Positions 1 to 54,410 of a DNA stretch of 54,410 nt are shown here, piece by piece. The notes beneath the pieces were generated by a model, which worked only from the letters and a program-made list of their open reading frames with translations, did not search any database and was not told the origin of the DNA. The number at the start of each line of letters is the position of its first letter. Positions within the stretch are counted from its first letter, which is position 1. This DNA comes from Candidatus Peregrinibacteria bacterium CG10_big_fil_rev_8_21_14_0_10_49_10 (lineage in GTDB: Bacteria > Patescibacteriota > Gracilibacteria > Peribacterales > Peribacteraceae), in NCBI GenBank assembly GCA_002772545.1, contig PFDR01000015.1:1-54410 (forward strand), written 5' to 3'. A program made the translations under genes and the position numbers.

Positions 1-1987
<1,987 letters not shown>

Positions 1988-2070
1988 ACAGCTTAGGAAA
2001 AGAAGTTACCCTAAGAGTTCTTCTGCATCTTTGCAATAAAAATGGCATCTAAAAGGTCTATACTATCGAT

Positions 2071-2120
2071 CTAGTCTTCGTCCCCTGTGTCTCCAATGTG
2101 ATCCTTAAAGGTATAGATGC
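2071..2120 (-). repeat. Degenerate duplicate of the hisS 3' end (partner at 2711-2760)
   Basis: Ungapped alignment at an offset of exactly 640 bp gives 37/50 identities, including 13 consecutive matches (tctccaatgtgatc core). Read on the minus strand it gives SIYTFKDHIGDTGDED-stop, against the real HisS tail DTYTINDHIGEGVDED-stop. Confidence 0.7.
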
Positions 2121-2626
2121 TTCTTTTGGAGCCTTCTTATTCCATACAGTAAGAGATTAATGGAAAAACAGGCAACAAAGACTACGACAAACTGAAACCA
2201 GTAGAACAAAAATATCCAGCCTCCTTCACCATGTATCTGAACGATGTATGCCCATAGCAAAGTAAGAAAAAAGTTTAGGACAATGTATGAGGCAGGAATC
2301 ATCAAGCTATTTATGAATTGCTTTGGATGTTTCCATAGATATCTTGTGCTGGCAAATATGACCAATGCGGGCATTCCAAACAACAAAATCATTTCCAGTC
2401 GAAAGGATTCGTTGTACCGTGTATACGGAACGTTTTCCAGCGAAAATTCACTGATTGTTTTTGTAACCATGAAAGTGAAAACAATAAGGCTTAGACCAAT
2501 AATAGGTCCTCGTAATTCTTTCTCCTTTGATATTTTTCTATACAAGTACATACAGAAAACAATTCCTAATATAAAAGGAAATGCATAGAGCAATACCGCC
2601 AAAAAATTGGATTTAGTTACATCCAT
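2105..2626 (-). CDS. Polytopic membrane protein of unknown function
   Basis: The ORF has about 5 hydrophobic helices (e.g. FLAVLLYAFPFILGIVFCMYL, IIGLSLIVFTFMV, FVVVFVACFSINLLLYGI). The ATG at 2626 is preferred over the TTG at 2641. The gene lies between the two hisS 3'-end copies. Confidence 0.6.
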   Translation of the reverse strand: MDVTKSNFLAVLLYAFPFILGIVFCMYLYRKISKEKELRGPIIGLSLIVFTFMVTKTISEFSLENVPYTRYNESFRLEMILLFGMPALVIFASTRYLWKHPKQFINSLMIPASYIVLNFFLTLLWAYIVQIHGEGGWIFLFYWFQFVVVFVACFSINLLLYGIRRLQKKHLYL

Positions 2627-2710
2627 GATGAGTAATGCCAAAAAATTGGATCTGCTTACAACTATGTAAACATTCTACCAATTTATTGTTGGATTGAGTA
2701 TACCTTCTTT

Positions 2711-4060
2711 CTAATCCTCATCCACTCCCTCTCCAATGTGATCATTGATGGTGTAGGTGTCTAAATTCCTATCCCCCAGAAGTTTGATGATCTCCGGAAT
2801 GGCCTTTTTAAAGGGAATCTGCTTCTGTTTGCCGGCTGCCATATCCCGCAGAATAATGACATCTTCCTTCACTTCTACCTGACCAAGAAGCAGAGTGAAT
2901 CGTGCAGCGAATTTGTCCGCAAGGCGCATTTGGCTCTTGAGGCTCGCTTCGCCAAGTGCTCCTATGGTGTGTACACCTTTGTCGCGCAGCTCAGAGATGA
3001 GCGCGAGACATTTCTTTTTGGCTTCTGGTCCCAGCTGTGCCACAAACACATCAACCTGGTCCTTATCCGGTGGCTGTACCCCGGCCTGTTTCATCTGCCA
3101 CACGGTGCGTTCCATACCTCCGGCAAACCCAATGGCCGGGGTTTCTTTCCCGCCGAGCATAGCGATAAGCGGATCGTATCTGCCTCCTCCTCCTACAGCA
3201 TTCTGTGCTCCCGTAGTTTCATCCCAGTACTCAAACACAGTTTGGGTGTAGTAGTCGAGTCCGCGCACGAGTCCGGGATTTTCCTGGTAGGAAATCCCGA
3301 GAGTGTCCAAGTATTCCAGTACGTTCGCGTGGTACTCCTTGCTTTCATCATCCAGGAACTGATCCAGCTTGGGTGCGCTCTTGATGAGTATTTGCGTGTC
3401 TTCTTCTTTGGAGTCGAGGAGTCGCAGGGGGTTTGTTTCCAGGCGCTTGCGGTCGAGCTCCGGCAGGTTACGCTCTTTGCCAATGAAGTAATCCTTGAGT
3501 GCTGCCACAAATTGGCCGCGGTTTTCTGCCGTGCCAATGTTGTTTACTTGCAGGCGCAGGCGATCCAGTATCTGCAGGTCACTCAGCACCTTGTGTACCA
3601 CATGAATCAGCTGCGCGTCCAGGCTCGCATCTCTGAGTCCTATAATTTCAAAGTCGTACTGGTAAAACTGCCGGTAACGCCCTTTCTGTGGCCGGTCATG
3701 ACGGAAACACGGGCCTATGGCATACAGTTCCACCGGTTGCGGTAACTGCTGCATACCGTGTTCTATATAGCTGCGGCAGATGCTGGCAGTGAGTTCGGGC
3801 CGTAGAGCAAAATCACCCTCCTCCTGCTCTGCAGAGTGCTTGGAGGAAACCATAAAGAGCTCCTTCTCCACAATGTCTGTGTGCTCGCCTATACCCCGCT
3901 CAAAAATAGAGCGGTGTTCAAAAATTGGCGTTTCAATGCGTTTGTAACCGGCTTGTCTGGCGCGGTGACGCACAGCCTTTTTGATGTAGGTCATATACAC
4001 GTGATCCTCCGGGAGGAGATCGTGCGTGCCCTTTGGAGTACGAAACGTGGATTGTGACAT
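2711..4060 (-). CDS. hisS: Histidine--tRNA ligase
   Basis: 449 aa. The N-terminus RTPKGTHDLLPED, class II motifs (FRHDRPQKGRYRQFYQ, GGGRYD) and a C-terminal anticodon-binding region are typical of HisRS. Confidence 0.95.
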   Translation of the reverse strand: MSQSTFRTPKGTHDLLPEDHVYMTYIKKAVRHRARQAGYKRIETPIFEHRSIFERGIGEHTDIVEKELFMVSSKHSAEQEEGDFALRPELTASICRSYIEHGMQQLPQPVELYAIGPCFRHDRPQKGRYRQFYQYDFEIIGLRDASLDAQLIHVVHKVLSDLQILDRLRLQVNNIGTAENRGQFVAALKDYFIGKERNLPELDRKRLETNPLRLLDSKEEDTQILIKSAPKLDQFLDDESKEYHANVLEYLDTLGISYQENPGLVRGLDYYTQTVFEYWDETTGAQNAVGGGGRYDPLIAMLGGKETPAIGFAGGMERTVWQMKQAGVQPPDKDQVDVFVAQLGPEAKKKCLALISELRDKGVHTIGALGEASLKSQMRLADKFAARFTLLLGQVEVKEDVIILRDMAAGKQKQIPFKKAIPEIIKLLGDRNLDTYTINDHIGEGVDED

Positions 4061-4515
4061 AGGTCTACAGAACAGGAAATGTGATTTGAGGAGATCCCAC
4101 GGTAGTTCCGCTTATGCGGGATGAAGGGGGATTGCTGTACGCAATTGCATCTCAGCTACAGTTCAAAATGAGAACACGTGAAGCGTACGCTAGCAGAGAT
4201 TCTTCTTTTGGTGAAGCCTTAAAATGCCCTATTGTGTGGATTTTTCGGGGGGTTGTTATGCAACCCTGCAAAAAGACGCCTGACCATGGTCATTTGTCAT
4301 GGAGTAGCCAATGAGGGCGCTGATCATTTTCACAGAGCCATTATATGCACATTCTCACGGGTTGGCAATTTACTTTGGTAATTTGGAAAACTTGGATAAA
4401 TGGAGGTTCCACTTAAAAGAAACCCAGGTGCCGTGGTGCACTTTTGAATGCATGTATGGCCTCATGGAAATAAAGCTGTAAAAAGCTGAAGGGAAATTTG
4501 GTATTGCATACTTGA

Positions 4516-4524
4516 TGGTAGTAT
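4516..4524 (+). promoter_or_regulatory. Extended -10 element (TGgTAGTAT) 9 nt upstream of the ATG at 4534
   Basis: TG at 4516-4517, one spacer nt, then TAGTAT at 4519-4524. The spacing to the ATG implies a leaderless or near-leaderless transcript. Confidence 0.4.
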
Positions 4525-4533
4525 CCTGTAGGT

Positions 4534-4713
4534 ATGATTTTCTCAAGGAAAAATGCAGGCAAGTGGGTAGCAAGCAAAAATGGGAGAGCAGTGGAAACTG
4601 CCAGAAAGCTTGAGACACTTCTGAAAAAGGTAACTAAAAGAGAGGATCAGTCTTCTCTTCGATTCGACAAAATTCCACCGAAAGCTTTTGCGGGTACCCT
4701 TTATGGAGTTTGA
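4534..4713 (+). CDS. Small 59-aa protein, just under the 60-aa ORF-track cutoff; possibly DUF5678-like
   Basis: My own translation gives MIFSRKNAGKWVASKNGRAVETARKLETLLKKVTKREDQSSLRFDKIPPKAFAGTLYGV. Its stop at 4711-4713 overlaps the ATG at 4703 of the next gene. It is preceded by an extended -10 element. The GKWVA...G..V motif recalls DUF5678, from memory only. Confidence 0.5.
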   Translation: MIFSRKNAGKWVASKNGRAVETARKLETLLKKVTKREDQSSLRFDKIPPKAFAGTLYGV

Positions 4714-5101
4714 ATACACGAAAAGAGAGTGGAGCAGAGGAATAGTGTATGTACCTACATTACCAATCTTATTGAATGGGTTTCCTGTTGGGCATGCACT
4801 TGTAGATACAGGAGCAGATGCAACATTGTTGCCTATGGAGTTACAGGAGTTACTGGCTGTTGAATTAGATACGCGGAATGCGATTCCTTTTACAAGTGCA
4901 GGAGGGGATGAATTTAAGGCTATACCTACTACCAAGCCTATAGAATATACGATTGAGCAGTCAGGATTTCGACCCAAAACCTGGAAGGGAATAGCATTTT
5001 TTGCCGAAGGGCAACCTGCTATATTGCTGGGGCAGTATCAGTGCTTGGAGAAACTGAGTATTACCTTTGATGCTCCTAACAAGAAGATTCGCCTTGCATA
5101 A
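4703..5101 (+). CDS. Retropepsin-like (clan AA) aspartic protease
   Basis: The catalytic motif ALVDTGADATLLP and the C-terminal ILLGQYQCLEKLSITFDAPNKKIRL pattern are typical of bacterial and archaeal retropepsin-like proteases. The ATG at 4703 is preferred over the TTG at 4688. Confidence 0.75.
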   Translation: MEFEYTKREWSRGIVYVPTLPILLNGFPVGHALVDTGADATLLPMELQELLAVELDTRNAIPFTSAGGDEFKAIPTTKPIEYTIEQSGFRPKTWKGIAFFAEGQPAILLGQYQCLEKLSITFDAPNKKIRLA

Positions 5102-5182
5102 GAAGGTCTTGCCACATTCTTTCTTCTGTTTTTTCTCTACAGATGTGGTCTTACAGCCGTAGGTAGTTTAGTATTCCCGCTG

Positions 5183-5195
5183 CACATGGCGAGAG
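5183..5195 (+). repeat. 13-nt copy (cacatggcgagag) of the tRNA-His 5' end plus 5 upstream nt
   Basis: It is identical to 5272-5284 and lies 89 bp upstream of it. Confidence 0.5.
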
Positions 5196-5276
5196 CCTTC
5201 GAACCTTCGACAAGCTTAGGACTCAGGACACTCTCTGCCATTGCACTGATCCTTGTATCTATCTTATTTCTCACAT

Positions 5277-5354
5277 GGCGAGAGTAGCTCAGTTGGTTAG
5301 AGCGTCCGGTTGTGGTCCGGAAGGTCGTGGGTTCGAAACCCATCTCTCGCCCCA
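5277..5354 (+). tRNA. tRNA-His (anticodon GTG) with encoded G-1 and encoded CCA
   Basis: Hand-folded cloverleaf. The 8-bp acceptor stem GGCGAGAG/CTCTCGCC includes G-1:C73. D arm is GCTC-AGTTGGTTA-GAGC. Anticodon arm is TCCGG-TTGTGGT-CCGGA. T arm is GTGGG-TTCGAAA-CCCAT. Confidence 0.9.
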
Positions 5355-5439
5355 TTCGTCTTCACGGTGAACTTGTACAATGGTCTCAGTTATTGTACAT
5401 TCTCTTACTTTGGCGATCCCGTTACGACGCAATGGAGCT

Positions 5440-5679
5440 ATGTATTACGTTTATATTCTAGAATCGGAGAAGAACACAAAGCATTGGTATGTTGGTGTAA
5501 CACGAGATCTCAATCGTCGCTTGAACGAACATAATGCTGGAGATAGCATTCATACAAATAAATTTAAACCCTGGAAAATAAAGAACTACACTGCATTCAA
5601 TAGTCAGAAAAAGGCAGAGGCATTCGAAAGATACTTAAAATCAAACTCTGGCCGTGTGTTCTCTAAACGACATTATTAG
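5440..5679 (+). CDS. Stand-alone GIY-YIG nuclease-domain protein (UPF0213/YhbQ-like), 79 aa
   Basis: MYYVYILESEKNTKHWYVGVTRDLNRRLNEHNAG is the canonical GIY..YIG..R..H/N layout. The ATG at 5440 aligns with the usual family N-terminus, and the ORF-track start at 5380 adds 20 unlikely residues. Confidence 0.85.
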   Translation: MYYVYILESEKNTKHWYVGVTRDLNRRLNEHNAGDSIHTNKFKPWKIKNYTAFNSQKKAEAFERYLKSNSGRVFSKRHY

Positions 5680-5773
5680 TGTATGGGTTAGTTGCGGTGT
5701 AGCAGTATCGCCAACATCACCTCTGGAATACTCCACAAAGAACCATGCAGCACCTTAACTGCGAAGCCGAACA

Positions 5774-5792
5774 AAACCCATCTCTCGCCCCA
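5774..5792 (+). repeat. 19-nt perfect direct repeat of the tRNA-His 3' end (partner 5336-5354), att-like
   Basis: aaacccatctctcgcccca occurs at 5336-5354, inside the tRNA (T loop to CCA), and again at 5774-5792. The flanking cgaa..aaaccc extends the similarity with a 2-nt indel. Confidence 0.85.
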
Positions 5793-5927
5793 CAGTTGAA
5801 TTCGTGACGAAAGCAAGTCCGCCGTAGGCGGACGTAGCTTGAGTCCGAAGATACTGTGTGCTGGGACGTTTGCCATAGCAAACGGAGCAGTACTGCATGA
5901 AGAGATCGGATATGTACATGAGAAGGC

Positions 5928-8552
5928 TTATTCTCCATCTTTCTCCTGTAGAGGAATCTCCCCGGAGTCCTGCAGTTTTTGCTGATCTAAACTGTCTGCA
6001 CTAATGAGAAACTGTACATCATCATCTCCTTCCTGCTTCGCAGCCGCATTGGATGGTGTTTCCTGTGGGGGAATAGGGGTGCCCTTGAGCCATTCAGGCG
6101 GAGGAGCTTCTGGTTTTTTGGCTGCGGGAGCGGATGGTGTTTTTTCTTGAGGTACGGGTTTTGATTCTGCGGCAACAGATGTTTGTTCTTTGGGGGCAGG
6201 AGCAGGTGCAGCAGCCGGTGCAGAATTCTGTCCATTTGCTTTTTCCTCTTGTTCGCGCTTGCGCTTATTTTCTCTATAGCGTTGGCGCTTGCGGCGTTTG
6301 CGTTCCTGTTCGCGCTCTTCTCTGGTCTTATCACCATTTACTTGGACTGGAGCTTTAGATGTTACAGGAGCGGGTGTGGATTCCTTCTGCTTCTCTACCG
6401 GTACCCGTGCAGAAGAGGCAGGTCCGACAACAGTTGCTGGCTCTTCAGCTTTTTCTGCCGGTTTCTGTGGTGCCTTTGAAACTTCAGATGTTGTACCGGC
6501 AAGTGATGCTGCGGGTGCAGGTTTATCTGCAGTTTTCTCCGTGCTGCCCGCAAGCCATGGTGGGAGTGCAGCGTCATCCTTGGGAGGTGTGGTTTTTACA
6601 GGTGCCTCCTGTTTAGTTGGTTCTGTAACGGCTGGAGGAATCTTTTCCGAAGGAGCAGTCTCTTTTACTGCAGGTGCAGGTGGGGGCGGAGGTGGTGGTG
6701 GCGTCTGTTCTGTTTTCTGACTTGTACCGGCGAGCCACGCTGGGAGAGGTGGCTCCTGCTTCTTTTCTGCTGAAGTAGACTCTTTTGGCGTAGCAATGGT
6801 TTCTTTTTTCTCCGGAGCAGAAGTTTCGTTTGGCGCCTCTGGTGCTACAGGTTCCTGCGCGGACTCTGCAGTTTGGCTTTTCTGCACGCTAGATGAGGGG
6901 GCGAGCCAGGAAGGCATTTCTTTCTGTGCACCAGTCGTAGTTTCTTTCTTTTCTGTTGTGGGCGCAGCCGGAGTGGTCGTAGAACTGCCTTGCAACCAGG
7001 AAGGGACACTTGTGGGTTCCGATTGAGTGGGCGTTTCCGTTGGGCCTGCGGAGGCAACGGGCTTCAAAGGTTCCTGCGGAGGAGCAGGTGTTTCCTTTGG
7101 TGCCGTTTCTGCTGTACTTGGTGAGGGGGCCAACCAGCTGGGAACCTGGCGATTTACTTCGGGCGTTTCCGGTGCGGGAGATGCCTGTTCAGAGTCGTCT
7201 GCAGGTTTGGTGTTTTCTGCTGTTTCTTCCTTCTTTTCTTCGTTTGCATCCAGATCTGTATCCGCATCTTCATTTTTTGTGTCTGCCTTGTCTTCCTCTT
7301 TGTCCTCTTTCTTCAGTTCCATGAGAGGGAGTGCGGTGGTGCTCTCCGGAGAGTCACCAACCAATTTTTTCTCTGCAGCCTCAAGAGACTTCTGCAGATT
7401 CATCCCTTTTAGTTTTGAAACTACAAATACCACAAGCATTCCTATACCCAGTGACACAGCGAGTACCACCAGAGCCTTAAGAATCGTTTTCATCAGAGAG
7501 CCTCCTGCTTTTGTGTCGCCTTCGGGTTTCTGTTTCCCATCATTTTTTCCTGCATCTGTCGTGGGTGCCTTGTCACTGTTTTTTACGGAAACTTCCTTCT
7601 CCAGCTCAAGGAGTTTTGCGCCCGATCGGGCATCTGTAATACGCACTTGTACGTTGTAGGTTTGTTCCGTGGGGAAGGTATGTGTAGGTTCGTCCAGCAG
7701 GCTCTGTGTACCGTCTCCGAAGTTCCAGTAGTACAATGCCGGTACGGCAATAAGACCGGAACCGGTGCGTACCGCAAATGCGTATGTACCATCTCCACGG
7801 GGTTCAACAGTCAAGCCTGTTTTTGCTCTTTGCTCCTGCGCTTCTCTGAGGGCTTTTTGCACATACAGCTGAGAAACTACATCTATCTGCTGCGTTATAA
7901 GCGCACCGTTTTTTAGGCGTGCCGCTATGAGCATGGTCTGTTTTTCCAGTGTAGGTTTGAGCCAAATATGCAGGCTGCCCCGTCCCTGCGCAAAAATACT
8001 GTTTGCCAAAATGTTGTCATTGTAGGTATCGCCATCACCATTCAGGTCTTCTGCAATATTGATGTCCATGGCGAGTTGTTCAATATCTGCATGAATGATG
8101 TCCAGACGAATGAGTCGTTCTCCTCCCTCCAGTTGAATGCTGCCCTCTGCGTTTAGGGCCGGGGATGTTTTTACAATCTGAGGAGTTTCCTTTGTGGATT
8201 GCGTAATGAGAGGAGCATCGTTACTTGTTTGTATACGAAAGATGGTGCGTACCGATCCTTCTTCTTTCTCTACAACTTCGCCGTTTAAGAAGTACTCCGC
8301 TATTTCGGTGGGACGCATGCTAAAGAGTACGGATCTCTTTGCCTGCTCAAATGTGCGTCCTTTGCTCAGAACCCAGTTTACTGCGGCAGAGGGTGTGCTC
8401 TCCGCATAAATTTCAAAGATGCTGCCGGGCCTGAGTGCAAGGGTTTCCTGAATACTCGTTATTTCCTGCGCTCTCACAGAACTGGCTATGCCCAGTGGAA
8501 GCACGAGGAGTGCTGCGAGAACAAAACCAGGGGAGAGAATGCGTTTCAACAT
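5928..8552 (-). CDS. Large single-pass surface protein: signal peptide, ectodomain with a PKD domain, TM helix, and a ~490-aa disordered Pro/Lys/Glu/Thr-rich tail with six PxWL motifs
   Basis: The likely start is MLKRILSPGFVLAALLVLPLGIASSVRAQE (ATG at 8552, 22 nt after the upstream gene). The PKD signature is YYWNFGDGTQS...HTFPTEQTYNVQVRITD. An EF-hand/dockerin-like loop DLNGDGDTYNDN is present. The TM helix is ILKALVVLAVSLGIGMLVVFVV. The tail motifs are VPSWLAPS, VPSWLQGS, MPSWLAPS, LPAWLAGT, LPPWLAGS and PPEWLKGT. Confidence 0.85.
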   Translation of the reverse strand: MLKRILSPGFVLAALLVLPLGIASSVRAQEITSIQETLALRPGSIFEIYAESTPSAAVNWVLSKGRTFEQAKRSVLFSMRPTEIAEYFLNGEVVEKEEGSVRTIFRIQTSNDAPLITQSTKETPQIVKTSPALNAEGSIQLEGGERLIRLDIIHADIEQLAMDINIAEDLNGDGDTYNDNILANSIFAQGRGSLHIWLKPTLEKQTMLIAARLKNGALITQQIDVVSQLYVQKALREAQEQRAKTGLTVEPRGDGTYAFAVRTGSGLIAVPALYYWNFGDGTQSLLDEPTHTFPTEQTYNVQVRITDARSGAKLLELEKEVSVKNSDKAPTTDAGKNDGKQKPEGDTKAGGSLMKTILKALVVLAVSLGIGMLVVFVVSKLKGMNLQKSLEAAEKKLVGDSPESTTALPLMELKKEDKEEDKADTKNEDADTDLDANEEKKEETAENTKPADDSEQASPAPETPEVNRQVPSWLAPSPSTAETAPKETPAPPQEPLKPVASAGPTETPTQSEPTSVPSWLQGSSTTTPAAPTTEKKETTTGAQKEMPSWLAPSSSVQKSQTAESAQEPVAPEAPNETSAPEKKETIATPKESTSAEKKQEPPLPAWLAGTSQKTEQTPPPPPPPPAPAVKETAPSEKIPPAVTEPTKQEAPVKTTPPKDDAALPPWLAGSTEKTADKPAPAASLAGTTSEVSKAPQKPAEKAEEPATVVGPASSARVPVEKQKESTPAPVTSKAPVQVNGDKTREEREQERKRRKRQRYRENKRKREQEEKANGQNSAPAAAPAPAPKEQTSVAAESKPVPQEKTPSAPAAKKPEAPPPEWLKGTPIPPQETPSNAAAKQEGDDDVQFLISADSLDQQKLQDSGEIPLQEKDGE

Positions 8553-8574
8553 TGCAGAGAGGTTGTGTGAGCGT

Positions 8575-8949
8575 TTAGTTCGGAAGATTTGCCATAAATT
8601 GCACAATACCCTGTGCAAGCAGAATGATGATCAGACCGATAACAGCGTAGAAAATAATGCGCTTTGCCCTGTCCTTTGCCTCTTCCTCGCCGCCACTGAA
8701 CACCATGAGAATACCCGCAATGACAATTACCACTACAGCCGCAAGTGCCATGAACGAAAGTACTGTTTTGATGATGGTAACCACTCTTTCTCGAATAGTT
8801 GCCCGTCCTACAATGTTTCCTGCTTCACTGGCGCCTGCGCCCAGTCCACCACCTCCGTAGACCGCAGCCTGCACAGCTGTAGAAGTTGTACCGAGTGAGA
8901 CAAGAAGTGCCGTAAGGGTAGGAGAGATTCTGCTGAGAAGACGTTTCAT
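8575..8949 (-). CDS. Small secreted two-TM protein, T4SS pilin-like (TrbC/VirB2-type family common in CPR bacteria)
   Basis: 124 aa. It has a signal peptide (LTALLVSLGTTSTAVQA), a short ectodomain and then two TM helices separated by SGGEEEAKDRAKR. The layout ...AGILMVFSGG..E..ak..i..aviGLiIilLA..IV.F matches the T4SS-pilin architecture as I remember it. Confidence 0.6.
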   Translation of the reverse strand: MKRLLSRISPTLTALLVSLGTTSTAVQAAVYGGGGLGAGASEAGNIVGRATIRERVVTIIKTVLSFMALAAVVVIVIAGILMVFSGGEEEAKDRAKRIIFYAVIGLIIILLAQGIVQFMANLPN

Positions 8950-9061
8950 CTGTAGGGTGGGTAAAGATCATACTATGATAGCACAAATGACCTTCTGATG
9001 CCATTTTATTTGGATAGAGGTTTGTGAAGGAACCAGAACCTTTCTGGCTATTGTATTTGGT

Positions 9062-10144
9062 ATGCCGTATCTGTACTACTCCAGATCCTACATACCACAT
9101 ACCACATACGACATACTTTTTATACCGTGGACGCGCTATGCTTGTTTCGTGCATCCTTCCTCACCCGCACAGGTTATTGCTGCCGCAGGCACAGAGGCTT
9201 TTTTAGTCTCAAATCTTGTAAATGTTCGTTATATATCGGGTGTGGATGTGAGTGAGGGTATGCTGCTTATTACTCCGCGTTCGGCCGTTTTATTTGTGGA
9301 TGGAAGATACAGCGAAGTGGCAAGTAAAGACGTACGTAGAGGTACGCAGGTACGACCTTTGGCTTCTCTTCCAACGATACTGGGACATCTTGCCGAATGC
9401 GGCTGTGAATCTGAAGCAGTCACACTCGCACAATTTCGCAACTGGAAGAGGAAATTTAAGAACACAAAATTTATTCAAAAATCCAAAATTGTGGAGCAGT
9501 TTCGTCGGACGAAAGATGCAGATGAAGTCCGAAAATTTCGCAGGGCACAACAGATGACCACCACTCTTCTTACAAGAGTTCCGGATTGGTTGCGGGGCGA
9601 AATCACAGAAAAAGCTCTAGCCCGGACGTTGCGCACAGCAGCCGATGAACTTGGCGCCGACGGGCTATCCTTTGAACCTATAGTGGCTTTTGGTACACAT
9701 ACCAGTCGTCCCCATCATCACCCCACCACTCGGCGTCTTCGTACGGGAAACATAGTGCAAATTGATGTAGGAGTACGGTACGGAGGATACTGTGCAGACC
9801 AGAGTGCGGTTTTCTTCACCGGAAAAAAGACACAGAAACAGCAGCGTGTATTACAGGCTGTGCAGGAGGCAAAAGATACGGCACTGGCACTCGTGAGGTC
9901 CGGAGTTTCTACGCATACATTGGATAAAGAAGCACGTAGAGTTCTTCGTTCCTACGGTCTGGAAAAGTATTTTATCCACTCACTGGGTCATGGTGTGGGA
10001 CTGGAAATTCATGAGGGTGCACGTATTTCCCTGCGTGTTCCTGAGGAATTCTTGCAGAAGGGGGAAATTGTCACTATAGAACCGGGTGTCTACATTCCGG
10101 GTCAATTTGGTGTACGGTTGGAAGAGGAGGTAGTTGTGGCATAG
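9062..10144 (+). CDS. pepP: Xaa-Pro aminopeptidase / M24 family peptidase
   Basis: Metal-ligand motifs VQIDVGVRYGGYCADQS, HSLGHGVGLEIHE and VTIEPGVY...GVRLEE are present. The true start is probably downstream of 9062 (for example the in-frame GTG at 9149), because the first ~29 codons cover a heptamer repeat and look non-coding. Confidence 0.85.
   Translation: MPYLYYSRSYIPHTTYDILFIPWTRYACFVHPSSPAQVIAAAGTEAFLVSNLVNVRYISGVDVSEGMLLITPRSAVLFVDGRYSEVASKDVRRGTQVRPLASLPTILGHLAECGCESEAVTLAQFRNWKRKFKNTKFIQKSKIVEQFRRTKDADEVRKFRRAQQMTTTLLTRVPDWLRGEITEKALARTLRTAADELGADGLSFEPIVAFGTHTSRPHHHPTTRRLRTGNIVQIDVGVRYGGYCADQSAVFFTGKKTQKQQRVLQAVQEAKDTALALVRSGVSTHTLDKEARRVLRSYGLEKYFIHSLGHGVGLEIHEGARISLRVPEEFLQKGEIVTIEPGVYIPGQFGVRLEEEVVVA
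9090..9117 (+). repeat. Four tandem heptamers (ACATACC ACATACC ACATACG ACATACT)
   Basis: Read directly from the sequence. It lies in the divergent region between the pilin-like gene and pepP. Confidence 0.8.
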
Positions 10145-10273
10145 GCATAGTGTATGCGCACTCTGAAACAAAAGTTAAAAATACATTACAATGCATCAAT
10201 ACAAATAAAAGTACCTGTTTTGTCATTTCAACCGGAAAGATCAAAAACGCAATTTTTGCTATACTGATAGGAA

Positions 10274-11644
10274 TTGAACACACACATGAACATTCCACGT
10301 CGCATCTTTCTCACGTTGGCACTTGTGCTACTCATCTGTCCTGTGCGGGCGGGGAGTAACCGTGAGCCGTATGAGCAGGAGTTTCTCATTACGGCGTATT
10401 ACTCGCCGCTGCCCGGACAGTGCTGCTATGTGAAAGGCGGGTACGAGGCCGATAAAGTACTGAACGGGGAAGGCAAGCAGGCCTCCGACGGCACGGCGGT
10501 GTACCCCGGCATGCTGGCAGCTCCTGCCAGTTATCCCTACGGCACTAAAGTGGATTTGCCCGGCATTGGTGTGCTCACTGTGCATGATAGAGGTGGAGCA
10601 ATTCAGGAACTGCAGAGCGGTATGCATCGCCTGGATGTATGGGTGGGTTATGGAGAGGAGGGCCTTGCACGCGCACTGGAATTCGGTTTGCAGCATGTGC
10701 GTGGTACGGTTTACCCACCAGGTTTTCACCAGCCGCAAACGCATCTGGCACTGGAAAATCTCCCGGCACCCTTAGGGCGGCTGGAGAGTTACAAACTGTC
10801 GTATTTCGGTTTGTTGGCATTGCGTGCCCAGAAGGACGACCAGAGTCTCTCTGTACGTATGCTCCAGGAGCAGCTGAAGGACATGGGTTATTTCCGCCAT
10901 CCCATCACGGGTTTGTATGGTGAGGTGACTCAGCAGGCACTGGCACACTTTTTGCAGGACTATCATCTCAGTGAACCCACAGATGAGCTCACAGCTGAAA
11001 CAGCTGCGTTCCTCCTTTCTGCGGCACATCGCAAAGGTGTTGCCAATCCCATTCAGGAATACGTAGATGCGGAGAGCCAACCGGAAACTCTGCGTGAAGC
11101 ACAGCGTATATTGCGATTTTTAGGCTACTACCGAGGCAGAACAGATGGTCTGTACACAGAAGCGCTTGCCGATGCCATCCTCCGTTTTCAGCAGGAGAAT
11201 TTTCTGGTCGGCACACAGGATGATCCCGGAGCAGGTCGCATTGGTCCGCTGACCATGCAGCAAATTCGTGGAGCTTGGGACCGCAAACTCGTTGCAGAAC
11301 GTGCAGAGAAATTCATGCTCCTTCATGACGTGGTCGTGCACATTGATGCGGCAAATTTGTCCGTGGAACAGTTTCTTTCGGAAGGGGATAACGGTTCCCA
11401 GGTCAGACGTTTGCAGTCGCTTCTTGCAGAAGGTGGATACTTTCCCAAAAAGATGATCAACGGAAACTACGGGCCGCTTACAGCGGATGCAGTTTTGCAG
11501 TACCAACTTGCACGGAACATTCTTCATTCTCCGCAGGAACACGGTGCCGGCGTGGTGGGTCCTGCAACTCTTACATTGCTTCGCAAAGAGCAGAGTCGTG
11601 CGTTGTATCAGTTGGTAAGGGCAGAGGGAAGGCAGGCACTCTAA
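10274..11644 (+). CDS. Secreted cell-wall enzyme: 3D (MltA-like) domain followed by three peptidoglycan-binding (PG_binding_1-type) repeats
   Basis: A signal peptide is present (IFLTLALVLLICPVRA). The 3D domain reads ITAYYSPLPGQ...DGTAVYPGMLAAP..YPYGTKVDLPGIGVLTVHDRGGAI...LDVWVG. The three repeats follow the pattern vr.LQ..L...GYf....tG.yg..T..Al..FQ. The start is either the TTG at 10274 or the ATG at 10286. Confidence 0.85.
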   Translation: MNTHMNIPRRIFLTLALVLLICPVRAGSNREPYEQEFLITAYYSPLPGQCCYVKGGYEADKVLNGEGKQASDGTAVYPGMLAAPASYPYGTKVDLPGIGVLTVHDRGGAIQELQSGMHRLDVWVGYGEEGLARALEFGLQHVRGTVYPPGFHQPQTHLALENLPAPLGRLESYKLSYFGLLALRAQKDDQSLSVRMLQEQLKDMGYFRHPITGLYGEVTQQALAHFLQDYHLSEPTDELTAETAAFLLSAAHRKGVANPIQEYVDAESQPETLREAQRILRFLGYYRGRTDGLYTEALADAILRFQQENFLVGTQDDPGAGRIGPLTMQQIRGAWDRKLVAERAEKFMLLHDVVVHIDAANLSVEQFLSEGDNGSQVRRLQSLLAEGGYFPKKMINGNYGPLTADAVLQYQLARNILHSPQEHGAGVVGPATLTLLRKEQSRALYQLVRAEGRQAL

Positions 11645-11650
11645 AGTCAA

Positions 11651-12733
11651 TTGCACTTCTGTCTCGGGACTTGCACTCTATACTCGGTGAAGTCGCTTAC
11701 CCTTTTTTTGCTGGCATGCATGTTCCCCTGTTCTGCCTTTGCAAGCGGTCCACTTAGCCGTCGTGATGGGTTTTTGCTTATTTGGGATTCCATTCGTCGC
11801 CCCGTCTACGAGACGTCTGTGCAACCTTTTACAGATGTTTCTGAGGGTGAGGAGGGGTATACGGAAATTACCTACGCCAAGGGAAGAAAGTTTTTTGATG
11901 AGGGTATGACTCATTTTCGTCCCGATGATCCACTGACCCAGGAAGATGCACTCATCTGGATCTTTCGTTCCAGAAACGTGGTTGAGCGACCCTCCATAGA
12001 GCGTTCCGATATCCACCGTCTCCTGGAGCGTTATCCCATTGCAGATTTCCGTGGAGATGCCAACACGCAGACGCGGGAAGAAGTTCTGGATCTCCTCATG
12101 GCGCTGGATACTCTTCTTATAGAAGAGGTGCATACAGTGAGCTACTACGCCGATGATTTCCATGGGAAAACAACGGCATTCGGAGAAAAATTCGATATGG
12201 AAGACTTCACTGCGGCACATCGCAGTTTTCCGGAAGATACGCTTGTACAGGTCACAAATGTGGAGAACAGGAAAAGTGTAACCGTGCGTGTGAATGACCG
12301 TGGGCCCTATGTGGAGGGTCGGGACATGGATTTAAGCAGGGCTGCATTTGAAAAAATTGCGCCCATTTCACAAGGCGTGCTCCATGCTACCTTTCGTCGC
12401 CTCGGAGATGTGGATCTCGTCGGCGAGTGCGAGGATGTCCCCCGTACCTATCAGCGACGTATAACACGGGATGTACGTTTTCACCGTGGTATTCCACATA
12501 CTTTTTCCCTGGGAGAAACGCTCTTCCTGGGGTCAAACAGGTACTTTGTTGTGCGTGGTATTACATTCCCGGACGGCGCGAGCATCCGGGTACAGGATTT
12601 TGTAGGCCCCCGTGAGCGTTTCCAGTTCACACCTTCTGTTACGGGCGAGTATCGCTTTCTTGTAGGTACTGTGCAGGGGAACCAGCGGGAGATGGTGATG
12701 TCTGTCTCTTCCTGTTCTCGTGAGCCATCGTAA
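11651..12733 (+). CDS. RlpA-like double-psi beta-barrel (lytic transglycosylase-type) secreted protein
   Basis: The RlpA/DPBB signature is YYADDFHGKTTAFGEKFDMEDFTAAHRSFPEDTLVQVTNVENRKSVTVRVNDRGPYVEGRDMDLSRAAFEKIA. The N-terminal signal is LTLFLLACMFPCSAFA. The start may be the GTG at 11687. Confidence 0.8.
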   Translation: MHFCLGTCTLYSVKSLTLFLLACMFPCSAFASGPLSRRDGFLLIWDSIRRPVYETSVQPFTDVSEGEEGYTEITYAKGRKFFDEGMTHFRPDDPLTQEDALIWIFRSRNVVERPSIERSDIHRLLERYPIADFRGDANTQTREEVLDLLMALDTLLIEEVHTVSYYADDFHGKTTAFGEKFDMEDFTAAHRSFPEDTLVQVTNVENRKSVTVRVNDRGPYVEGRDMDLSRAAFEKIAPISQGVLHATFRRLGDVDLVGECEDVPRTYQRRITRDVRFHRGIPHTFSLGETLFLGSNRYFVVRGITFPDGASIRVQDFVGPRERFQFTPSVTGEYRFLVGTVQGNQREMVMSVSSCSREPS

Positions 12734-12899
12734 TGCTCCAGATGCAGATCCAAAAGTTGCCTGGACCGCCTATCCAAATTCAAAAAGCGGATACCACCTA
12801 TGACCCGTTCCTACAACGCGAACTGCTACCCCCAATGGGAAAAATATGCTACAATACAGCGATTTCTTGCTATTCTTTCCCTAACTCTCTCTTCTCTCC

Positions 12900-15512
12900 G
12901 TGGGTGCATTCCTTGCCTTCTTCTTCTGGCCTATTGCTCTAGGCATTCTCGCTCTGCTCACGAGTATTGTGAATGCAGCTATCTGGGGCCAGCTCCTTGG
13001 TTTTTTCATTTCCAATCCTCTGGAAGGGGTCTTGTGGGTGGTGACCATCTACTGTCTGTGGAGAGCCATAAAGAAGTATTTCCGTCTCTACTACGCTTTG
13101 CGGCAGTCAAAGAACTTGGTCGCTTACAAAGTCATCCAGCCCCGCAGTGATAGCAAAGTGGACCAGGAGAAACGTACAGATAAAGACTTCAAAGAGAAGA
13201 TGGCTGTAATGGAGCAGCTCTACCGCGCACTCTGGGAGGTTCGCAGTTTGACCATTTGGCAGTCACTCCATTTCTGGTTGTTTCGCAACATCATCATCAG
13301 CATGGAGCTTTGTTTAGAAAAAGGAGAACTGATGTTTTACATCGTCACACAACCGAGGTTTGCTTCTATTGTAGAAAAACAGATTACGGCCTTTTATCCC
13401 GATGCAGAAGTATTTCCGGAAGAAGTGCCGGACATTTGGCCGAAGGGCAAACAGCTTGTGGGGTATAACATGGCTCTCAAGCGGCCCTTCATGTACCCCA
13501 TCCGTTCCTACGAACAGATGCAAGATGATCCGCTCAATGGCATTGCAAACGTACTCAGTAAACTGAAGGAAGACGAAAAAGCTGCCATTCAAATGGTGAT
13601 GACTCCCTCTTTTTCCAACAAGTGGGGGAGGCAGGCAAAGGAGCAGGCATCTCTCAAATTTAAAGGCAAGAAGGAGAATTTGTTCAGTGGTATTCCCGGA
13701 CTTTCCATCGTGGGCTACATCTTCAGTATGTTTGCCACCAGTTCCACTGGTTCCACCTCCGCTCCCGGTGCGAGCAAGGGGGATGCATTCATTCGTATGA
13801 TTCAACCGGAGGAAGAGCTCTACAAACGCATGGGAGAAAAAGGCGGTATGAGTTTTTATCACTGCAATATTCGTTTGCTCGCTTCCGCCGGAACCTGGGA
13901 GAGGGCACTGGAAATTACGAATAACATGCAGGTGGCCTTTAATGCTTTTAAAGACCTGTACGGAAACTTCTTTGTAAACAAGCGCATGCTGTGTGAATTT
14001 ATGCCACTCAAGTGGAATGCACCGCTCATTTACAAACTCTGGAAGCGCAGATTGAATGGCTACTTCAGCCCCCGTTGCATGCTGGTAGAGAAGGAACTAG
14101 CCGGCCTCTACCACTTCCCGGATAGCCGCTACAACAAAATCCCCATTATTCAGTGGAGTTCGTACAAGGTGCTTCCGCCTCCGCCGGATGCTCCTGTAGA
14201 AGGCATACTGCTTGGCAACAACAAGTTCCGGGGTGTGGAGACACCCATTCGTTTCATGGGTACGGACCGCACACGTCATCACTACATCATCGGTAAATCC
14301 GGTTCCGGTAAATCCGCACTGCTCAGCTGGATGTCGCGCCAGGATATCGCAAATGGTGACGGGGTGTGCCTGGTAGATCCTCATGGGGATCTGGTCGAAG
14401 ATGCACTGGCACACACGCCAAAATCCCGTGCAAAAGAGGTCATCGTATTCGATCCTTCGGATACAAACAGGCCCATGGGTTTGAACATGCTGGAAGCCAC
14501 AACTCCCGAAGAAAAAGACCGGGCGGCTCTGGATGCCATGGAAATCTTTATTAAACTTTTCGGTAATGAAATCTTCGGTCCCCGCATTCAGCATTACTTC
14601 CGTAACGGCTGTCTTACACTCATGGATGATGAAGAGGAGGGTGCTACACTCATCGATGTTCCGCGATTGTTTGTAGATGACGAGTTCCAGCGCTACAAGG
14701 TGAGTAAAATTCGCAATCCGGTTGTACGCAGTTTCTGGGACCATGAAATGGCACAAACCGGCGATAGAGAAAAGCAGGAAATGATTCCGTACTTCAGTTC
14801 CAAATTTGGTCCATTCATTACGAACACGACCATGCGTAACATTATTGGCCAGCCAAAAAGCGCATTCAATATCCGTGAAGTCATGGATTCCAAAAAGGTA
14901 CTGTTGGTCAACCTCTCCAAGGGAAAGATCGGCGATACGAATGCGGAACTTTTGGGCCTTATTTTTGTGAATAAAATCAGTATGGCAGCTATGAGCCGTG
15001 CAGATGTTCCCCGGGCAGATCGTAAACGTTTCTACCTCTACGTGGACGAATTCCAGAACTTTGTCACGGACGCATTTGCCACTATTCTTTCCGAGGCGCG
15101 CAAATACGAACTTGCACTGGTTATGGCGCACCAGTATATAGGCCAGCTTGTGGGCAAAACATCTGCCTACGGGGATTCAAGCACCAAAATGCGCGATGCT
15201 GTATTTGGTAACGTCGGTACCATCATGAGTTTTAAAATCGGTGCGGAGGATGCCGAGTACATGGCCAAGGAATTTGCCCCTATTCTCTCGGAGCAGGACG
15301 TTATCGGTATTCCAAACTTCAACTGTTACTGCAAACTGAATATCAATAATGTGCAGTCCCGCCCATTCAGTATGTCCACCATATGGGATGAGTCCGACCG
15401 TAACGAAGAACTGGCAAAACTCGTAAAGGAATACAGCAGACTCAAGTTTGCCCGTAAAAAAGTATTCGTGGATCAGGAAATTGAAGACAGAATTGGTATT
15501 AACCATGCATAG
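12900..15512 (+). CDS. Membrane-anchored P-loop ATPase of the FtsK/HerA superfamily, VirD4/TraG-VirB4-like (T4SS-type)
   Basis: 870 aa with a GTG start. There are two N-terminal TM helices. Walker A is HHYIIGKSGSGKSALL and is followed by VCLVDPHGDL...NRPMGLNMLE. Walker B and the TraG-D_C-like block read RFYLYVDEFQNFVTDAFATILSEARKYELALVMAHQYIGQL. Confidence 0.85.
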   Translation: MGAFLAFFFWPIALGILALLTSIVNAAIWGQLLGFFISNPLEGVLWVVTIYCLWRAIKKYFRLYYALRQSKNLVAYKVIQPRSDSKVDQEKRTDKDFKEKMAVMEQLYRALWEVRSLTIWQSLHFWLFRNIIISMELCLEKGELMFYIVTQPRFASIVEKQITAFYPDAEVFPEEVPDIWPKGKQLVGYNMALKRPFMYPIRSYEQMQDDPLNGIANVLSKLKEDEKAAIQMVMTPSFSNKWGRQAKEQASLKFKGKKENLFSGIPGLSIVGYIFSMFATSSTGSTSAPGASKGDAFIRMIQPEEELYKRMGEKGGMSFYHCNIRLLASAGTWERALEITNNMQVAFNAFKDLYGNFFVNKRMLCEFMPLKWNAPLIYKLWKRRLNGYFSPRCMLVEKELAGLYHFPDSRYNKIPIIQWSSYKVLPPPPDAPVEGILLGNNKFRGVETPIRFMGTDRTRHHYIIGKSGSGKSALLSWMSRQDIANGDGVCLVDPHGDLVEDALAHTPKSRAKEVIVFDPSDTNRPMGLNMLEATTPEEKDRAALDAMEIFIKLFGNEIFGPRIQHYFRNGCLTLMDDEEEGATLIDVPRLFVDDEFQRYKVSKIRNPVVRSFWDHEMAQTGDREKQEMIPYFSSKFGPFITNTTMRNIIGQPKSAFNIREVMDSKKVLLVNLSKGKIGDTNAELLGLIFVNKISMAAMSRADVPRADRKRFYLYVDEFQNFVTDAFATILSEARKYELALVMAHQYIGQLVGKTSAYGDSSTKMRDAVFGNVGTIMSFKIGAEDAEYMAKEFAPILSEQDVIGIPNFNCYCKLNINNVQSRPFSMSTIWDESDRNEELAKLVKEYSRLKFARKKVFVDQEIEDRIGINHA

Positions 15513-15585
15513 TCTGAACCACAGATTAAGATGTTTATGTACACCTGCGGTATCTGTGTAGTCAGCAAAATCTGTGGTTCAGACT
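15511..15585 (+). repeat. 17-bp perfect inverted repeat (agtctgaaccacagatt / aatctgtggttcagact) with a 41-nt loop; possible terminator or protein-binding site
   Basis: The arms are at 15511-15527 and 15569-15585. The left arm overlaps the stop codon of the ATPase gene. The repeat is followed by tcttgcattttgcc. Confidence 0.6.
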
Positions 15586-15622
15586 TCTTGCATTTTGCCG
15601 TATCTCTGTTTAGCCTTTGTCC

Positions 15623-15934
15623 ATGACTTCACTTAAGCAAGCACGGGATCTGTTCCGCATGCAACGGGACGCCAAGCGGGTTCGCAAACAGCTCAAAAAG
15701 GTTCATGTAGAGGCAGAATCTGCGGGTGTAAAAGTAGTGGTAAACGGTGAGCAGGAAGTTATTCGCATCGAAATAGCCGCTGACGTACCAAAGGAATCTC
15801 TTCCGGCTTTACTGATGGATACGCTCAACCGTGCGCTTAAAAAAGCTCAGGTTGTTTCTGCACAGCATATGCAGGAGGTCATGGGAGATATGGGGTTACC
15901 AACAGAGGAGGGAATGCGGGGCATGGGAAGTTAG
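15623..15934 (+). CDS. ybaB: YbaB/EbfC family nucleoid-associated protein
   Basis: The size (~104 aa) fits, and the pattern ...MQRDAKRVRKQLKKVHVEAESAGVKVVVNGEQEVIRIEIA...L.D....A...A is typical of YbaB. Confidence 0.8.
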   Translation: MTSLKQARDLFRMQRDAKRVRKQLKKVHVEAESAGVKVVVNGEQEVIRIEIAADVPKESLPALLMDTLNRALKKAQVVSAQHMQEVMGDMGLPTEEGMRGMGS

Positions 15935-16021
15935 TATTTCATACAATCTGCCCTTTTGTTCTTCTCGTCTGGGATTTTCTGTAGTGACGAGCCACTCGCG
16001 ACTCATCTACTATAGCTCAGT

Positions 16022-17026
16022 ATGAAGCGTGCATTCCTCATTATTATTGGCCTCGTTCTCGTTGGAATATTCTCCTACACCCATGCGCTTTCACCGCTGA
16101 ATGCTGCCAGTCAGGATCGTCATACCATTGCCATAGAGCCGGGCTTTTCTGTACAGAAGATTGCACAGTTGCTCGTTGACCGTGCAATCATTCGGTCTCC
16201 CTTTGCATTTACAACTTACGTTCGACTACATGGCAAAGCAGCTTCGCTGCAGGCGGGAAAGTTTGTTTTGCGTCCGGCTATGTCCGTGCAAGAAATTGTG
16301 CTGTTGCTCCAGAATGGCAAAGCTGACGAAGCCATTATTACCATTCCGGAAGGGTATACCGTGCGACAAATAGATGCGCTTATGGCTCACAAAGGATTTT
16401 CCGGTACGGGTGATATTCTTCGCTGTGCGCGTGAATGTGATTTTTCCTCCTTTACCTTCCTGCCGCAGGTGGGAGGTCTTGCGGAGAGGGGTGGCAAAAT
16501 AGAAGGGTACCTCTACCCGGATACCTATTTTGTGAGCAAGGATGACTTCTTTGCTAAATTCTTTTTGGAACGTCTCCTTACCACCTACCGGAATAAAGTT
16601 ATTGAGCCCTATGCTGAAACCATAGAGCAGTCGGGTCGTACGCTGCATGAACTGGTGACTATGGCTTCTCTTATAGAGGAAGAAACTCTCACGAATGCCG
16701 AGCGCCCGGTCGTCTCGGGTATTCTCTGGAAGAGGTACGATGACGGAAGGGGACTTGGTGTAGATGCCACCGTGCGTTACATTCTGGACAAGCCGACCCA
16801 GGAGATCACCACCGGAGACCTCAATACAAACTCACCTTACAATACCAGGAAGTTTAAGGGTCTTCCTCCCGGGCCCATTGCCAATGCGGGTACAAAGAGT
16901 TTTGTGGCTGCACTCTTTCCCAAGGAAAGCGAGTACTGGTACTACCTGCATGGAGACGATGGAGTCATCCACTATGCCGTTACCAACGAGGAGCATAATG
17001 TGAATCGGTATTTGTACATACACTAA
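16022..17026 (+). CDS. mltG: Endolytic murein transglycosylase MltG (YceG-like)
   Basis: An N-terminal TM helix is followed by a LysM-like region. The catalytic region reads ASLIEEETLTNAERPVVSGILWKR...LGVDATVRY...NSPYNTRKFKGLPPGPIANAG. Confidence 0.9.
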   Translation: MKRAFLIIIGLVLVGIFSYTHALSPLNAASQDRHTIAIEPGFSVQKIAQLLVDRAIIRSPFAFTTYVRLHGKAASLQAGKFVLRPAMSVQEIVLLLQNGKADEAIITIPEGYTVRQIDALMAHKGFSGTGDILRCARECDFSSFTFLPQVGGLAERGGKIEGYLYPDTYFVSKDDFFAKFFLERLLTTYRNKVIEPYAETIEQSGRTLHELVTMASLIEEETLTNAERPVVSGILWKRYDDGRGLGVDATVRYILDKPTQEITTGDLNTNSPYNTRKFKGLPPGPIANAGTKSFVAALFPKESEYWYYLHGDDGVIHYAVTNEEHNVNRYLYIH

Positions 17027-17055
17027 CTTGGGTTTCTAAGTGCAGGAGGTAGAAT

Positions 17056-17084
17056 TTGATAAAATGTAATTTATTTGATATAAT
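17056..17084 (+). promoter_or_regulatory. Near-consensus sigma-70 promoter: TTGATA, 17-nt spacer, TATAAT, with a TGn extension
   Basis: The -35 element is at 17056-17061 and the -10 element at 17079-17084. TG lies at 17076-17077. The promoter is ~50 nt upstream of the ATG at 17135. Confidence 0.55.
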
Positions 17085-17134
17085 ACATATTAAAGTATAC
17101 ACACCATTTCATACACTAAAGTACACTACCTACT

Positions 17135-17818
17135 ATGATAAAAGGTACGCATAACCATCGCCTCAAGATTGGCGTCATGGGTTCGGCTTCCGGCCCGCAG
17201 ATTGAAAATGAGCATGCCATAGAGATGGCCCGTGAGCTGGGGAAGGAGATTGGCAAACGTGGTTACATTCTGGTGAACGGTGCCTGTCCCGGCTTACCAA
17301 ACGATACGTTGCTTGCGGCAAAAGAAGCGGGAGCCCTTACCATAGGTATTTCGCCTGCTTTTTCTAAGCATGCACACATCTGCGAGTACAAGTCGCCCCA
17401 TGAACACGACATGATCATTTATACCGGTATGGGTTTTATGGAACGCGATATTATCAATATCCGCTCTTCGGATGCCATTGTGATCATCAGTGGAGGAGTC
17501 GGTACGCTCAATGAACTTACTATTGCCTATGAGGAAGGTCGTCCCATAGGCATTCTCACCAATACCGGGGGCATCAGTAATTCTATTCCCTACATTATAG
17601 AAGAGCTCTGCCAAAGAAAGGTCGCTCCCAATATGGTTTTTGATGACGACCCCAAGGCTCTTATGGATAAACTTGTAAAGGCTATAGAAGAGTACCCTCT
17701 CCCGCTCCATGAAGATGGACGTGTGATAGATGACGGAAAACCGGAAGGTCGTCGCGAGTTGCACGAACTGGCTGGCACGGAACATGCTCGGAGTACAGAA
17801 CCAGGATCACGGGGGTAG
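17135..17818 (+). CDS. TIGR00725/LOG-like (SLOG superfamily) Rossmann-fold nucleotide-binding protein
   Basis: The family pattern is visible in KIGVMGSASG...GYILVNGACPGL...SDAIVIISGGVGTLNELTIAYEEGRPIG. The protein has a ~70-aa C-terminal extension. Confidence 0.7.
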   Translation: MIKGTHNHRLKIGVMGSASGPQIENEHAIEMARELGKEIGKRGYILVNGACPGLPNDTLLAAKEAGALTIGISPAFSKHAHICEYKSPHEHDMIIYTGMGFMERDIINIRSSDAIVIISGGVGTLNELTIAYEEGRPIGILTNTGGISNSIPYIIEELCQRKVAPNMVFDDDPKALMDKLVKAIEEYPLPLHEDGRVIDDGKPEGRRELHELAGTEHARSTEPGSRG

Positions 17819-17869
17819 TCATGCTCGTTCTTGTGTCGGGATCGTTCTTCCTATTTAGAACCTGGTTCC

Positions 17870-17892
17870 TTGTTTCCTTTTCAAAGAAACAA
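17870..17892. terminator. Weak hairpin (ttgtttc / gaaacaa, 9-nt loop) between convergent genes
   Basis: Read directly from the sequence. It lies between the stop of 17135-17818 and the stop of der. There is no strong T tract. Confidence 0.3.
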
Positions 17893-17930
17893 CCCAAGGA
17901 AACTGACGAACCCGAACCCGAGTCCTATCC

Positions 17931-19280
17931 CTAACGCGACTCCTCCTTGGTTACCCAGCGCAGCGGAGTTCCCTCAAAGGCATATGTTTTCCGTATCGCG
18001 TTATCCAGTGTTCGTAGTTGTGAAACGCGTACATGCTTCGCATTTTTTACAAAGACCACAAATGTAGGGGGTATTTCTTCCGCCTGTGTAATGTGCTTTG
18101 CACTGGCCAGAGCCCCCATAGGATGCTTGCTCACCGCTTCGCGGAACCAGCGGTGCAGGTCATGTGTGGGAATTCTCCGGGAGCGGTTTCTGTGCACCGA
18201 TTCAATAAGCGGGAAGATAGAGAGTAAACCTTCTTTCGAAACAGCAGAGCAAACAAGCAGTGGTGCATATCTACAGAAGAGGAGTGCGTTCTGTACCTGC
18301 GTGAGTACATGCTCCTTTTCCGCACTGCTCACCTGGTCCATTTTGTTCAGGAGAACGATAAGACCTTTTCCTTCCTCATTTGCCATCGCTGCTATGCGTT
18401 TATCTTGTTTTGAAACAGGCTGTGTGGCATCCAAAATAAGTACGCAAATGTCACAGTGCTCCAGTACCTGTATGCTCCTAAAGGATGCAAATGTTTCCAT
18501 TTCACTTTTGCGTGTCTGCTTCTGCCGCTTGAGACCGGCAGTATCTATAAACAGGTAGTCCTTCTCGTGGAAGCGGATGACGGTATCTATGGCATCGCGC
18601 GTGGTACCGGGAATATCAGAAACCAGCAGTGGAGATGCCTTGCGCTGTGGTTCACTCATGAGCGCATTGACTATAGAACTCTTGCCCACATTGGGTTTGC
18701 CGATAATAGCAATTTTTGGCATTTCCTCTGCCTCTCCGGACTCGTCCTTTTGAAAATGCAGACCAAGAAGCTCTTCTACTATGGTACTTTCCAAATCTTC
18801 TATGCCAATCTTGTGTGGTGCACTTGTTGCAACGATATGGTCTGCTATACCCAGAGCAAAGTACTGCGGGAGTATTCCATCAATCTTCTCAGGATTATCA
18901 CATTTGGTAAGTGCAAGAATCACCGGGACATGTTTGCGCTTGTTTTTTCGAAGCGTATCCACACATGCAAAATCACTGGAGGTAAGTTCTTCGGTGCTGT
19001 TAATGGTAAATATGATGAGGTCGGCGTGTTCCAGGGCAAGCAAAGACTGTTGCTGCACGTCATCTTCCAGGTCAGTATCCTGCGTGCCTCCTCCCATACC
19101 ACCCGTATCAAGAAGCACATAATCCACTTTTTCACCTTCCACCCGGTGTGCCACCTGATCCCGTGTTGTTCCCGGTGTATCACTTACTATTGCCTTACGA
19201 CGACCAACCAGCCTGTTAAACAGGGTTGATTTTCCGGTATTGGGTCGGCCGATAATGGCAACGACAGGGAGTTTTGGCAT
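17931..19280 (-). CDS. der: Ribosome-biogenesis GTPase Der (EngA), with two tandem G domains
   Basis: The two P-loops are GRPNTGKSTLFNRL and GKPNVGKSSIVNAL. Motifs DTGG and DTAG, NKCD-like LTKCD and NKMD, and a KH-like C-terminus are present. The start is MPKLPVVAI (ATG at 19280). Confidence 0.95.
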   Translation of the reverse strand: MPKLPVVAIIGRPNTGKSTLFNRLVGRRKAIVSDTPGTTRDQVAHRVEGEKVDYVLLDTGGMGGGTQDTDLEDDVQQQSLLALEHADLIIFTINSTEELTSSDFACVDTLRKNKRKHVPVILALTKCDNPEKIDGILPQYFALGIADHIVATSAPHKIGIEDLESTIVEELLGLHFQKDESGEAEEMPKIAIIGKPNVGKSSIVNALMSEPQRKASPLLVSDIPGTTRDAIDTVIRFHEKDYLFIDTAGLKRQKQTRKSEMETFASFRSIQVLEHCDICVLILDATQPVSKQDKRIAAMANEEGKGLIVLLNKMDQVSSAEKEHVLTQVQNALLFCRYAPLLVCSAVSKEGLLSIFPLIESVHRNRSRRIPTHDLHRWFREAVSKHPMGALASAKHITQAEEIPPTFVVFVKNAKHVRVSQLRTLDNAIRKTYAFEGTPLRWVTKEESR

Positions 19281-19381
19281 GAGAAAGGGAGTATAGAGAC
19301 TTTTGGGTAGTATTGCACCTCTCCTTGGAACGTATCTAAAGTGTAGGAATACTTGCCTCATACCGCTATCCTATACCCATC

Positions 19382-21826
19382 ATGAACCCCTACGATCCAT
19401 CCTCTGTTGAGGCAAAATGGCAGAAGAAGTGGGAAGAGGAAGGTGCCTATGCCATAGATCTCAAGAAGGCGAAAAACCCGTACTACAGCATGGTGATGTT
19501 CCCGTACCCCAGTGGCGATAAACTTCATGTGGGTCACTGGTACAACTTTGCTCCGGCCGACAGTTTCTCACGCTACATGCGCATGCAAGGGAAGGATGTT
19601 TTCTGTCCTATGGGATTTGATGCGTTTGGCCTCCCGGCAGAAAATTACGCTATTAAAACAGGTATTCACCCCGATGAATCCATTACAACCAATACGCAGA
19701 CCATGACGACACAGCTGAGGCGCATAGGTTGTATGTACGACTGGTCCAAAACCGTCAATACGAGCAAGCCAGAGTACTACAGGTGGACACAATGGCTCTT
19801 TCTGCAGATGTTTAAAAACGGTTTGGCGTACAGGAAGGATGCAAGTGTGAACTGGTGTACAAGTTGCCAAACAGTTCTTGCAAATGAACAGTGCCAGGAT
19901 GGCAAATGTGAGAGGTGCGGAACTGAAATAGTGCACAAACCTATGACCCAATGGTTCTGGAAGATAACGGAGTATGCACAACGTCTCCTTGATAATCATA
20001 AGAGCCTTGATTGGCCACAGAAGACAATTCTTATGCAGGAGAACTGGATTGGTCGTAGTGAGGGGTGTGATGTCTGCTGGAACGTTGATGGCTCAGATAT
20101 TGTATTGGATACGTTTACGACTACCGTCGATACAATCTATGGAGTTACATTTGCTGTTATTTCTCCCGAGCATCCACATCTTGATCAGATTTTAGGAGAT
20201 GAACATCGCACTGCAGTTTTGGAATATAGGAAGGAGGCGATAAGGAAAACTGATATTGACCGTATTGCAGCAGGTAAAGAGAAAACAGGTGTAGATACAG
20301 GTGCATTATTAATCCATCCTTTTACCGGAGAGAAAATTCCACTATGGGTTGCTGATTATGTACTTATGAATTATGGCACGGGAGTGGTTATGGGAGTTCC
20401 GGCTCATGACCAACGTGATAGGGACTTTGCGATAAGGTACGGGTTCAGTATTGTCGAAAGTATTGAGTCTCCTGATGGCAAATCATTTGTATACGATGAA
20501 GTTGATAAATATTGCTTAAAGGGAAAAATAATACATTCGGGCGAGTTCACAGGTATGGATATCCTTGAGGGTAGAAAGAGAATCACTGAAGTTTTGGAAA
20601 AAAGAAAAATGGGAAAATGTAAAATTCAATACAAACTGCGTGACTGGTCGATTTCCCGCCAGCGTTACTGGGGTGCTCCTATTCCTATTGTGTACGATCC
20701 CGAAGGGAATCCGCATTCCATTCCCGAAGAACATCTACCCTGGGAATTGCCACATGATGTTGAGTTTAAGCCAACCGGAACAGCCCCACTTGCCCAGAGT
20801 AAGGAACTCAAACAACGTACCGAAGAGATTTTTGGAAAGGGTTGGACTCCGGAAGTAGACACCATGGATACTTTCGTTTGTTCTTCCTTCTATCAGTTTC
20901 GGTACCTTGCTGAGGGCTCTGAGAAGCAACTCATTTCTCCGGAAATTGAGAAAAAGTGGATACCTGTGGACATGTACATCGGCGGACCTGAGCACGCATG
21001 TATGCACCTTATCTATACGCGCTTTGTAACTATGGCACTCAAAGACTTTGGATTTCTCACGCATGAAGAGCCCTTTAAGCGCCTTGTTCACCAGGGTCTT
21101 ATTACCAATAACGGCGCTAAAATGAGTAAGAGCAAAGGCAATGTGGTCAGTCCGGATGCTTTTGTAGAACGGTATGGCAGTGATACCTTCCGCATGTATC
21201 TTATGTTCATGGGCCCCTTTACGGAGGGGGGGGATTGGAGTGATACGGGTATAAAAGGAATGGATAGATTTGTACAAAGAATTTGGAAATATTTTAGTAA
21301 TAGAATATCACTTGAGCCCAATATAAAGGGAAAAAGTAAGAACAAAAAAGTTGAACAAAAAAAAGAAGTTACTGTAAAGCTTCATGCAACTATACAGAAG
21401 GTGACAGCAGATATAGAGCGTCTCCATTTTAATACCGCACTTTCTGCACTCATGGAGCTACTGAATCTTTTAGAGAAACAGGAGTCTGTTTCTACAGAAG
21501 TTTCACAGGTATTTGCCACACTCCTTGCTCCGCTGGCACCACATCTGGCAGAAGAGCTCTGGGAACTTTCGGGAGGTCAGGGTTTTGTTATAGATCAGCA
21601 GTGGCCGGAGTTTCATGCCTCTGAGCTTGTGCAGGTAAGCATTACTATTGCTGTGCAGGTAAACGGCAAGCTACGCGGAGAGTTCACTGCCGCACCGGAT
21701 GTGTCTGAAGCGGACGCCATAGCACTGGCAAAACAAGATGAGAATGTCCGGAAGTATCTCGAGGGCACTACCATCAAGAAAGAGATCTACATAAAAGGGA
21801 AGCTGGTGAGTTTAGTGCTGTCATAG
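19382..21826 (+). CDS. leuS: Leucine--tRNA ligase
   Basis: 814 aa. It has the HIGH-type motif PYPSGDKLHVGH, a CP1 editing domain, the KMSKS motif and Zn-binding cysteines CTSCQTVLANEQ...CERCG. Confidence 0.97.
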   Translation: MNPYDPSSVEAKWQKKWEEEGAYAIDLKKAKNPYYSMVMFPYPSGDKLHVGHWYNFAPADSFSRYMRMQGKDVFCPMGFDAFGLPAENYAIKTGIHPDESITTNTQTMTTQLRRIGCMYDWSKTVNTSKPEYYRWTQWLFLQMFKNGLAYRKDASVNWCTSCQTVLANEQCQDGKCERCGTEIVHKPMTQWFWKITEYAQRLLDNHKSLDWPQKTILMQENWIGRSEGCDVCWNVDGSDIVLDTFTTTVDTIYGVTFAVISPEHPHLDQILGDEHRTAVLEYRKEAIRKTDIDRIAAGKEKTGVDTGALLIHPFTGEKIPLWVADYVLMNYGTGVVMGVPAHDQRDRDFAIRYGFSIVESIESPDGKSFVYDEVDKYCLKGKIIHSGEFTGMDILEGRKRITEVLEKRKMGKCKIQYKLRDWSISRQRYWGAPIPIVYDPEGNPHSIPEEHLPWELPHDVEFKPTGTAPLAQSKELKQRTEEIFGKGWTPEVDTMDTFVCSSFYQFRYLAEGSEKQLISPEIEKKWIPVDMYIGGPEHACMHLIYTRFVTMALKDFGFLTHEEPFKRLVHQGLITNNGAKMSKSKGNVVSPDAFVERYGSDTFRMYLMFMGPFTEGGDWSDTGIKGMDRFVQRIWKYFSNRISLEPNIKGKSKNKKVEQKKEVTVKLHATIQKVTADIERLHFNTALSALMELLNLLEKQESVSTEVSQVFATLLAPLAPHLAEELWELSGGQGFVIDQQWPEFHASELVQVSITIAVQVNGKLRGEFTAAPDVSEADAIALAKQDENVRKYLEGTTIKKEIYIKGKLVSLVLS

Positions 21827-21838
21827 CTATGAGCTATG

Positions 21839-21856
21839 AGCTTATAGCTATAAGCT
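21839..21856. repeat. 18-nt perfect palindrome agcttatagctataagct within an AGCTAT-rich spacer
   Basis: I checked the reverse complement by hand. It lies between the leuS stop (21826) and the next ATG (21863). Confidence 0.8.
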
Positions 21857-21862
21857 AGCTCT

Positions 21863-23296
21863 ATGTCTGATCATCCCTTTGACCGTTATGCAACCTTCAC
21901 TGATCTCAGTACACTGAAGGAGTACAGCGCAAAGCCCTTGCGCAGATGTGTACGTGTGAATACCCTCCTTTCCTCTGTAGAGGAACTGAAGGACTGGGCG
22001 GCAAAGAAACAATGGAAACTCGAATCCGTCCCCTGGTGTGCTACAGGCTTTTTTGTTGATCGTGATGACCGCTCTATTCCTCTGGGCAAAGACCTCTTAC
22101 ATCTTCTGGGCCATTTTTACTTTCAGGAGGCGAGTAGTATGTTGCCTGTAGCCCTGCTGCAGCCTCAGCCACAGGAAATAATTTTGGATATGTCTGCTGC
22201 ACCGGGCAGCAAGACCACACAAATTGCTGCCTGTATGGATCTACAAGGCGTTGTTATTGCAAATGATATTGTGGACAACCGCCTGAAGACACTCAAGTCT
22301 GCTCTGCAGAGGAGCGGTGTACTCAATGTCATCATCACGAAGAAAGTTGGCCAGTGGTTTGCAAAGCACATGACAGAGCGTTTTGACCGTGTACTTTTGG
22401 ATGCTCCCTGTACAGGACAGGGGACAAGTCGCAAAGATCCAGACGCCTTGGAGTACTGCAGTGAGCAGAGCATCCGCAAGTCCGCAAAATTACAGAGAGA
22501 GCTTCTGGAATCTGCTCTGCACGCTACAAAAATTGGTGGTCGCATTGTCTATTCCACTTGCACATTAACCCCGGAAGAGAACGAAGAAGTGGTACAGGAC
22601 ATATTGAACAAATTTAGTGATCAAGTAGAAGTTATAGACCCAAGAAAAATAGCTTGCAATGGGTCTGAAACAAAATTTGATATCTGTATGCATGATTCAG
22701 GAAAAGTGCAGTCTGGAGCAGGGGACTTGCCCTTTCTGCGTATCTGGCCACAGACGTATAATACAGAAGGATTCTTTTGTGCGGTTCTGCAGAAGACGGC
22801 TTCTACCAGGCAGCCCGAGCATATGGAAATCAAACATTTTCGTGAAATGCCCGTACCAAAAGGGAACGCACGGAGCATATCTGCTTTTCTTTCTCAGCGG
22901 TATGGAGTGAATATGATAGGTGAGCACGAGCAGCTGTTCGACAAAGGAGATCATCTACTCATTACAACACAGGATGTAGCATCCTTTCCCTTGCCGGTTA
23001 TGGATTACTCTCTTGGTATGCCTTTTGGTCGAAGGCTGCGGGACATTCCGGTTTACATAGATCACGAGATGGCTGTACTAAGAGGTGGCGCAGCAACTTT
23101 AAATGTTTGCCATATAGATGAAGACCAATTGCAGCAGCTCTTGCGTGGGAGTGACATTTCGTGTGATGCTGCGTTGTTCGGGCACGTACTCGTTCACTAT
23201 GGCAACTGGTGTATTGGTCGCGGTCGTGCACGTAATGGTGTGCTGAAAAACCACCTTCCACGATGGATGATTTATCAAATGCAGGATGTTGTGTGA
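21863..23296 (+). CDS. NOL1/NOP2/Sun-family RNA cytosine-C5 methyltransferase (RsmB/RsmF-like)
   Basis: The SAM motif DMSAAPGSKT is present, as are the catalytic motifs DRVLLDAPCTGQGTSRKDP and GGRIVYSTCTLTPEENE. A C-terminal RsmF-like extension follows. Confidence 0.85.
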   Translation: MSDHPFDRYATFTDLSTLKEYSAKPLRRCVRVNTLLSSVEELKDWAAKKQWKLESVPWCATGFFVDRDDRSIPLGKDLLHLLGHFYFQEASSMLPVALLQPQPQEIILDMSAAPGSKTTQIAACMDLQGVVIANDIVDNRLKTLKSALQRSGVLNVIITKKVGQWFAKHMTERFDRVLLDAPCTGQGTSRKDPDALEYCSEQSIRKSAKLQRELLESALHATKIGGRIVYSTCTLTPEENEEVVQDILNKFSDQVEVIDPRKIACNGSETKFDICMHDSGKVQSGAGDLPFLRIWPQTYNTEGFFCAVLQKTASTRQPEHMEIKHFREMPVPKGNARSISAFLSQRYGVNMIGEHEQLFDKGDHLLITTQDVASFPLPVMDYSLGMPFGRRLRDIPVYIDHEMAVLRGGAATLNVCHIDEDQLQQLLRGSDISCDAALFGHVLVHYGNWCIGRGRARNGVLKNHLPRWMIYQMQDVV

Positions 23297-23316
23297 AGTG
23301 CTATGCTGATTCCCTC

Positions 23317-25062
23317 ATGGATCCCGTATTTGAAATAAAGGCTCGTTTACCCATCGATGAACTTGTTGGTGGCTACTGTACGTTGCTCAAGAAAGGAAGG
23401 CACCTGCATTGCATCTGTCCGTTCCACAATGACTCGCATCCCAGTATGCTGGTCTCACCTGAAAAAGGTATTGCCTACTGTTTTGCCTGCAATAGTGGTG
23501 GCGATATTTTCAGTTTTTACCAAAAAATTGAGGGAGTGGATTTTAGGCAGGCACTCAAAGATTTAGGAGAGAGAGCAGGTGTCGATGTTTCCGATGTACA
23601 GGCAGATCCGGTAAAGAAGGATCTCAAAGATCGTCTGCGTTCCTGTCTGGAAGAGGCGCAGAAGTTCTACGCAGCTTCTCTTGCACAGAGTGAGACAGCC
23701 AGGAAATATCTGGACAAGCGCGGGATTCCCGAAAAGCAAACGAAACAATTTGGATTGGGCTATGCACCTGATTCCTTTTCCCACACCTACGAGCATTTGC
23801 TGAAGCAGGGGTTTTCCAAGAGTGAGATTTTACAGTGTGGTCTTGTGATTCAGAAAGACCTCTCCGAAGGCAAAGTGTACGACCGTTTTCGCAATCGTCT
23901 TATGTTTCCCATTCATGACCATCAGGGGAAGTTTGTCGCCTTTGGCGGGAGGACTCTTGGTGATGATGATGCGAAGTATATTAATTCCGCAGAGAGCCCT
24001 TTGTACCATAAATCATCGGTTCTCTATGGTTATCACCATGCAAAAGAGGCCATGCGTGAAAGTAAGAAAGTAGTGATGGTCGAAGGGTACTTTGATGTTC
24101 TCGCGTGTCATCGCAGCGGTGTACACAATGCCGTTGCTGTTTGTGGTACTGCCTTTACAACAGAGCAGGCCAAAATTCTCAAACGTTCCATAGAAACAGT
24201 GGTGCTGTGTCTGGACCAGGATGCGGCAGGACGGCAGGCTGCCGAGCGCGCATATCACCTCTGTAGTGGAGATGAATTGCATGTACATATTGCCGTATTG
24301 CCAGAGAAGGATCCCGATGAAATGGCAACAAAAGATCCAAAGCTTCTTACAGAGATACTCTCTAAACAGGATGTACCCTACCTTGATTTTGTTTTACAGA
24401 ATTTGAGTACCGAAGATGTCACATCTGTGGAAGGCAAGCGTCTCATACTCAGTACCATGCTTCCTCTGCTTGACTCCATTCCCACAGCCGTGGAGCAGTC
24501 CCACTATCTTGCCAAAGTTGCAGGGCTTCTGGGAACTACAGAGACCGTGCTGAAGGAAGATCTTGTACACTTTTCCAAGCCCCAATTCCGTACACAGGAA
24601 CAATCCCATGACCAGGAGCACCATGATAAAAAAAAGCCTTTTTCCAGTATGGAATTTGCTTTGGTACTTTTTCTCTTCTATCCACAGCACCGGCACCTGC
24701 TGGATCAGCTTATTTTCCCCGAAGGAGATGCAGAAGAGAGTTTTTACACAGCGGTGCAACATGTCCCTGAAGGTAAAGTGCTTTCTGCAGAAATGATAGA
24801 TGTACCGGAAGAGGAGAGGGAGCGTCTTTCTATTTTACTTCTCTACTGTGAGAACCACCTGCTTACAGAGTGGTCCGATACTATGGCAGAACAGGAAATG
24901 AAAAAGAATTGCCGAAAAGCCAACCGGGACTTTTTGCAGCGCAAACAACGCGATATTGCACGGCAGCTTACCAAGGCCAGAACCGAAGGACGTCGCCAGG
25001 ATGAAGCCCAGCTGGCCACTCAGTACCAGCAGGTACTGAAGCTTTCGAAGATGGCACTGTAG
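23317..25062 (+). CDS. dnaG: DNA primase
   Basis: The CHC2 zinc finger reads [30 protein letters not shown]. The RNA-polymerase core ([12 protein letters not shown]) and the TOPRIM domain ([18 protein letters not shown]) are present. The ATG at 23317 avoids overlapping the upstream gene. Confidence 0.93.
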
Positions 25063-25139
25063 CCTACGACTCAGATATGGGTTTTTTCTTACAGTTCCTC
25101 TTTGCTTTCATCCGGGGATCAAAGTACCCTACTCTGCGA

Positions 25140-25167
25140 TTGGCGAATGCCTCTTTTCGCCTATACT
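25140..25167 (+). promoter_or_regulatory. Putative promoter: TTGGCG, 16-nt spacer, TATACT, ending 10 nt before the rpoD ATG
   Basis: The -10 element is at 25162-25167 and the ATG at 25178. The -35 match is weak. Confidence 0.35.
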
Positions 25168-25177
25168 GCATGTCCAC

Positions 25178-26650
25178 ATGGCATCACATCCGAGAAAATT
25201 CATAGCCCAGCCTACCGATGATGATCTGAAGGGCTTGCCCGAAGATGTAAAGCACCTCATTAAAAAAGGGCGTGAGCAGCGCTATGTCACGCACCAGGAG
25301 ATTATGAAAGTTGTTCCCACTGTGGAAAAGAACGTAGATCTTCTGGATGAAATTTATACACTCTTGGTGGATTTGGGCATACAGATCATAGATGTGAAAG
25401 ATGCTCTCATCTGGCAGAAGAAGTCCCGCATGGACTTAGGTGAGCCAACAGAGGACCTCACAGAGGTCGCTACTTTCGATGAGTCTGATATCGAAGCCGA
25501 TGGAGAGAGTGATGCGGATGCCGAAAGTGACACAGATGATGACGATGATGATGCTACCGACTCTGGCGATGTAAAGGCTAAAAAAGTCCAGAAGACCAGT
25601 GCTGACGGAGATGATGATGCACTGGATGTTATTGCGACGGCAGGTATTGCCATAGACGAGAAGGAGATCACGGATGAAGAAAAGGGAAAGCGCAGACGTG
25701 AGCGTGAGGTAGATCTGCTGGAAATCAGCAATGACTCCGTGCGTATGTATCTCTCGGAAATCGGTCGTGTACCTCTCATTGATGCGAAGAAGGAAGTGGA
25801 ACTTGCGCGTCGGATTCGCAAGGGTGATGCCTCTGCAAAGCAGCAACTGGCTGAGGCAAACCTCCGACTCGTTGTGAGCATTGCAAAAAAGTACATTGGT
25901 CGTGGGCTTTCCTTTCTTGACCTCATACAGGAAGGAAATATTGGTCTGTTTCGTGCTGTAGAGAAATTTGACCCGGAGCGTGGATTTAAGTTTTCCACCT
26001 ATGCAACCTGGTGGATTCGGCAGGCGATTACACGGGCTATTGCAGATCAGGCGCGTACCATTCGCATCCCTGTTCACATGGTGGAAACCATCAATAAGCT
26101 TACACACACGCAGCGTCGTTTGGTCCAGGAGCTGGGACGTGAACCCTCTGTGGAAGAATTGGCTGTAGAAATGGAAATGGATGTGAAGAAAGTTCGGCAC
26201 ATCAAGAAGATCAGCCAGGATATCATTTCCCTGGAATCACCCGTAGGGAGTGAGGAAGACAGCAAGCTCGGTGACTTTATAGAAGACGAAGAAGCCATTA
26301 ATCCGTTTGATGCAACAAATCGCCAGCTACGGAAAGAGAACGTACATTCCATGCTGGAGTTCCTTACGCCTCGTGAACGGAAAATTATTGAAATGCGTTT
26401 CGGGCTCAATGACGGCATTGGTCATACTCTGGAGGAAGTAGGAAAGGAATTCGGTGTGACCCGCGAACGCATACGTCAAATAGAAGCCAAGGTTTTACAG
26501 AAGATGCGCGACCATCCACGGTCACTCAGTATCCGTGAACACGGTGGAGCCCCCAAGCGTGTTGGTTTTACACCAAATGCACCTTTCCTGAGTGCTGAGG
26601 CATCACTGGAAAATCTCCTGAAGAAAGACTTGGAGGAGTCCGGAAAATAA
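25178..26650 (+). CDS. rpoD: Primary RNA polymerase sigma factor (sigma-70 family), with an acidic N-terminal insertion
   Basis: Regions 1.2 to 4 are recognisable: [57 protein letters not shown] and [20 protein letters not shown]. It follows dnaG, as in the conserved dnaG-rpoD operon. Confidence 0.95.
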
Positions 26651-26724
26651 CACAGCTGTTCAAAAAAGAGTCTCCTAGTTTTCACAGGGGAGACACTTCT
26701 CTGTAGAGACTACTTTGGCATAAG

Positions 26725-26934
26725 TTATTGACCTTTGCCTGGCAGAAGAAGGTACACACCGCTCAGACCGACCAGAACGTACACAACAGACTCAACCATC
26801 GGCCAACTACCCAGGATCATGGAAACAACGTTGAGGTCACTGCCCGTAAACTGGCCGATACCCACGAGTCCCCAGTTGAGAGCTCCAATGGTAACGAGCA
26901 GCTTTGCAATACTACTGATGAGTGTTTTTTCCAT
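26725..26934 (-). CDS. DUF378 family small membrane protein
   Basis: 69 aa. IAKLLVTIGALNWGLVGIG...NVVSMILGSWPMVESVVYVLVGLSGVYLL matches the DUF378 pattern (GALNWGL.G). Confidence 0.8.
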   Translation of the reverse strand: MEKTLISSIAKLLVTIGALNWGLVGIGQFTGSDLNVVSMILGSWPMVESVVYVLVGLSGVYLLLPGKGQ

Positions 26935-27023
26935 ACGAGAGAGAAAGGGAAGAAGATAAGAGGAGCCGTATCACAACAGGCCTGACCCCAGGGGAAAGGC
27001 CTGTGTGAAAGAAAAGCGATTGG

Positions 27024-27296
27024 CTACTTGCAGCACTTGCCGCTTTTTGCGAGTTTTAGAACTGTAGCAGCGCCTACAAGGAGGTAGACGAGGTTTTCTA
27101 TAGCAGGCATGCTGCCGAGGAGAATGTTGACAATGTTCAGATTAGAGCCGAGGAAGCCGCCAATACCAACGAGACCCCAGTTTAAGCCTCCGACGATAAT
27201 GAGGATCTTGACGACCTTACAGAGGGATCCGCCACCGCCACAGGAGCCGCCGGAAGAGTGACCTGCATTGGTAGGAGAAGGAGAAGGAGTTACCAT
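27024..27296 (-). CDS. DUF378 family paralogue with a Gly/Cys-rich N-terminal extension and a C-terminal CCK
   Basis: VKILIIVGGLNWGLVGIGGFLGSNLNIVNILLGSMPAIENLVYLLVGAA is the DUF378 core. The start is uncertain: the ATG at 27296 is preferred, and the ORF stays open to 27401. Confidence 0.7.
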   Translation of the reverse strand: MVTPSPSPTNAGHSSGGSCGGGGSLCKVVKILIIVGGLNWGLVGIGGFLGSNLNIVNILLGSMPAIENLVYLLVGAATVLKLAKSGKCCK

Positions 27297-27447
27297 AAGT
27301 GAAAATGGGGAAGAATACGGCTTACACTGTATCATGGATGGCATCCTCAAAATACACTTAGCACATAGGTATAGGGTATCTGGCAAGTGAAGTGTGAACA
27401 TCAGTTTATCGTTCTAAAGACCTCTGCATATGTGATAGCATGCGCGT

Positions 27448-30400
27448 ATGGTGCAAGGTACACATGCAGCTGTGGCAAAGAAAAAGGCGCAAAGAGCCCA
27501 CTCAGGAGGGAAGAAGGCATTTTCGCATCGTATGCAGCAGTTGAGTGATGAGCAGAAACTTGCGGTGCAGACCCTGGAAGGTCCTGTGATGGTCGTTGCA
27601 GGTCCGGGTACCGGCAAGACAGAGGTTACAGCCCTGCGTGTTGCTACTATTTTAGAAAAAACACATATGCGTCCCGGAAATATTTTGTGTCTAACCTTTA
27701 GCAAGAGTGGAGCCACTGCAATGCGCAGAAGGCTGAGAGACATCATTGGTTCAGATGCGTACGGTGTGACTGTTAACACTATTCATGGCTTTTGTAACGA
27801 TATTATTCTGCAGCACCCCTCTGTGTTTGAAGAGTGGTCTGCACTTTCACAGATCAGCGATGTGGAACGCTACAGAAGTTTGAATAAAATAATTGATCAA
27901 CTAATGCCAAATTTGGCTCTGGTAAACAAGAAAAGCCCATACAGAAGAACCAGAGATATCCTCATGCGTATCAGTCAGTTAAAAAAAGAGGGCGTAACAG
28001 ATCGTGCTCGTCTCAGTGCAATTGCAGATGCGTATGAAGAGCAAATGGCACATAAAGGAAGAGAGGGGACCAAGGTGCATACAGCCAACGTGCTCAAAGC
28101 CCGCAAGTTTTACGAATTGCTCGAAGTGTTTTTCCGTTACCAGGAGATGCTTGAAGCCAGCGGCCGGTACGACTACGACGATATGATTTTGCATGTGATT
28201 GCTGCCCTAAAGGACCAAGACTGGATGCTCGCTTCGCTTCAGGAACGTTATCAATACATGTTGGTGGATGAGTTCCAGGATACCAATGGTGCGCAGTATG
28301 CCTTTATTGAACTGTTGACAACAGATCCTACAGGTGATGCACACCCAAATCTATTTGTAGTGGGTGATGACGACCAGGCTATCTACCGCTTTCAGGGTGC
28401 GAATCTTGCAAATATTCTCTCCTTTCGTGACCGTTTCCCTTCTGCTCCGGTCATACCCCTTACCGTGAGTTACAGGTGCCCACAGAAGATTTTAGATGCT
28501 GCAGAGCGTCTTATTTCCCACAATTCCGAACGCCTGGTTCACCACATACCGGGCCTCCAAAAACATCTTGTTTCCGCTGGAAAGCCAGAGGGGCAGAGCC
28601 CGTTACTCCTACTTGCACCCAGTGATATGAGTGAGCCGTGGCTGGTGGCGGATGTGGTACAGGAGCGTCTGACGCATGGTGTGGACCCGTCCGATATTGC
28701 AGTGCTGGTACAGACGAATGCAGAATTACCGCATCTTTACCAGGTACTCCGGGCGCGGAATATTCCTGTACAGATGACCGGAAAAATTGATCTGCTGCAG
28801 CATCCGCGTATTGTGGAGTTACTGGCTGTTCTTCGTGCGGTACAGCATCCACAGGAAAGTTCTGTACTGGCTACTGCGCTCGCTTGCGAATGTTTTGGTT
28901 GCAGATCAGTGGATCTTGCGCGTTTGTTTGGCCTGCGTCGCGCAGAAGAATGCTCTCTATACGATCTGCTGCTGCGCCTGGACGAAGCATCGCAGCCTCT
29001 TCCCGTAGCACTGGGTGATGCAGATGCACTCGTAGATGCACGTGACACACTTCTTTCTCTCCATCAGAAACTTGATTCCCGTACGGTGGTACAAACACTG
29101 GAGCATGCACTGCGTGATTGTGGACTTTTGCACTCTCCTGATGCAAATACGACAGATCTTCTGGATTTTGCCGCTCTGCAGGAATTTTTTGATCGCATGG
29201 AGCAACGCGCCTATGAGCAACCCTCCTTTACTTTGGACCAGTTACTGGCAGACATGGCACTCTACGGTAATGATGATTACGGAGACCTTCGTCTTACCTA
29301 TGATCTGCCGCACCTCACGAATCAGGGAGTGCAAATAATGACAGCGCATAAAAGCAAAGGCCTGGAGTTTCACACAGTCATCCTCACAAACTTCCGGGAG
29401 GGTCACTGGGACCGCCGCCGAAATCCTGCGTCCCTCTCTGTACCCGAAGATTTGCTCTTCGGCTGGGAGAAAGATCAGAAGTCCTATGAGCAGGGGCAGG
29501 ATGAGCGGAGAGTTGCCTTTGTCGCAATGACACGTGCGAAAAAAGAACTGTTATTCTCCTGCCCCGAAGAGACGACATCGGGAGATGCCCTCAAAGCAGT
29601 TTCTCCTTCCGGCTTCTTTGCAGAAGCAGGAGACTTGCCGGAAGAAAAAAGATCTGTAGAAAATCTTCATGCTATGTCTACTCTTCTTTCCGTTCCGGTG
29701 CGCAAACTGGATGCAGAGATGCAGGCTTTTCTGCGGGAGCGTCTAGAGCATTTTTCACTTTCTCCGTCTGCTCTGCAGGATTTTCTTACCGATCCGCATG
29801 TTTTTCTGGAACGCCAGTTGCTCATGGTACCGCAAGTCAAAGAAGTGCATTTCGCCTACGGAAATGCTATTCATCATGTACTGGCATTGTGGGCGCAGTC
29901 TGTAAAGCAAGGAAACCCTGTAACAAAAGAAGAGATGCTACAGGCTTTCTCTAAGCATATAACAGAGCGTGAACTCCTTACCTCTTTCGAATGTGCACGT
30001 ATGGAAAGTCTCGGCTATGAGACCATCAGCCGATACTATGATCAGGAACTCCAAAAGCCACAAGTGCACATCCACACTGTAGAACATAATCTCTCTGCTC
30101 ATCTCGGTGATATTCCCTTAAAAGGAAAAATTGATCGTATTGATCTTGTGGACCTCCATACTTCTTCGGCCATTGTGTATGACTACAAGACCGGTAAGCC
30201 CAAGTCACCCAAGGAAATAGAAGACTACGGCTACAGACGGCAACTTGTCTTCTACGCACTGCTCATGGATTTGAGTATGCCTCTTTTGCATGCCAAAGAG
30301 TTTGTACTAGAGTTTATAGGTGAGGGGAGTGAAGAGTCTCACCGACGAGTGTACACAGTTTCTGAGCCGGAGAAAGAAGAGCTAAAAAAGCTCATAAAGA

Positions 30401-30450
30401 ACGTATGGGAAAAGATTACTGCATTGGATTTTACGCCACTGGAAGTGTAG
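27448..30450 (+). CDS. UvrD/PcrA-type superfamily-1 helicase fused to a C-terminal PD-(D/E)XK (Cas4/AddB-like) nuclease domain
   Basis: The helicase motifs are VVAGPGTGKTEV, MLVDEFQDTNGAQY, VGDDDQAIYRFQGA, TAHKSKGLEF and VAMTRAKKEL. The C-terminal block GKIDRIDLVD....VYDYKTGKP...YRRQLVFYALL fits a PD-(D/E)XK nuclease. Confidence 0.88.
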   Translation: MVQGTHAAVAKKKAQRAHSGGKKAFSHRMQQLSDEQKLAVQTLEGPVMVVAGPGTGKTEVTALRVATILEKTHMRPGNILCLTFSKSGATAMRRRLRDIIGSDAYGVTVNTIHGFCNDIILQHPSVFEEWSALSQISDVERYRSLNKIIDQLMPNLALVNKKSPYRRTRDILMRISQLKKEGVTDRARLSAIADAYEEQMAHKGREGTKVHTANVLKARKFYELLEVFFRYQEMLEASGRYDYDDMILHVIAALKDQDWMLASLQERYQYMLVDEFQDTNGAQYAFIELLTTDPTGDAHPNLFVVGDDDQAIYRFQGANLANILSFRDRFPSAPVIPLTVSYRCPQKILDAAERLISHNSERLVHHIPGLQKHLVSAGKPEGQSPLLLLAPSDMSEPWLVADVVQERLTHGVDPSDIAVLVQTNAELPHLYQVLRARNIPVQMTGKIDLLQHPRIVELLAVLRAVQHPQESSVLATALACECFGCRSVDLARLFGLRRAEECSLYDLLLRLDEASQPLPVALGDADALVDARDTLLSLHQKLDSRTVVQTLEHALRDCGLLHSPDANTTDLLDFAALQEFFDRMEQRAYEQPSFTLDQLLADMALYGNDDYGDLRLTYDLPHLTNQGVQIMTAHKSKGLEFHTVILTNFREGHWDRRRNPASLSVPEDLLFGWEKDQKSYEQGQDERRVAFVAMTRAKKELLFSCPEETTSGDALKAVSPSGFFAEAGDLPEEKRSVENLHAMSTLLSVPVRKLDAEMQAFLRERLEHFSLSPSALQDFLTDPHVFLERQLLMVPQVKEVHFAYGNAIHHVLALWAQSVKQGNPVTKEEMLQAFSKHITERELLTSFECARMESLGYETISRYYDQELQKPQVHIHTVEHNLSAHLGDIPLKGKIDRIDLVDLHTSSAIVYDYKTGKPKSPKEIEDYGYRRQLVFYALLMDLSMPLLHAKEFVLEFIGEGSEESHRRVYTVSEPEKEELKKLIKNVWEKITALDFTPLEV

Positions 30451-30509
30451 CCCGGGAACCTGCTCAATTCATTCCGTTTACGAGCATGTTTTTGGCACAT
30501 TCAATCCGT

Positions 30510-31112
30510 TTAATGAGCGAACGAACGAGCAATATGCTCTCTGAATTTTTGCAGAGCTTTGCCTCTATGACTTGTACTATTTTTTTGTTCAATACTCATT
30601 GCTGAATATACCAAATTGTAACCATTTGGACGAAAGCATGCCGAAATCGGCAGTCCAGAGAGGTATGCATCCTCAAGTTTACTGGTGATAGTGCCATCAC
30701 AGATTCCCTGGAACCTATGCAGATTTCCCTCGGCATCCACATATGCGAGTTGGCAAATAAAACGGGCTTTTCGATTTTCTTCTTTCTCCATGCGCTCCAG
30801 AAAATAACTGATCCACTCCTCGTCGCTCGCCGCGGGGCCCGCTCCCCAGCGGCGGGTACGCACACCCAGTTCATCTGCAAGGGCATCCACTTCTATACCC
30901 GAGTCATCTGCCAGAGTGGCAATTCCTGTGCAATCAAAATAGTGCTTTGCTTTCTGTACGGCATTCTCTGCATAGGTGGATCCTGTCTCTTCCGGCGGTC
31001 CAATGGAAGTCTCCAGGTCATCCGGGGTGAGTAGTTCTACCGGAAGAGTAGCGAGGCACTCCCGTATTTCCGTCACCTTCCCTGCGTTGTTTGTTCCGAT
31101 GAGTAACTGCAT
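30510..31112 (-). CDS. rdgB: Non-canonical purine NTP pyrophosphatase (RdgB/HAM1 family)
   Basis: The family pattern is present: LLIGTNNAGKVTEI....PPEETGSTYAENA..KA......ADDSG..VDAL.....RT.R.....F.C. Confidence 0.9.
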   Translation of the reverse strand: MQLLIGTNNAGKVTEIRECLATLPVELLTPDDLETSIGPPEETGSTYAENAVQKAKHYFDCTGIATLADDSGIEVDALADELGVRTRRWGAGPAASDEEWISYFLERMEKEENRKARFICQLAYVDAEGNLHRFQGICDGTITSKLEDAYLSGLPISACFRPNGYNLVYSAMSIEQKNSTSHRGKALQKFREHIARSFAH

Positions 31113-31150
31113 AAGGACATTAGCGCATACTTCCAGAGGTGGGTGGTGGA

Positions 31151-33418
31151 TTAGCTGTTAGCCATGGTGTCTATGTACACCTTACGAGCTTTAGCACCGT
31201 CCGCAGGACCAATAATGCCCTTTGCTTCCATGATGTCCAGCAGTCGGGCCGCGCGTGCGTACCCTACCTTCAGTTGTCGTTGCAGCAGACTGGCGGAGGC
31301 TCTTCCTGTTTCCTGAACCACGCGTACGGCTTCAAAGAACATCGTATCTCCTCCATCGTCATCGGCCTCCAGATCGATAGCTGTAGCGTTCCCTCCCACT
31401 ACAGGTGCATCTTCTCCTTCTTCCGTTTCCAGAGGAATTTCTTCCGTAATTTTTCCTCCACCGGCTATTTTTATGGAATTGATGACCCGCTCGACTTCTT
31501 TTGTAGAAGTAAAAATACCCTGAATACGGACAGGATTTGCAATCTCTGCTGTGAGATAAAGCATGTCTCCTTTTCCCAAAAGATCCTCTGCTCCAATGCC
31601 GTCTAAAATAGTGCGGCTATCTACAGAGCTCACTGTTCGGAAGGCAATGCGGGTGGGTACGTTCGCTTTAATGAGACCTGTAATCACATCGACGCTCGGG
31701 CGTTGCGTAGCGATAATGAGGTGAAGACCGACTGCACGTGCCATTTGTGCCACACGGACGATCATGGTTTCAGTATCCCGCCGGAACTGACGCATCATCA
31801 GATCCGCAAGCTCATCAATGACAATCACAATGCGCGGCATGAAGTTTTCATCTTCCTCCTGCTTTTCGTTGTACTCGTTAATATTACGCACACCTTCTTC
31901 CGAAAAGCGGTGAAGGCGGCGTCCCATTTCCGCTACTGCCCAACGGAGCGCCTGGAGAGCCTTTTCGGATTCCGTAATCACGGGTGTGAGCAGGTGTGGG
32001 ATGCCGTCAAAGGGCATAAGCTCAACGCGTTTGGGGTCTATAAGAATCAATTTAAGCTGGTCCGGTGCATTCTGGTAGAGGAGGGACGTAAGAAAGGTAT
32101 TCATACACACAGATTTTCCCGAGCCGGTGGCACCGGCAATGAGAAGGTGGGGCATGTCATCCAGGGGAGTCACCACCGCCTTGCCTCCTACATCGCGTCC
32201 CAATGGGAGGGTCAGGCTGGATTCCCCCTGCATAAATTCCGGACTTTCCAGTATTTCGCGCAGATGTACAATGGTTCTCTTGGAGTTGGGCATTTCTATA
32301 CCCACCAGAGATTTGCCCGGAATGGGTGCTTCTATACGGAGGCTGGAAGCAGCAAGAGCAAGAGCAAGATCATCTTTAAGGTTGGCGATGCGGCTGAGTT
32401 TTACGCCTTCCGCGGGTTCCAGTGTGAACTGGGTCACAGTGGGGCCGGGATGGGCATCGCGCACTTTCACTTCTATTTCAAACTCATTGAGTTTTTGCTC
32501 TATGAGTCGTGCCTGCTTTTTGAGCTCTTCGTCGTTTACCGTGAGCTCACTCTGCTTATTGTCCAGGAGTTCGTAGTCCGGAAACGTCCACTCCTCAAAA
32601 CGTGTGTCATGCATGGTAATGGTTTCGCGCATGGCTTTTATTTCCTCTTTGATCTTCTTTTTGGCCGCGTCCTTTACGGTTTGTTTTGCAAAGACCGGGC
32701 GCACAATATTGAGCTCGGGCGCTTTATGATCCTCTTCTATAAGATCATCTTCCTCTTTCTCCTGTTCCTCTTCCACATCTTCTTCCATGTGTACTGTTTT
32801 GCGGGCCTGACGAACTGGTGCCTCTTTTACTGTTTTGTTCCTGGAGACGAAGAGAGAGGCGAGTGAACGCAGAAGAGCCGGGAGATCGGGTTCAAAGGTG
32901 ATAAAGATCCCCACAACAAATACAGAACCAAGCACGGTATAGCCCACGGCACGGCTGGCAAAGAGAAGGAATGGCATGCTGGCCATAAATCCTATGGCTC
33001 CGGCGAGTTCATCTCTTCGCGGGGCAATCTCTTCTAGTGGGGCGCCTATGTGCATCATTCCCAGAAAAGAAGTGAGACAGAGTGCCAGGCCAAGCCAAAT
33101 GCGTGCGGGCATTTTTTCCGCTTTCGCTTTGGAACTTGGTGCAGATACAAACCAATGGAGGAGTCCGGAGGCTACCAGTGTCACCGGAAAGAGCGTGCCC
33201 CAGCTCCCGAAGAAGAAGACCAGAAAACGTTTCATACTCTCACCCATTAACCCTGCCTGCTGCTGCAGACCGAGTAAAATAAGGATACCAATACAAATTT
33301 GCACGGTACCGCTGATGTGTCGACGCGTATGGGGGTTGATCTTGAGTTGCTCCGCTGTTTTTTTGCGCGAGGAGGTGCGTCGTTTGCGCTTGGTGGTTCT
33401 GCGACTGGTACGTGCCAT
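31151..33418 (-). CDS. ftsK: DNA translocase FtsK/SpoIIIE
   Basis: N-terminal TM helices are present. The motor domain has HLLIAGATGSGKSVCMN and IVIVIDELADLMM, followed by a C-terminal gamma (winged-helix) domain SASLLQRQLKVGYARAARLLDIMEAKGIIGP. The ATG at 33418 is preferred over the TTG at 33436. Confidence 0.93.
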   Translation of the reverse strand: MARTSRRTTKRKRRTSSRKKTAEQLKINPHTRRHISGTVQICIGILILLGLQQQAGLMGESMKRFLVFFFGSWGTLFPVTLVASGLLHWFVSAPSSKAKAEKMPARIWLGLALCLTSFLGMMHIGAPLEEIAPRRDELAGAIGFMASMPFLLFASRAVGYTVLGSVFVVGIFITFEPDLPALLRSLASLFVSRNKTVKEAPVRQARKTVHMEEDVEEEQEKEEDDLIEEDHKAPELNIVRPVFAKQTVKDAAKKKIKEEIKAMRETITMHDTRFEEWTFPDYELLDNKQSELTVNDEELKKQARLIEQKLNEFEIEVKVRDAHPGPTVTQFTLEPAEGVKLSRIANLKDDLALALAASSLRIEAPIPGKSLVGIEMPNSKRTIVHLREILESPEFMQGESSLTLPLGRDVGGKAVVTPLDDMPHLLIAGATGSGKSVCMNTFLTSLLYQNAPDQLKLILIDPKRVELMPFDGIPHLLTPVITESEKALQALRWAVAEMGRRLHRFSEEGVRNINEYNEKQEEDENFMPRIVIVIDELADLMMRQFRRDTETMIVRVAQMARAVGLHLIIATQRPSVDVITGLIKANVPTRIAFRTVSSVDSRTILDGIGAEDLLGKGDMLYLTAEIANPVRIQGIFTSTKEVERVINSIKIAGGGKITEEIPLETEEGEDAPVVGGNATAIDLEADDDGGDTMFFEAVRVVQETGRASASLLQRQLKVGYARAARLLDIMEAKGIIGPADGAKARKVYIDTMANS

Positions 33419-33515
33419 ACGGGTAGTATATCGCAATATGTTTCAGTGCAAAACTCGATTTGTGCAACTTGGTGCTTCGGGTCTCCTTACTCACAAAAAG
33501 GTCTCAGGGGACTGT

Positions 33516-34004
33516 TCATTTTGCTTCTTCCTTCTTAGATCCAAAGAGTTCCAGATCTGCCATGCGTATGAGCGTTTCGAGTCTTTCCAGTACAACGATA
33601 CATGTGATGATTTCTCTGTCGGGCTCAGTCGGCCCATTCCCGCTTTGTATGCATGCGATGCATGGAGATTTATGAAAAACAGCTTGTATTCTCTGAATAA
33701 AGCCACTCATTTCATATCGATGATGCTGCTCACGGAGTGTGGCTATCCGCTTTGCAACTTCAGAGAGCAATTGCTGAAGTGCGTATCTTTTTTCTGCGTA
33801 CCTCTGCTCCAGCTGATTGACGATTTGATCGATGGTTGTGCTTGGCAGAACCGGGGATGCACCTAAAATACGGAACGATGTCAGGTTTCTGCTCAGGACT
33901 GTGCCGATGCTCATATGCTCCCTGATTTGCATTGTCAAACGATCAATGTAATTTTCATCCTCCTGCATTTCTACACCCGGAATTACGATGGGATTATGTG
34001 CCAT
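33516..34004 (-). CDS. Hypothetical protein (162 aa), no family recognised
   Basis: A clean ORF just upstream of ftsK on the same strand, with no competing ORF of comparable quality. Confidence 0.5.
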   Translation of the reverse strand: MAHNPIVIPGVEMQEDENYIDRLTMQIREHMSIGTVLSRNLTSFRILGASPVLPSTTIDQIVNQLEQRYAEKRYALQQLLSEVAKRIATLREQHHRYEMSGFIQRIQAVFHKSPCIACIQSGNGPTEPDREIITCIVVLERLETLIRMADLELFGSKKEEAK

Positions 34005-34072
34005 AGTCTTACGAGAGAAACAGACGAACCTGCTAGAGGATCACTCTACCATCCGCTACCATAGAGCTCTAC

Positions 34073-34909
34073 ATGAAGGTACTTCTTTTTGGCGGCAACG
34101 GCTACATGGGCAGGGAGTTCCGTAGACTCTACCCGGGTGCTGTAGCACCATCGATCGACATAGCCGACTGCAATGCAGTTGCATCGGCTCTGGATCAACA
34201 CCGGCCCGATCTCGTTATTAATGCTGCCGGTAAAACCGGGCGGCCGAATATTGATTGGTGCGAAGATCACAAAGAAGAGACGGTCCGCAGCAATATAACG
34301 GGGCCACTTGTGCTGCTTGATGCCTGTACAAAACGACAGATCTACTGGGTGCATCTGGGTTCCGGATGTGTGTACCAGGGCGATAACGGAGGGAAGGGTT
34401 TTTCCGAGGAGGATGCCCCCAACTTTGCGGGTAGTTTCTACTCGCGCACCAAAGCACATTGCGACGAGATACTCCGTGAATTTCCTGTACTCATTTTACG
34501 CTTGCGTATGCCGTTTGATGGTTCCACTCACGAACGCAGTCTCATTACCAAGCTTTCCAAGTACAAACGGGTTTTGGATGTACAGAATTCTCTCACCTAT
34601 CTCCCGGATTTCTTCTCTGCCGCCGCAAAGCTCATAGAGAGTCGCAAGACGGGTATTTACCATGTGGTCAATCCCGGTACGCTCTCCCCGTACCACATTA
34701 TGGAACGCTATAGAGAGTTCGTTGATCCTGCGCACACATTCGAGAAACTTCTACCGGCAGATCTCCCGGAAGTGGTACGTGCCGGGCGCAGCAATTGTGT
34801 ACTGGATACCAAAAAACTCGAACAGGAGGGTATTGAGCTCCGCCCTGTAGAAAGCGCTCTTTTGGAGGCGTGTTCCACAATTGCAAAAGAACGGCGAATA
34901 ATTGATTGA
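34073..34909 (+). CDS. NAD(P)-dependent sugar-nucleotide reductase/epimerase, RmlD-like (short-chain dehydrogenase fold)
   Basis: The N-terminal Rossmann motif is KVLLFGGNGYMG. DLVINAAGKTG...CE and a YSRTK catalytic YxxxK motif are also present. Overall length fits RmlD-like proteins. Confidence 0.72.
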   Translation: MKVLLFGGNGYMGREFRRLYPGAVAPSIDIADCNAVASALDQHRPDLVINAAGKTGRPNIDWCEDHKEETVRSNITGPLVLLDACTKRQIYWVHLGSGCVYQGDNGGKGFSEEDAPNFAGSFYSRTKAHCDEILREFPVLILRLRMPFDGSTHERSLITKLSKYKRVLDVQNSLTYLPDFFSAAAKLIESRKTGIYHVVNPGTLSPYHIMERYREFVDPAHTFEKLLPADLPEVVRAGRSNCVLDTKKLEQEGIELRPVESALLEACSTIAKERRIID

Positions 34910-34962
34910 ATTTCACTTTTATGGTAAAATAGCTATTGAACGTACCTCTCTCGTACTTTCCT

Positions 34963-36762
34963 ATGAAGAATCCTTTTGCCTTCCTATACAACATTCCATG
35001 GAATCGGATTCCGACCATGGTGACGGGTTTTGTGAGCAGGCGCTGGAAAGCCTTAGTCATCAGTGTAGTTATTGGCCTACCTACCTTCGCATTGGGTGTT
35101 TTTCTCTTTGCTCCGGAGAAGCCGGAGTACATCACTGCAACTGCAAAGAAAGGTGATCTGATTCAGACCGTGGAAGCGGTGGGCACAGTTATTTCCGAAA
35201 AGGATTTGAGTCTTAAATTTCCTGTTACGGGCGTGGTACACAAGGTTCTTGTGAAGGAAGGGGATACTGTAGAAGCTGGAAAAGTGCTTGCGATCTTGCG
35301 GAATGATAGCCTTCAGGCAGATCTTTCATCCGCATCTGCCCAATACCAATCCGCGTTGGCGGATTTGCGCGAGCTCAAAGAGGGCACGCGTCCGGAAGAA
35401 ATTGCTGTTTCTGAGGCGGAAGTGGAAAACAAGCGTGCAGCACTTTCTGCAGCGCAAACAACTCTGCAAAATGCGGAACGTAATCTGGAACGTTCCCGTA
35501 CAAAGCTAACAGAGCTGCAGCGGGAAGCCGATGTGAGCCTGAGCGGACATGTTGCAACAGCCGGAAGCGTTATTTCACAGGAACTGACCGATATCGACAA
35601 TTCTCTCCACGAACTTGATGATGACTTCGATACAACTGTTGTGAGTAATGCCGTAGATTTTAGTGCTCGTGTGGAGTACGAAGTCTATGTGCAGCAGCGG
35701 CTCCAGGCCAGCCAGAAACTGGCACAGGCAATGCGCGGATCAAGTCCGGGGGACTTCAAGCAGGCAATAACCAATCTGGAAGCTGCCCGCAGTGCCGCTC
35801 TTCTTGCCGCTTCTGCTGCGAATAAGGCGTACAGCATTATTCTTTCCCTCCCCACTACCTATTACTTTACGACGGCGGTGAAAGAGACGTACAAAGATTC
35901 TGCTGCGAGTGAGAGGAACAGTATTCAGAGTTCCTTAAATGACATCGACGATGAAATCAAAGTAGTACGGGACGCGTCTGCATCCTTTGGGACCAAAATT
36001 GCATCTGAGGAGGCTTCCATGACTACTGCACAGGGCACCAAAGATGCAGCTCTCTCAGATATTACAACGTACGAAACATCCCTGCGCATTCAGGAGGCAC
36101 AGCTAGCACTCAAAAAAGCAGGAGCCCGTCAGGCAGACATCGATTCCGCTCGTGCAAAGTTGAATCAGGCTTCTGCAGATGTAAAACGTGCGAAGGCCAA
36201 GCTGGACGATACCATTCTTGAAGCTCCCATTGCCGGACGCATAACCAAGGTGAATCTTAAGGAGGGCGAGTTCACGGGCGATTTTACCGATACAGACCGT
36301 TCCATCACCATGCTCGGCATGAGCCCGTACCGTGTGGAACTCTACACGTCTGAAATCGACATTCCCAAAGTACAGTACGAGCAGGAAGGCGGTATGGAAC
36401 TGGATGCCTATCCGGGCCATGACTTTCTTCTGCGTGTAACCGAAATAGATCCTGCGGCTACCATCATAGATGGTGTTCCCAAGTATCGTATCAAACTGGA
36501 TTTTCTGGAAAATGAGGAGGAGAGTCTGAAAATCGGCATGACGGGAGATGTGGATATTATTACCGATATGCAGAAAGATGTTGTTTCCGTTCCGGGACGT
36601 GCGGTTATTAAAAATGCTCTGGGGCAGAAAATTATTCGCATCCTCCACGGAACCACGGTCGAAGAGCGTACGGTCGTGACAGGTATGGAAACAGATTCCG
36701 ATGTGGAAGTGATGAGTGGAGTGGAAGAAGGGGAGGAAGTGATTATCCTTATAAAGCAATAG
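34963..36762 (+). CDS. HlyD/MacA-type membrane-fusion (periplasmic adaptor) protein with a very long coiled-coil insert
   Basis: An N-terminal TM helix is followed by a lipoyl-like motif (GDLIQTVEAVGTV...SLKFPVTGVVHKVLVKEGDTVEAGKVLAIL), ~300 aa of heptad-like sequence, a second half-lipoyl motif (LEAPIAGRITKVNLKEGE) and beta-barrel/MP domains. The ATG at 34963 is preferred. Confidence 0.8.
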   Translation: MKNPFAFLYNIPWNRIPTMVTGFVSRRWKALVISVVIGLPTFALGVFLFAPEKPEYITATAKKGDLIQTVEAVGTVISEKDLSLKFPVTGVVHKVLVKEGDTVEAGKVLAILRNDSLQADLSSASAQYQSALADLRELKEGTRPEEIAVSEAEVENKRAALSAAQTTLQNAERNLERSRTKLTELQREADVSLSGHVATAGSVISQELTDIDNSLHELDDDFDTTVVSNAVDFSARVEYEVYVQQRLQASQKLAQAMRGSSPGDFKQAITNLEAARSAALLAASAANKAYSIILSLPTTYYFTTAVKETYKDSAASERNSIQSSLNDIDDEIKVVRDASASFGTKIASEEASMTTAQGTKDAALSDITTYETSLRIQEAQLALKKAGARQADIDSARAKLNQASADVKRAKAKLDDTILEAPIAGRITKVNLKEGEFTGDFTDTDRSITMLGMSPYRVELYTSEIDIPKVQYEQEGGMELDAYPGHDFLLRVTEIDPAATIIDGVPKYRIKLDFLENEEESLKIGMTGDVDIITDMQKDVVSVPGRAVIKNALGQKIIRILHGTTVEERTVVTGMETDSDVEVMSGVEEGEEVIILIKQ

Positions 36763-36843
36763 ACTCAGCAGCTTGATTAGCTTGGTTAGATGCTTCCGTT
36801 TCGATACCCTTACCATACGTCCCAGCTCTCACCCAAAGTTATC

Positions 36844-37584
36844 ATGCTGAAAAAGGTAGTCCCCCTCATTGAAACCGTAGATCTCCAGAAGTCGTATTTC
36901 AGTGGTGATCTTGAAACACCGGTACTGCACGGAATTGATTTTGTGATTCAGGAAGGAGAGTTTGTGTCCATCATGGGTCCTTCGGGATCCGGCAAGTCCA
37001 CCCTCATGCATATTTTAGGTTTTTTAGATACGCCGACCTCGGGCAGTTACCTCTTTCGTGGCGAGAAGACACGCGTACTGGAAGATGACGCTCTTGCGCG
37101 TATTCGCGCGACACGTGTGAGTTTTGTATTTCAGGCGTTCAACCTGCTTCCACGTACAACCGTTTTGGAAAATGTGATTCTTCCCCTGCTGTATCACCCC
37201 ACGATTCCTGCATCGGAGCGCGAAGAACGTGCTATGAAAGCCATTGCAGAGGTAGGTCTGACCGAACGTACCACCTATCTCACCAACCAGCTTTCCGGAG
37301 GGCAGCAGCAGCGTGTGGCTATAGCGCGTGCACTCGTGACAGAACCAGATATTATTTTTGCCGATGAGCCCACAGGAAACTTAGACAGTGCTTCCGGTTT
37401 ACAGGTCATGAACGTGCTGCAGGAACTCCACGATCACCAGGGCAGCACTATTGTGCTTGTCACACACGAAAAGGCTACGGCCGAGTATGCCGCGCGTATT
37501 ATTCAACTTCTGGATGGTCGTATTAGTTCAGATTCCCGGGACTTTAAGCGCAAAGATGCAAAGACCAATACAGATCTCAAATAA
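36844..37584 (+). CDS. ABC transporter ATP-binding protein, MacB/LolD/FtsE-like
   Basis: Walker A is GPSGSGKST, the signature is [15 protein letters not shown], Walker B is [12 protein letters not shown], and the H-loop is VLVTHE. Confidence 0.92.
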
Positions 37585-37602
37585 TTCGTTTCCACACCAT
37601 GC

Positions 37603-38829
37603 ATGTTCCTCCGCGATACCTTCAAAGCAGCTCACAGAGCCATAGCCGTAAACAAAGGTCGGTCGGCGCTCACCATGCTCGGAGTCATCATTGGTGTGAG
37701 TTCTGTTGTCCTTATGACTGCCGTAGGAGCAAGTATGGAAGGTCTGATACTCGGCCAAATTAGTTCGCTTGGCAGCAAGAGCATGGTCATTATGCCCGGA
37801 CAGCAGGAAGGCCCCGGCGGGTCCATAACTCCCGGATTTGATTCTCTGACTTTTGAAGACATTCGTGCACTGGAAACTTTGACCACAGCCCACAGCTTTG
37901 CGCCGATTGTACTCATAGAAGGTACGGCTACATACGGACGTGAGGAGACCTCACCCATGACACTCGGCACGGTTCCGCATTTCTTCCAGAATCAGCATGT
38001 TTCTGCGGCACAGGGGAGACTTCTGGAAGATGCAGATATGTCGGCTGCGCGCTCCGTAGTGGTTTTGGGCGCTGACGCAGCCGAAGACCTTTTTGCAAAC
38101 GCAGATCCTCTGGGCAAGAAGATTAAAGTTGCTGACCGTTCCTATACCGTTATTGGCGTTCTAAACCCTGTAGGAACCCAATTTTTTCAGAATTTTGATG
38201 AACGTATCTTTGTGCCGCTGCCTGTCGCCCGCAGCGTGACCGGCAAGCGGTATGTGAGTTTTGTGACCTTTCAGGCGGTGGATGATATCGATCTTGCTGA
38301 GCGGGATGTTACATCGTTGCTGCGTCAGCGACATGGCATCGTGAATCCCGAAGATGACCAGGACAAAGATGATTTCATTGTGCACACTTCTGAGCAGGCC
38401 AATGAAATTCTCGGTACGGTTTCTCTGAGTCTTACACTCTTCATTACCACGATAGCGGGCATTTCTCTGCTCGTTGGTGGTATAGGCATCATGAACATCA
38501 TGCTCGTAGCCGTAACAGAGCGGACGCGTGAAATTGGACTGCGCAAGGCCGTGGGTGCCCGGCGCAGGGATATTCTTCTCCAATTTTTGTTTGAGGCAGT
38601 CATGATTACCCTCATTGCAGGAATGATTGGTGTACTCCTGGGAATACTGCTGGCCTTTCTCATAGCGGCTGGGGTACAGAAATACATGAGCAGTTACGTG
38701 TTTGCCCTTTCGGTTCCCTCCATTCTTGTCGCTTTGGCTATGGCCGTTCTCACCGGTCTGATTTTCGGGCTCTATCCTGCACGTCAGGCTTCCCGGCTTT
38801 CTCCTATGAATGCGCTTCGCTATGAATAA
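37603..38829 (+). CDS. MacB-type ABC permease (MacB periplasmic core domain plus FtsX domain), copy 1
   Basis: The N-terminus reads RSALTMLGVIIGVSSVV. A ~220-aa extracytoplasmic domain follows. The FtsX C-terminus reads GGIGIMNIMLVAVTERTREIGLRKAVGARRRDILLQFLFEA. Confidence 0.9.
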   Translation: MFLRDTFKAAHRAIAVNKGRSALTMLGVIIGVSSVVLMTAVGASMEGLILGQISSLGSKSMVIMPGQQEGPGGSITPGFDSLTFEDIRALETLTTAHSFAPIVLIEGTATYGREETSPMTLGTVPHFFQNQHVSAAQGRLLEDADMSAARSVVVLGADAAEDLFANADPLGKKIKVADRSYTVIGVLNPVGTQFFQNFDERIFVPLPVARSVTGKRYVSFVTFQAVDDIDLAERDVTSLLRQRHGIVNPEDDQDKDDFIVHTSEQANEILGTVSLSLTLFITTIAGISLLVGGIGIMNIMLVAVTERTREIGLRKAVGARRRDILLQFLFEAVMITLIAGMIGVLLGILLAFLIAAGVQKYMSSYVFALSVPSILVALAMAVLTGLIFGLYPARQASRLSPMNALRYE

Positions 38830-39000
38830 CTTCTTTTTCCTATGTCGGTACGGTCTATTGAAAGAACAAGTGTTACTGATTACTGCTTACTTCTTGTTTG
38901 CTATCTGTGAGTTACGATATGGCCAAAAAACAAGAATCAACAAGCAACACGTAACGAAAGATATCAATTCAATTACTTCAATGGACTTTCTTTATCTCCT

Positions 39001-40215
39001 ATGTTGCTAAACGACACCATTGGTTCGGCTGCTTCCGCACTCAGGGCGCACAAGATGCGTTCGGCGCTCACCATGCTCGGAGTCATCATTGGTGTGGGTT
39101 CTGTGGTGCTTATGGTTTCGGTGGGGAAAAGTTTTCAGCGCTATATTTTGGACCAAATAGCCTCCTTTAGTAGCAATCTGGTAGAGGTGTATCCCACGGG
39201 TTTTGAGAAGTTCGGCGGCTCCACCGATTCCCTCACCGAAGACGATTTTCGTGCAGTTGAGAAACTCACGACCGTGCAGACTGTGGCACCCGTTATTTTT
39301 ATTACCGAAAAAACCACCTACGGCAGTGAAGAACTTTCGCCGTGGGTCTTTGGCACTACAAAAAATTTCTTTGCGAACTACGGACTCAAGCTGCAAGCCG
39401 GCAGATTGCTGGATGACCGGGATAACAGCGCTGCATCTTCCGTTGCTGTTATCAGCTCGCAAACAGCCGAAGATCTCTTTGGGAATAGAGATCCCCTGGG
39501 TCAGAGGATTCAGGTAGGTAAAAAGTTCTACACGGTAGTGGGAGTACTCCAGAGCATAGGGTCCCCCGTCCTGCAGGATATGGATACTCCCGTCTATGTG
39601 CCATACTCCACAGCCAGAGCCGTGACCGGCCAGAAATATCTCAGTTATATGACACTGCGTGCGGTAGGAGACTACGAACTTACGGTTGCAGACATTACGT
39701 CGCTTCTGCGGCAGAGACACAGCATCCACAATCCTGAAAATGATAAAGATAAAGATGACTTTGTGGCACGCTCCGCAGAGCAGGCCACGGAAATAGTGGG
39801 ACAGGTCACACTGGGTCTTACTGCCTTTATGGGTTTGATTGCAGGCATCTCTCTGCTTGTTGGCGGCATTGGCATCATGAATATTATGCTCGTTTCGGTA
39901 ACCGAGCGGACAAAGGAGATAGGACTCCGTAAGGCTGTGGGTGCCCGGCGCAGCGATATTCTACGGCAGTTCCTTTTTGAGGCGGTCTTTCTCACATCTC
40001 TGGGAGGAGTAATTGGTATTCTCCTTGGCACAGCATTAGGGCTTTTTCTGTCTGCTGTTGCAGCAAAGTTGCTCGGCTCCTTTACATTTGTTCTCTCGGT
40101 AAAAGCCCTGTTTGCTGCCATGATGATGGCCATGGGAACAGGTCTTGTTTTCGGTTTGTATCCGGCAAAAAAAGCAGCGAGCTTAAGTCCTATGGAGGCG
40201 ATACGATGGGATTGA
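39001..40215 (+). CDS. MacB-type ABC permease, copy 2 (tandem paralogue)
   Basis: It has the same architecture as copy 1. It shares a 36-nt identical stretch with copy 1 (tcggcgctcaccatgctcggagtcatcattggtgtg). Confidence 0.9.
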   Translation: MLLNDTIGSAASALRAHKMRSALTMLGVIIGVGSVVLMVSVGKSFQRYILDQIASFSSNLVEVYPTGFEKFGGSTDSLTEDDFRAVEKLTTVQTVAPVIFITEKTTYGSEELSPWVFGTTKNFFANYGLKLQAGRLLDDRDNSAASSVAVISSQTAEDLFGNRDPLGQRIQVGKKFYTVVGVLQSIGSPVLQDMDTPVYVPYSTARAVTGQKYLSYMTLRAVGDYELTVADITSLLRQRHSIHNPENDKDKDDFVARSAEQATEIVGQVTLGLTAFMGLIAGISLLVGGIGIMNIMLVSVTERTKEIGLRKAVGARRSDILRQFLFEAVFLTSLGGVIGILLGTALGLFLSAVAAKLLGSFTFVLSVKALFAAMMMAMGTGLVFGLYPAKKAASLSPMEAIRWD

Positions 40216-40328
40216 CCTCACCCCCTACCCCCTCTCCTCCACTTCCATGTGGGGTTGGGAAAAGAAAAACATGTGGTCGTATTTTTCCAAATAACTGCCC
40301 TCCAGGAGAGGGGGTAGGGAGTGAGATC
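40214..40328. mobile_element. MITE-like palindromic repeat element, copy 1 (115 bp)
   Basis: The terminal inverted repeats are gacctcaccccctaccccctctcc and ggagagggggtagggagtgagatc (22/24 complementary). It is homologous along its length to the reverse complement of 47066-47197. It exactly fills the gap between two convergent stop codons. Confidence 0.65.
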
Positions 40329-41220
40329 ACACAAACTTCAACCCTGCAATTGCTCCCACTATGAGTACCATGGCAAGCCACTGCCATCGCGTAAGCTTTT
40401 CGTGGTACCACCTCCAGGCGAGCAGTGCGGAAATCATAATGCTGCCGCTCGCAATGGCATTTACAATAGAAACAGGGCCCATACTCAGTGCCAGCGCATA
40501 GCATCCGGTTCCAATGATAGTCGGGGAAGATGCAGCGGCAATCCTGAGCAGAGTTTTCCTCTCTATGCGTTGCAGCCCTTTCTTTAGGAGCAAAGAGCGC
40601 AAAAGAATTATCACCAGTGAACCAATGCCTATACCCCCCTCCCAAAAGTAGCCGCTTGTCAGTGGATCTGCCAGACGGCTGATGTCAATAAGCGTGATAT
40701 TCGTGACGATAAGTGGCACGGCTGCAACCAGGGAAAACACAATGCCAAGCACCATCTTTCTGTTCAGAGGTGCATTGCCCATGCGCATCATGCTGAGCCA
40801 GATGCATGTACCCACAATGACTCCTATAAGTGCTATGGCAAGCGGTGGAAGTGCCTCTGCGTAAAGCAGAACACCCACGACCGTCATGAGGATGGTAATG
40901 CTCGCCTGCTTCATGGTGAGAGCCACACCAACCGCTATGTACCGGTATGCCGTAAATGAAAAAGCAAGAAACACTCCGCCCGTTATTCCGGAAAGCAGCA
41001 GGCGCGGCCAGTAAGAGAGCACCAGAGCAATCTCTTCCCGTGAGGAAAAAAGCAGCAGTGGCAGGAGTGTGACGAGGAAAGAAATGTTCCTGTAAAACGC
41101 CAGGCTCAGTCCGTCTATCTTCCGCGCATAGCGGACCAGTAACGCGCTTTGCAGCGCGTACGCAAGCATGGAGGTGAGGGCGAAAAAGTAGAACACGGAT
41201 GCATGGTAGAGGATATCCAT
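40327..41220 (-). CDS. DMT-superfamily (EamA-like) transporter
   Basis: 297 aa and ~10 TM helices in two EamA-like halves. Confidence 0.78.
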   Translation of the reverse strand: MDILYHASVFYFFALTSMLAYALQSALLVRYARKIDGLSLAFYRNISFLVTLLPLLLFSSREEIALVLSYWPRLLLSGITGGVFLAFSFTAYRYIAVGVALTMKQASITILMTVVGVLLYAEALPPLAIALIGVIVGTCIWLSMMRMGNAPLNRKMVLGIVFSLVAAVPLIVTNITLIDISRLADPLTSGYFWEGGIGIGSLVIILLRSLLLKKGLQRIERKTLLRIAAASSPTIIGTGCYALALSMGPVSIVNAIASGSIMISALLAWRWYHEKLTRWQWLAMVLIVGAIAGLKFV

Positions 41221-41237
41221 TGCGTTCGTTACTCGTT

Positions 41238-42167
41238 CTATCCTCCTATATTTGTTGCGCTATTTACTATCAGCAGACCCAAGCCCACAAGCATCAACGT
41301 AAAACTTACCAACTTCACCTGCACGGACTGCCGTGTGAGAAGTTCCTTAGGAACGTGCGTGCTTCTTGATTTGGAAAGCAGCCACACGAAGAGTATGACA
41401 AAGAAGGGCTGTACGTTTCCTGCTATGGCCACCAAAGAAAGCGGTCCGATTTCAAAGGCCTTCATCACGGTATAACATCCGATAAACGATATGATGGTGT
41501 CGCCAAGCAGCAATCCATAGAATGCCGGTGGAGCGGTGTGTACCAGACTGCGTATACGTTTGCGGCTGCTGCTTTGCAGAAGTGGAAAAACTATAGCTAT
41601 GCAGCTTGTACTCAGGATCGACCAAAAAAACGTTTGAGAGTGGCTGACTCCCAGAGTCAGACTGAGTTTTATGCCAAACTCGCCCGGAGCACCGAGGAGG
41701 GCAATGAGGGTGAGGACTCCGACTGTTTTCGGTACGGAACGGTAACGGTGCCAGTGGGCCAGACAGAAGACTGCTGCAATAATGAGCACCGCACCTGCTG
41801 TTTGCACGGGAGTCCACGACTCAGCCAGAAACAGAAATCCCAGTATACTCAGGAAGACGGACTCTATGGCCCAGGTGCTCTGTGCTACAGAGGTATCGAT
41901 GTGTTCCAGTACGGAGAGATACACAAGGGCTGGCAGGTACATGGCCACTCCGGAGAGGAACGGGAGCCACCAGAGCTTTGTATGGAGTGATGTAAAGAGA
42001 GGGAAACTTATGAGCAAGAGCAGAGTGAACACACGCAAACACCACAGCAATACCAGAGGGTGTTTTTCATACCGGTTTACAAGAATCGAGTCCAGAATAT
42101 TAACGCAGGACCAGCAAGCGGCCGAAAAAATGCTAAAAAAGAGCCACACAGTAAGCGAGTATTCCAT
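41238..42167 (-). CDS. DMT-superfamily (EamA-like) membrane protein, second copy
   Basis: 309 aa and ~10 TM helices. It sits 17 nt upstream of the previous DMT gene on the same strand. Confidence 0.68.
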   Translation of the reverse strand: MEYSLTVWLFFSIFSAACWSCVNILDSILVNRYEKHPLVLLWCLRVFTLLLLISFPLFTSLHTKLWWLPFLSGVAMYLPALVYLSVLEHIDTSVAQSTWAIESVFLSILGFLFLAESWTPVQTAGAVLIIAAVFCLAHWHRYRSVPKTVGVLTLIALLGAPGEFGIKLSLTLGVSHSQTFFWSILSTSCIAIVFPLLQSSSRKRIRSLVHTAPPAFYGLLLGDTIISFIGCYTVMKAFEIGPLSLVAIAGNVQPFFVILFVWLLSKSRSTHVPKELLTRQSVQVKLVSFTLMLVGLGLLIVNSATNIGG

Positions 42168-42211
42168 ACAAGTATCCTAAAAGACACCTGTGGCATTTTC
42201 TTTTTTATCAA

Positions 42212-43519
42212 CTAGAGGTACCCCCACGCACGCAATTTGTCGCTGTCTGTAACCCATCGGTCTCCTATATCAGTACGGTAGTACATGTTGGAAATGAGAA
42301 TGTTGCCTATACGGCCGTACATCTGTTTTTGTGCGTCACTCATAGTGCTTCCTGAACCGGAAATAATGAGTGCTGTTCCTTCTTCTCCGGTTATGAGCCA
42401 CTCACCGTTCTCCTCCTTTAAGTCGCCAATGTGCACTCCCTCCCGTGAAGCATTCCTAAAAACCACTATGGCATCCTCCGAAAACGATGCAAAAGTCTTA
42501 GGGTCGTGAAACGGAAAGGGCGGTACCACAACAAGTGCACACACCTGATAGCCGCGCTTTGCACGTACGGCGAAGTCTTCCCCGGAAGCAAGCTTGTACA
42601 AAAAGTTCCCCATGGGCTCCAGCAATCCCTCCTGTTGCAGTTGAATGGCCGGGTACCCAAAGCGGCATGTAAACTCCAGAGGATACATTCCGTTCCCATT
42701 TACCATACTGTTTATATCTATCGGTCCCACATACCCCTGCTCTGCCAGTGTTACTTCAAACGGACGAAGCAATGACTCAAAAATAGGGCTACGGGGCGAC
42801 CAGAATGCACTGGTTCCCATTTCTCCGGTGGAAACACCCAGTTCACCGGGAAAAAGTTTTTTGTGTTCAAAATTCACATAAACCTGGTCTAAGAATTTTT
42901 TGCCGTTAAAAAACCCGGTCACGGCTACCTCAACGCCCTTTACACGTTTTTGTAACTGGAAGACATTGATGTCGTCGCTCCATGTTTTTTCGTAGGCTTT
43001 CAGCACCCGTATCACATCGCTTCCATCTTCTTCGGAACCTACAAACAAAAGTTGTTTAAGGTTCTGTGCATCTCCGGAAGGCTTGAGTACATACCGCCCG
43101 GGGTTGGTCTGCACAAATTCTATGCCGTCCTGAAACGAATGGAATTCCCAGTAGGGGAGTATGCGCACTTTGTGACGTTTGAGCTCGTCCTGACCAAAGG
43201 AACGCTCATGCTCCAAGCGGTCTGTGTACGGTGTGCCGCCTACAACCAGTTTGCCTCTCTCGCGCAGTTCCTGTGCTATGAGTCCCGATCCAATATGATC
43301 AAAGACCACCACATCTGCCCATTCCACGTGTGATTGCCAGTCATCCACACGTTCTACAAAACCTTTGCCCACTTCCGCACACTGCTCTGCTTCCAGATAC
43401 AAACGCACGTTATGTCCTTCCTTCGCTACCGTCCATGCAAGGTCCGTGGTCGTACCGTCGTACGACACGAAGAGAAACGTATGTTTCTCGCCGGCAACTG
43501 CAGAAGTTTCACTTCCCAA
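42212..43519 (-). CDS. PurD-like (phosphoribosylamine--glycine ligase family) ATP-grasp enzyme with a divergent N-terminus
   Basis: The ATP-grasp core reads GRYVLKPSGDAQ...LLFVG...FQLQKRVKGVEVAVTGFFNG..F......NFEHKKLFPGELGVSTGEMGT and YVGPIDINSMV....YPLEFTCRFGYP, as in GARS. The canonical N-terminal GSGGREHA motif is replaced by VSYDGTTTDLA. The start codon is TTG. Confidence 0.72.
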   Translation of the reverse strand: MGSETSAVAGEKHTFLFVSYDGTTTDLAWTVAKEGHNVRLYLEAEQCAEVGKGFVERVDDWQSHVEWADVVVFDHIGSGLIAQELRERGKLVVGGTPYTDRLEHERSFGQDELKRHKVRILPYWEFHSFQDGIEFVQTNPGRYVLKPSGDAQNLKQLLFVGSEEDGSDVIRVLKAYEKTWSDDINVFQLQKRVKGVEVAVTGFFNGKKFLDQVYVNFEHKKLFPGELGVSTGEMGTSAFWSPRSPIFESLLRPFEVTLAEQGYVGPIDINSMVNGNGMYPLEFTCRFGYPAIQLQQEGLLEPMGNFLYKLASGEDFAVRAKRGYQVCALVVVPPFPFHDPKTFASFSEDAIVVFRNASREGVHIGDLKEENGEWLITGEEGTALIISGSGSTMSDAQKQMYGRIGNILISNMYYRTDIGDRWVTDSDKLRAWGYL

Positions 43520-43814
43520 TAGGCCGAAAAACTAGCAGTATTTTCACAAAATGCAAGAAAGGTTTTGGTGTAATTCTCGTAGAAAGGATATGTGCGTGTT
43601 GTACCTTTGTACTAACGGCAGTTCTATTTTTTACCTTCCCCTGTAAAATTCCTCTCTGCAGTGAAGAAGTCGAGAAGCTACGTTGCAACAATGCCTCTCA
43701 AGCACGTAGTATAGCTGCATGTGGGTCTGCCCACCTTCGTCCGCCTCTGGTGGACTACGGCGGCCGAGTCACTCTGCTACTATTCATTCTATTACATCAC
43801 TGTTTACTATTCGT

Positions 43815-43899
43815 GGGTCGGTACCGAAGTGGCCAAACGGACCTGGCTGTAAACCAGGTGTCTCTGACTTCGGGGGTTCGAATCCCTCCCGGCCCACCA
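43815..43899 (+). tRNA. tRNA-Tyr (anticodon GTA), class II with a long variable arm and encoded CCA
   Basis: Hand-folded. The acceptor stem is GGGTCGG/CCGGCCC (one G-U pair) and the D stem has 3 bp. The anticodon arm is CCTGG-CTGTAAA-CCAGG. The variable region is 13 nt. The T arm is GGGGG-TTCGAAT-CCCTC, and the discriminator is A. Confidence 0.88.
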
Positions 43900-44027
43900 G
43901 AATTCTTGAACAGAATCAATCATTTGAGAATTCATAAGCAGTATCCGAGGCGTCCATAGCTCCGAAGGAGCGAAGGATGCCCGGCCCATCACACTTCAGA
44001 ATTGCCTCTATAAAGCCGTTTCTGTGC

Positions 44028-44055
44028 TTGACAAAAATTAATATAAATCTACAAT
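44028..44055 (+). promoter_or_regulatory. Promoter: TTGACA, 16-nt spacer, TACAAT, ending 6 nt before the ATG at 44062 (leaderless configuration)
   Basis: The -35 element at 44028-44033 is a perfect hexamer. The -10 element is at 44050-44055. Confidence 0.5.
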
Positions 44056-44061
44056 AGCATC

Positions 44062-44364
44062 ATGACTACACTCCAACTTTCAAACGAAAAAGAGCTTGGT
44101 GTAAATAGATTGGCCAATAAGCCTCTTGCTTACGAGTCTGAGCGCATCATACAGGCTTTGCGTGAGAGAATTTCCGGAATTACAGGCCTTACTGAGCTTG
44201 CGAGTACTATTGATGCTGCAAAGGCTGAGGTAGCTGCACTGTACGGCAATGCCATGTATCGTACAGAGACTGAGCAATTGCCGGTTGTGATTGCTGCTAT
44301 AGATGAGCTCCATGGCAAGGCATCCGTACAAATACAGAGAGGGGGCAACGGTGCAACGATCTAG
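44062..44364 (+). CDS. Hypothetical small helical protein (100 aa)
   Basis: The ORF is preceded by a strong promoter-like element. The overlapping antisense ORFs have Ser/Cys/Thr-biased, junk-like composition. Confidence 0.5.
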   Translation: MTTLQLSNEKELGVNRLANKPLAYESERIIQALRERISGITGLTELASTIDAAKAEVAALYGNAMYRTETEQLPVVIAAIDELHGKASVQIQRGGNGATI

Positions 44365-44424
44365 AATTGCATTACTGCAGTCTTGTGCTCTTCCTTTGAA
44401 CCCTGATTTTTATTTGCAGTACTA

Positions 44425-44739
44425 TTGCACTCTACCCCGCCACTTTCTATGTCAGTACAGAGCACGGATGTAATGGAACCGGAACAATTGGAGGATTCAG
44501 TCGTACAGGCCGGTAACGTAGCAACTCTATTAGAGGCATTGGAGCTCCATCTGTTGCAGGTAGAAAAAGGGGATGTGGTTGTTTCTCTTCTTACGGAGGT
44601 AGATGAGCAACTTGCGGCAGCTCTTTCTTCTGTGAGCAATTCAGATGAAAGAAGAAGGCAGGAACACAGGGCAGGCATCATTGCTACGAGAATGTGCACA
44701 GAAAGATTTAATCAAATCCGCGAAAGGAGGAGTCCCTAA
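44425..44739 (+). CDS. Hypothetical small acidic protein (about 96-104 aa)
   Basis: The ORF follows 44062-44364 on the same strand. The ATG at 44449 is a more likely start than the TTG at 44425. No family was recognised. Confidence 0.4.
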   Translation: MHSTPPLSMSVQSTDVMEPEQLEDSVVQAGNVATLLEALELHLLQVEKGDVVVSLLTEVDEQLAAALSSVSNSDERRRQEHRAGIIATRMCTERFNQIRERRSP

Positions 44740-44760
44740 TCTCTAATTTCTAGTCCCTAG

Positions 44761-45033
44761 CTATGCTTTTTTCCAGCAGCAAGCCTCTTTGCAGCTCTTA
44801 CAGTACTGCTCTCCGTTTTCGTGTGCTTTGCCACTTACGCACTGAGCAGAACAACAGTCGGAGCGGATGTGTGACTGGAGTTGGTTGGAAAGCTTTCGCC
44901 GTTCGTCCAGAGAGAGGTGTTTATCGCAGTACTGTTTCCCTTTTGTCGCCTTACCACAGCCTTTCACCGTACAGAATTCGTGCTTTTTTTGAATGGGAGA
45001 GGGGGGAAAGCAACAGGAAGCTTCTGAATTCAC
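44761..45033 (-). CDS. Cysteine-rich small protein (14 Cys in 90 aa), putative zinc-binding
   Basis: The N-terminal segment reads FCTVKGCGKATKGKQYCDKH (C-x4-C-x9-C-x2-H). The C-terminal segment reads CCSAQCVSGKAHENGEQYCKSCKEACC. Confidence 0.5.
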   Translation of the reverse strand: MNSEASCCFPPSPIQKKHEFCTVKGCGKATKGKQYCDKHLSLDERRKLSNQLQSHIRSDCCSAQCVSGKAHENGEQYCKSCKEACCWKKA

Positions 45034-45341
45034 TATAGGCTATTTGGCGCAAATATCCTAGGAGAATCGGGAGTTTATTTTTACCCGTGTACCAGAACGC
45101 CCGACTGTAAGGTCGGGAATGAATGGTGCATTGGTTCCTCCTTAATTTATAGAGCGTTCGGTACAGGGTTTCGCGCTGCAGAGCAGCGAAGTGAGGAAGA
45201 TGCCATGCCCGTAAGGGCGTGGAGCTTCACAGAAGGTTTTGAGTATGGAGATGCCAAAAAGGTCAACTGCGTGCAATGATCCTTTGTACAAACTCAGAGA
45301 TCTCCTCGTTTTTCGCAGGAGAAAGCGTAGTATGCAGATGC

Positions 45342-46631
45342 ATGCATAACAGTCCCATACCGTCTCCACAGTCTCCGGGTTTCCGGGAGCTTGGCGTGGA
45401 CGCAAAATTTCTCAGCATTCTGGAGAACAAAAAAATCCTCAAGCCGACGCCTATACAGCATCAGGCCATTCCGCCGGCGCTGGAAGGCAAAGACCTTATA
45501 GGCATAGCGCAGACCGGAACCGGTAAGACCTTTGCATTCGGTCTCCCTATGCTCCAGAGACTTTCTGCCGGAAAGAAGAGGGGACTCATTATTCTCCCCA
45601 CGCGGGAACTGGCGTACCAGGTAGAAGACGCACTCCGTCCATTTGCCATGACATGCGGCATTCGTATGGCAGTATTTGTGGGAGGTGCTTCCATGCACTT
45701 GCAGCGCAAGATGCTGAGGGATAATCCCCGCATTATTGTGGCTACGCCCGGGAGGCTGAATGACCACCTGGAAAAGAGAACCGTCACACTGCGGGAAGTG
45801 GAGGTACTTGTTTTAGACGAAGCAGACCGCATGTTGGATATGGGATTCAAACCGCAAATTGACCGTATTCTTTCGCATGTTCCCCGGGAGCGCCAGACAC
45901 TGCTCTTTTCGGCAACCATGCCGCAGAACATTGTGCAGCTGGCTACCGCACAAATGCATTTGCCGTTGCGCATAGAAGTTGCACCAGCAGGTACAGCAGC
46001 TTCGAAGGTGGAGCAGGAAGTGATCATAGTGCGGCAGCAGGAAAAGGGCGTTCTACTTCAGTCACTCCTCAAAGATTACACAGGCCAGGTGCTTGTGTTT
46101 TCCCGTACAAAACACGGAGCAAAAAAGATTACACGCACCTTAAACGAGGGGCATTTTAAGGCCGCAGAAATTCATGCCAACCGTTCTCTGAGTCAGAGGC
46201 GTGCGGCTCTGGAAGGCTTTAAGCGAGGCAACCATCGTGTGTTGGTTGCCACAGATATTGCCTCACGGGGTATAGACGTTACAGGTATAGAGCTTGTGGT
46301 AAATTATGATCTTCCCGATGATCCTTCGGACTATGTGCACCGCATAGGGAGAACCGGACGCGCAGAGCGCGAAGGTCGCGCTATTTCCTTTGCTACGCCC
46401 ACACAGGCACGCAATATCCGTGATATAGAAAAGCTCATCCGCGGACCACTCAAGAGGAGGCAGCATGCATCCCTTCCCCCCGTGCACATGGAAGAGGCCA
46501 CAACTGGCGGAGGCGGAGGCGGTGGAGGAAGATATCGTACAAAGCGTAGTGGTTCCCGGCGACCGCAGCGTGGTGGTGCGCAGGGTAACAGGTATCGTGG
46601 TGGTGGCGGGCGCAACCGCAGGAGGGGTTAA
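45342..46631 (+). CDS. DEAD-box ATP-dependent RNA helicase with a C-terminal Arg/Gly-rich tail
   Basis: The Q motif is F.ELG......PTPIQ. Other motifs are AQTGTGKT, PTRELA, DEAD (VLDEADRM), SAT, and RGID/HRIGRTGR. The tail reads GGGGGGGRYRTKRSGSRRPQRGGAQGNRYRGGGGRNRRRG. The ATG at 45342 is preceded by TAGTAT 8 nt upstream. Confidence 0.93.
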   Translation: MHNSPIPSPQSPGFRELGVDAKFLSILENKKILKPTPIQHQAIPPALEGKDLIGIAQTGTGKTFAFGLPMLQRLSAGKKRGLIILPTRELAYQVEDALRPFAMTCGIRMAVFVGGASMHLQRKMLRDNPRIIVATPGRLNDHLEKRTVTLREVEVLVLDEADRMLDMGFKPQIDRILSHVPRERQTLLFSATMPQNIVQLATAQMHLPLRIEVAPAGTAASKVEQEVIIVRQQEKGVLLQSLLKDYTGQVLVFSRTKHGAKKITRTLNEGHFKAAEIHANRSLSQRRAALEGFKRGNHRVLVATDIASRGIDVTGIELVVNYDLPDDPSDYVHRIGRTGRAEREGRAISFATPTQARNIRDIEKLIRGPLKRRQHASLPPVHMEEATTGGGGGGGGRYRTKRSGSRRPQRGGAQGNRYRGGGGRNRRRG

Positions 46632-46699
46632 CACATATTTGTGTACAGTTTGTCTTTGTTTGGTGGGCATTCTCTGCTCTGGCTCAAACGCCAGAGAAG

Positions 46700-46708
46700 T
46701 GGTACAAT
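46700..46708 (+). promoter_or_regulatory. Extended -10 element (TGgTACAAT) 6 nt upstream of the ATG at 46715
   Basis: Read directly from the sequence. TACAAT lies at 46703-46708. Confidence 0.4.
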
Positions 46709-46714
46709 AGTCTG

Positions 46715-47056
46715 ATGTCCAAAAATTACGACATACGACCAACATATATAGTGGAACTGGATAGTCGACTGAGTGACCAGTCCATACAGGCAGCAGTAGA
46801 GTCTGTATCCACCACACACAACTTGCTTCTACGGAAGGCAATGGGAATAACGAAACGGGGCAAGAGGGTACCTACCGTGGAGTTTTACGATTACGATCAG
46901 GACTTTTTCCGACGTAAAGAAGGCGAACGTTCCGAGAGTCAGCAAATGACCAAAGAGCATCTTTACACACTACTGGAAGAAGTTCTGCGACACGAATTGG
47001 ACCAGTTGGTAGAGGAAGAGCGTTCGGGATTTTGGAGTATTTTGAGGGCGGTCTGA
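46715..47056 (+). CDS. Hypothetical protein (113 aa)
   Basis: A clean ORF with an extended -10 element just upstream. No family was recognised. Confidence 0.5.
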   Translation: MSKNYDIRPTYIVELDSRLSDQSIQAAVESVSTTHNLLLRKAMGITKRGKRVPTVEFYDYDQDFFRRKEGERSESQQMTKEHLYTLLEEVLRHELDQLVEEERSGFWSILRAV

Positions 47057-47065
47057 TCTCATTTT

Positions 47066-47197
47066 GACCTCACCCCCAAACCCCCTCTCCTGGAGGGCTT
47101 CATACGTTGAAAGATAGACGATATGTTTATGTTTTCCCTGAGCCAACACGGAAGTGGAGGAGAGGGGTGCCCCGCACATGCGGGGCGGGGTGAGGTC
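47066..47197. mobile_element. MITE-like palindromic repeat element, copy 2 (132 bp, inverted relative to copy 1)
   Basis: The termini are gacctcacccc...ccccctctcc and ggagagggg...ggggtgaggtc. Relative to copy 1 it carries an extra internal hairpin, ccccgcacatgcgggg. The conserved blocks cccctctcctccacttcc and gccctccaggagaggggg are shared with copy 1 in reverse complement. Confidence 0.65.
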
Positions 47198-47280
47198 AAA
47201 AAATAAGGGTTCCAGAGAAAGAGAACGGTATTGGGGCGAGGTTGTTTAGACCCCGCCCCACCGTTTACGCTAACCGGTCT

Positions 47281-47838
47281 TTAGAGACCGGTCGGAAGCG
47301 CGCCGGTCTGGCTGTTCGCGTAAGCTGCCTCCTTATGGAGTACACCAGTTGCCTGCCTGCTGGCTACCAGTATTCCACCGGCATCGGTCGCCTCCGGAGT
47401 CGACTTGTGGTAATCACTAGCAATAGCATGCTCAGTGTTTTGGCCGGAGTCGGTTCGATGCTGCACAACGGTGCCGTTGTAGGTTGCCGTTGTGAGCGTC
47501 GGTGGAGCCGTGATGGTATCCGCATTCTCTGTGGATGCTGTCACGGTCGCTTGCCCGGTGTCGTATAAAGCATTCGTCTGCGCTTTCATAACGACATGTT
47601 CACCACTCATCGTACCTTCCGTAGTAGACAGGCCTGTCGCTTGATCGTAGACAGTGGCCACGTCGACTTTGTACTGCGCTTCACTCGTAATGGGCGTTGC
47701 CAAGCTGGGCTGCCCACTGTCCGTCGTCACCGCAGCTTGCGGTGTGGTCGTTACATCGTGCGATCCATACTGCACGAAACCGATCGAGAGTACCGCGATA
47801 ACTGCTAGCGCGGCTGTAAAAAACCTGAACTGCTTCAT
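47281..47838 (-). CDS. Secreted or anchored Thr-rich protein of unknown function (185 aa)
   Basis: The start MKQFRFFTAALAVIAVLSIGF (ATG at 47838) is preceded by GGAGAG with 7-nt spacing. The N-terminal signal or anchor helix is followed by Thr/Ala/Gln-rich sequence. Confidence 0.62.
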   Translation of the reverse strand: MKQFRFFTAALAVIAVLSIGFVQYGSHDVTTTPQAAVTTDSGQPSLATPITSEAQYKVDVATVYDQATGLSTTEGTMSGEHVVMKAQTNALYDTGQATVTASTENADTITAPPTLTTATYNGTVVQHRTDSGQNTEHAIASDYHKSTPEATDAGGILVASRQATGVLHKEAAYANSQTGALPTGL

Positions 47839-48373
47839 TGGATTTCTCTCCGTTGAAGTTATGGAAACGTACGTACGTACACAGTGGCTCTCAGACCATT
47901 CTAAGGGACTCACATACTCGAGCCATCTGTCTGTTCCGGAAAGTTCAGACAGATTGTACCAAAGCCCCTCTCTGCACCCAATTTCCTTTCTAAGTAGCAG
48001 GCCAAACGTAATAAACGAACATATAGAGCACAACAGTATTTCCTTTAAAGCGGTTTACATTCGACTTTTGTTTCGCCGGTACTAAAACTCCTGTACGAAA
48101 AAGAAACACAATTGTGCCCTACATGCCTGTATTCTCTAAATCTCTGGAACCCATGGTGTAAAAGAACACCGGGCTTTCGCCCACAAAAGGGCAAAAGGTT
48201 ATACGAAAGTTAACCGCTGAGTCGCGTTGTGTCAATCCCTGAGGGAAAACTCGTCTGGAAAATTATTTAAAGAAATAATGGAGATTTTGTCAATTTTTCA
48301 CCAGAATATCGGGCAGAGCACATTTGTGCTTTGTTGTGGATTTTTTGTTCTTTTAATCCATAGAAGGAGGTGG

Positions 48374-49408
48374 ATGATGACTTCATCTACGAGTTCAGAT
48401 CTTGCTACAGTTTCACTCTCGAATTTTGCTGATGAGATGACTCCAGATTTTCGGGGTCAGATTACTTCCACATTAGCTCTTGGCATGCGCAGCATGAGCA
48501 TCCGTTCCGGGGATGTCCTTGGTACCGGAGAGTCCAAAAATGTCATGCTCTGGTCGCAAGATGAGCTGAAGAAGGCGCAGCAGATGCTTACAAGCAGCGG
48601 TGTCTTTATCGCAGAGGTGGGTTCTCCTATTGGCAAGGTCAAACTTGTAGACGTGGAGGACGGCACAAAAAACCGTTTCGTGCCTTTTCAAAGGTATCTT
48701 GATGAGGATGTGAGACGTGCACTGGATCTTGCTGGTTTCTTTGGTTGCAACAGGTTGCGTGGTTTCAGCTTCTACCCACCAAAAGGGTCGAATCCTGATG
48801 ATTACTTTAACCAGGCAGCCGACCAGGTTGCAGCTATCGTGCAACTGTGTGCTGCCCGCAGGATTCTGTACGGTTGTGAAGTCGAGGCAAATCTGGTGGG
48901 GGACAGGGCCGAACGTCTCATGCGCCTACGTGAACATGTAGGTAGCCCATGGTTCCGACTGGTTTTTGATCCGGCGAACATCACGTGCCAGAACCTGAAG
49001 GAGGTGGCCGCAATGGACTTTAAGGCGTTACGCTTTCTGCTGGGTTGGTTCCATGCCAAGGAGTATAAGGTAGATCCAAATGTCACGTGGAAAGGTCACG
49101 TGGATGAAGAAACGCTCAAGAACTTTGTTCCTCTGGGCTACGGGAATAGTGGCTATGACCAGATTGTTTATTCTCTGGCGCGAGCTCTGCCCACTCTGCA
49201 TACCGATCTGAACGCATTGGACATACCCAGTTTCCTCATAACCCTCGAGCCGCATTTGCGGCGTGGGGGACAGTTTGGAGGCTACACCGGGCCCGATGGT
49301 ATGCGTGTTGCTCTGCAGGCACTGCTTACGGTTCTTGCGACGCATAACATTGAAACCGACCTCATTCAATGGGAAGAAGTAAAACGCACACCGGAATTTA
49401 GGATCTAA
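48374..49408 (+). CDS. Xylose-isomerase-like TIM-barrel protein (sugar phosphate isomerase/epimerase family)
   Basis: An AGGAGG Shine-Dalgarno lies 4 nt upstream of the ATG at 48374. The pattern of beta-strand-end residues (..RGFSFYPP.., ..YGCEVEANLV.., ..RLVFDPANI.., ..WFHAKEY.., ..ITLEPH) is typical of this fold. Confidence 0.75.
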   Translation: MMTSSTSSDLATVSLSNFADEMTPDFRGQITSTLALGMRSMSIRSGDVLGTGESKNVMLWSQDELKKAQQMLTSSGVFIAEVGSPIGKVKLVDVEDGTKNRFVPFQRYLDEDVRRALDLAGFFGCNRLRGFSFYPPKGSNPDDYFNQAADQVAAIVQLCAARRILYGCEVEANLVGDRAERLMRLREHVGSPWFRLVFDPANITCQNLKEVAAMDFKALRFLLGWFHAKEYKVDPNVTWKGHVDEETLKNFVPLGYGNSGYDQIVYSLARALPTLHTDLNALDIPSFLITLEPHLRRGGQFGGYTGPDGMRVALQALLTVLATHNIETDLIQWEEVKRTPEFRI

Positions 49409-49433
49409 TCCGGAGAAGGTACAAATCCACAAC

Positions 49434-49471
49434 AACCCGTTGCTTGCGCAAGTAAGCAGCGGGTTTTGTTG
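49434..49471. terminator. Rho-independent terminator between convergent genes
   Basis: A 12-bp stem (cccgttgcttgc / gtaagcagcggg, with two G-U wobble pairs) closes a GCAA tetraloop. It is followed by ttttgttg. Confidence 0.7.
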
Positions 49472-49514
49472 TACACCAAAAAATTGGACTCTTCTCTTCC
49501 AGGAAATTCCTCCA

Positions 49515-50264
49515 CTACAGTGCTACGCCCACTATGTTTCTGAGGAGTACGCCTATGCCGTAGGCAACCAATGCTCCCACTGCACCTATACTTATGACTT
49601 CTATGGGTCCCCGTAGCAGGCGTTCTCTGGTAATGATGCTGCGTGTAAAGCCAAGAATCGTGAGTGCCACAGCTGTAGAGGCAATGGCAATAGGAAAGCG
49701 CCGGGCAGGTTCTATGGTAAAGAGGTAGGGGAGGAGAGGAATGCTACCAAACATCACAAACGAACAGAAGGTAAATATGCCGCTTCGAATGGGGTTTTCA
49801 TAGGAGCTTTCAGTCATGCCGTGCTCACTCTGCATCATAATGTCCGCCCAGAGTTCACGGTGCGACGTAATGGCGGCGGTCACTGTTTCCAGTTTTTCAC
49901 CTGTGATTCCTTTTTCCCTTAGGTACTCACGAATTTCCTCGCGTTCAATCTCCGGTATGTTCTCTATTTCTTCCAGCTCTTCTTTGCGGAGTCGACGGTA
50001 CTGGTCGAGCTCGGATTTCATAGAAAGGTAGGCTCCGGTTGCCATGGAAGTTCCGTCTGCAAACAGGTTGGCAAGTCCTAAAATGATAATGACGTAGCGG
50101 GGCATATCTGCACCCACGGTTCCTGCAACCACGGCAAAGGTAGTCACAATGCCATCGTTTCCTCCATACACAATATCCTGAATATGGGAACCCAGTCGGT
50201 TGCCGTGTTTTTCTTCCTGTTGGTGCTTGCGGAGTGCCTTCTGCAGATTCTCCTGTTGTTCCAT
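49515..50264 (-). CDS. VIT1/CCC1-family iron/manganese transporter
   Basis: The VIT signature is [26 protein letters not shown] cytoplasmic metal-binding helical region rich in Glu ([21 protein letters not shown]) and C-terminal TM helices are present. The start is the ATG at 50264. Confidence 0.88.
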
Positions 50265-50382
50265 GCTTTTAGAGTACCAAAGACCTTTGACTGCCGATAG
50301 AGATTGTGTTGAATACAAAATTTGTTCAAAAAAATCGGTTCAGTTTCAGCAAGAAACCATCTCTCAGTTGTATACGTTCTGG

Positions 50383-51366
50383 CTATGCTACTTTGTAGAC
50401 CTGTGGTGCCCTGCGTGCAATTCTCCAGATGAAAAAGAGGCTCAGACTCAGTACTGCCCACAGACCCGGACCGGTACGGGGCTGACTGAAAGGTTTCTGG
50501 ATTTCACGGCCGAGGGTGCCGTTGAGTGGAGCTACAGATCCTGCAAGTTGTGCAGGAGCTGCAGGTGGTCTGCCCGTTGTATCAAATGCAAAATTGTTTG
50601 TGTTACCCACGGTGTAGGGGTTGCTCGGCAAATTCGCAAGGTTGACCGGAGCGGGAGTGCTCGGAGATGCAGTGGTTTGTGCTCCTCCTGTCACATTGTC
50701 TGTTTCGAGCTGTTTGCGTATGGAGTTTAGCAGTGACTGCTGTGCAACGGATATCACCTCCATATTTTCATCGGGATTTCCGGCCATAAGGTCAAAGGTG
50801 TCTATGGGGTTTTCTTTGCTACCCGCAAGAGGCGCGCCTGCTGGTGTGGTACTTACTTCTGTTCCAGGAATCGGGTCACCTGCAACGGTAATGGTACCTA
50901 CCAGATTGGGATCTGTAGGAGAGAAGTACTCGTACTCTCCGGCAGGAATGTTCCCGGGGATGGTGTAGCTGGCACTGTCACCCTGAAACATAGTTGCGGT
51001 GCTCAAACAATCATCTGCAGGTGTACAGAGGGTATCGGAGATAATGTACTGCGGTACAGCCAGTTCATTGTTCCACGTCACTGTTTCACCGGGTGCAGCG
51101 GTTACGGCCTTAGGTGAGAAACCCTTATCTGTAATGCGAATGCTTGATCCGGTACTGAGCTGTCCACGCAGATCCTGCACGCCGTGGAAAAAAAAGGTCG
51201 TTATTCCAACCACCAGCAGTATGCCCATGATGGCTGCCGGTTTCCGGGAGACAGGTTTTGTGTTGAGCGGTGCCTGTGTGTGTGCTTCCTGTTTATGCAC
51301 AGCGGCATGTACCGGGACCTCTTCTTCATCTGTGCTATGCCAATTGGGGTGAATGTCTTCGTTCAT
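50383..51366 (-). CDS. Membrane-anchored cupredoxin-like domain protein with a C-terminal sorting-signal-like tail
   Basis: An N-terminal TM helix is present. The cupredoxin pattern reads IRITDKGFSPKAVTAAPGETVTWNN....GEYEYFSPTDPNLVGTITV. The C-terminus is QPRTGPG, then a hydrophobic helix, then RIARR. Its ATG overlaps the stop of the upstream gene (ATGA at 51363-51366). Confidence 0.7.
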   Translation of the reverse strand: MNEDIHPNWHSTDEEEVPVHAAVHKQEAHTQAPLNTKPVSRKPAAIMGILLVVGITTFFFHGVQDLRGQLSTGSSIRITDKGFSPKAVTAAPGETVTWNNELAVPQYIISDTLCTPADDCLSTATMFQGDSASYTIPGNIPAGEYEYFSPTDPNLVGTITVAGDPIPGTEVSTTPAGAPLAGSKENPIDTFDLMAGNPDENMEVISVAQQSLLNSIRKQLETDNVTGGAQTTASPSTPAPVNLANLPSNPYTVGNTNNFAFDTTGRPPAAPAQLAGSVAPLNGTLGREIQKPFSQPRTGPGLWAVLSLSLFFIWRIARRAPQVYKVA

Positions 51367-52874
51367 GCAGAGGGTTGCTCAGTACAAACAGCCAATTGTC
51401 GTTTGGAAGCGAGAAATGTGCCTATGGCTGCGCAGAGCACAACCAGCATTGCCAGTGCGGAGGGCACCCCGGTGCTTCCCGGCACTGAAACAGCACCGTT
51501 TCCGGTAAGGTCTCCTATGGGATTTACTCCTCCGACTCCCTGCACAAGCGGTGCCGTAGAGGTAGCCGGATTACCAACTTCTACCGAAACTTCCGGGCTA
51601 AAGGCACTCTCTTCTTCGTCCGTATTTACGGCTCGAATAGCCAGGTAGTACGTTGCACCCAGCGGCAAGTTCCGTAGCACCACGCTCTGCATGTTTCCGC
51701 TGATGGTCTTGCGCTGAATGTATCTTCCGGATGTGGTGCCGTAGTAGATGTTGTACGCACTCAGAGAAGAGGAGTTCAGTGCATCCCACGCAAGAAAGAT
51801 GGAGCTTCCATCTGTGGTTACCCGCACATTGCGTACCTGCAGGAGTGCAAAGGCAGTGCGGTCGGCTCCCTGTGCCGGCGCTTGCTGCTGTACTGTTTCC
51901 CCCTCAGCACCACAGATGCCGTTCAGACAATTGTTGCTTCTGCAGTCACTGTTTTGCAGACAGGCATTGCCGTTCTCTACGGGACTAGGGGCATTTTCCT
52001 CGCTTGCAGAAGCAGAAGGAGCGGCAGTACCTCCAAGAAGATTATTTGCCACGGTGGGGTCTACCTCCGGTTGGTCGTTTCCTACATCTTCCAGCGGGAT
52101 GGGTGGGGGAGGGAGATCATCGGGAGAGAGACTGTCTCCTTCGTTTGCTACTGCACCCGATGCGGCCGGTTGCACATCAGCTCCCTCTCCTTCTCCAAAC
52201 AGCACATGCAAACCACCCGGCTCATCGCTGAGGAGTTCTTCGTCCGTGTCATTTTCTGTAGTGGTGACGGTCGTGTGGCCGTTGCGTTGTATGTCGTAGA
52301 AACTGATAAATGTGCCTGCGGCGGGCGCTATCTTGGCACGCAGTTGTACGCGTGCGACCGCAATGGTGCTCTTTGTATTGGCTCCATTCTCCTCGTTGGC
52401 TGCTTCTACCATGACGTATCCATTCTCTTCATCAAAGTCCGATTCACCGGGTGTGATAAGCGGGAAGTGTTCGGAAACCTCTATAGATACACCTTCAAAC
52501 ACATTGGTGTCGTATGCCAGCCATGCACGCACATGTTGCACGGCTTGCTTGGAGGGGTTTTGTACCACAATGTCAAAGTCCAGTGTGTCCCCCACAGCCA
52601 TGACTTTTGTTTTGAGTGTTTGGGGATCTTCTACCTGAAAGCTTGTGCAAATCTTTCCGTCACCCAATGTCACCATTTCTTCCAAGTCGGGTATGGGACC
52701 AAGCATGGTGTCTTCTTTCTCAGATTCAATCTGCTCGCAGTGCGGGCGAACGGTAAGCGAAACATCCTGCGTGGCTGCCTTCATGACCGTAGGGTTTGTA
52801 ACGGAGAAACCTACGAGAAGTACAAGTAGTTTTGCAGAGTGCTTGAGCCGGTTATGGCGTGTGTGTGAACCCAT
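51363..52874 (-). CDS. Surface protein: cohesin-like domain, acidic/Pro linker, Cys-knot motif, fibronectin type III domain, C-terminal anchor
   Basis: A signal peptide is present. The cohesin-like pattern is VGDTLDFDIVVQNPSKQAVQHVRAWLAYDTNVFEGVSIEV....ENGYVMVEAAN.....IAVARVQLRAKIAPAAGTFISF. The Cys motif is CLQNSDCRSNNCLNGIC. The FN3 region is VRVTTDGSSIFLAWDA....YNIYYGT....LPLGATYYLAIRAVN. The C-terminus is VPGSTG, then a TM helix, then KR. Confidence 0.75.
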   Translation of the reverse strand: MGSHTRHNRLKHSAKLLVLLVGFSVTNPTVMKAATQDVSLTVRPHCEQIESEKEDTMLGPIPDLEEMVTLGDGKICTSFQVEDPQTLKTKVMAVGDTLDFDIVVQNPSKQAVQHVRAWLAYDTNVFEGVSIEVSEHFPLITPGESDFDEENGYVMVEAANEENGANTKSTIAVARVQLRAKIAPAAGTFISFYDIQRNGHTTVTTTENDTDEELLSDEPGGLHVLFGEGEGADVQPAASGAVANEGDSLSPDDLPPPPIPLEDVGNDQPEVDPTVANNLLGGTAAPSASASEENAPSPVENGNACLQNSDCRSNNCLNGICGAEGETVQQQAPAQGADRTAFALLQVRNVRVTTDGSSIFLAWDALNSSSLSAYNIYYGTTSGRYIQRKTISGNMQSVVLRNLPLGATYYLAIRAVNTDEEESAFSPEVSVEVGNPATSTAPLVQGVGGVNPIGDLTGNGAVSVPGSTGVPSALAMLVVLCAAIGTFLASKRQLAVCTEQPSA

Positions 52875-52891
52875 GTCGTAATGGTCGTTCT

Positions 52892-53212
52892 TTACAGGGA
52901 AAGCTCCCTAAGGATGGCAATAGCATCATCCAAGGTGAGCAGACCGTCCTTATTGGGGTCGGCCTTAAGTTGCTCAGGGGTTGCCTGTACATATCCCCGT
53001 GCAATTTCCAGGATGATAATGGCATCCTGCACCGTGACTTTGCCGCTGCCATCCACGTCTCCGGGAAGTTGAATGCTTCCTGCTTGTATAAGAGAAACAG
53101 GTTGCATATCTCCCGCAGACCGGATGCCGAGCGAGAACGAGCTGACAACCGCAAGTGCCCCAAGAGAGAGCACATGCAGGTTCTGCCGTTTGAAAATGGA
53201 ATGAATGGACAT
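52892..53212 (-). CDS. Small secreted dockerin-only protein (signal peptide plus one type-I-like dockerin module)
   Basis: 106 aa. The two Ca-binding repeats are GDVDGSGKVTVQDAIIILEIARG and ADPNKDGLLTLDDAIAILREL, with the usual ~10-aa linker between them. Confidence 0.75.
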   Translation of the reverse strand: MSIHSIFKRQNLHVLSLGALAVVSSFSLGIRSAGDMQPVSLIQAGSIQLPGDVDGSGKVTVQDAIIILEIARGYVQATPEQLKADPNKDGLLTLDDAIAILRELSL

Positions 53213-53220
53213 TTCCTAGT

Positions 53221-53249
53221 AGTATAAAAGAAAAAGCCCTCTATCACAA
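53221..53249 (-). promoter_or_regulatory. Promoter of the dockerin/cohesin operon: TTGTGA, 17-nt spacer, TATACT, ending 8 nt before the ATG at 53212
   Basis: On the minus strand the -35 element is at 53244-53249 and the -10 element at 53221-53226. Confidence 0.45.
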
Positions 53250-53340
53250 TGCTGCAATCATTGACGTTCTACAGGAACATGATTGAATACCTTTTTTACA
53301 GACAGCATTCCAAACGTGGTTTACTGTATACTTCGCATCT

Positions 53341-54309
53341 ATGACACAGGTCCATATGCTTCTTGGGCAGAACAGTTATGCTCTTACGTTAGAGCGTCTC
53401 CGCTGGACGCGTGCATTTAAGGAAAAGCATGGAATAGAGAATCTAGCCTCTTTTCCCGCAAAGGAAGCTACATTTAGGCAATTGAGGGACGAAGTAAGTG
53501 TTGCTCCTTTTATAGCAGAAAAGCGCTTGATTGTAGTGGAAGGGGTACCAAAAGGGACCAAAGGAGAGGCCAAAGAGTTGGTGCAATCTATGCACCCGGA
53601 TGTTCTGTTGCTCTTTGTTCTGGAGTTAGATCCTACAAGAAAGGCGAAGTTGACAATTTTACAAAAAGAGATAAAAGAGCTTTCTCAGTGTATGGAGTTT
53701 CCGCTGCTTTCGCTCCCGAAGTTGCAACAGTGGATTCGCGAATCTGTAGCAGAACAGGGTGCCTCTATTACACAGAGTGCGTTACTTCTTCTCGTAGATT
53801 TAATAGGGGAGGACCAGTATCTCCTCAGCCAGGAGGTTCGTAAAATTGCCCTCTTTGCGCATGGAAGAGAAATACAGGAAGAGGATGTGCGTACCATGGT
53901 GGCCTGTTCTACAGAACGTGAAGTATGGAAGCTTATGGATTTTCTGGGTGCGGGGAACGTAGAAGAAGCCCTGCAGTACGTTCACAGTTTGCTCGAGAGG
54001 GGACTGAGTCCGCAGGCACTCTGGAGTACGTTTCTCTGGATGCTTTCACTCCTTGTACAGGTGGTCTCTTTGGTCGAGGAAGGGGAGACCAACGCCTGGA
54101 CTATTGCACGGGAACTCCATGCCTACGGGAGTTCCATACAGGCAATTTTGCCCTTTGCACGCAAGATGGATCGCGCCTTCCTCATCCGGATTTTGGATCA
54201 TGCGCTGGAAGCGGACAGAGGACTGAAAACCGGTGTGTATAAGGCAACGAGCGAAGCCCCTCAGGAACTCCTTGCACTCATCGATCGGTCTATTTTGTCT
54301 TTTGTGTAA
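53341..54309 (+). CDS. holA: DNA polymerase III subunit delta
   Basis: 322 aa. The N-terminal clamp-loader fold pattern (PFIAEKRLIVVEG...) and the central segment SALLLLVDLIGEDQYLLSQEVRKIALFA are typical of HolA. Confidence 0.82.
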   Translation: MTQVHMLLGQNSYALTLERLRWTRAFKEKHGIENLASFPAKEATFRQLRDEVSVAPFIAEKRLIVVEGVPKGTKGEAKELVQSMHPDVLLLFVLELDPTRKAKLTILQKEIKELSQCMEFPLLSLPKLQQWIRESVAEQGASITQSALLLLVDLIGEDQYLLSQEVRKIALFAHGREIQEEDVRTMVACSTEREVWKLMDFLGAGNVEEALQYVHSLLERGLSPQALWSTFLWMLSLLVQVVSLVEEGETNAWTIARELHAYGSSIQAILPFARKMDRAFLIRILDHALEADRGLKTGVYKATSEAPQELLALIDRSILSFV

Positions 54310-54410
54310 GTTAAACGATTGTAGGTAAAGTGGACATTTTTGCAGGCTGAAACACAGATCACTCGCCTCGTAGGAACTCCTCAATCATCGGTTGTTTCTG
54401 ATGGATTCTC

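Follow-up and report, generated by a model that had tools for sequence, protein, structure and literature searches.

Probable parts of a dispersed chromosomal T4SS in a member of the Peribacteraceae, with a coupling-protein-type ATPase carrying a predicted VirB4-like N-domain

The stretch of DNA analysed here (54,410 nucleotides, referred to as the window) stems from an ultra-small bacterium of the Peribacteraceae, Peregrinibacteria, within the Patescibacteria (candidate phyla radiation, CPR). An initial annotation had singled out five genes as one compact T4SS-like envelope module, and all five ORFs were found at the coordinates it gave: a pilin-like gene and a gene for a large membrane protein on the minus strand, and two cell-wall enzyme genes and a membrane ATPase gene on the plus strand. 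The GC level remains the same throughout the region, without any shift in base composition, and the surroundings consist of housekeeping genes. Close to the region, at 5278-5679, are genes for a tRNA-His and a GIY-YIG protein. The two units are separated by a gene for an Xaa-Pro aminopeptidase of the M24 type (9062..10144, plus strand; Peptidase_M24, 198.9 bits in Pfam), which accompanies the pilin gene and its partner in close relatives and is probably a bystander. Located 3' of the ATPase gene are ybaB, encoding a nucleoid protein, and yceG/mltG (15617..17026, plus strand); these represent conserved context, and we do not claim them as part of the proposed system.

The small gene on the minus strand (8575..8949, 124 aa) encodes a VirB2/TrbC-like T4SS pilin. 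Its assignment to the pilin type, already made in the initial annotation, was borne out by the Pfam model T4SS_pilin (PF18895), matched with 39.2 bits at a gathering cut-off of 26.6, whereas the TrbC model of Pfam (19.8 bits) and the Mbov_0395 pilin-like model of NCBIfam (23.8 bits) stayed under their cut-offs. PF18895 was likewise detected in 52 of the 54 pilin homologues found, one of which is labelled "VirB2 component (pilin)" by its source. The protein has the layout of T4SS pilins, being small, with a signal peptide (ending, according to the sequence, at AVQA|AV) and two hydrophobic helices (aa 55-90 and 93-123) joined by the short charged loop GGEEEAKDRAKR. No virB3/virB4-type assembly genes accompany it within the 54-kb window or the roughly 8 kb upstream. 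Relatives possess another pilin paralogue, likewise an orphan lacking virB3/virB4-type genes.

A spacer of 22 nt separates the pilin gene from the second gene of this unit (5928..8552, minus strand), which encodes an 874-aa protein with a signal peptide, one PKD domain (aa 272-312; 34.6 bits in Pfam) and one transmembrane helix (aa 350-384). It had been described as a single-pass surface protein. The single helix holds, but the ectodomain amounts to only about 320 aa, and the helix is followed by a low-complexity tail of roughly 490 aa, rich in Pro, Ala, Glu, Lys and Thr and predicted to be disordered. Because Lys-rich sequence follows directly after the helix, the tail is predicted to be cytoplasmic; the protein is therefore better viewed as a bitopic membrane protein than as mainly a surface protein. 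The tail carries six P-x-W-L motifs. In every orthologue we found two to eight copies, and every tail Trp residue of the orthologues is part of such a motif. The protein is lineage-specific, and orthologues adjoining the ATPase gene occur only in close Peribacteraceae. A supposed orthologue beside the ATPase gene at locus L038 was rejected, generic PKD repeats being the sole resemblance.

The pair of pilin and PKD genes is kept at seven loci (L001-L005, L018 and L084) and is best explained as a co-transcribed two-gene operon. A consensus scan detected a sigma-70-like promoter match with an extended -10 element upstream of the pilin gene (8975..9004, minus strand) and, directly 3' of the PKD gene, a terminator-like hairpin with a 7-bp stem, six G-C pairs and a T-rich tail (5817..5833, minus strand). 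These matches lend weak support to the operon boundaries, as the totals of the scan were near chance and the promoter count was no higher than expected from shuffled sequence.

On the plus strand, the gene at 10274..11644 codes for a secreted protein of 456 aa, a candidate wall-opening enzyme, in which PG_binding_1 is repeated three times (90.9 bits). Its 3D domain, assigned earlier, is sub-threshold in the window's protein (15.6 bits) but is matched by 10 of the 11 members of its family (best E value 8.9e-9). After a gap of 6 nt follows a gene (11651..12733) for a secreted, 360-aa lytic transglycosylase-like protein of the RlpA family, recognised as such before and matched here by DPBB_1 (74.6 bits) and by the RlpA model TIGR00413 (106.8 bits, cut-off 82). 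Neither enzyme contains a VirB1-type catalytic domain (SLT, CHAP/NlpC-P60) according to Pfam and NCBIfam. Hydrolases of the VirB1 type, e.g. the SLT+CHAP proteins of Gram-positive conjugative plasmids, resemble the two enzymes in being secreted, active on peptidoglycan and encoded beside a T4SS ATPase, but the 3D and RlpA-type DPBB domains are unrelated catalytic folds, and their dedication to such a system is hypothetical. Orthologues of the RlpA-type gene are confined to close Peribacteraceae. RlpA-like genes that seemed to lie beside the ATPase gene in distant genomes were rejected: they came from an iterated "DPBB" HMM that had drifted from 8 to 21 matches, and those compared directly proved to be Peptidase_M23 proteins without DPBB similarity. 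True 3D+PG_binding orthologues adjoin the ATPase gene, in another gene order, at five loci (L019, L022, L024, L026 and L027); in distant Peregrinibacteria the order is rearranged and the remaining neighbours differ.

The membrane ATPase (870 aa; 12900..15512, plus strand) had been labelled "VirD4/VirB4-type". The first half of this label stands, since the models TrwB_AAD_bind (39.8 bits, cut-off 20.5), T4SS-DNA_transf (34.8, cut-off 20.1) and TraG-D_C (26.6, cut-off 22) were all matched, and better than FtsK/HerA models. The second half does not: the VirB4 model TIGR00929 gave 13.6 bits at a cut-off of 643, and neither AAA_10 nor CagE_TrbE_VirB was matched in Pfam or NCBIfam. A PDB profile search yielded TrwB and DotL as the only convincing matches. 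Two N-terminal transmembrane helices, predicted at the outset together with the TraG-D_C-like motifs, lie within aa 1-50. Residues 436-870 form a P-loop motor of the T4CP type that includes a helical insert, as judged from Pfam, NCBIfam and the AF2 model of the ATPase (pLDDT 87.6); Walker A (GKSGSGKS) is at about aa 465-472, Walker B (DEFQ) at 716-719 and the helical block of the model at 536-650. Type IV coupling proteins (VirD4, TrwB of R388, DotL, Cag-beta) share the two N-terminal helices, the motor and the insert, and TrwB is the best match of the C-terminal half in both sequence and structure (TM-score of the C-domain model 0.64).

In contrast to these coupling proteins, the ATPase of the window has no relaxase or substrate-recognition partner nearby, and about 370 additional residues are inserted between the transmembrane helices and the motor. 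According to precomputed annotation, this N-domain is DUF8128 (PF26449; about aa 60-432, DNA 13107-14195, plus strand); a literature search with the term "DUF8128" found no papers. Structural matches of the full-length model, and of the N-domain modelled alone, were TrwK/VirB4. For the N-domain (pLDDT 80; alignment consisting of substrings of ATPase homologues), the top 14 PDB matches were all TrwK/VirB4, the only convincing ones, with E values of 2.8e-6 to 2e-3 and moderate TM-scores of 0.32-0.45 (best 0.41-0.45). The DUF8128 domain is thus predicted to fold like the N-domain of VirB4. VirB4/TrwK also agree with the ATPase in combining an N-domain with a RecA-like motor and in overall length; they differ in that the ATPase misses the VirB4 sequence models and that its homologues adjoin a separate, genuine VirB4-like protein. 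The earlier label is better replaced by one that names a motor of the T4CP type joined to a VirB4-like N-domain.

The ATPase family is pan-CPR, with 5400 representatives at 50% identity (E<1e-30) and loci from at least 10 CPR lineages. Many Peribacteraceae share the ATPase at 70-88% identity and in syntenic position; together with the wide distribution, this agrees with a gene passed on vertically for a long time under purifying selection. In most CPR classes the gene lies between two small unknown genes and dnaX, without T4SS, pilin or wall-enzyme neighbours, and no recurrent family of pilin-like small ORFs with two transmembrane helices emerged near it when we looked for one in these other classes. 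In Gracilibacteria we found a conserved operon order of DUF8128-T4CP, SpoIIE and VirB4-like genes; in others of this group, 10-30 nt separate the ATPase gene from genes of fused or single T4SS_pilin proteins. Tight operons of ATPase and pilin-domain genes are present at L015, L016, L034 and L052. No other T4SS genes were seen in flanks of up to 10 kb, neighbours being judged by eye for L052 and by ORF sizes and transmembrane helix counts only for the other three. Outside the CPR, a plasmid of Embleya sp. (NZ_CP108778) encodes a full-length homologue (E value 5e-54), part of the N-domain included, flanked by a VirB4-like ATPase on one side and a Replic_Relax protein on the other, in a cluster that also contains VirB6/TrbL-like, PrgI and SLT+NlpC/P60 proteins. 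As in the window, a wall hydrolase gene is close by, on the plasmid two genes away, but it is of the SLT/NlpC-P60 rather than the 3D or DPBB type, and the Embleya cluster is complete, plasmid-borne and equipped with a relaxase-like gene.

Since its homologues adjoin a VirB4-like ATPase or pilin arrays in Gracilibacteria and the 3D/PG-binding protein in distant Peregrinibacteria, and one belongs to a complete cluster on an actinobacterial plasmid, gene context in other genomes supports membership of the ATPase in a T4SS. This context also bears on the possibility that the genes of the window are coincidental neighbours. The wall enzymes would then be autolysins of growth and division, the ATPase a T4SS-independent translocase arisen by exaptation, e.g. 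for DNA handling near dnaX-ybaB, and the pilin a servant of T4SS genes elsewhere. Several observations are in line with such a scenario: the ATPase gene next to dnaX without T4SS genes in most CPR classes, and here beside ybaB and yceG; the common housekeeping role of RlpA and 3D/PG_binding proteins; and the linkage of an RlpA-type gene to the ATPase in one family only. Moreover, the T4CP homologue of Southlakia epibionticum is dispensable for epibiotic growth, for which the T4SS cluster is essential, and the authors leave open that T4CPs may have been exapted to another function (Quinonero-Coronel et al. 2025, PMC12102498). Nevertheless, T4SS_pilin, 3D+PG_binding and VirB4-like proteins recur beside the ATPase in varied gene orders, the pilin and the 3D/PG-binding adjacency each in two different ATPase clades, and the actinobacterial homologue has a full T4SS context. 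We therefore consider mere coincidence rather unlikely, though it deserves to be kept in mind.

VirB4, VirB6, VirB3 and relaxase genes were found neither in the window nor in about 8 kb upstream. A Pfam scan of 38 ORFs outside the five-gene region, comprising every large ORF (at least 150 aa) considered genic and some selected smaller ORFs, detected no VirB4, VirB6, PrgI or relaxase, in agreement with the lack of relaxase and VirB6 noticed from the outset; the sole other FtsK-family ATPase of the window is housekeeping FtsK (31151-33436). When a Gracilibacteria VirB4-like protein was used as query for a Peribacteraceae VirB4, the best 120 matches were saturated by Gracilibacteria (at least 76% identity). 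Relaxase or T4SS channel genes are present beside the Embleya and Gracilibacteria homologues but not beside the ATPase of the window. With these components absent nearby, the region does not appear to be a compact, self-sufficient module. Its whole five-gene arrangement is kept only in close Peribacteraceae, where general synteny is kept too; the pilin/PKD pair is already absent within 10 kb at the Peribacteraceae locus L006, and RlpA-type and PKD orthologues occur beside the ATPase in no other family.

A self-contained minimal machine could still be imagined, in which pilin, PKD scaffold, wall enzymes and hybrid ATPase would jointly produce a pilus or a secretion device that does without VirB4 and VirB6, the VirB4-like N-domain taking over extraction and polymerisation of the pilin. 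The union of this domain with a T4CP motor, the tight ATPase-pilin operons of the four Gracilibacteria loci and the lack of VirB4/VirB6 near the genes of the window would suit such a device. It seems improbable to us, given that the operons of close relatives in the same ATPase clade also encode a distinct VirB4-like ATPase, that VirB4, VirB6 and PrgI accompany the homologue in Embleya, that some 80% of Patescibacteria genomes reportedly contain VirB4 (PMC12102498) and that the arrangement is broken inside the family. Taken further, the DUF8128 ATPases might constitute a third, unrecognised lineage of T4SS motors, near-universal in the CPR, with a T4CP engine and a VirB4-type N-domain; in Peribacteraceae they would operate with a single VirB2-like pilin, a pair of wall-lytic enzymes and the PKD protein, its P-x-W-L repeats providing a docking scaffold in the cytoplasm, as a minimal VirB4-independent pilus/transfer machine. 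This idea we put forward as a speculative one.

Descent from an integrated conjugative element is far less plausible still. Genes for a pilin, a T4CP and wall hydrolases are characteristic of conjugation, and the tRNA-His and GIY-YIG genes nearby could be seen as traces of a decayed remnant. However, none of the marks of such an element (relaxase, integrase, repeats or boundaries, atypical composition) was found in the window, and the ATPase is syntenic across the family and pan-CPR. We rejected this explanation on the basis of composition, synteny and absent mobility genes, in accordance with the initial view of a chromosomally fixed, non-conjugative system in a housekeeping context.

The designation "under-described" was overstated, as chromosomal T4SSs of Patescibacteria without relaxase, with VirB2-like pilins and dispersed T4CP genes, were published in 2023-2025 (Wang et al. 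2023, PMC10633639; PMC12102498; review, PMC12857230). T4CP homologues were reported in 2918 of 3035 Patescibacteria genomes, mostly distant from virB4, and pilins in 1948 assemblies, with relaxases being rare and T4SS components dispersed in Gracilibacteria (PMC12102498). The genes of the window resemble these systems in being chromosomal, relaxase-less and derived from the monoderm type (MPF-FATA), in their PF18895 pilin and in a VirD4-like T4CP of the kind found in nearly all genomes, usually far from virB4. They differ in having a single pilin gene paired with the PKD/P-x-W-L protein instead of a pilin array beside virB4, and a T4CP that adjoins two wall enzymes. Previous studies concentrated on the surroundings of virB4; in the accessible portions of these papers, neither the DUF8128 N-domain nor the genes flanking the T4CP are described. 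Within the same bounds, the VirB4-like fold of DUF8128 and the PKD tail studded with P-x-W-L motifs appear to be additions to the literature.

In summary, the observation of the initial annotation was confirmed and its interpretation partly supported. We favour, with a probability of about 0.6, that the region comprises two adjacent parts of a chromosomally fixed, relaxase-less Patescibacteria T4SS scattered around the genome in this class: the operon of VirB2-like pilin and lineage-specific bitopic PKD protein, and the two secreted peptidoglycan-remodelling enzymes followed by the pan-CPR membrane ATPase of the VirD4/TrwB family with its VirB4-N-like extra domain. According to this proposal, the ATPase would form a hexamer anchored in the membrane, where it would drive the transfer of substrates, the handling of pilin or both. 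Local opening of the wall, a VirB1-like role, would fall to the 3D/PG-binding and RlpA-like enzymes, and the pilin would form an extracellular filament or conduit. A VirB4-like ATPase and VirB3/VirB6-like membrane proteins would be encoded elsewhere in the genome, and the system would serve cell-cell interaction or uptake/delivery rather than conjugation. What counts against a dispersed T4SS is the absence of VirB4, VirB6, VirB3 and relaxase from the window, the mostly dnaX-side position of the ATPase gene without T4SS neighbours, the non-essential T4CP homologue of S. epibionticum (PMC12102498), the general housekeeping roles of the wall-enzyme families, with yceG/mltG nearby, and the origin of the N-domain/VirB4 likeness from AlphaFold models with TM-scores of 0.41-0.45.

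Bacteria of the CPR depend on other cells. In the one species tested, the chromosomal T4SS is essential for epibiotic growth (PMC12102498). The locus presented here probably consists of scattered parts of the T4SS already described for Patescibacteria rather than a new self-contained system; it provides a Peribacteraceae example of how dispersed these parts are in the class. It also offers leads on the near-universal "coupling protein", the least understood part, namely its apparent VirB4-like N-domain and its company of pilins, VirB4-like ATPase or wall enzymes in several lineages. If true, the hybrid architecture would bear on the divergence of VirB4 and VirD4, and on the question of which ATPase handles the pilin in monoderm systems with pili.

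All five ORFs that the initial annotation had combined into a compact T4SS-like envelope module are present at the positions given there. On the minus strand, the gene of a 124-aa pilin (8575-8949) lies 22 nt upstream of that of an 874-aa PKD protein (5928-8552). A promoter-like site with an extended -10 element directly upstream of the former and a strong hairpin with T-tract directly 3' of the latter are weak, purely consensus-based matches. On the plus strand, an M24 aminopeptidase gene precedes those of a 456-aa 3D/PG-binding protein (10274-11644), a 360-aa RlpA-type protein (11651-12733, after a gap of 6 nt) and an 870-aa ATPase (12900-15512).

The assignment of the 124-aa protein as a pilin is well founded: it exceeds the threshold of the Pfam T4SS_pilin model (39.2 vs 26.6 bits), has weaker matches to the TrbC and Mycoplasma-ICE pilin-like models, and displays the classical pilin layout, in which two hydrophobic helices follow a signal peptide. 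The T4SS_pilin domain is found in 52 of its 54 detected homologues. In relatives, a second pilin paralogue occurs as an orphan amid housekeeping genes. As to the wall enzymes, three PG_binding_1 repeats are present in the 456-aa protein, whose N-terminal 3D domain falls below threshold in the window's copy but is clear across the family (10/11 members match, best E-value 8.9e-9). Pfam/NCBIfam-type profile matches identify the 360-aa protein as an RlpA-family DPBB protein.

The 874-aa protein comprises a signal peptide, one PKD domain and a single TM segment at aa 350-384. Its earlier description as a single-pass surface protein applies to the membrane topology, but most of the chain is not surface-exposed, because about 490 residues follow the TM segment. 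These form a low-complexity tail (5928-7400, minus strand) rich in Pro, Ala, Glu, Lys and Thr, whose sequence and length are poorly conserved. Every orthologue (loci L001, L003, L004, L005 and L018; L numbers denote DNA loci from other genomes or metagenomes gathered for comparison) contains the motif P-x-W-[L/M] two to eight times, and all tail tryptophans reside within it. The pattern resembles a short linear docking motif, repeated along a disordered tail that is probably cytoplasmic.

The remainder of the window is occupied by housekeeping genes (gyrB, hisS, ybaB, yceG, der, leuS, rsmB, dnaG, rpoD, addA-like, ftsK, MacB-type ABC, DEAD-box helicase and holB genes). Base composition is flat throughout, and the best protein matches point to a member of the Candidatus Peribacteraceae/Peregrinibacteria within the CPR (Patescibacteria) as source organism; that the five genes are the remnant of an ICE is hardly credible. 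Between hisS and the PKD gene we found an ORF for a retropepsin-like aspartyl protease (4688-5101), tRNA-His (5278-5354) and a small GIY-YIG nuclease gene (5380-5679). The latter may be a small mobile insertion, since locus L085 has no gene call at that position. Two adjoining secreted or membrane proteins (50383-52874, minus strand) of 503 aa (cohesin and fn3 domains) and 327 aa (no Pfam match) may belong to the type of surface attachment protein already noted in Peribacteria. An HlyD-like membrane-fusion protein, a MacB-type ABC ATPase and two MacB/FtsX permeases (34936-40215, plus strand) constitute a tripartite-style efflux set in a presumed monoderm.

The ATPase, initially termed VirD4/VirB4-type, exceeds the thresholds of the coupling-protein (T4CP) models TrwB_AAD_bind, T4SS-DNA_transf and TraG-D_C, which fit it better than FtsK/HerA models, and it matches no VirB4 sequence model; convincing PDB sequence matches are confined to TrwB and DotL. 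An AlphaFold2 model built from a 105-sequence alignment (pLDDT 87.6, pTM 0.80) predicts a pair of TM helices at the N-terminus, then an alpha/beta N-domain (about aa 70-432; DUF8128, PF26449 in existing annotation) and a P-loop motor with a helical insert (aa 536-650). According to Foldseek, the predicted motor superposes on TrwB (TM 0.64), and the best full-length matches are to TrwK/VirB4 of R388. To check the latter, the N-domain was modelled alone (pLDDT 80, pTM 0.78): the top 14 PDB matches were all TrwK/VirB4 chains (E 2.8e-6 to 2e-3, TM 0.32-0.45), followed by unrelated folds with poor scores. From these models we infer a T4CP-type motor with a homologous, VirB4-like N-domain. The sole low-confidence loop of the model is a hydrophobic stretch within this domain (aa 261-296, window 13680-13790); it may be a membrane-inserted hairpin, as it is enlarged to one or two additional TM-like segments in some homologues, e.g. 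protein P0008.

Among Peribacteraceae with an ATPase 66-88% identical, the pilin and PKD genes face pepP, the 3D/PG-binding, RlpA and ATPase genes, ybaB and yceG (L001-L005, L018, L084 and L089/L090). This tells little about function, because synteny from hisS to leuS is generally conserved in the same genomes. In close relatives, a DUF1622 two-TM membrane protein is encoded on the opposite strand between ATPase and ybaB (L001 12837-13256, L005 12602-13138, L089 3285-3671); the window lacks it, and there this gap measures just 104 nt. Linkage holds only in part: within the family, L006 retains the wall-enzyme/ATPase unit without the pilin/PKD pair within 10 kb, and in most other CPR classes, according to a clustering of neighbour genes without preset families over 83 loci, the ATPase lies between a small coiled-coil protein, a protein of about 200 aa and dnaX, with neither pilin nor wall enzyme nearby. 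Moreover, VirB4, VirB6, PrgI and relaxase genes are lacking in the window and in about 8 kb further upstream, as supplied by L084, a metagenome contig that encodes the same hisS protein amid neighbours in identical arrangement. The proposal of a compact, self-sufficient, universally linked module is not borne out by these observations.

In most non-Gracilibacteria classes (L035-L083, e.g. L080 9357-14507), the coiled-coil protein (about 140-165 aa) is encoded upstream of the ATPase, and the 200-aa protein, which is soluble, downstream, before dnaX. Neither matches Pfam; both may be conserved ATPase partners. A CPR-type ATPase is also carried by MAG records labelled Nitrospirota, Methylomirabilota, Gammaproteobacteria or Bdellovibrionales (L012, L031, L037, L044, L047, L049, L050, L056, L060, L061, L064, L067 and L074). 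Its neighbours are typical of CPR in all but L012 among the twelve such loci with enough flank, and the bins or labels are probably wrong.

Four independent contexts support the ATPase as a T4SS part. An Embleya plasmid encodes a full-length homologue (25% identity, E 5e-54) aligned over aa 156-827, thus including part of the N-domain, in the order TrbL/VirB6-like, PrgI, XF1762, VirB4-like (AAA_10/TraC), T4CP, Replic_Relax and SLT+NlpC/P60 hydrolase. This is a textbook monoderm T4SS cluster. Probing with the Embleya VirB4-like protein located a VirB4-like gene in L029 and L079, in each case 1.2 kb downstream of the ATPase gene. Independent gene calls and precomputed Pfam matches confirmed a conserved Gracilibacteria operon of DUF8128-T4CP, SpoIIE phosphatase and VirB4-like protein (L093 5765-11926, L094 5995-11986, L029 195-6545, L079 9948-16176), the last being very highly conserved within Gracilibacteria. 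The phosphatase between the two ATPases is of the membrane SpoIIE/PP2C type, which hints at phospho-regulation. A minimal machine truly independent of VirB4 is improbable in view of these separate VirB4-like genes. Since they lie beside ATPase homologues, and the Embleya copy beside a relaxase-like gene, a coupling-protein role is more likely for the ATPase than the possible one in pilin handling.

In UGA-recoded Gracilibacteria (L015 5225-7506, L016 12717-14582, L034 851-1855, L052 12633-16076), the ATPase forms tight operons, at a spacing of 10-30 nt, with genes for fused-pilin proteins of about 300 aa, with two or three T4SS_pilin domains (Pfam 55 bits) and 6-8 TM helices; small pilins are present as well. 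L052 has six consecutive pilin-domain genes across both strands. In flanks of up to 10 kb, no further T4SS genes were noticed in L052 (neighbour sequences inspected by eye) or in L015, L016 and L034 (judged from ORF sizes and TM counts alone). True 3D+PG_binding orthologues follow the ATPase in distant Peregrinibacteria (L019, L022, L024, L026 and L027), whose other neighbours differ, e.g. aspS upstream and an M23 peptidase close by. A matrix of motor-domain identities separates two ATPase clades in this class. The main rival reading is that the wall enzymes are ordinary autolysins and the ATPase exapted, their adjacency being incidental. This is less likely: pilin and 3D/PG-binding genes each adjoin the ATPase in both clades, which, for loci all centred on the ATPase, favours functional coupling over chance.

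We therefore prefer a dispersed T4SS, at a probability of roughly 0.6. The pilin would be secreted, processed and built into a filament or conduit, while the bitopic PKD protein, made from the same transcript, would join an extracellular domain with docking motifs in the cytoplasm. The wall would be opened locally by the 3D/PG-binding and RlpA-like enzymes, and a hexamer of the DUF8128 T4CP would power transfer at the membrane alongside a VirB4-like ATPase and membrane components whose genes lie elsewhere. DNA conjugation is unlikely because a relaxase is lacking; the general expectation for the phylum is exchange of protein, nutrients or DNA with the host cell (PMC10633639, PMC12102498).

The system is not under-described, as initially supposed, since chromosomal T4SS of Patescibacteria are known. 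That of Southlakia epibionticum, with an essential pilin array, is essential for epibiotic growth; no coupling protein or relaxase is recognisable in its cluster (PMC10633639). A survey covering 3,035 Patescibacteria genomes reported VirB4 in 2,417 genomes, VirB2-like pilins in 1,948 assemblies and 5,713 VirD4-like T4CPs in 2,918 genomes, just 148 of them near virB4; relaxases were almost absent, Gracilibacteria components dispersed, and T4CP exaptation "cannot be ruled out" (PMC12102498). The topic is also treated in a review from 2025 (PMC12857230); T4SS go unmentioned in the Peribacteria genome paper of 2016 (PMC4736985). That a CPR chromosome carries a pilin and a T4CP is no surprise to the specialist, and the window is a further instance of this known kind in a less-examined lineage. 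Useful leads, which we did not find in the cited literature on Patescibacteria T4SS, are the VirB4-like N-domain on a near-universal CPR "coupling protein", the P-x-W-L tail and the lineage-specific partnerships of the ATPase with pilins, with VirB4-like and SpoIIE proteins, and with the 3D/PG-binding enzyme.

Follow-up and report, generated by a model that had tools for sequence, protein, structure and literature searches.

A conserved Peribacteria gene cassette encoding a minimal dockerin protein, a cohesin-like/FN3 protein and a copper-less cupredoxin-fold membrane protein

We describe a cassette of three co-transcribed genes, here called g1, g2 and g3, and we propose that it is inherited vertically and serves the cell envelope, where its products would form a small cohesin–dockerin assembly, free of enzymes, on the outside of the membrane. 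We give this reading a probability of about one in two. The likeliest mechanism is that the g2 cohesin binds the g1 dockerin, a contact that we infer. The trio carries no enzyme, and nearly all related species examined keep its genes in one order; it therefore looks like a structural cell-surface assembly. Its host belongs to the Peribacteria, a class of the candidate phyla radiation (CPR), and is an uncultured groundwater-type bacterium. The whole stretch of DNA that was analysed, 54,410 nucleotides of contig PFDR01000015.1, is referred to as the window.

The three genes lie on the minus strand (Table 1). A first-pass annotation, made from the sequence alone, had described them as one unit, and we agree: the open reading frames are where it placed them, they are tightly packed and their order is conserved. 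The stop codon of g1 lies 17 nt from the ATG of g2, and the ATGA overlap that had been noted between g2 and g3 is present in the window sequence, so that g3 is translationally coupled to g2. Cassettes of relatives have gaps of 9-53 nt and overlaps of 4 or 8 nt. These are real genes and not chance reading frames, because g2 has 118 homologues (E down to 1e-175) and because gene order is conserved. The 128-nt divergent spacer upstream of g1, common to g1 and holA, holds a promoter-like site. This was the single sigma-70-like match across 49400-53450; shuffled sequence yields about 3.4 matches, and the site is therefore weak evidence.

Table 1. Genes and features of the cassette (positions in the window)
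Feature	Coordinates	Strand	Description or basis
Promoter-like site TTGTGA-17-TATACT	53221..53249	minus	immediately 5' of g1; weak evidence
g1	52892-53212	minus	106 aa; N-terminal hydrophobic helix + single dockerin
g1 residues 11-33, hydrophobic helix ending R-S-A-G	53114..53182	minus	signal-peptide h-region or, more likely, retained signal anchor
g1 residues 34-49, juxtamembrane segment G(D/E)VQPxxLI(E/Q)AG	53066..53113	minus	conserved
g1 residues 50-104, dockerin module	52901..53065	minus	two Ca loops, helix after each
g2	51363-52874	minus	503 aa; cohesin / Cys-knot / FN3 + C-terminal sorting-signal-like tail
g2 residues 1-34, ordinary signal peptide (…VMKA/A)	52773..52874	minus	poorly conserved
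g2 residues 36-232, cohesin-fold beta-sandwich + extra N-terminal strand	52179..52769	minus	AlphaFold2, Foldseek, Pfam
g2 residues 233-295, acidic Pro-rich disordered linker, length variable	51990..52178	minus	pLDDT <50; consensus fraction 0.23
g2 residues 296-325, four-Cys knot C305-x5-C311-x4-C316-x4-C321	51900..51989	minus	sequence
g2 residues 340-435, FN3 domain	51570..51857	minus	Pfam fn3 31.4 bits; pLDDT >90
g2 residues 463-496, S-V-P-G-S-T-G + TM helix + K-R-Q	51387..51488	minus	family-wide tail
g3	50383-51366	minus	327 aa; membrane protein, copper-less cupredoxin domain
g3 residues 1-12, motif M-x-x-(D/N)-(I/L)-H-P-x-W	51331..51366	minus	conserved; cytoplasmic if TM1 N-in/C-out
g3 residues 46-68, first TM helix after conserved VSR(K/R)PAA	51163..51231	minus	conservation, model
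g3 residues 74-161, plastocyanin/amicyanin-fold domain	50884..51147	minus	pLDDT >90, Foldseek
g3 residues 290-320, Q-P-R-T-G-P + second TM helix + basic tail	50407..50499	minus	family consensus QPETGP

Across the class Peribacteria the cassette is syntenic and nearly universal, a feature that the first-pass annotation had missed. We found relatives of g2 in 165 species-level genomes. Among the loci drawn from this set, g1 lies directly upstream of g2 in 76 of the 77 with upstream sequence, and g3 lies directly downstream in all 78 with downstream sequence. The cassette genes are single-copy, are present in essentially every sampled Peribacteria species and always adjoin the housekeeping genes holA, greA and carB. 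One lineage, L057, is without g1; a cohesin-like lipoprotein occupies the place of g1, and a 924-aa protein of Ig repeats with a single Ca-loop string is encoded in the slot upstream of g2. In the window and 632 kb of related loci we found, beyond the cassette genes themselves, a single further cohesin and no further g1-like dockerin.

A cellulosome combines a multi-cohesin scaffoldin, dockerin-bearing glycoside hydrolases and a carbohydrate-binding module (CBM). The cassette supplies a single cohesin and a single dockerin without cargo, and neither a glycoside hydrolase nor a CBM turned up in the operon, elsewhere in the 54-kb window or in the sequence flanking 88 related loci. Thus, the earlier claim that the locus has no enzymatic cargo is borne out, and we reject a cellulosome.

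The product of g1 contains a single dockerin. Type I dockerins (Pfam PF00404) consist of two tandem repeats of about 22 residues, each a Ca loop (ligands at 1, 3, 5, 9 and 12) followed by a helix, and g1 has two such loop-helix repeats. Loop 1 is D52-V-D-G-S-G-K-V-T-V-Q-D63 and loop 2 is D85-P-N-K-D-G-L-L-T-L-D-D96; the two strings quoted in the first-pass annotation, GDVDGSGKVTVQDAIIILE and ADPNKDGLLTLDDAIAILRE, are both found in g1. Dockerin architecture is one of loop-plus-helix repeats that lack an entering helix, and the loop-to-loop spacing of 33 residues in g1 matches it. Across 22 sequences the Ca-ligand positions of both loops are invariant or nearly so, and D52, G57, D63, D85, D89, T93 and D96 do not vary at all. 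The window protein scores 19.1 bits with Dockerin_1 (cut-off 22.9) and 22 bits with EF-hand_1, and Dockerin_1 matches 11/22 relatives at E<=1e-3 (best E 1.8e-7), one relative being named by NCBI 'dockerin type I repeat-containing protein'. When the g1-family profile was compared with the PDB, dockerins came out on top (2y3n_B, E 4.5e-6); EF-hand calcium-binding proteins were also among the matches.

The description of g1 as a signal peptide plus a dockerin holds for the dockerin, which has two Ca loops and is accompanied by no other folded domain. It is doubtful for the 'signal peptide', whose conservation is unusual for such a segment and which may stay on the protein as an anchor. The helix has a mean consensus fraction of 0.52 and an entropy of 1.85 bits, against 0.27 and 3.04 bits for the signal peptide of g2, and F26, G29 and G34 in its neighbourhood are invariant in the 22 sequences. 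The C-terminal TM helix of g2 reaches 0.65 and the cohesin 0.50; FN3 is the most conserved part of g2 (0.69). Because the g1 helix and the g2 TM helix are conserved as much as folded domains, both are probably membrane anchors that are kept on their proteins. The g1 helix may nevertheless be cleaved, since S-A-G/D (the slash marking the cleavage point) fits the signal-peptidase -3/-1 rule. The strong conservation of this helix points to g1 as a membrane-anchored partner rather than a soluble cap.

The N-terminal domain of g2 had been proposed to follow the cohesin pattern, and structure prediction supports this. Cohesins (Pfam PF00963) are nine-stranded flattened beta-sandwiches with a jelly-roll fold, and the domain is modelled with this fold. 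AlphaFold2 gave pLDDT >90 over about residues 80-230 and 345-435. The best PDB match in Foldseek was 2w1n, the cohesin+FN3 double module of Clostridium perfringens GH84C (E 5.5e-12). Type I cohesins came next, at target TM-scores of 0.58-0.70; the cohesin matches at probability 1.00 were 2w1n, 4ums, 5lxv, 3ul4, 1g1k, 1ohz and 1anu. Pfam Cohesin scored 23.0 bits over residues 89-202 of the window protein (cut-off 24.1, E 9.5e-5). At E<=1e-3 it matches 67/99 relatives (best 3.4e-10) and fn3 matches 93/99. By sequence alone, the g2-family profile matched fibronectin entries in the PDB and no solved cohesin at E<=0.01. Canonical cohesins contact the dockerin through the sheet with strands 3, 5 and 8. 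The most conserved cohesin residues of g2 include R116, W118, P142, E144 and F192, and by their order in the model we would place R116/W118, P142/E144 and F192 on strands 3, 5 and 8, respectively. The conserved pair C46-C76 probably forms a disulfide. The FN3 domain and the C-terminal membrane tail had also been described correctly: fn3 passes its threshold with 31.4 bits, and the tail contains a TM helix. The Cys knot had been given as C-x6-C-x4-C-x4-C and needs correction, as its first spacing is x5; some relatives carry one to several Cys-knot units (DUF4215 / DUF7107).

The tails of g2 and g3 share an LPXTG-like organization that had been overlooked, in which PGxTG (g2) or QPxTG (g3) is followed by a TM helix and a basic end. 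The g2 tail, with the family consensus VPGETG-x-PS…SAxIGTxFASRRQ, is found in essentially all 118 homologues. We considered that both tails are LPXTG-type sorting signals, and that a Peribacteria sortase cleaves them and links the proteins to peptidoglycan; g3, which is held by a TM helix at its N-terminus as well, would in that case tie membrane and wall together covalently. The proposal is about how the proteins are anchored and leaves room for cohesin–dockerin binding. It is attractive because the three-part layout (VPGSTG…KRQ in g2, QPRTG…RR in g3) is family-wide and because an unrelated 663-aa protein at locus L016 has a comparable C-terminus, PIGDTGP + TM + RRKRK. Moreover, sortase A has been reported in Peribacteria genomes (PMC4736985), and Ruminococcus flavefaciens ScaE is a sortase-anchored single-cohesin protein (PMC2930009). 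However, the motif differs from canonical LPXTG, the NCBIfam LPXTG model does not match the tails, and the g2 tail shows marginal similarity only, to PEP-CTERM (15.9 bits, cut-off 16) and GPS-CTERM. The 54-kb window encodes no sortase, and the g2 TM segment (SAxIGTxFASRRQ) exceeds the cohesin in conservation, as one would hardly expect of a part that is cut away. On balance, we regard sortase attachment as rather doubtful, with odds of perhaps one to three.

The first-pass annotation did not characterize g3, which encodes a copper-less cupredoxin-fold membrane protein. Residues 74-161 are modelled as a cupredoxin Greek-key beta-sandwich. In Foldseek this domain matched plastocyanins and amicyanins with E 2e-9 to 1e-7 and TM-scores of about 0.7, including 3cvb (E 2e-9, TM-score 0.71, 33% identity). 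Type-1 copper is held by the ligands His…Cys-x2-His-x4-Met. There is no His in residues 74-161, and the ligand loop, Y-E-Y-F-S149-P-T-D-P-N-L-V-G, has no Met and carries an invariant Ser149 at the Cys position; Y147 is also invariant. Thus, g3 has the fold of the blue copper proteins but cannot form a type-1 copper site.

Our model of the assembly begins with g1, which would be inserted in the membrane by its conserved N-terminal helix, so that the Ca-binding dockerin would stand about 16 residues above the membrane. We propose that g2 is exported by its ordinary signal peptide and held by the conserved PGxTG + TM + RRQ tail. It would display FN3, the Cys knot and, via a flexible linker of ~60 residues, one cohesin. 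The cohesin may then grip the g1 dockerin, probably in a Ca-dependent manner, in cis if g2 folds back or else from one molecule to its neighbour. Binding in cis would be awkward geometrically, as the dockerin adjoins the membrane and the cohesin is about 270 residues from the g2 anchor. The third protein, g3, would be held by its N-terminal TM helix and its QPxTG + TM tail. If it is part of the complex, it would contribute an ectodomain of cupredoxin fold without copper, together with the short motif conserved at its N-terminus. The whole would act as a scaffold at the cell surface, structural or adhesive, or as a tether from membrane to wall.

The domain identities, the invariant or nearly invariant Ca ligands, the tight packing, the g1–g2–g3 adjacency, the constant housekeeping neighbours, the lone local dockerin, the lack of glycoside hydrolases and CBMs, the conservation of the g1 and g2 membrane helices and the conserved residues on the putative dockerin-facing sheet all count for such an assembly. 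Counting against it are the scores of the window g1 and g2, just under the Pfam gathering values, the failure of the g2 profile to match a solved cohesin by sequence alone, and the cohesin-like lipoprotein that L057 has in place of g1. Co-evolution tests also count against it: the mirror-tree partial correlation was 0.02 for dockerin–cohesin and 0.33 for cohesin–cupredoxin, and dockerin–cohesin mutual information was no higher than that of the dockerin–FN3 and dockerin–cupredoxin controls. Thus, neither test gave a signal specific to dockerin and cohesin.

This absence would fit a promiscuous cohesin. On such a reading g2 would be a surface anchor with one cohesin, comparable to R. flavefaciens ScaE, and its true clients would be dockerin-bearing proteins encoded elsewhere in the genome. 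The g1 protein would be cleaved to a soluble dockerin and would act on the cohesin by occupying, protecting or regulating it, the cap or regulator that the first-pass annotation suggested. That g1 has no domain other than the dockerin, and that a cleavage-like site follows its helix, are consistent with this. The clients might be the large Cys-rich extracellular proteins of Peribacteria, many of which are encoded in these genomes (PMC4736985), and the Ig-repeat protein upstream of g2 in L057 could be another hint. However, a disposable signal peptide would be far less conserved than the g1 helix, the window and the 632 kb of related loci yielded no further dockerin, and g1 adjoins g2 almost without exception, which speaks for g1 as the dedicated partner. 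We therefore consider a capped anchor unlikely. The PKD protein of the window, which had been put forward as a weak candidate for a second ligand, is rejected: DLNGDGDTYNDN is one isolated loop-like string, and the protein matches neither a Pfam dockerin model nor the g1-family HMM.

Even less probable, in our view, is that the two proteins do not pair at all, and that g1 is a small membrane-associated EF-hand-like Ca-binding protein, g2 uses its cohesin fold as a generic beta-sandwich spacer or adhesion module, and all three proteins are co-expressed for separate envelope roles. The EF-hand_1 score of g1, which is as good as that of Dockerin_1, the EF-hand proteins among the PDB matches, the sub-threshold cohesin match of the window and the missing co-evolution signal would all agree with this. 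Yet the repeats and spacing of g1 are those of a dockerin and its top PDB matches are dockerins, whereas the cohesin fold of g2 is confidently predicted and its closest structures are canonical dockerin-binding cohesins. The strict adjacency of the only local dockerin and the only local cohesin would also be hard to explain if they did not pair.

Cohesins and dockerins also occur outside cellulosomes, for instance as a pair in Archaeoglobus fulgidus and in toxin complexes of C. perfringens. Modules of this kind have reportedly been surveyed by Peer et al. in 2009 in FEMS Microbiol Lett (291:1; reference 34 of PMC2930009). Like them, the cassette has a cohesin and a dockerin in an organism without cellulases, on proteins without carbohydrate-active domains, where they presumably serve as a protein–protein connector. 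Unlike them, it is a dedicated two-gene unit with a third gene, its order is fixed across a CPR class, and its dockerin protein bears nothing besides a hydrophobic helix. We found no paper describing this cassette.

Like C. perfringens GH84C (NagJ, 2w1n), g2 has a cohesin and then an FN3 domain; in GH84C these modules adjoin each other and are appended to a large glycoside hydrolase, whereas g2 has no enzyme, a linker and a Cys knot between the two, and a membrane tail. ScaE resembles g2 in having a single cohesin and a C-terminal motif + TM sorting signal, and it fixes dockerin-bearing partners to the cell surface (PMC2930009). However, ScaE has a canonical LPXTG and anchors a cellulosome via the ScaB and CttA dockerins, whereas g2 has PGxTG and a conserved TM, is not part of a cellulosome and has no evident partner besides a dockerin without cargo. 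Type I dockerins (2y3n_B, 4uyp_B, 1ohz_B) share with g1 two loop–helix repeats, D/N at 1, 3, 5 and 12 and a similar loop spacing, but the g1 dockerin is preceded by a conserved hydrophobic helix and, unlike enzyme dockerins, is joined to no catalytic or binding module. The g3 ectodomain is like plastocyanin and amicyanin in fold, with up to 33% identity, and differs from them in lacking copper ligands and in being flanked by two TM helices.

Non-cellulosomal cohesin–dockerin pairs are widespread and, to our knowledge, almost none has an assigned role. The Peribacteria cassette is an unusually clean case, with one cohesin, one cargo-less dockerin and a third partner, g3, that is always present. 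It could be a tractable model for a 'bare' cohesin–dockerin pair because it is single-copy, translationally coupled, fixed beside housekeeping genes and class-wide. In addition, g3 flags a conserved plastocyanin-fold domain that lost its copper site, and the xTG + TM + basic C-terminal signal is possibly lineage-specific. The cassette is also a candidate for a core element of the cell surface in this CPR lineage. A bolder view, which we hold only as a long shot, is that the membrane-anchored minimal dockerin, the cohesin–FN3 protein and the copper-less cupredoxin with its conserved N-terminal motif form a lineage-defining envelope complex, a Ca-dependent membrane-to-wall or S-layer tether or an attachment platform. 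If so, it would be needed for the cell architecture of these ultra-small bacteria or for their contact with a host or partner, and cohesin and dockerin would be a core structural element of the envelope, not an accessory organiser of enzymes.

The three minus-strand open reading frames reported in the first-pass annotation are present in the window, and both of the dockerin calcium-loop strings that it quoted occur in the sequence. Here g1 is the dockerin protein, g2 the cohesin/Cys-knot/FN3 protein and g3 the cupredoxin-fold membrane protein. A gap of 17 nt separates g1 from g2, and g2 overlaps g3 by ATGA. The holA gene is divergent from g1 across a 128-nt spacer, and a VIT1 transporter gene adjoins g3, 64 nt apart. 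Directly upstream of g1 lies the sole sigma-70-like site in 49400-53450, which is putative (shuffles give ~3.4). Coordinates are collected in the table.

Coordinates of the features discussed, in the window and in related Peribacteria loci (L001, L016, L057)
Feature	Sequence	Coordinates	Strand	Length (aa)
g1	window	52892-53212	minus	106
g2	window	51363-52874	minus	503
g3	window	50383-51366	minus	327
Putative sigma-70-like site	window	53249-53221		
g3 N-terminal motif	window	51331-51366	minus	
g3 VSR(K/R)PAA motif	window	51229-51255	minus	
g1 residues 41-45	window	~53078-53092		
g3 C114/C120	window	~51007-51027		
PKD protein	window	5928-8618	minus	
Three consecutive genes, PG_binding_1 to coupling ATPase	window	10274-15512	plus	
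ORF without Pfam match	window	47281-48033	minus	250
ORF without Pfam match	window	2105-2641	minus	178
DsbB gene	L001	11434-11883	plus	
Unrelated protein with similar tail	L016	3-1991	minus	663
Cohesin-like ORF with the preceding Ig-repeat protein	L057	63-3378	plus	

Searched against Pfam, the window g1 protein scored 19.1 bits with Dockerin_1 (cut-off 22.9) and 22 bits with EF-hand_1, and the window g2 protein scored 23.0 bits with Cohesin (cut-off 24.1) and a passing 31.4 bits with fn3. The sub-threshold scores were borne out by the families: at E<=1e-3, Dockerin_1 matched 11 of 22 g1 relatives (best E 1.8e-7), and Cohesin and fn3 were found in 67 and 93 of 99 g2 relatives, respectively. When the g1 family profile was compared with solved structures, dockerins came out on top (2y3n_B, E 4.5e-6), followed by EF-hand proteins, and the Ca-ligand positions D52, D63, D85, D89, T93 and D96 showed no variation across the 22 relatives. 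Among the 150 best matches listed from an exhaustive g1-profile search, many were single stretches of ~90-125 aa that covered almost the full profile; thus, the stand-alone helix-plus-dockerin protein forms a sizeable family. The profile also matched unrelated multi-dockerin proteins, the sole named one being from Clostridia.

An AlphaFold2 model of g2, built from 99 sequences, had pLDDT >90 at ~80-230 and ~345-435, with a disordered linker at 233-295. The top Foldseek match to this model in the PDB was the cohesin+FN3 double module of C. perfringens GH84C (2w1n, E 5.5e-12), followed by canonical type I cohesins (target TM-score 0.58-0.70). The cohesin fold of the N-terminal domain, on which the first-pass annotation had let its claim stand or fall, is therefore upheld by AlphaFold2 and Foldseek. 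The C-x6-C start that had been given for the Cys knot was wrong, as the real spacing is C305-x5-C311-x4-C316-x4-C321. In one relative (locus L001), a few kb downstream of the cassette there is a gene for DsbB, which fits extracytoplasmic disulfides at g2 C46-C76, in the g2 Cys knot and at g3 C114-C120.

The third gene had not been characterised previously, and we identify its product as a copper-less cupredoxin-fold protein. The window protein scored 18 bits with Cupredoxin_1 and 27 bits with the NCBIfam plastocyanin model, far under the cut-off. Its structural model contains a transmembrane (TM) helix at 42-70, a confident beta-sandwich at 74-161, a long helix at 198-225 and a C-terminal TM helix at 300-319, and Foldseek matched the beta-sandwich to plastocyanin/amicyanin (E 2e-9, TM-score ~0.7, identity up to 33%). 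Plastocyanins carry Y-C-x-P-H-x4-M at the copper-ligand loop, in place of which g3 reads Y-F-S149-P-T-D-P-N-L, with Ser149 invariant across the family; there is no His in the beta-sandwich domain. The domain is thus a cupredoxin fold unable to hold type-1 copper, and a blue-copper electron carrier is ruled out because the ligands are absent. Two further motifs are conserved, M-x-x-(D/N)-(I/L)-H-P-x-W at the N-terminus, which would be cytoplasmic if the first TM helix runs N-in/C-out, and VSR(K/R)PAA before that helix.

All 118 g2 homologues belong to Peregrinibacteria/Peribacteria of the candidate phyla radiation (CPR), and none of them is a natural g1-g2 fusion. When one genome per GTDB species was scanned, 165 genomes proved to encode a g2 relative, and 80 of these loci were fetched and searched with locally built HMMs. 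The g1 gene lies directly upstream of g2 in 76 of the 77 loci with upstream sequence, and g3 directly downstream in 78/78 with downstream sequence. Six loci with gene calls share the order carB, greA, a small ORF, holA (opposite strand), g1, g2 and g3, often followed by VIT1 and a TPR protein. The sole related locus lacking g1, L057, has a cohesin-like lipoprotein in its place (lipobox LLLSSC, local cohesin HMM E 9e-15), and this is the only extra cohesin in the window plus 632 kb of related loci. Ahead of it lies a 924-aa protein with DUF4625/Big_13 Ig repeats, whose end bears one Ca-loop string, ADLNGDGGVNFEDF. Neither the window nor the 632 kb of related loci contains a glycoside hydrolase or carbohydrate-binding module; the first-pass annotation had argued that this is not a cellulosome, and we agree that such a reading is ruled out.

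In the best-supported model, the cell surface carries a cohesin–dockerin assembly that is dedicated and free of enzymes. We propose that the g1 dockerin would bind the g2 cohesin as its ligand and that g3 would be a constant third component; the product would be a scaffold with a structural or adhesive role, or a tether between membrane and wall. We infer g1–g2 binding from the established function of cohesin and dockerin modules, from the fact that the neighbourhood's only dockerin and only cohesin are strictly adjacent, and from the conserved Ca ligands together with conserved residues on predicted cohesin strands 3/5/8.

Co-evolution analysis bears on the possibility that g1 and g2 do not pair at all. 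A mirror-tree comparison of 77 species gave a dockerin–cohesin partial correlation of 0.02, with no specific signal, and in APC-corrected mutual information the top dockerin–cohesin pair (z 5.6) was not above the dockerin–FN3 (5.8) and dockerin–cupredoxin (6.8) controls. The highest-ranking pairs trace splits between clades. The missing signal could mean that the interface does not vary, that the sequences were too few or that the proteins do not interact. The strongest inter-protein signals linked g1 residues 41-45 (L-I-x-A-G, juxtamembrane) with the presence of the g3 Cys114–Cys120 loop (z up to 6.8); a clade effect is the probable cause, but the link could hint at a g1–g3 contact. Another explanation is that g2 is an anchoring scaffoldin with clients encoded elsewhere and that g1 is its cap. 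No dockerin or cohesin beyond g1 and g2 was found in the window, and no second g1-like dockerin in the window plus 632 kb of related loci. The PKD protein, once suggested as a second dockerin-bearing ligand, is rejected.

It is also possible that the products are wall proteins processed by a sortase, a reading that can hold alongside the cohesin–dockerin model. At their C-termini, g2 and g3 carry a short motif followed by a hydrophobic helix and then basic residues. The g2 tail is VPGSTG…KRQ (family consensus VPGETG-x-PS…SAxIGTxFASRRQ, in essentially all homologues) and the g3 tail QPRTG…RR (consensus QPETGP). This layout resembles LPXTG-type signals, but the motif is non-canonical: the LPXTG model did not match either tail, and known C-terminal sorting-domain models gave only marginal PEP-CTERM and GPS-CTERM scores. 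Sortase A has been reported from Peribacteria genomes (PMC4736985); no sortase gene was found within the 54-kb window. An unrelated protein in locus L016 ends similarly, with PIGDTGP, a hydrophobic helix and RRKRK, so an xTG motif with a TM helix and basic tail may be a general Peribacteria sorting signal. Conservation was measured over 78-84 sequences as mean consensus-residue fraction and column entropy. The cleavable signal peptide of g2 scored 0.27 (3.04 bits), the g1 N-terminal helix 0.52 (1.85 bits) and the g2 C-terminal TM helix 0.65 (1.39 bits), with the g2 cohesin at 0.50 (2.07 bits) and FN3 at 0.69 (1.25 bits). The high constraint on the g1 N-terminal helix and the g2 C-terminal helix suggests that they are retained as functional membrane segments and are not disposable targeting peptides.

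Elsewhere in the window, the PKD protein has PKD as its sole Pfam-recognised domain. It carries a TM helix at ~383-400 and then a low-complexity tail of ~480 aa with repeats of P-x-W-L-(A/Q/K)-(P/G)-(S/T) (PSWLAPS, PSWLQGS, PAWLAGT, PPWLAGS, PEWLKGT). Three consecutive genes encoding PG_binding_1, DPBB (lytic-transglycosylase-like) and an 870-aa TrwB/TraG-like coupling ATPase could represent a module for type IV secretion or DNA transfer. Two ORFs have no Pfam match, and in the 250-aa one a TM helix precedes a low-complexity region rich in Thr and Ala.

Non-cellulosomal cohesin and dockerin modules are described as occurring in all three domains of life (Peer et al., 2009, as cited in PMC2930009). 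The nearest architectural relatives are R. flavefaciens ScaE, a single-cohesin protein anchored by sortase, and the C. perfringens GH84C cohesin–FN3 pair. A literature search found no published description of the cassette, and the Peribacteria genome paper makes no mention of cohesin or dockerin (PMC4736985). What is new is the package: a cargo-less dockerin that follows a conserved hydrophobic helix, a protein combining cohesin, Cys knot and FN3, and a copper-less cupredoxin protein. Also new is that all three genes, as a cassette with translational coupling, are fixed throughout an entire CPR class.
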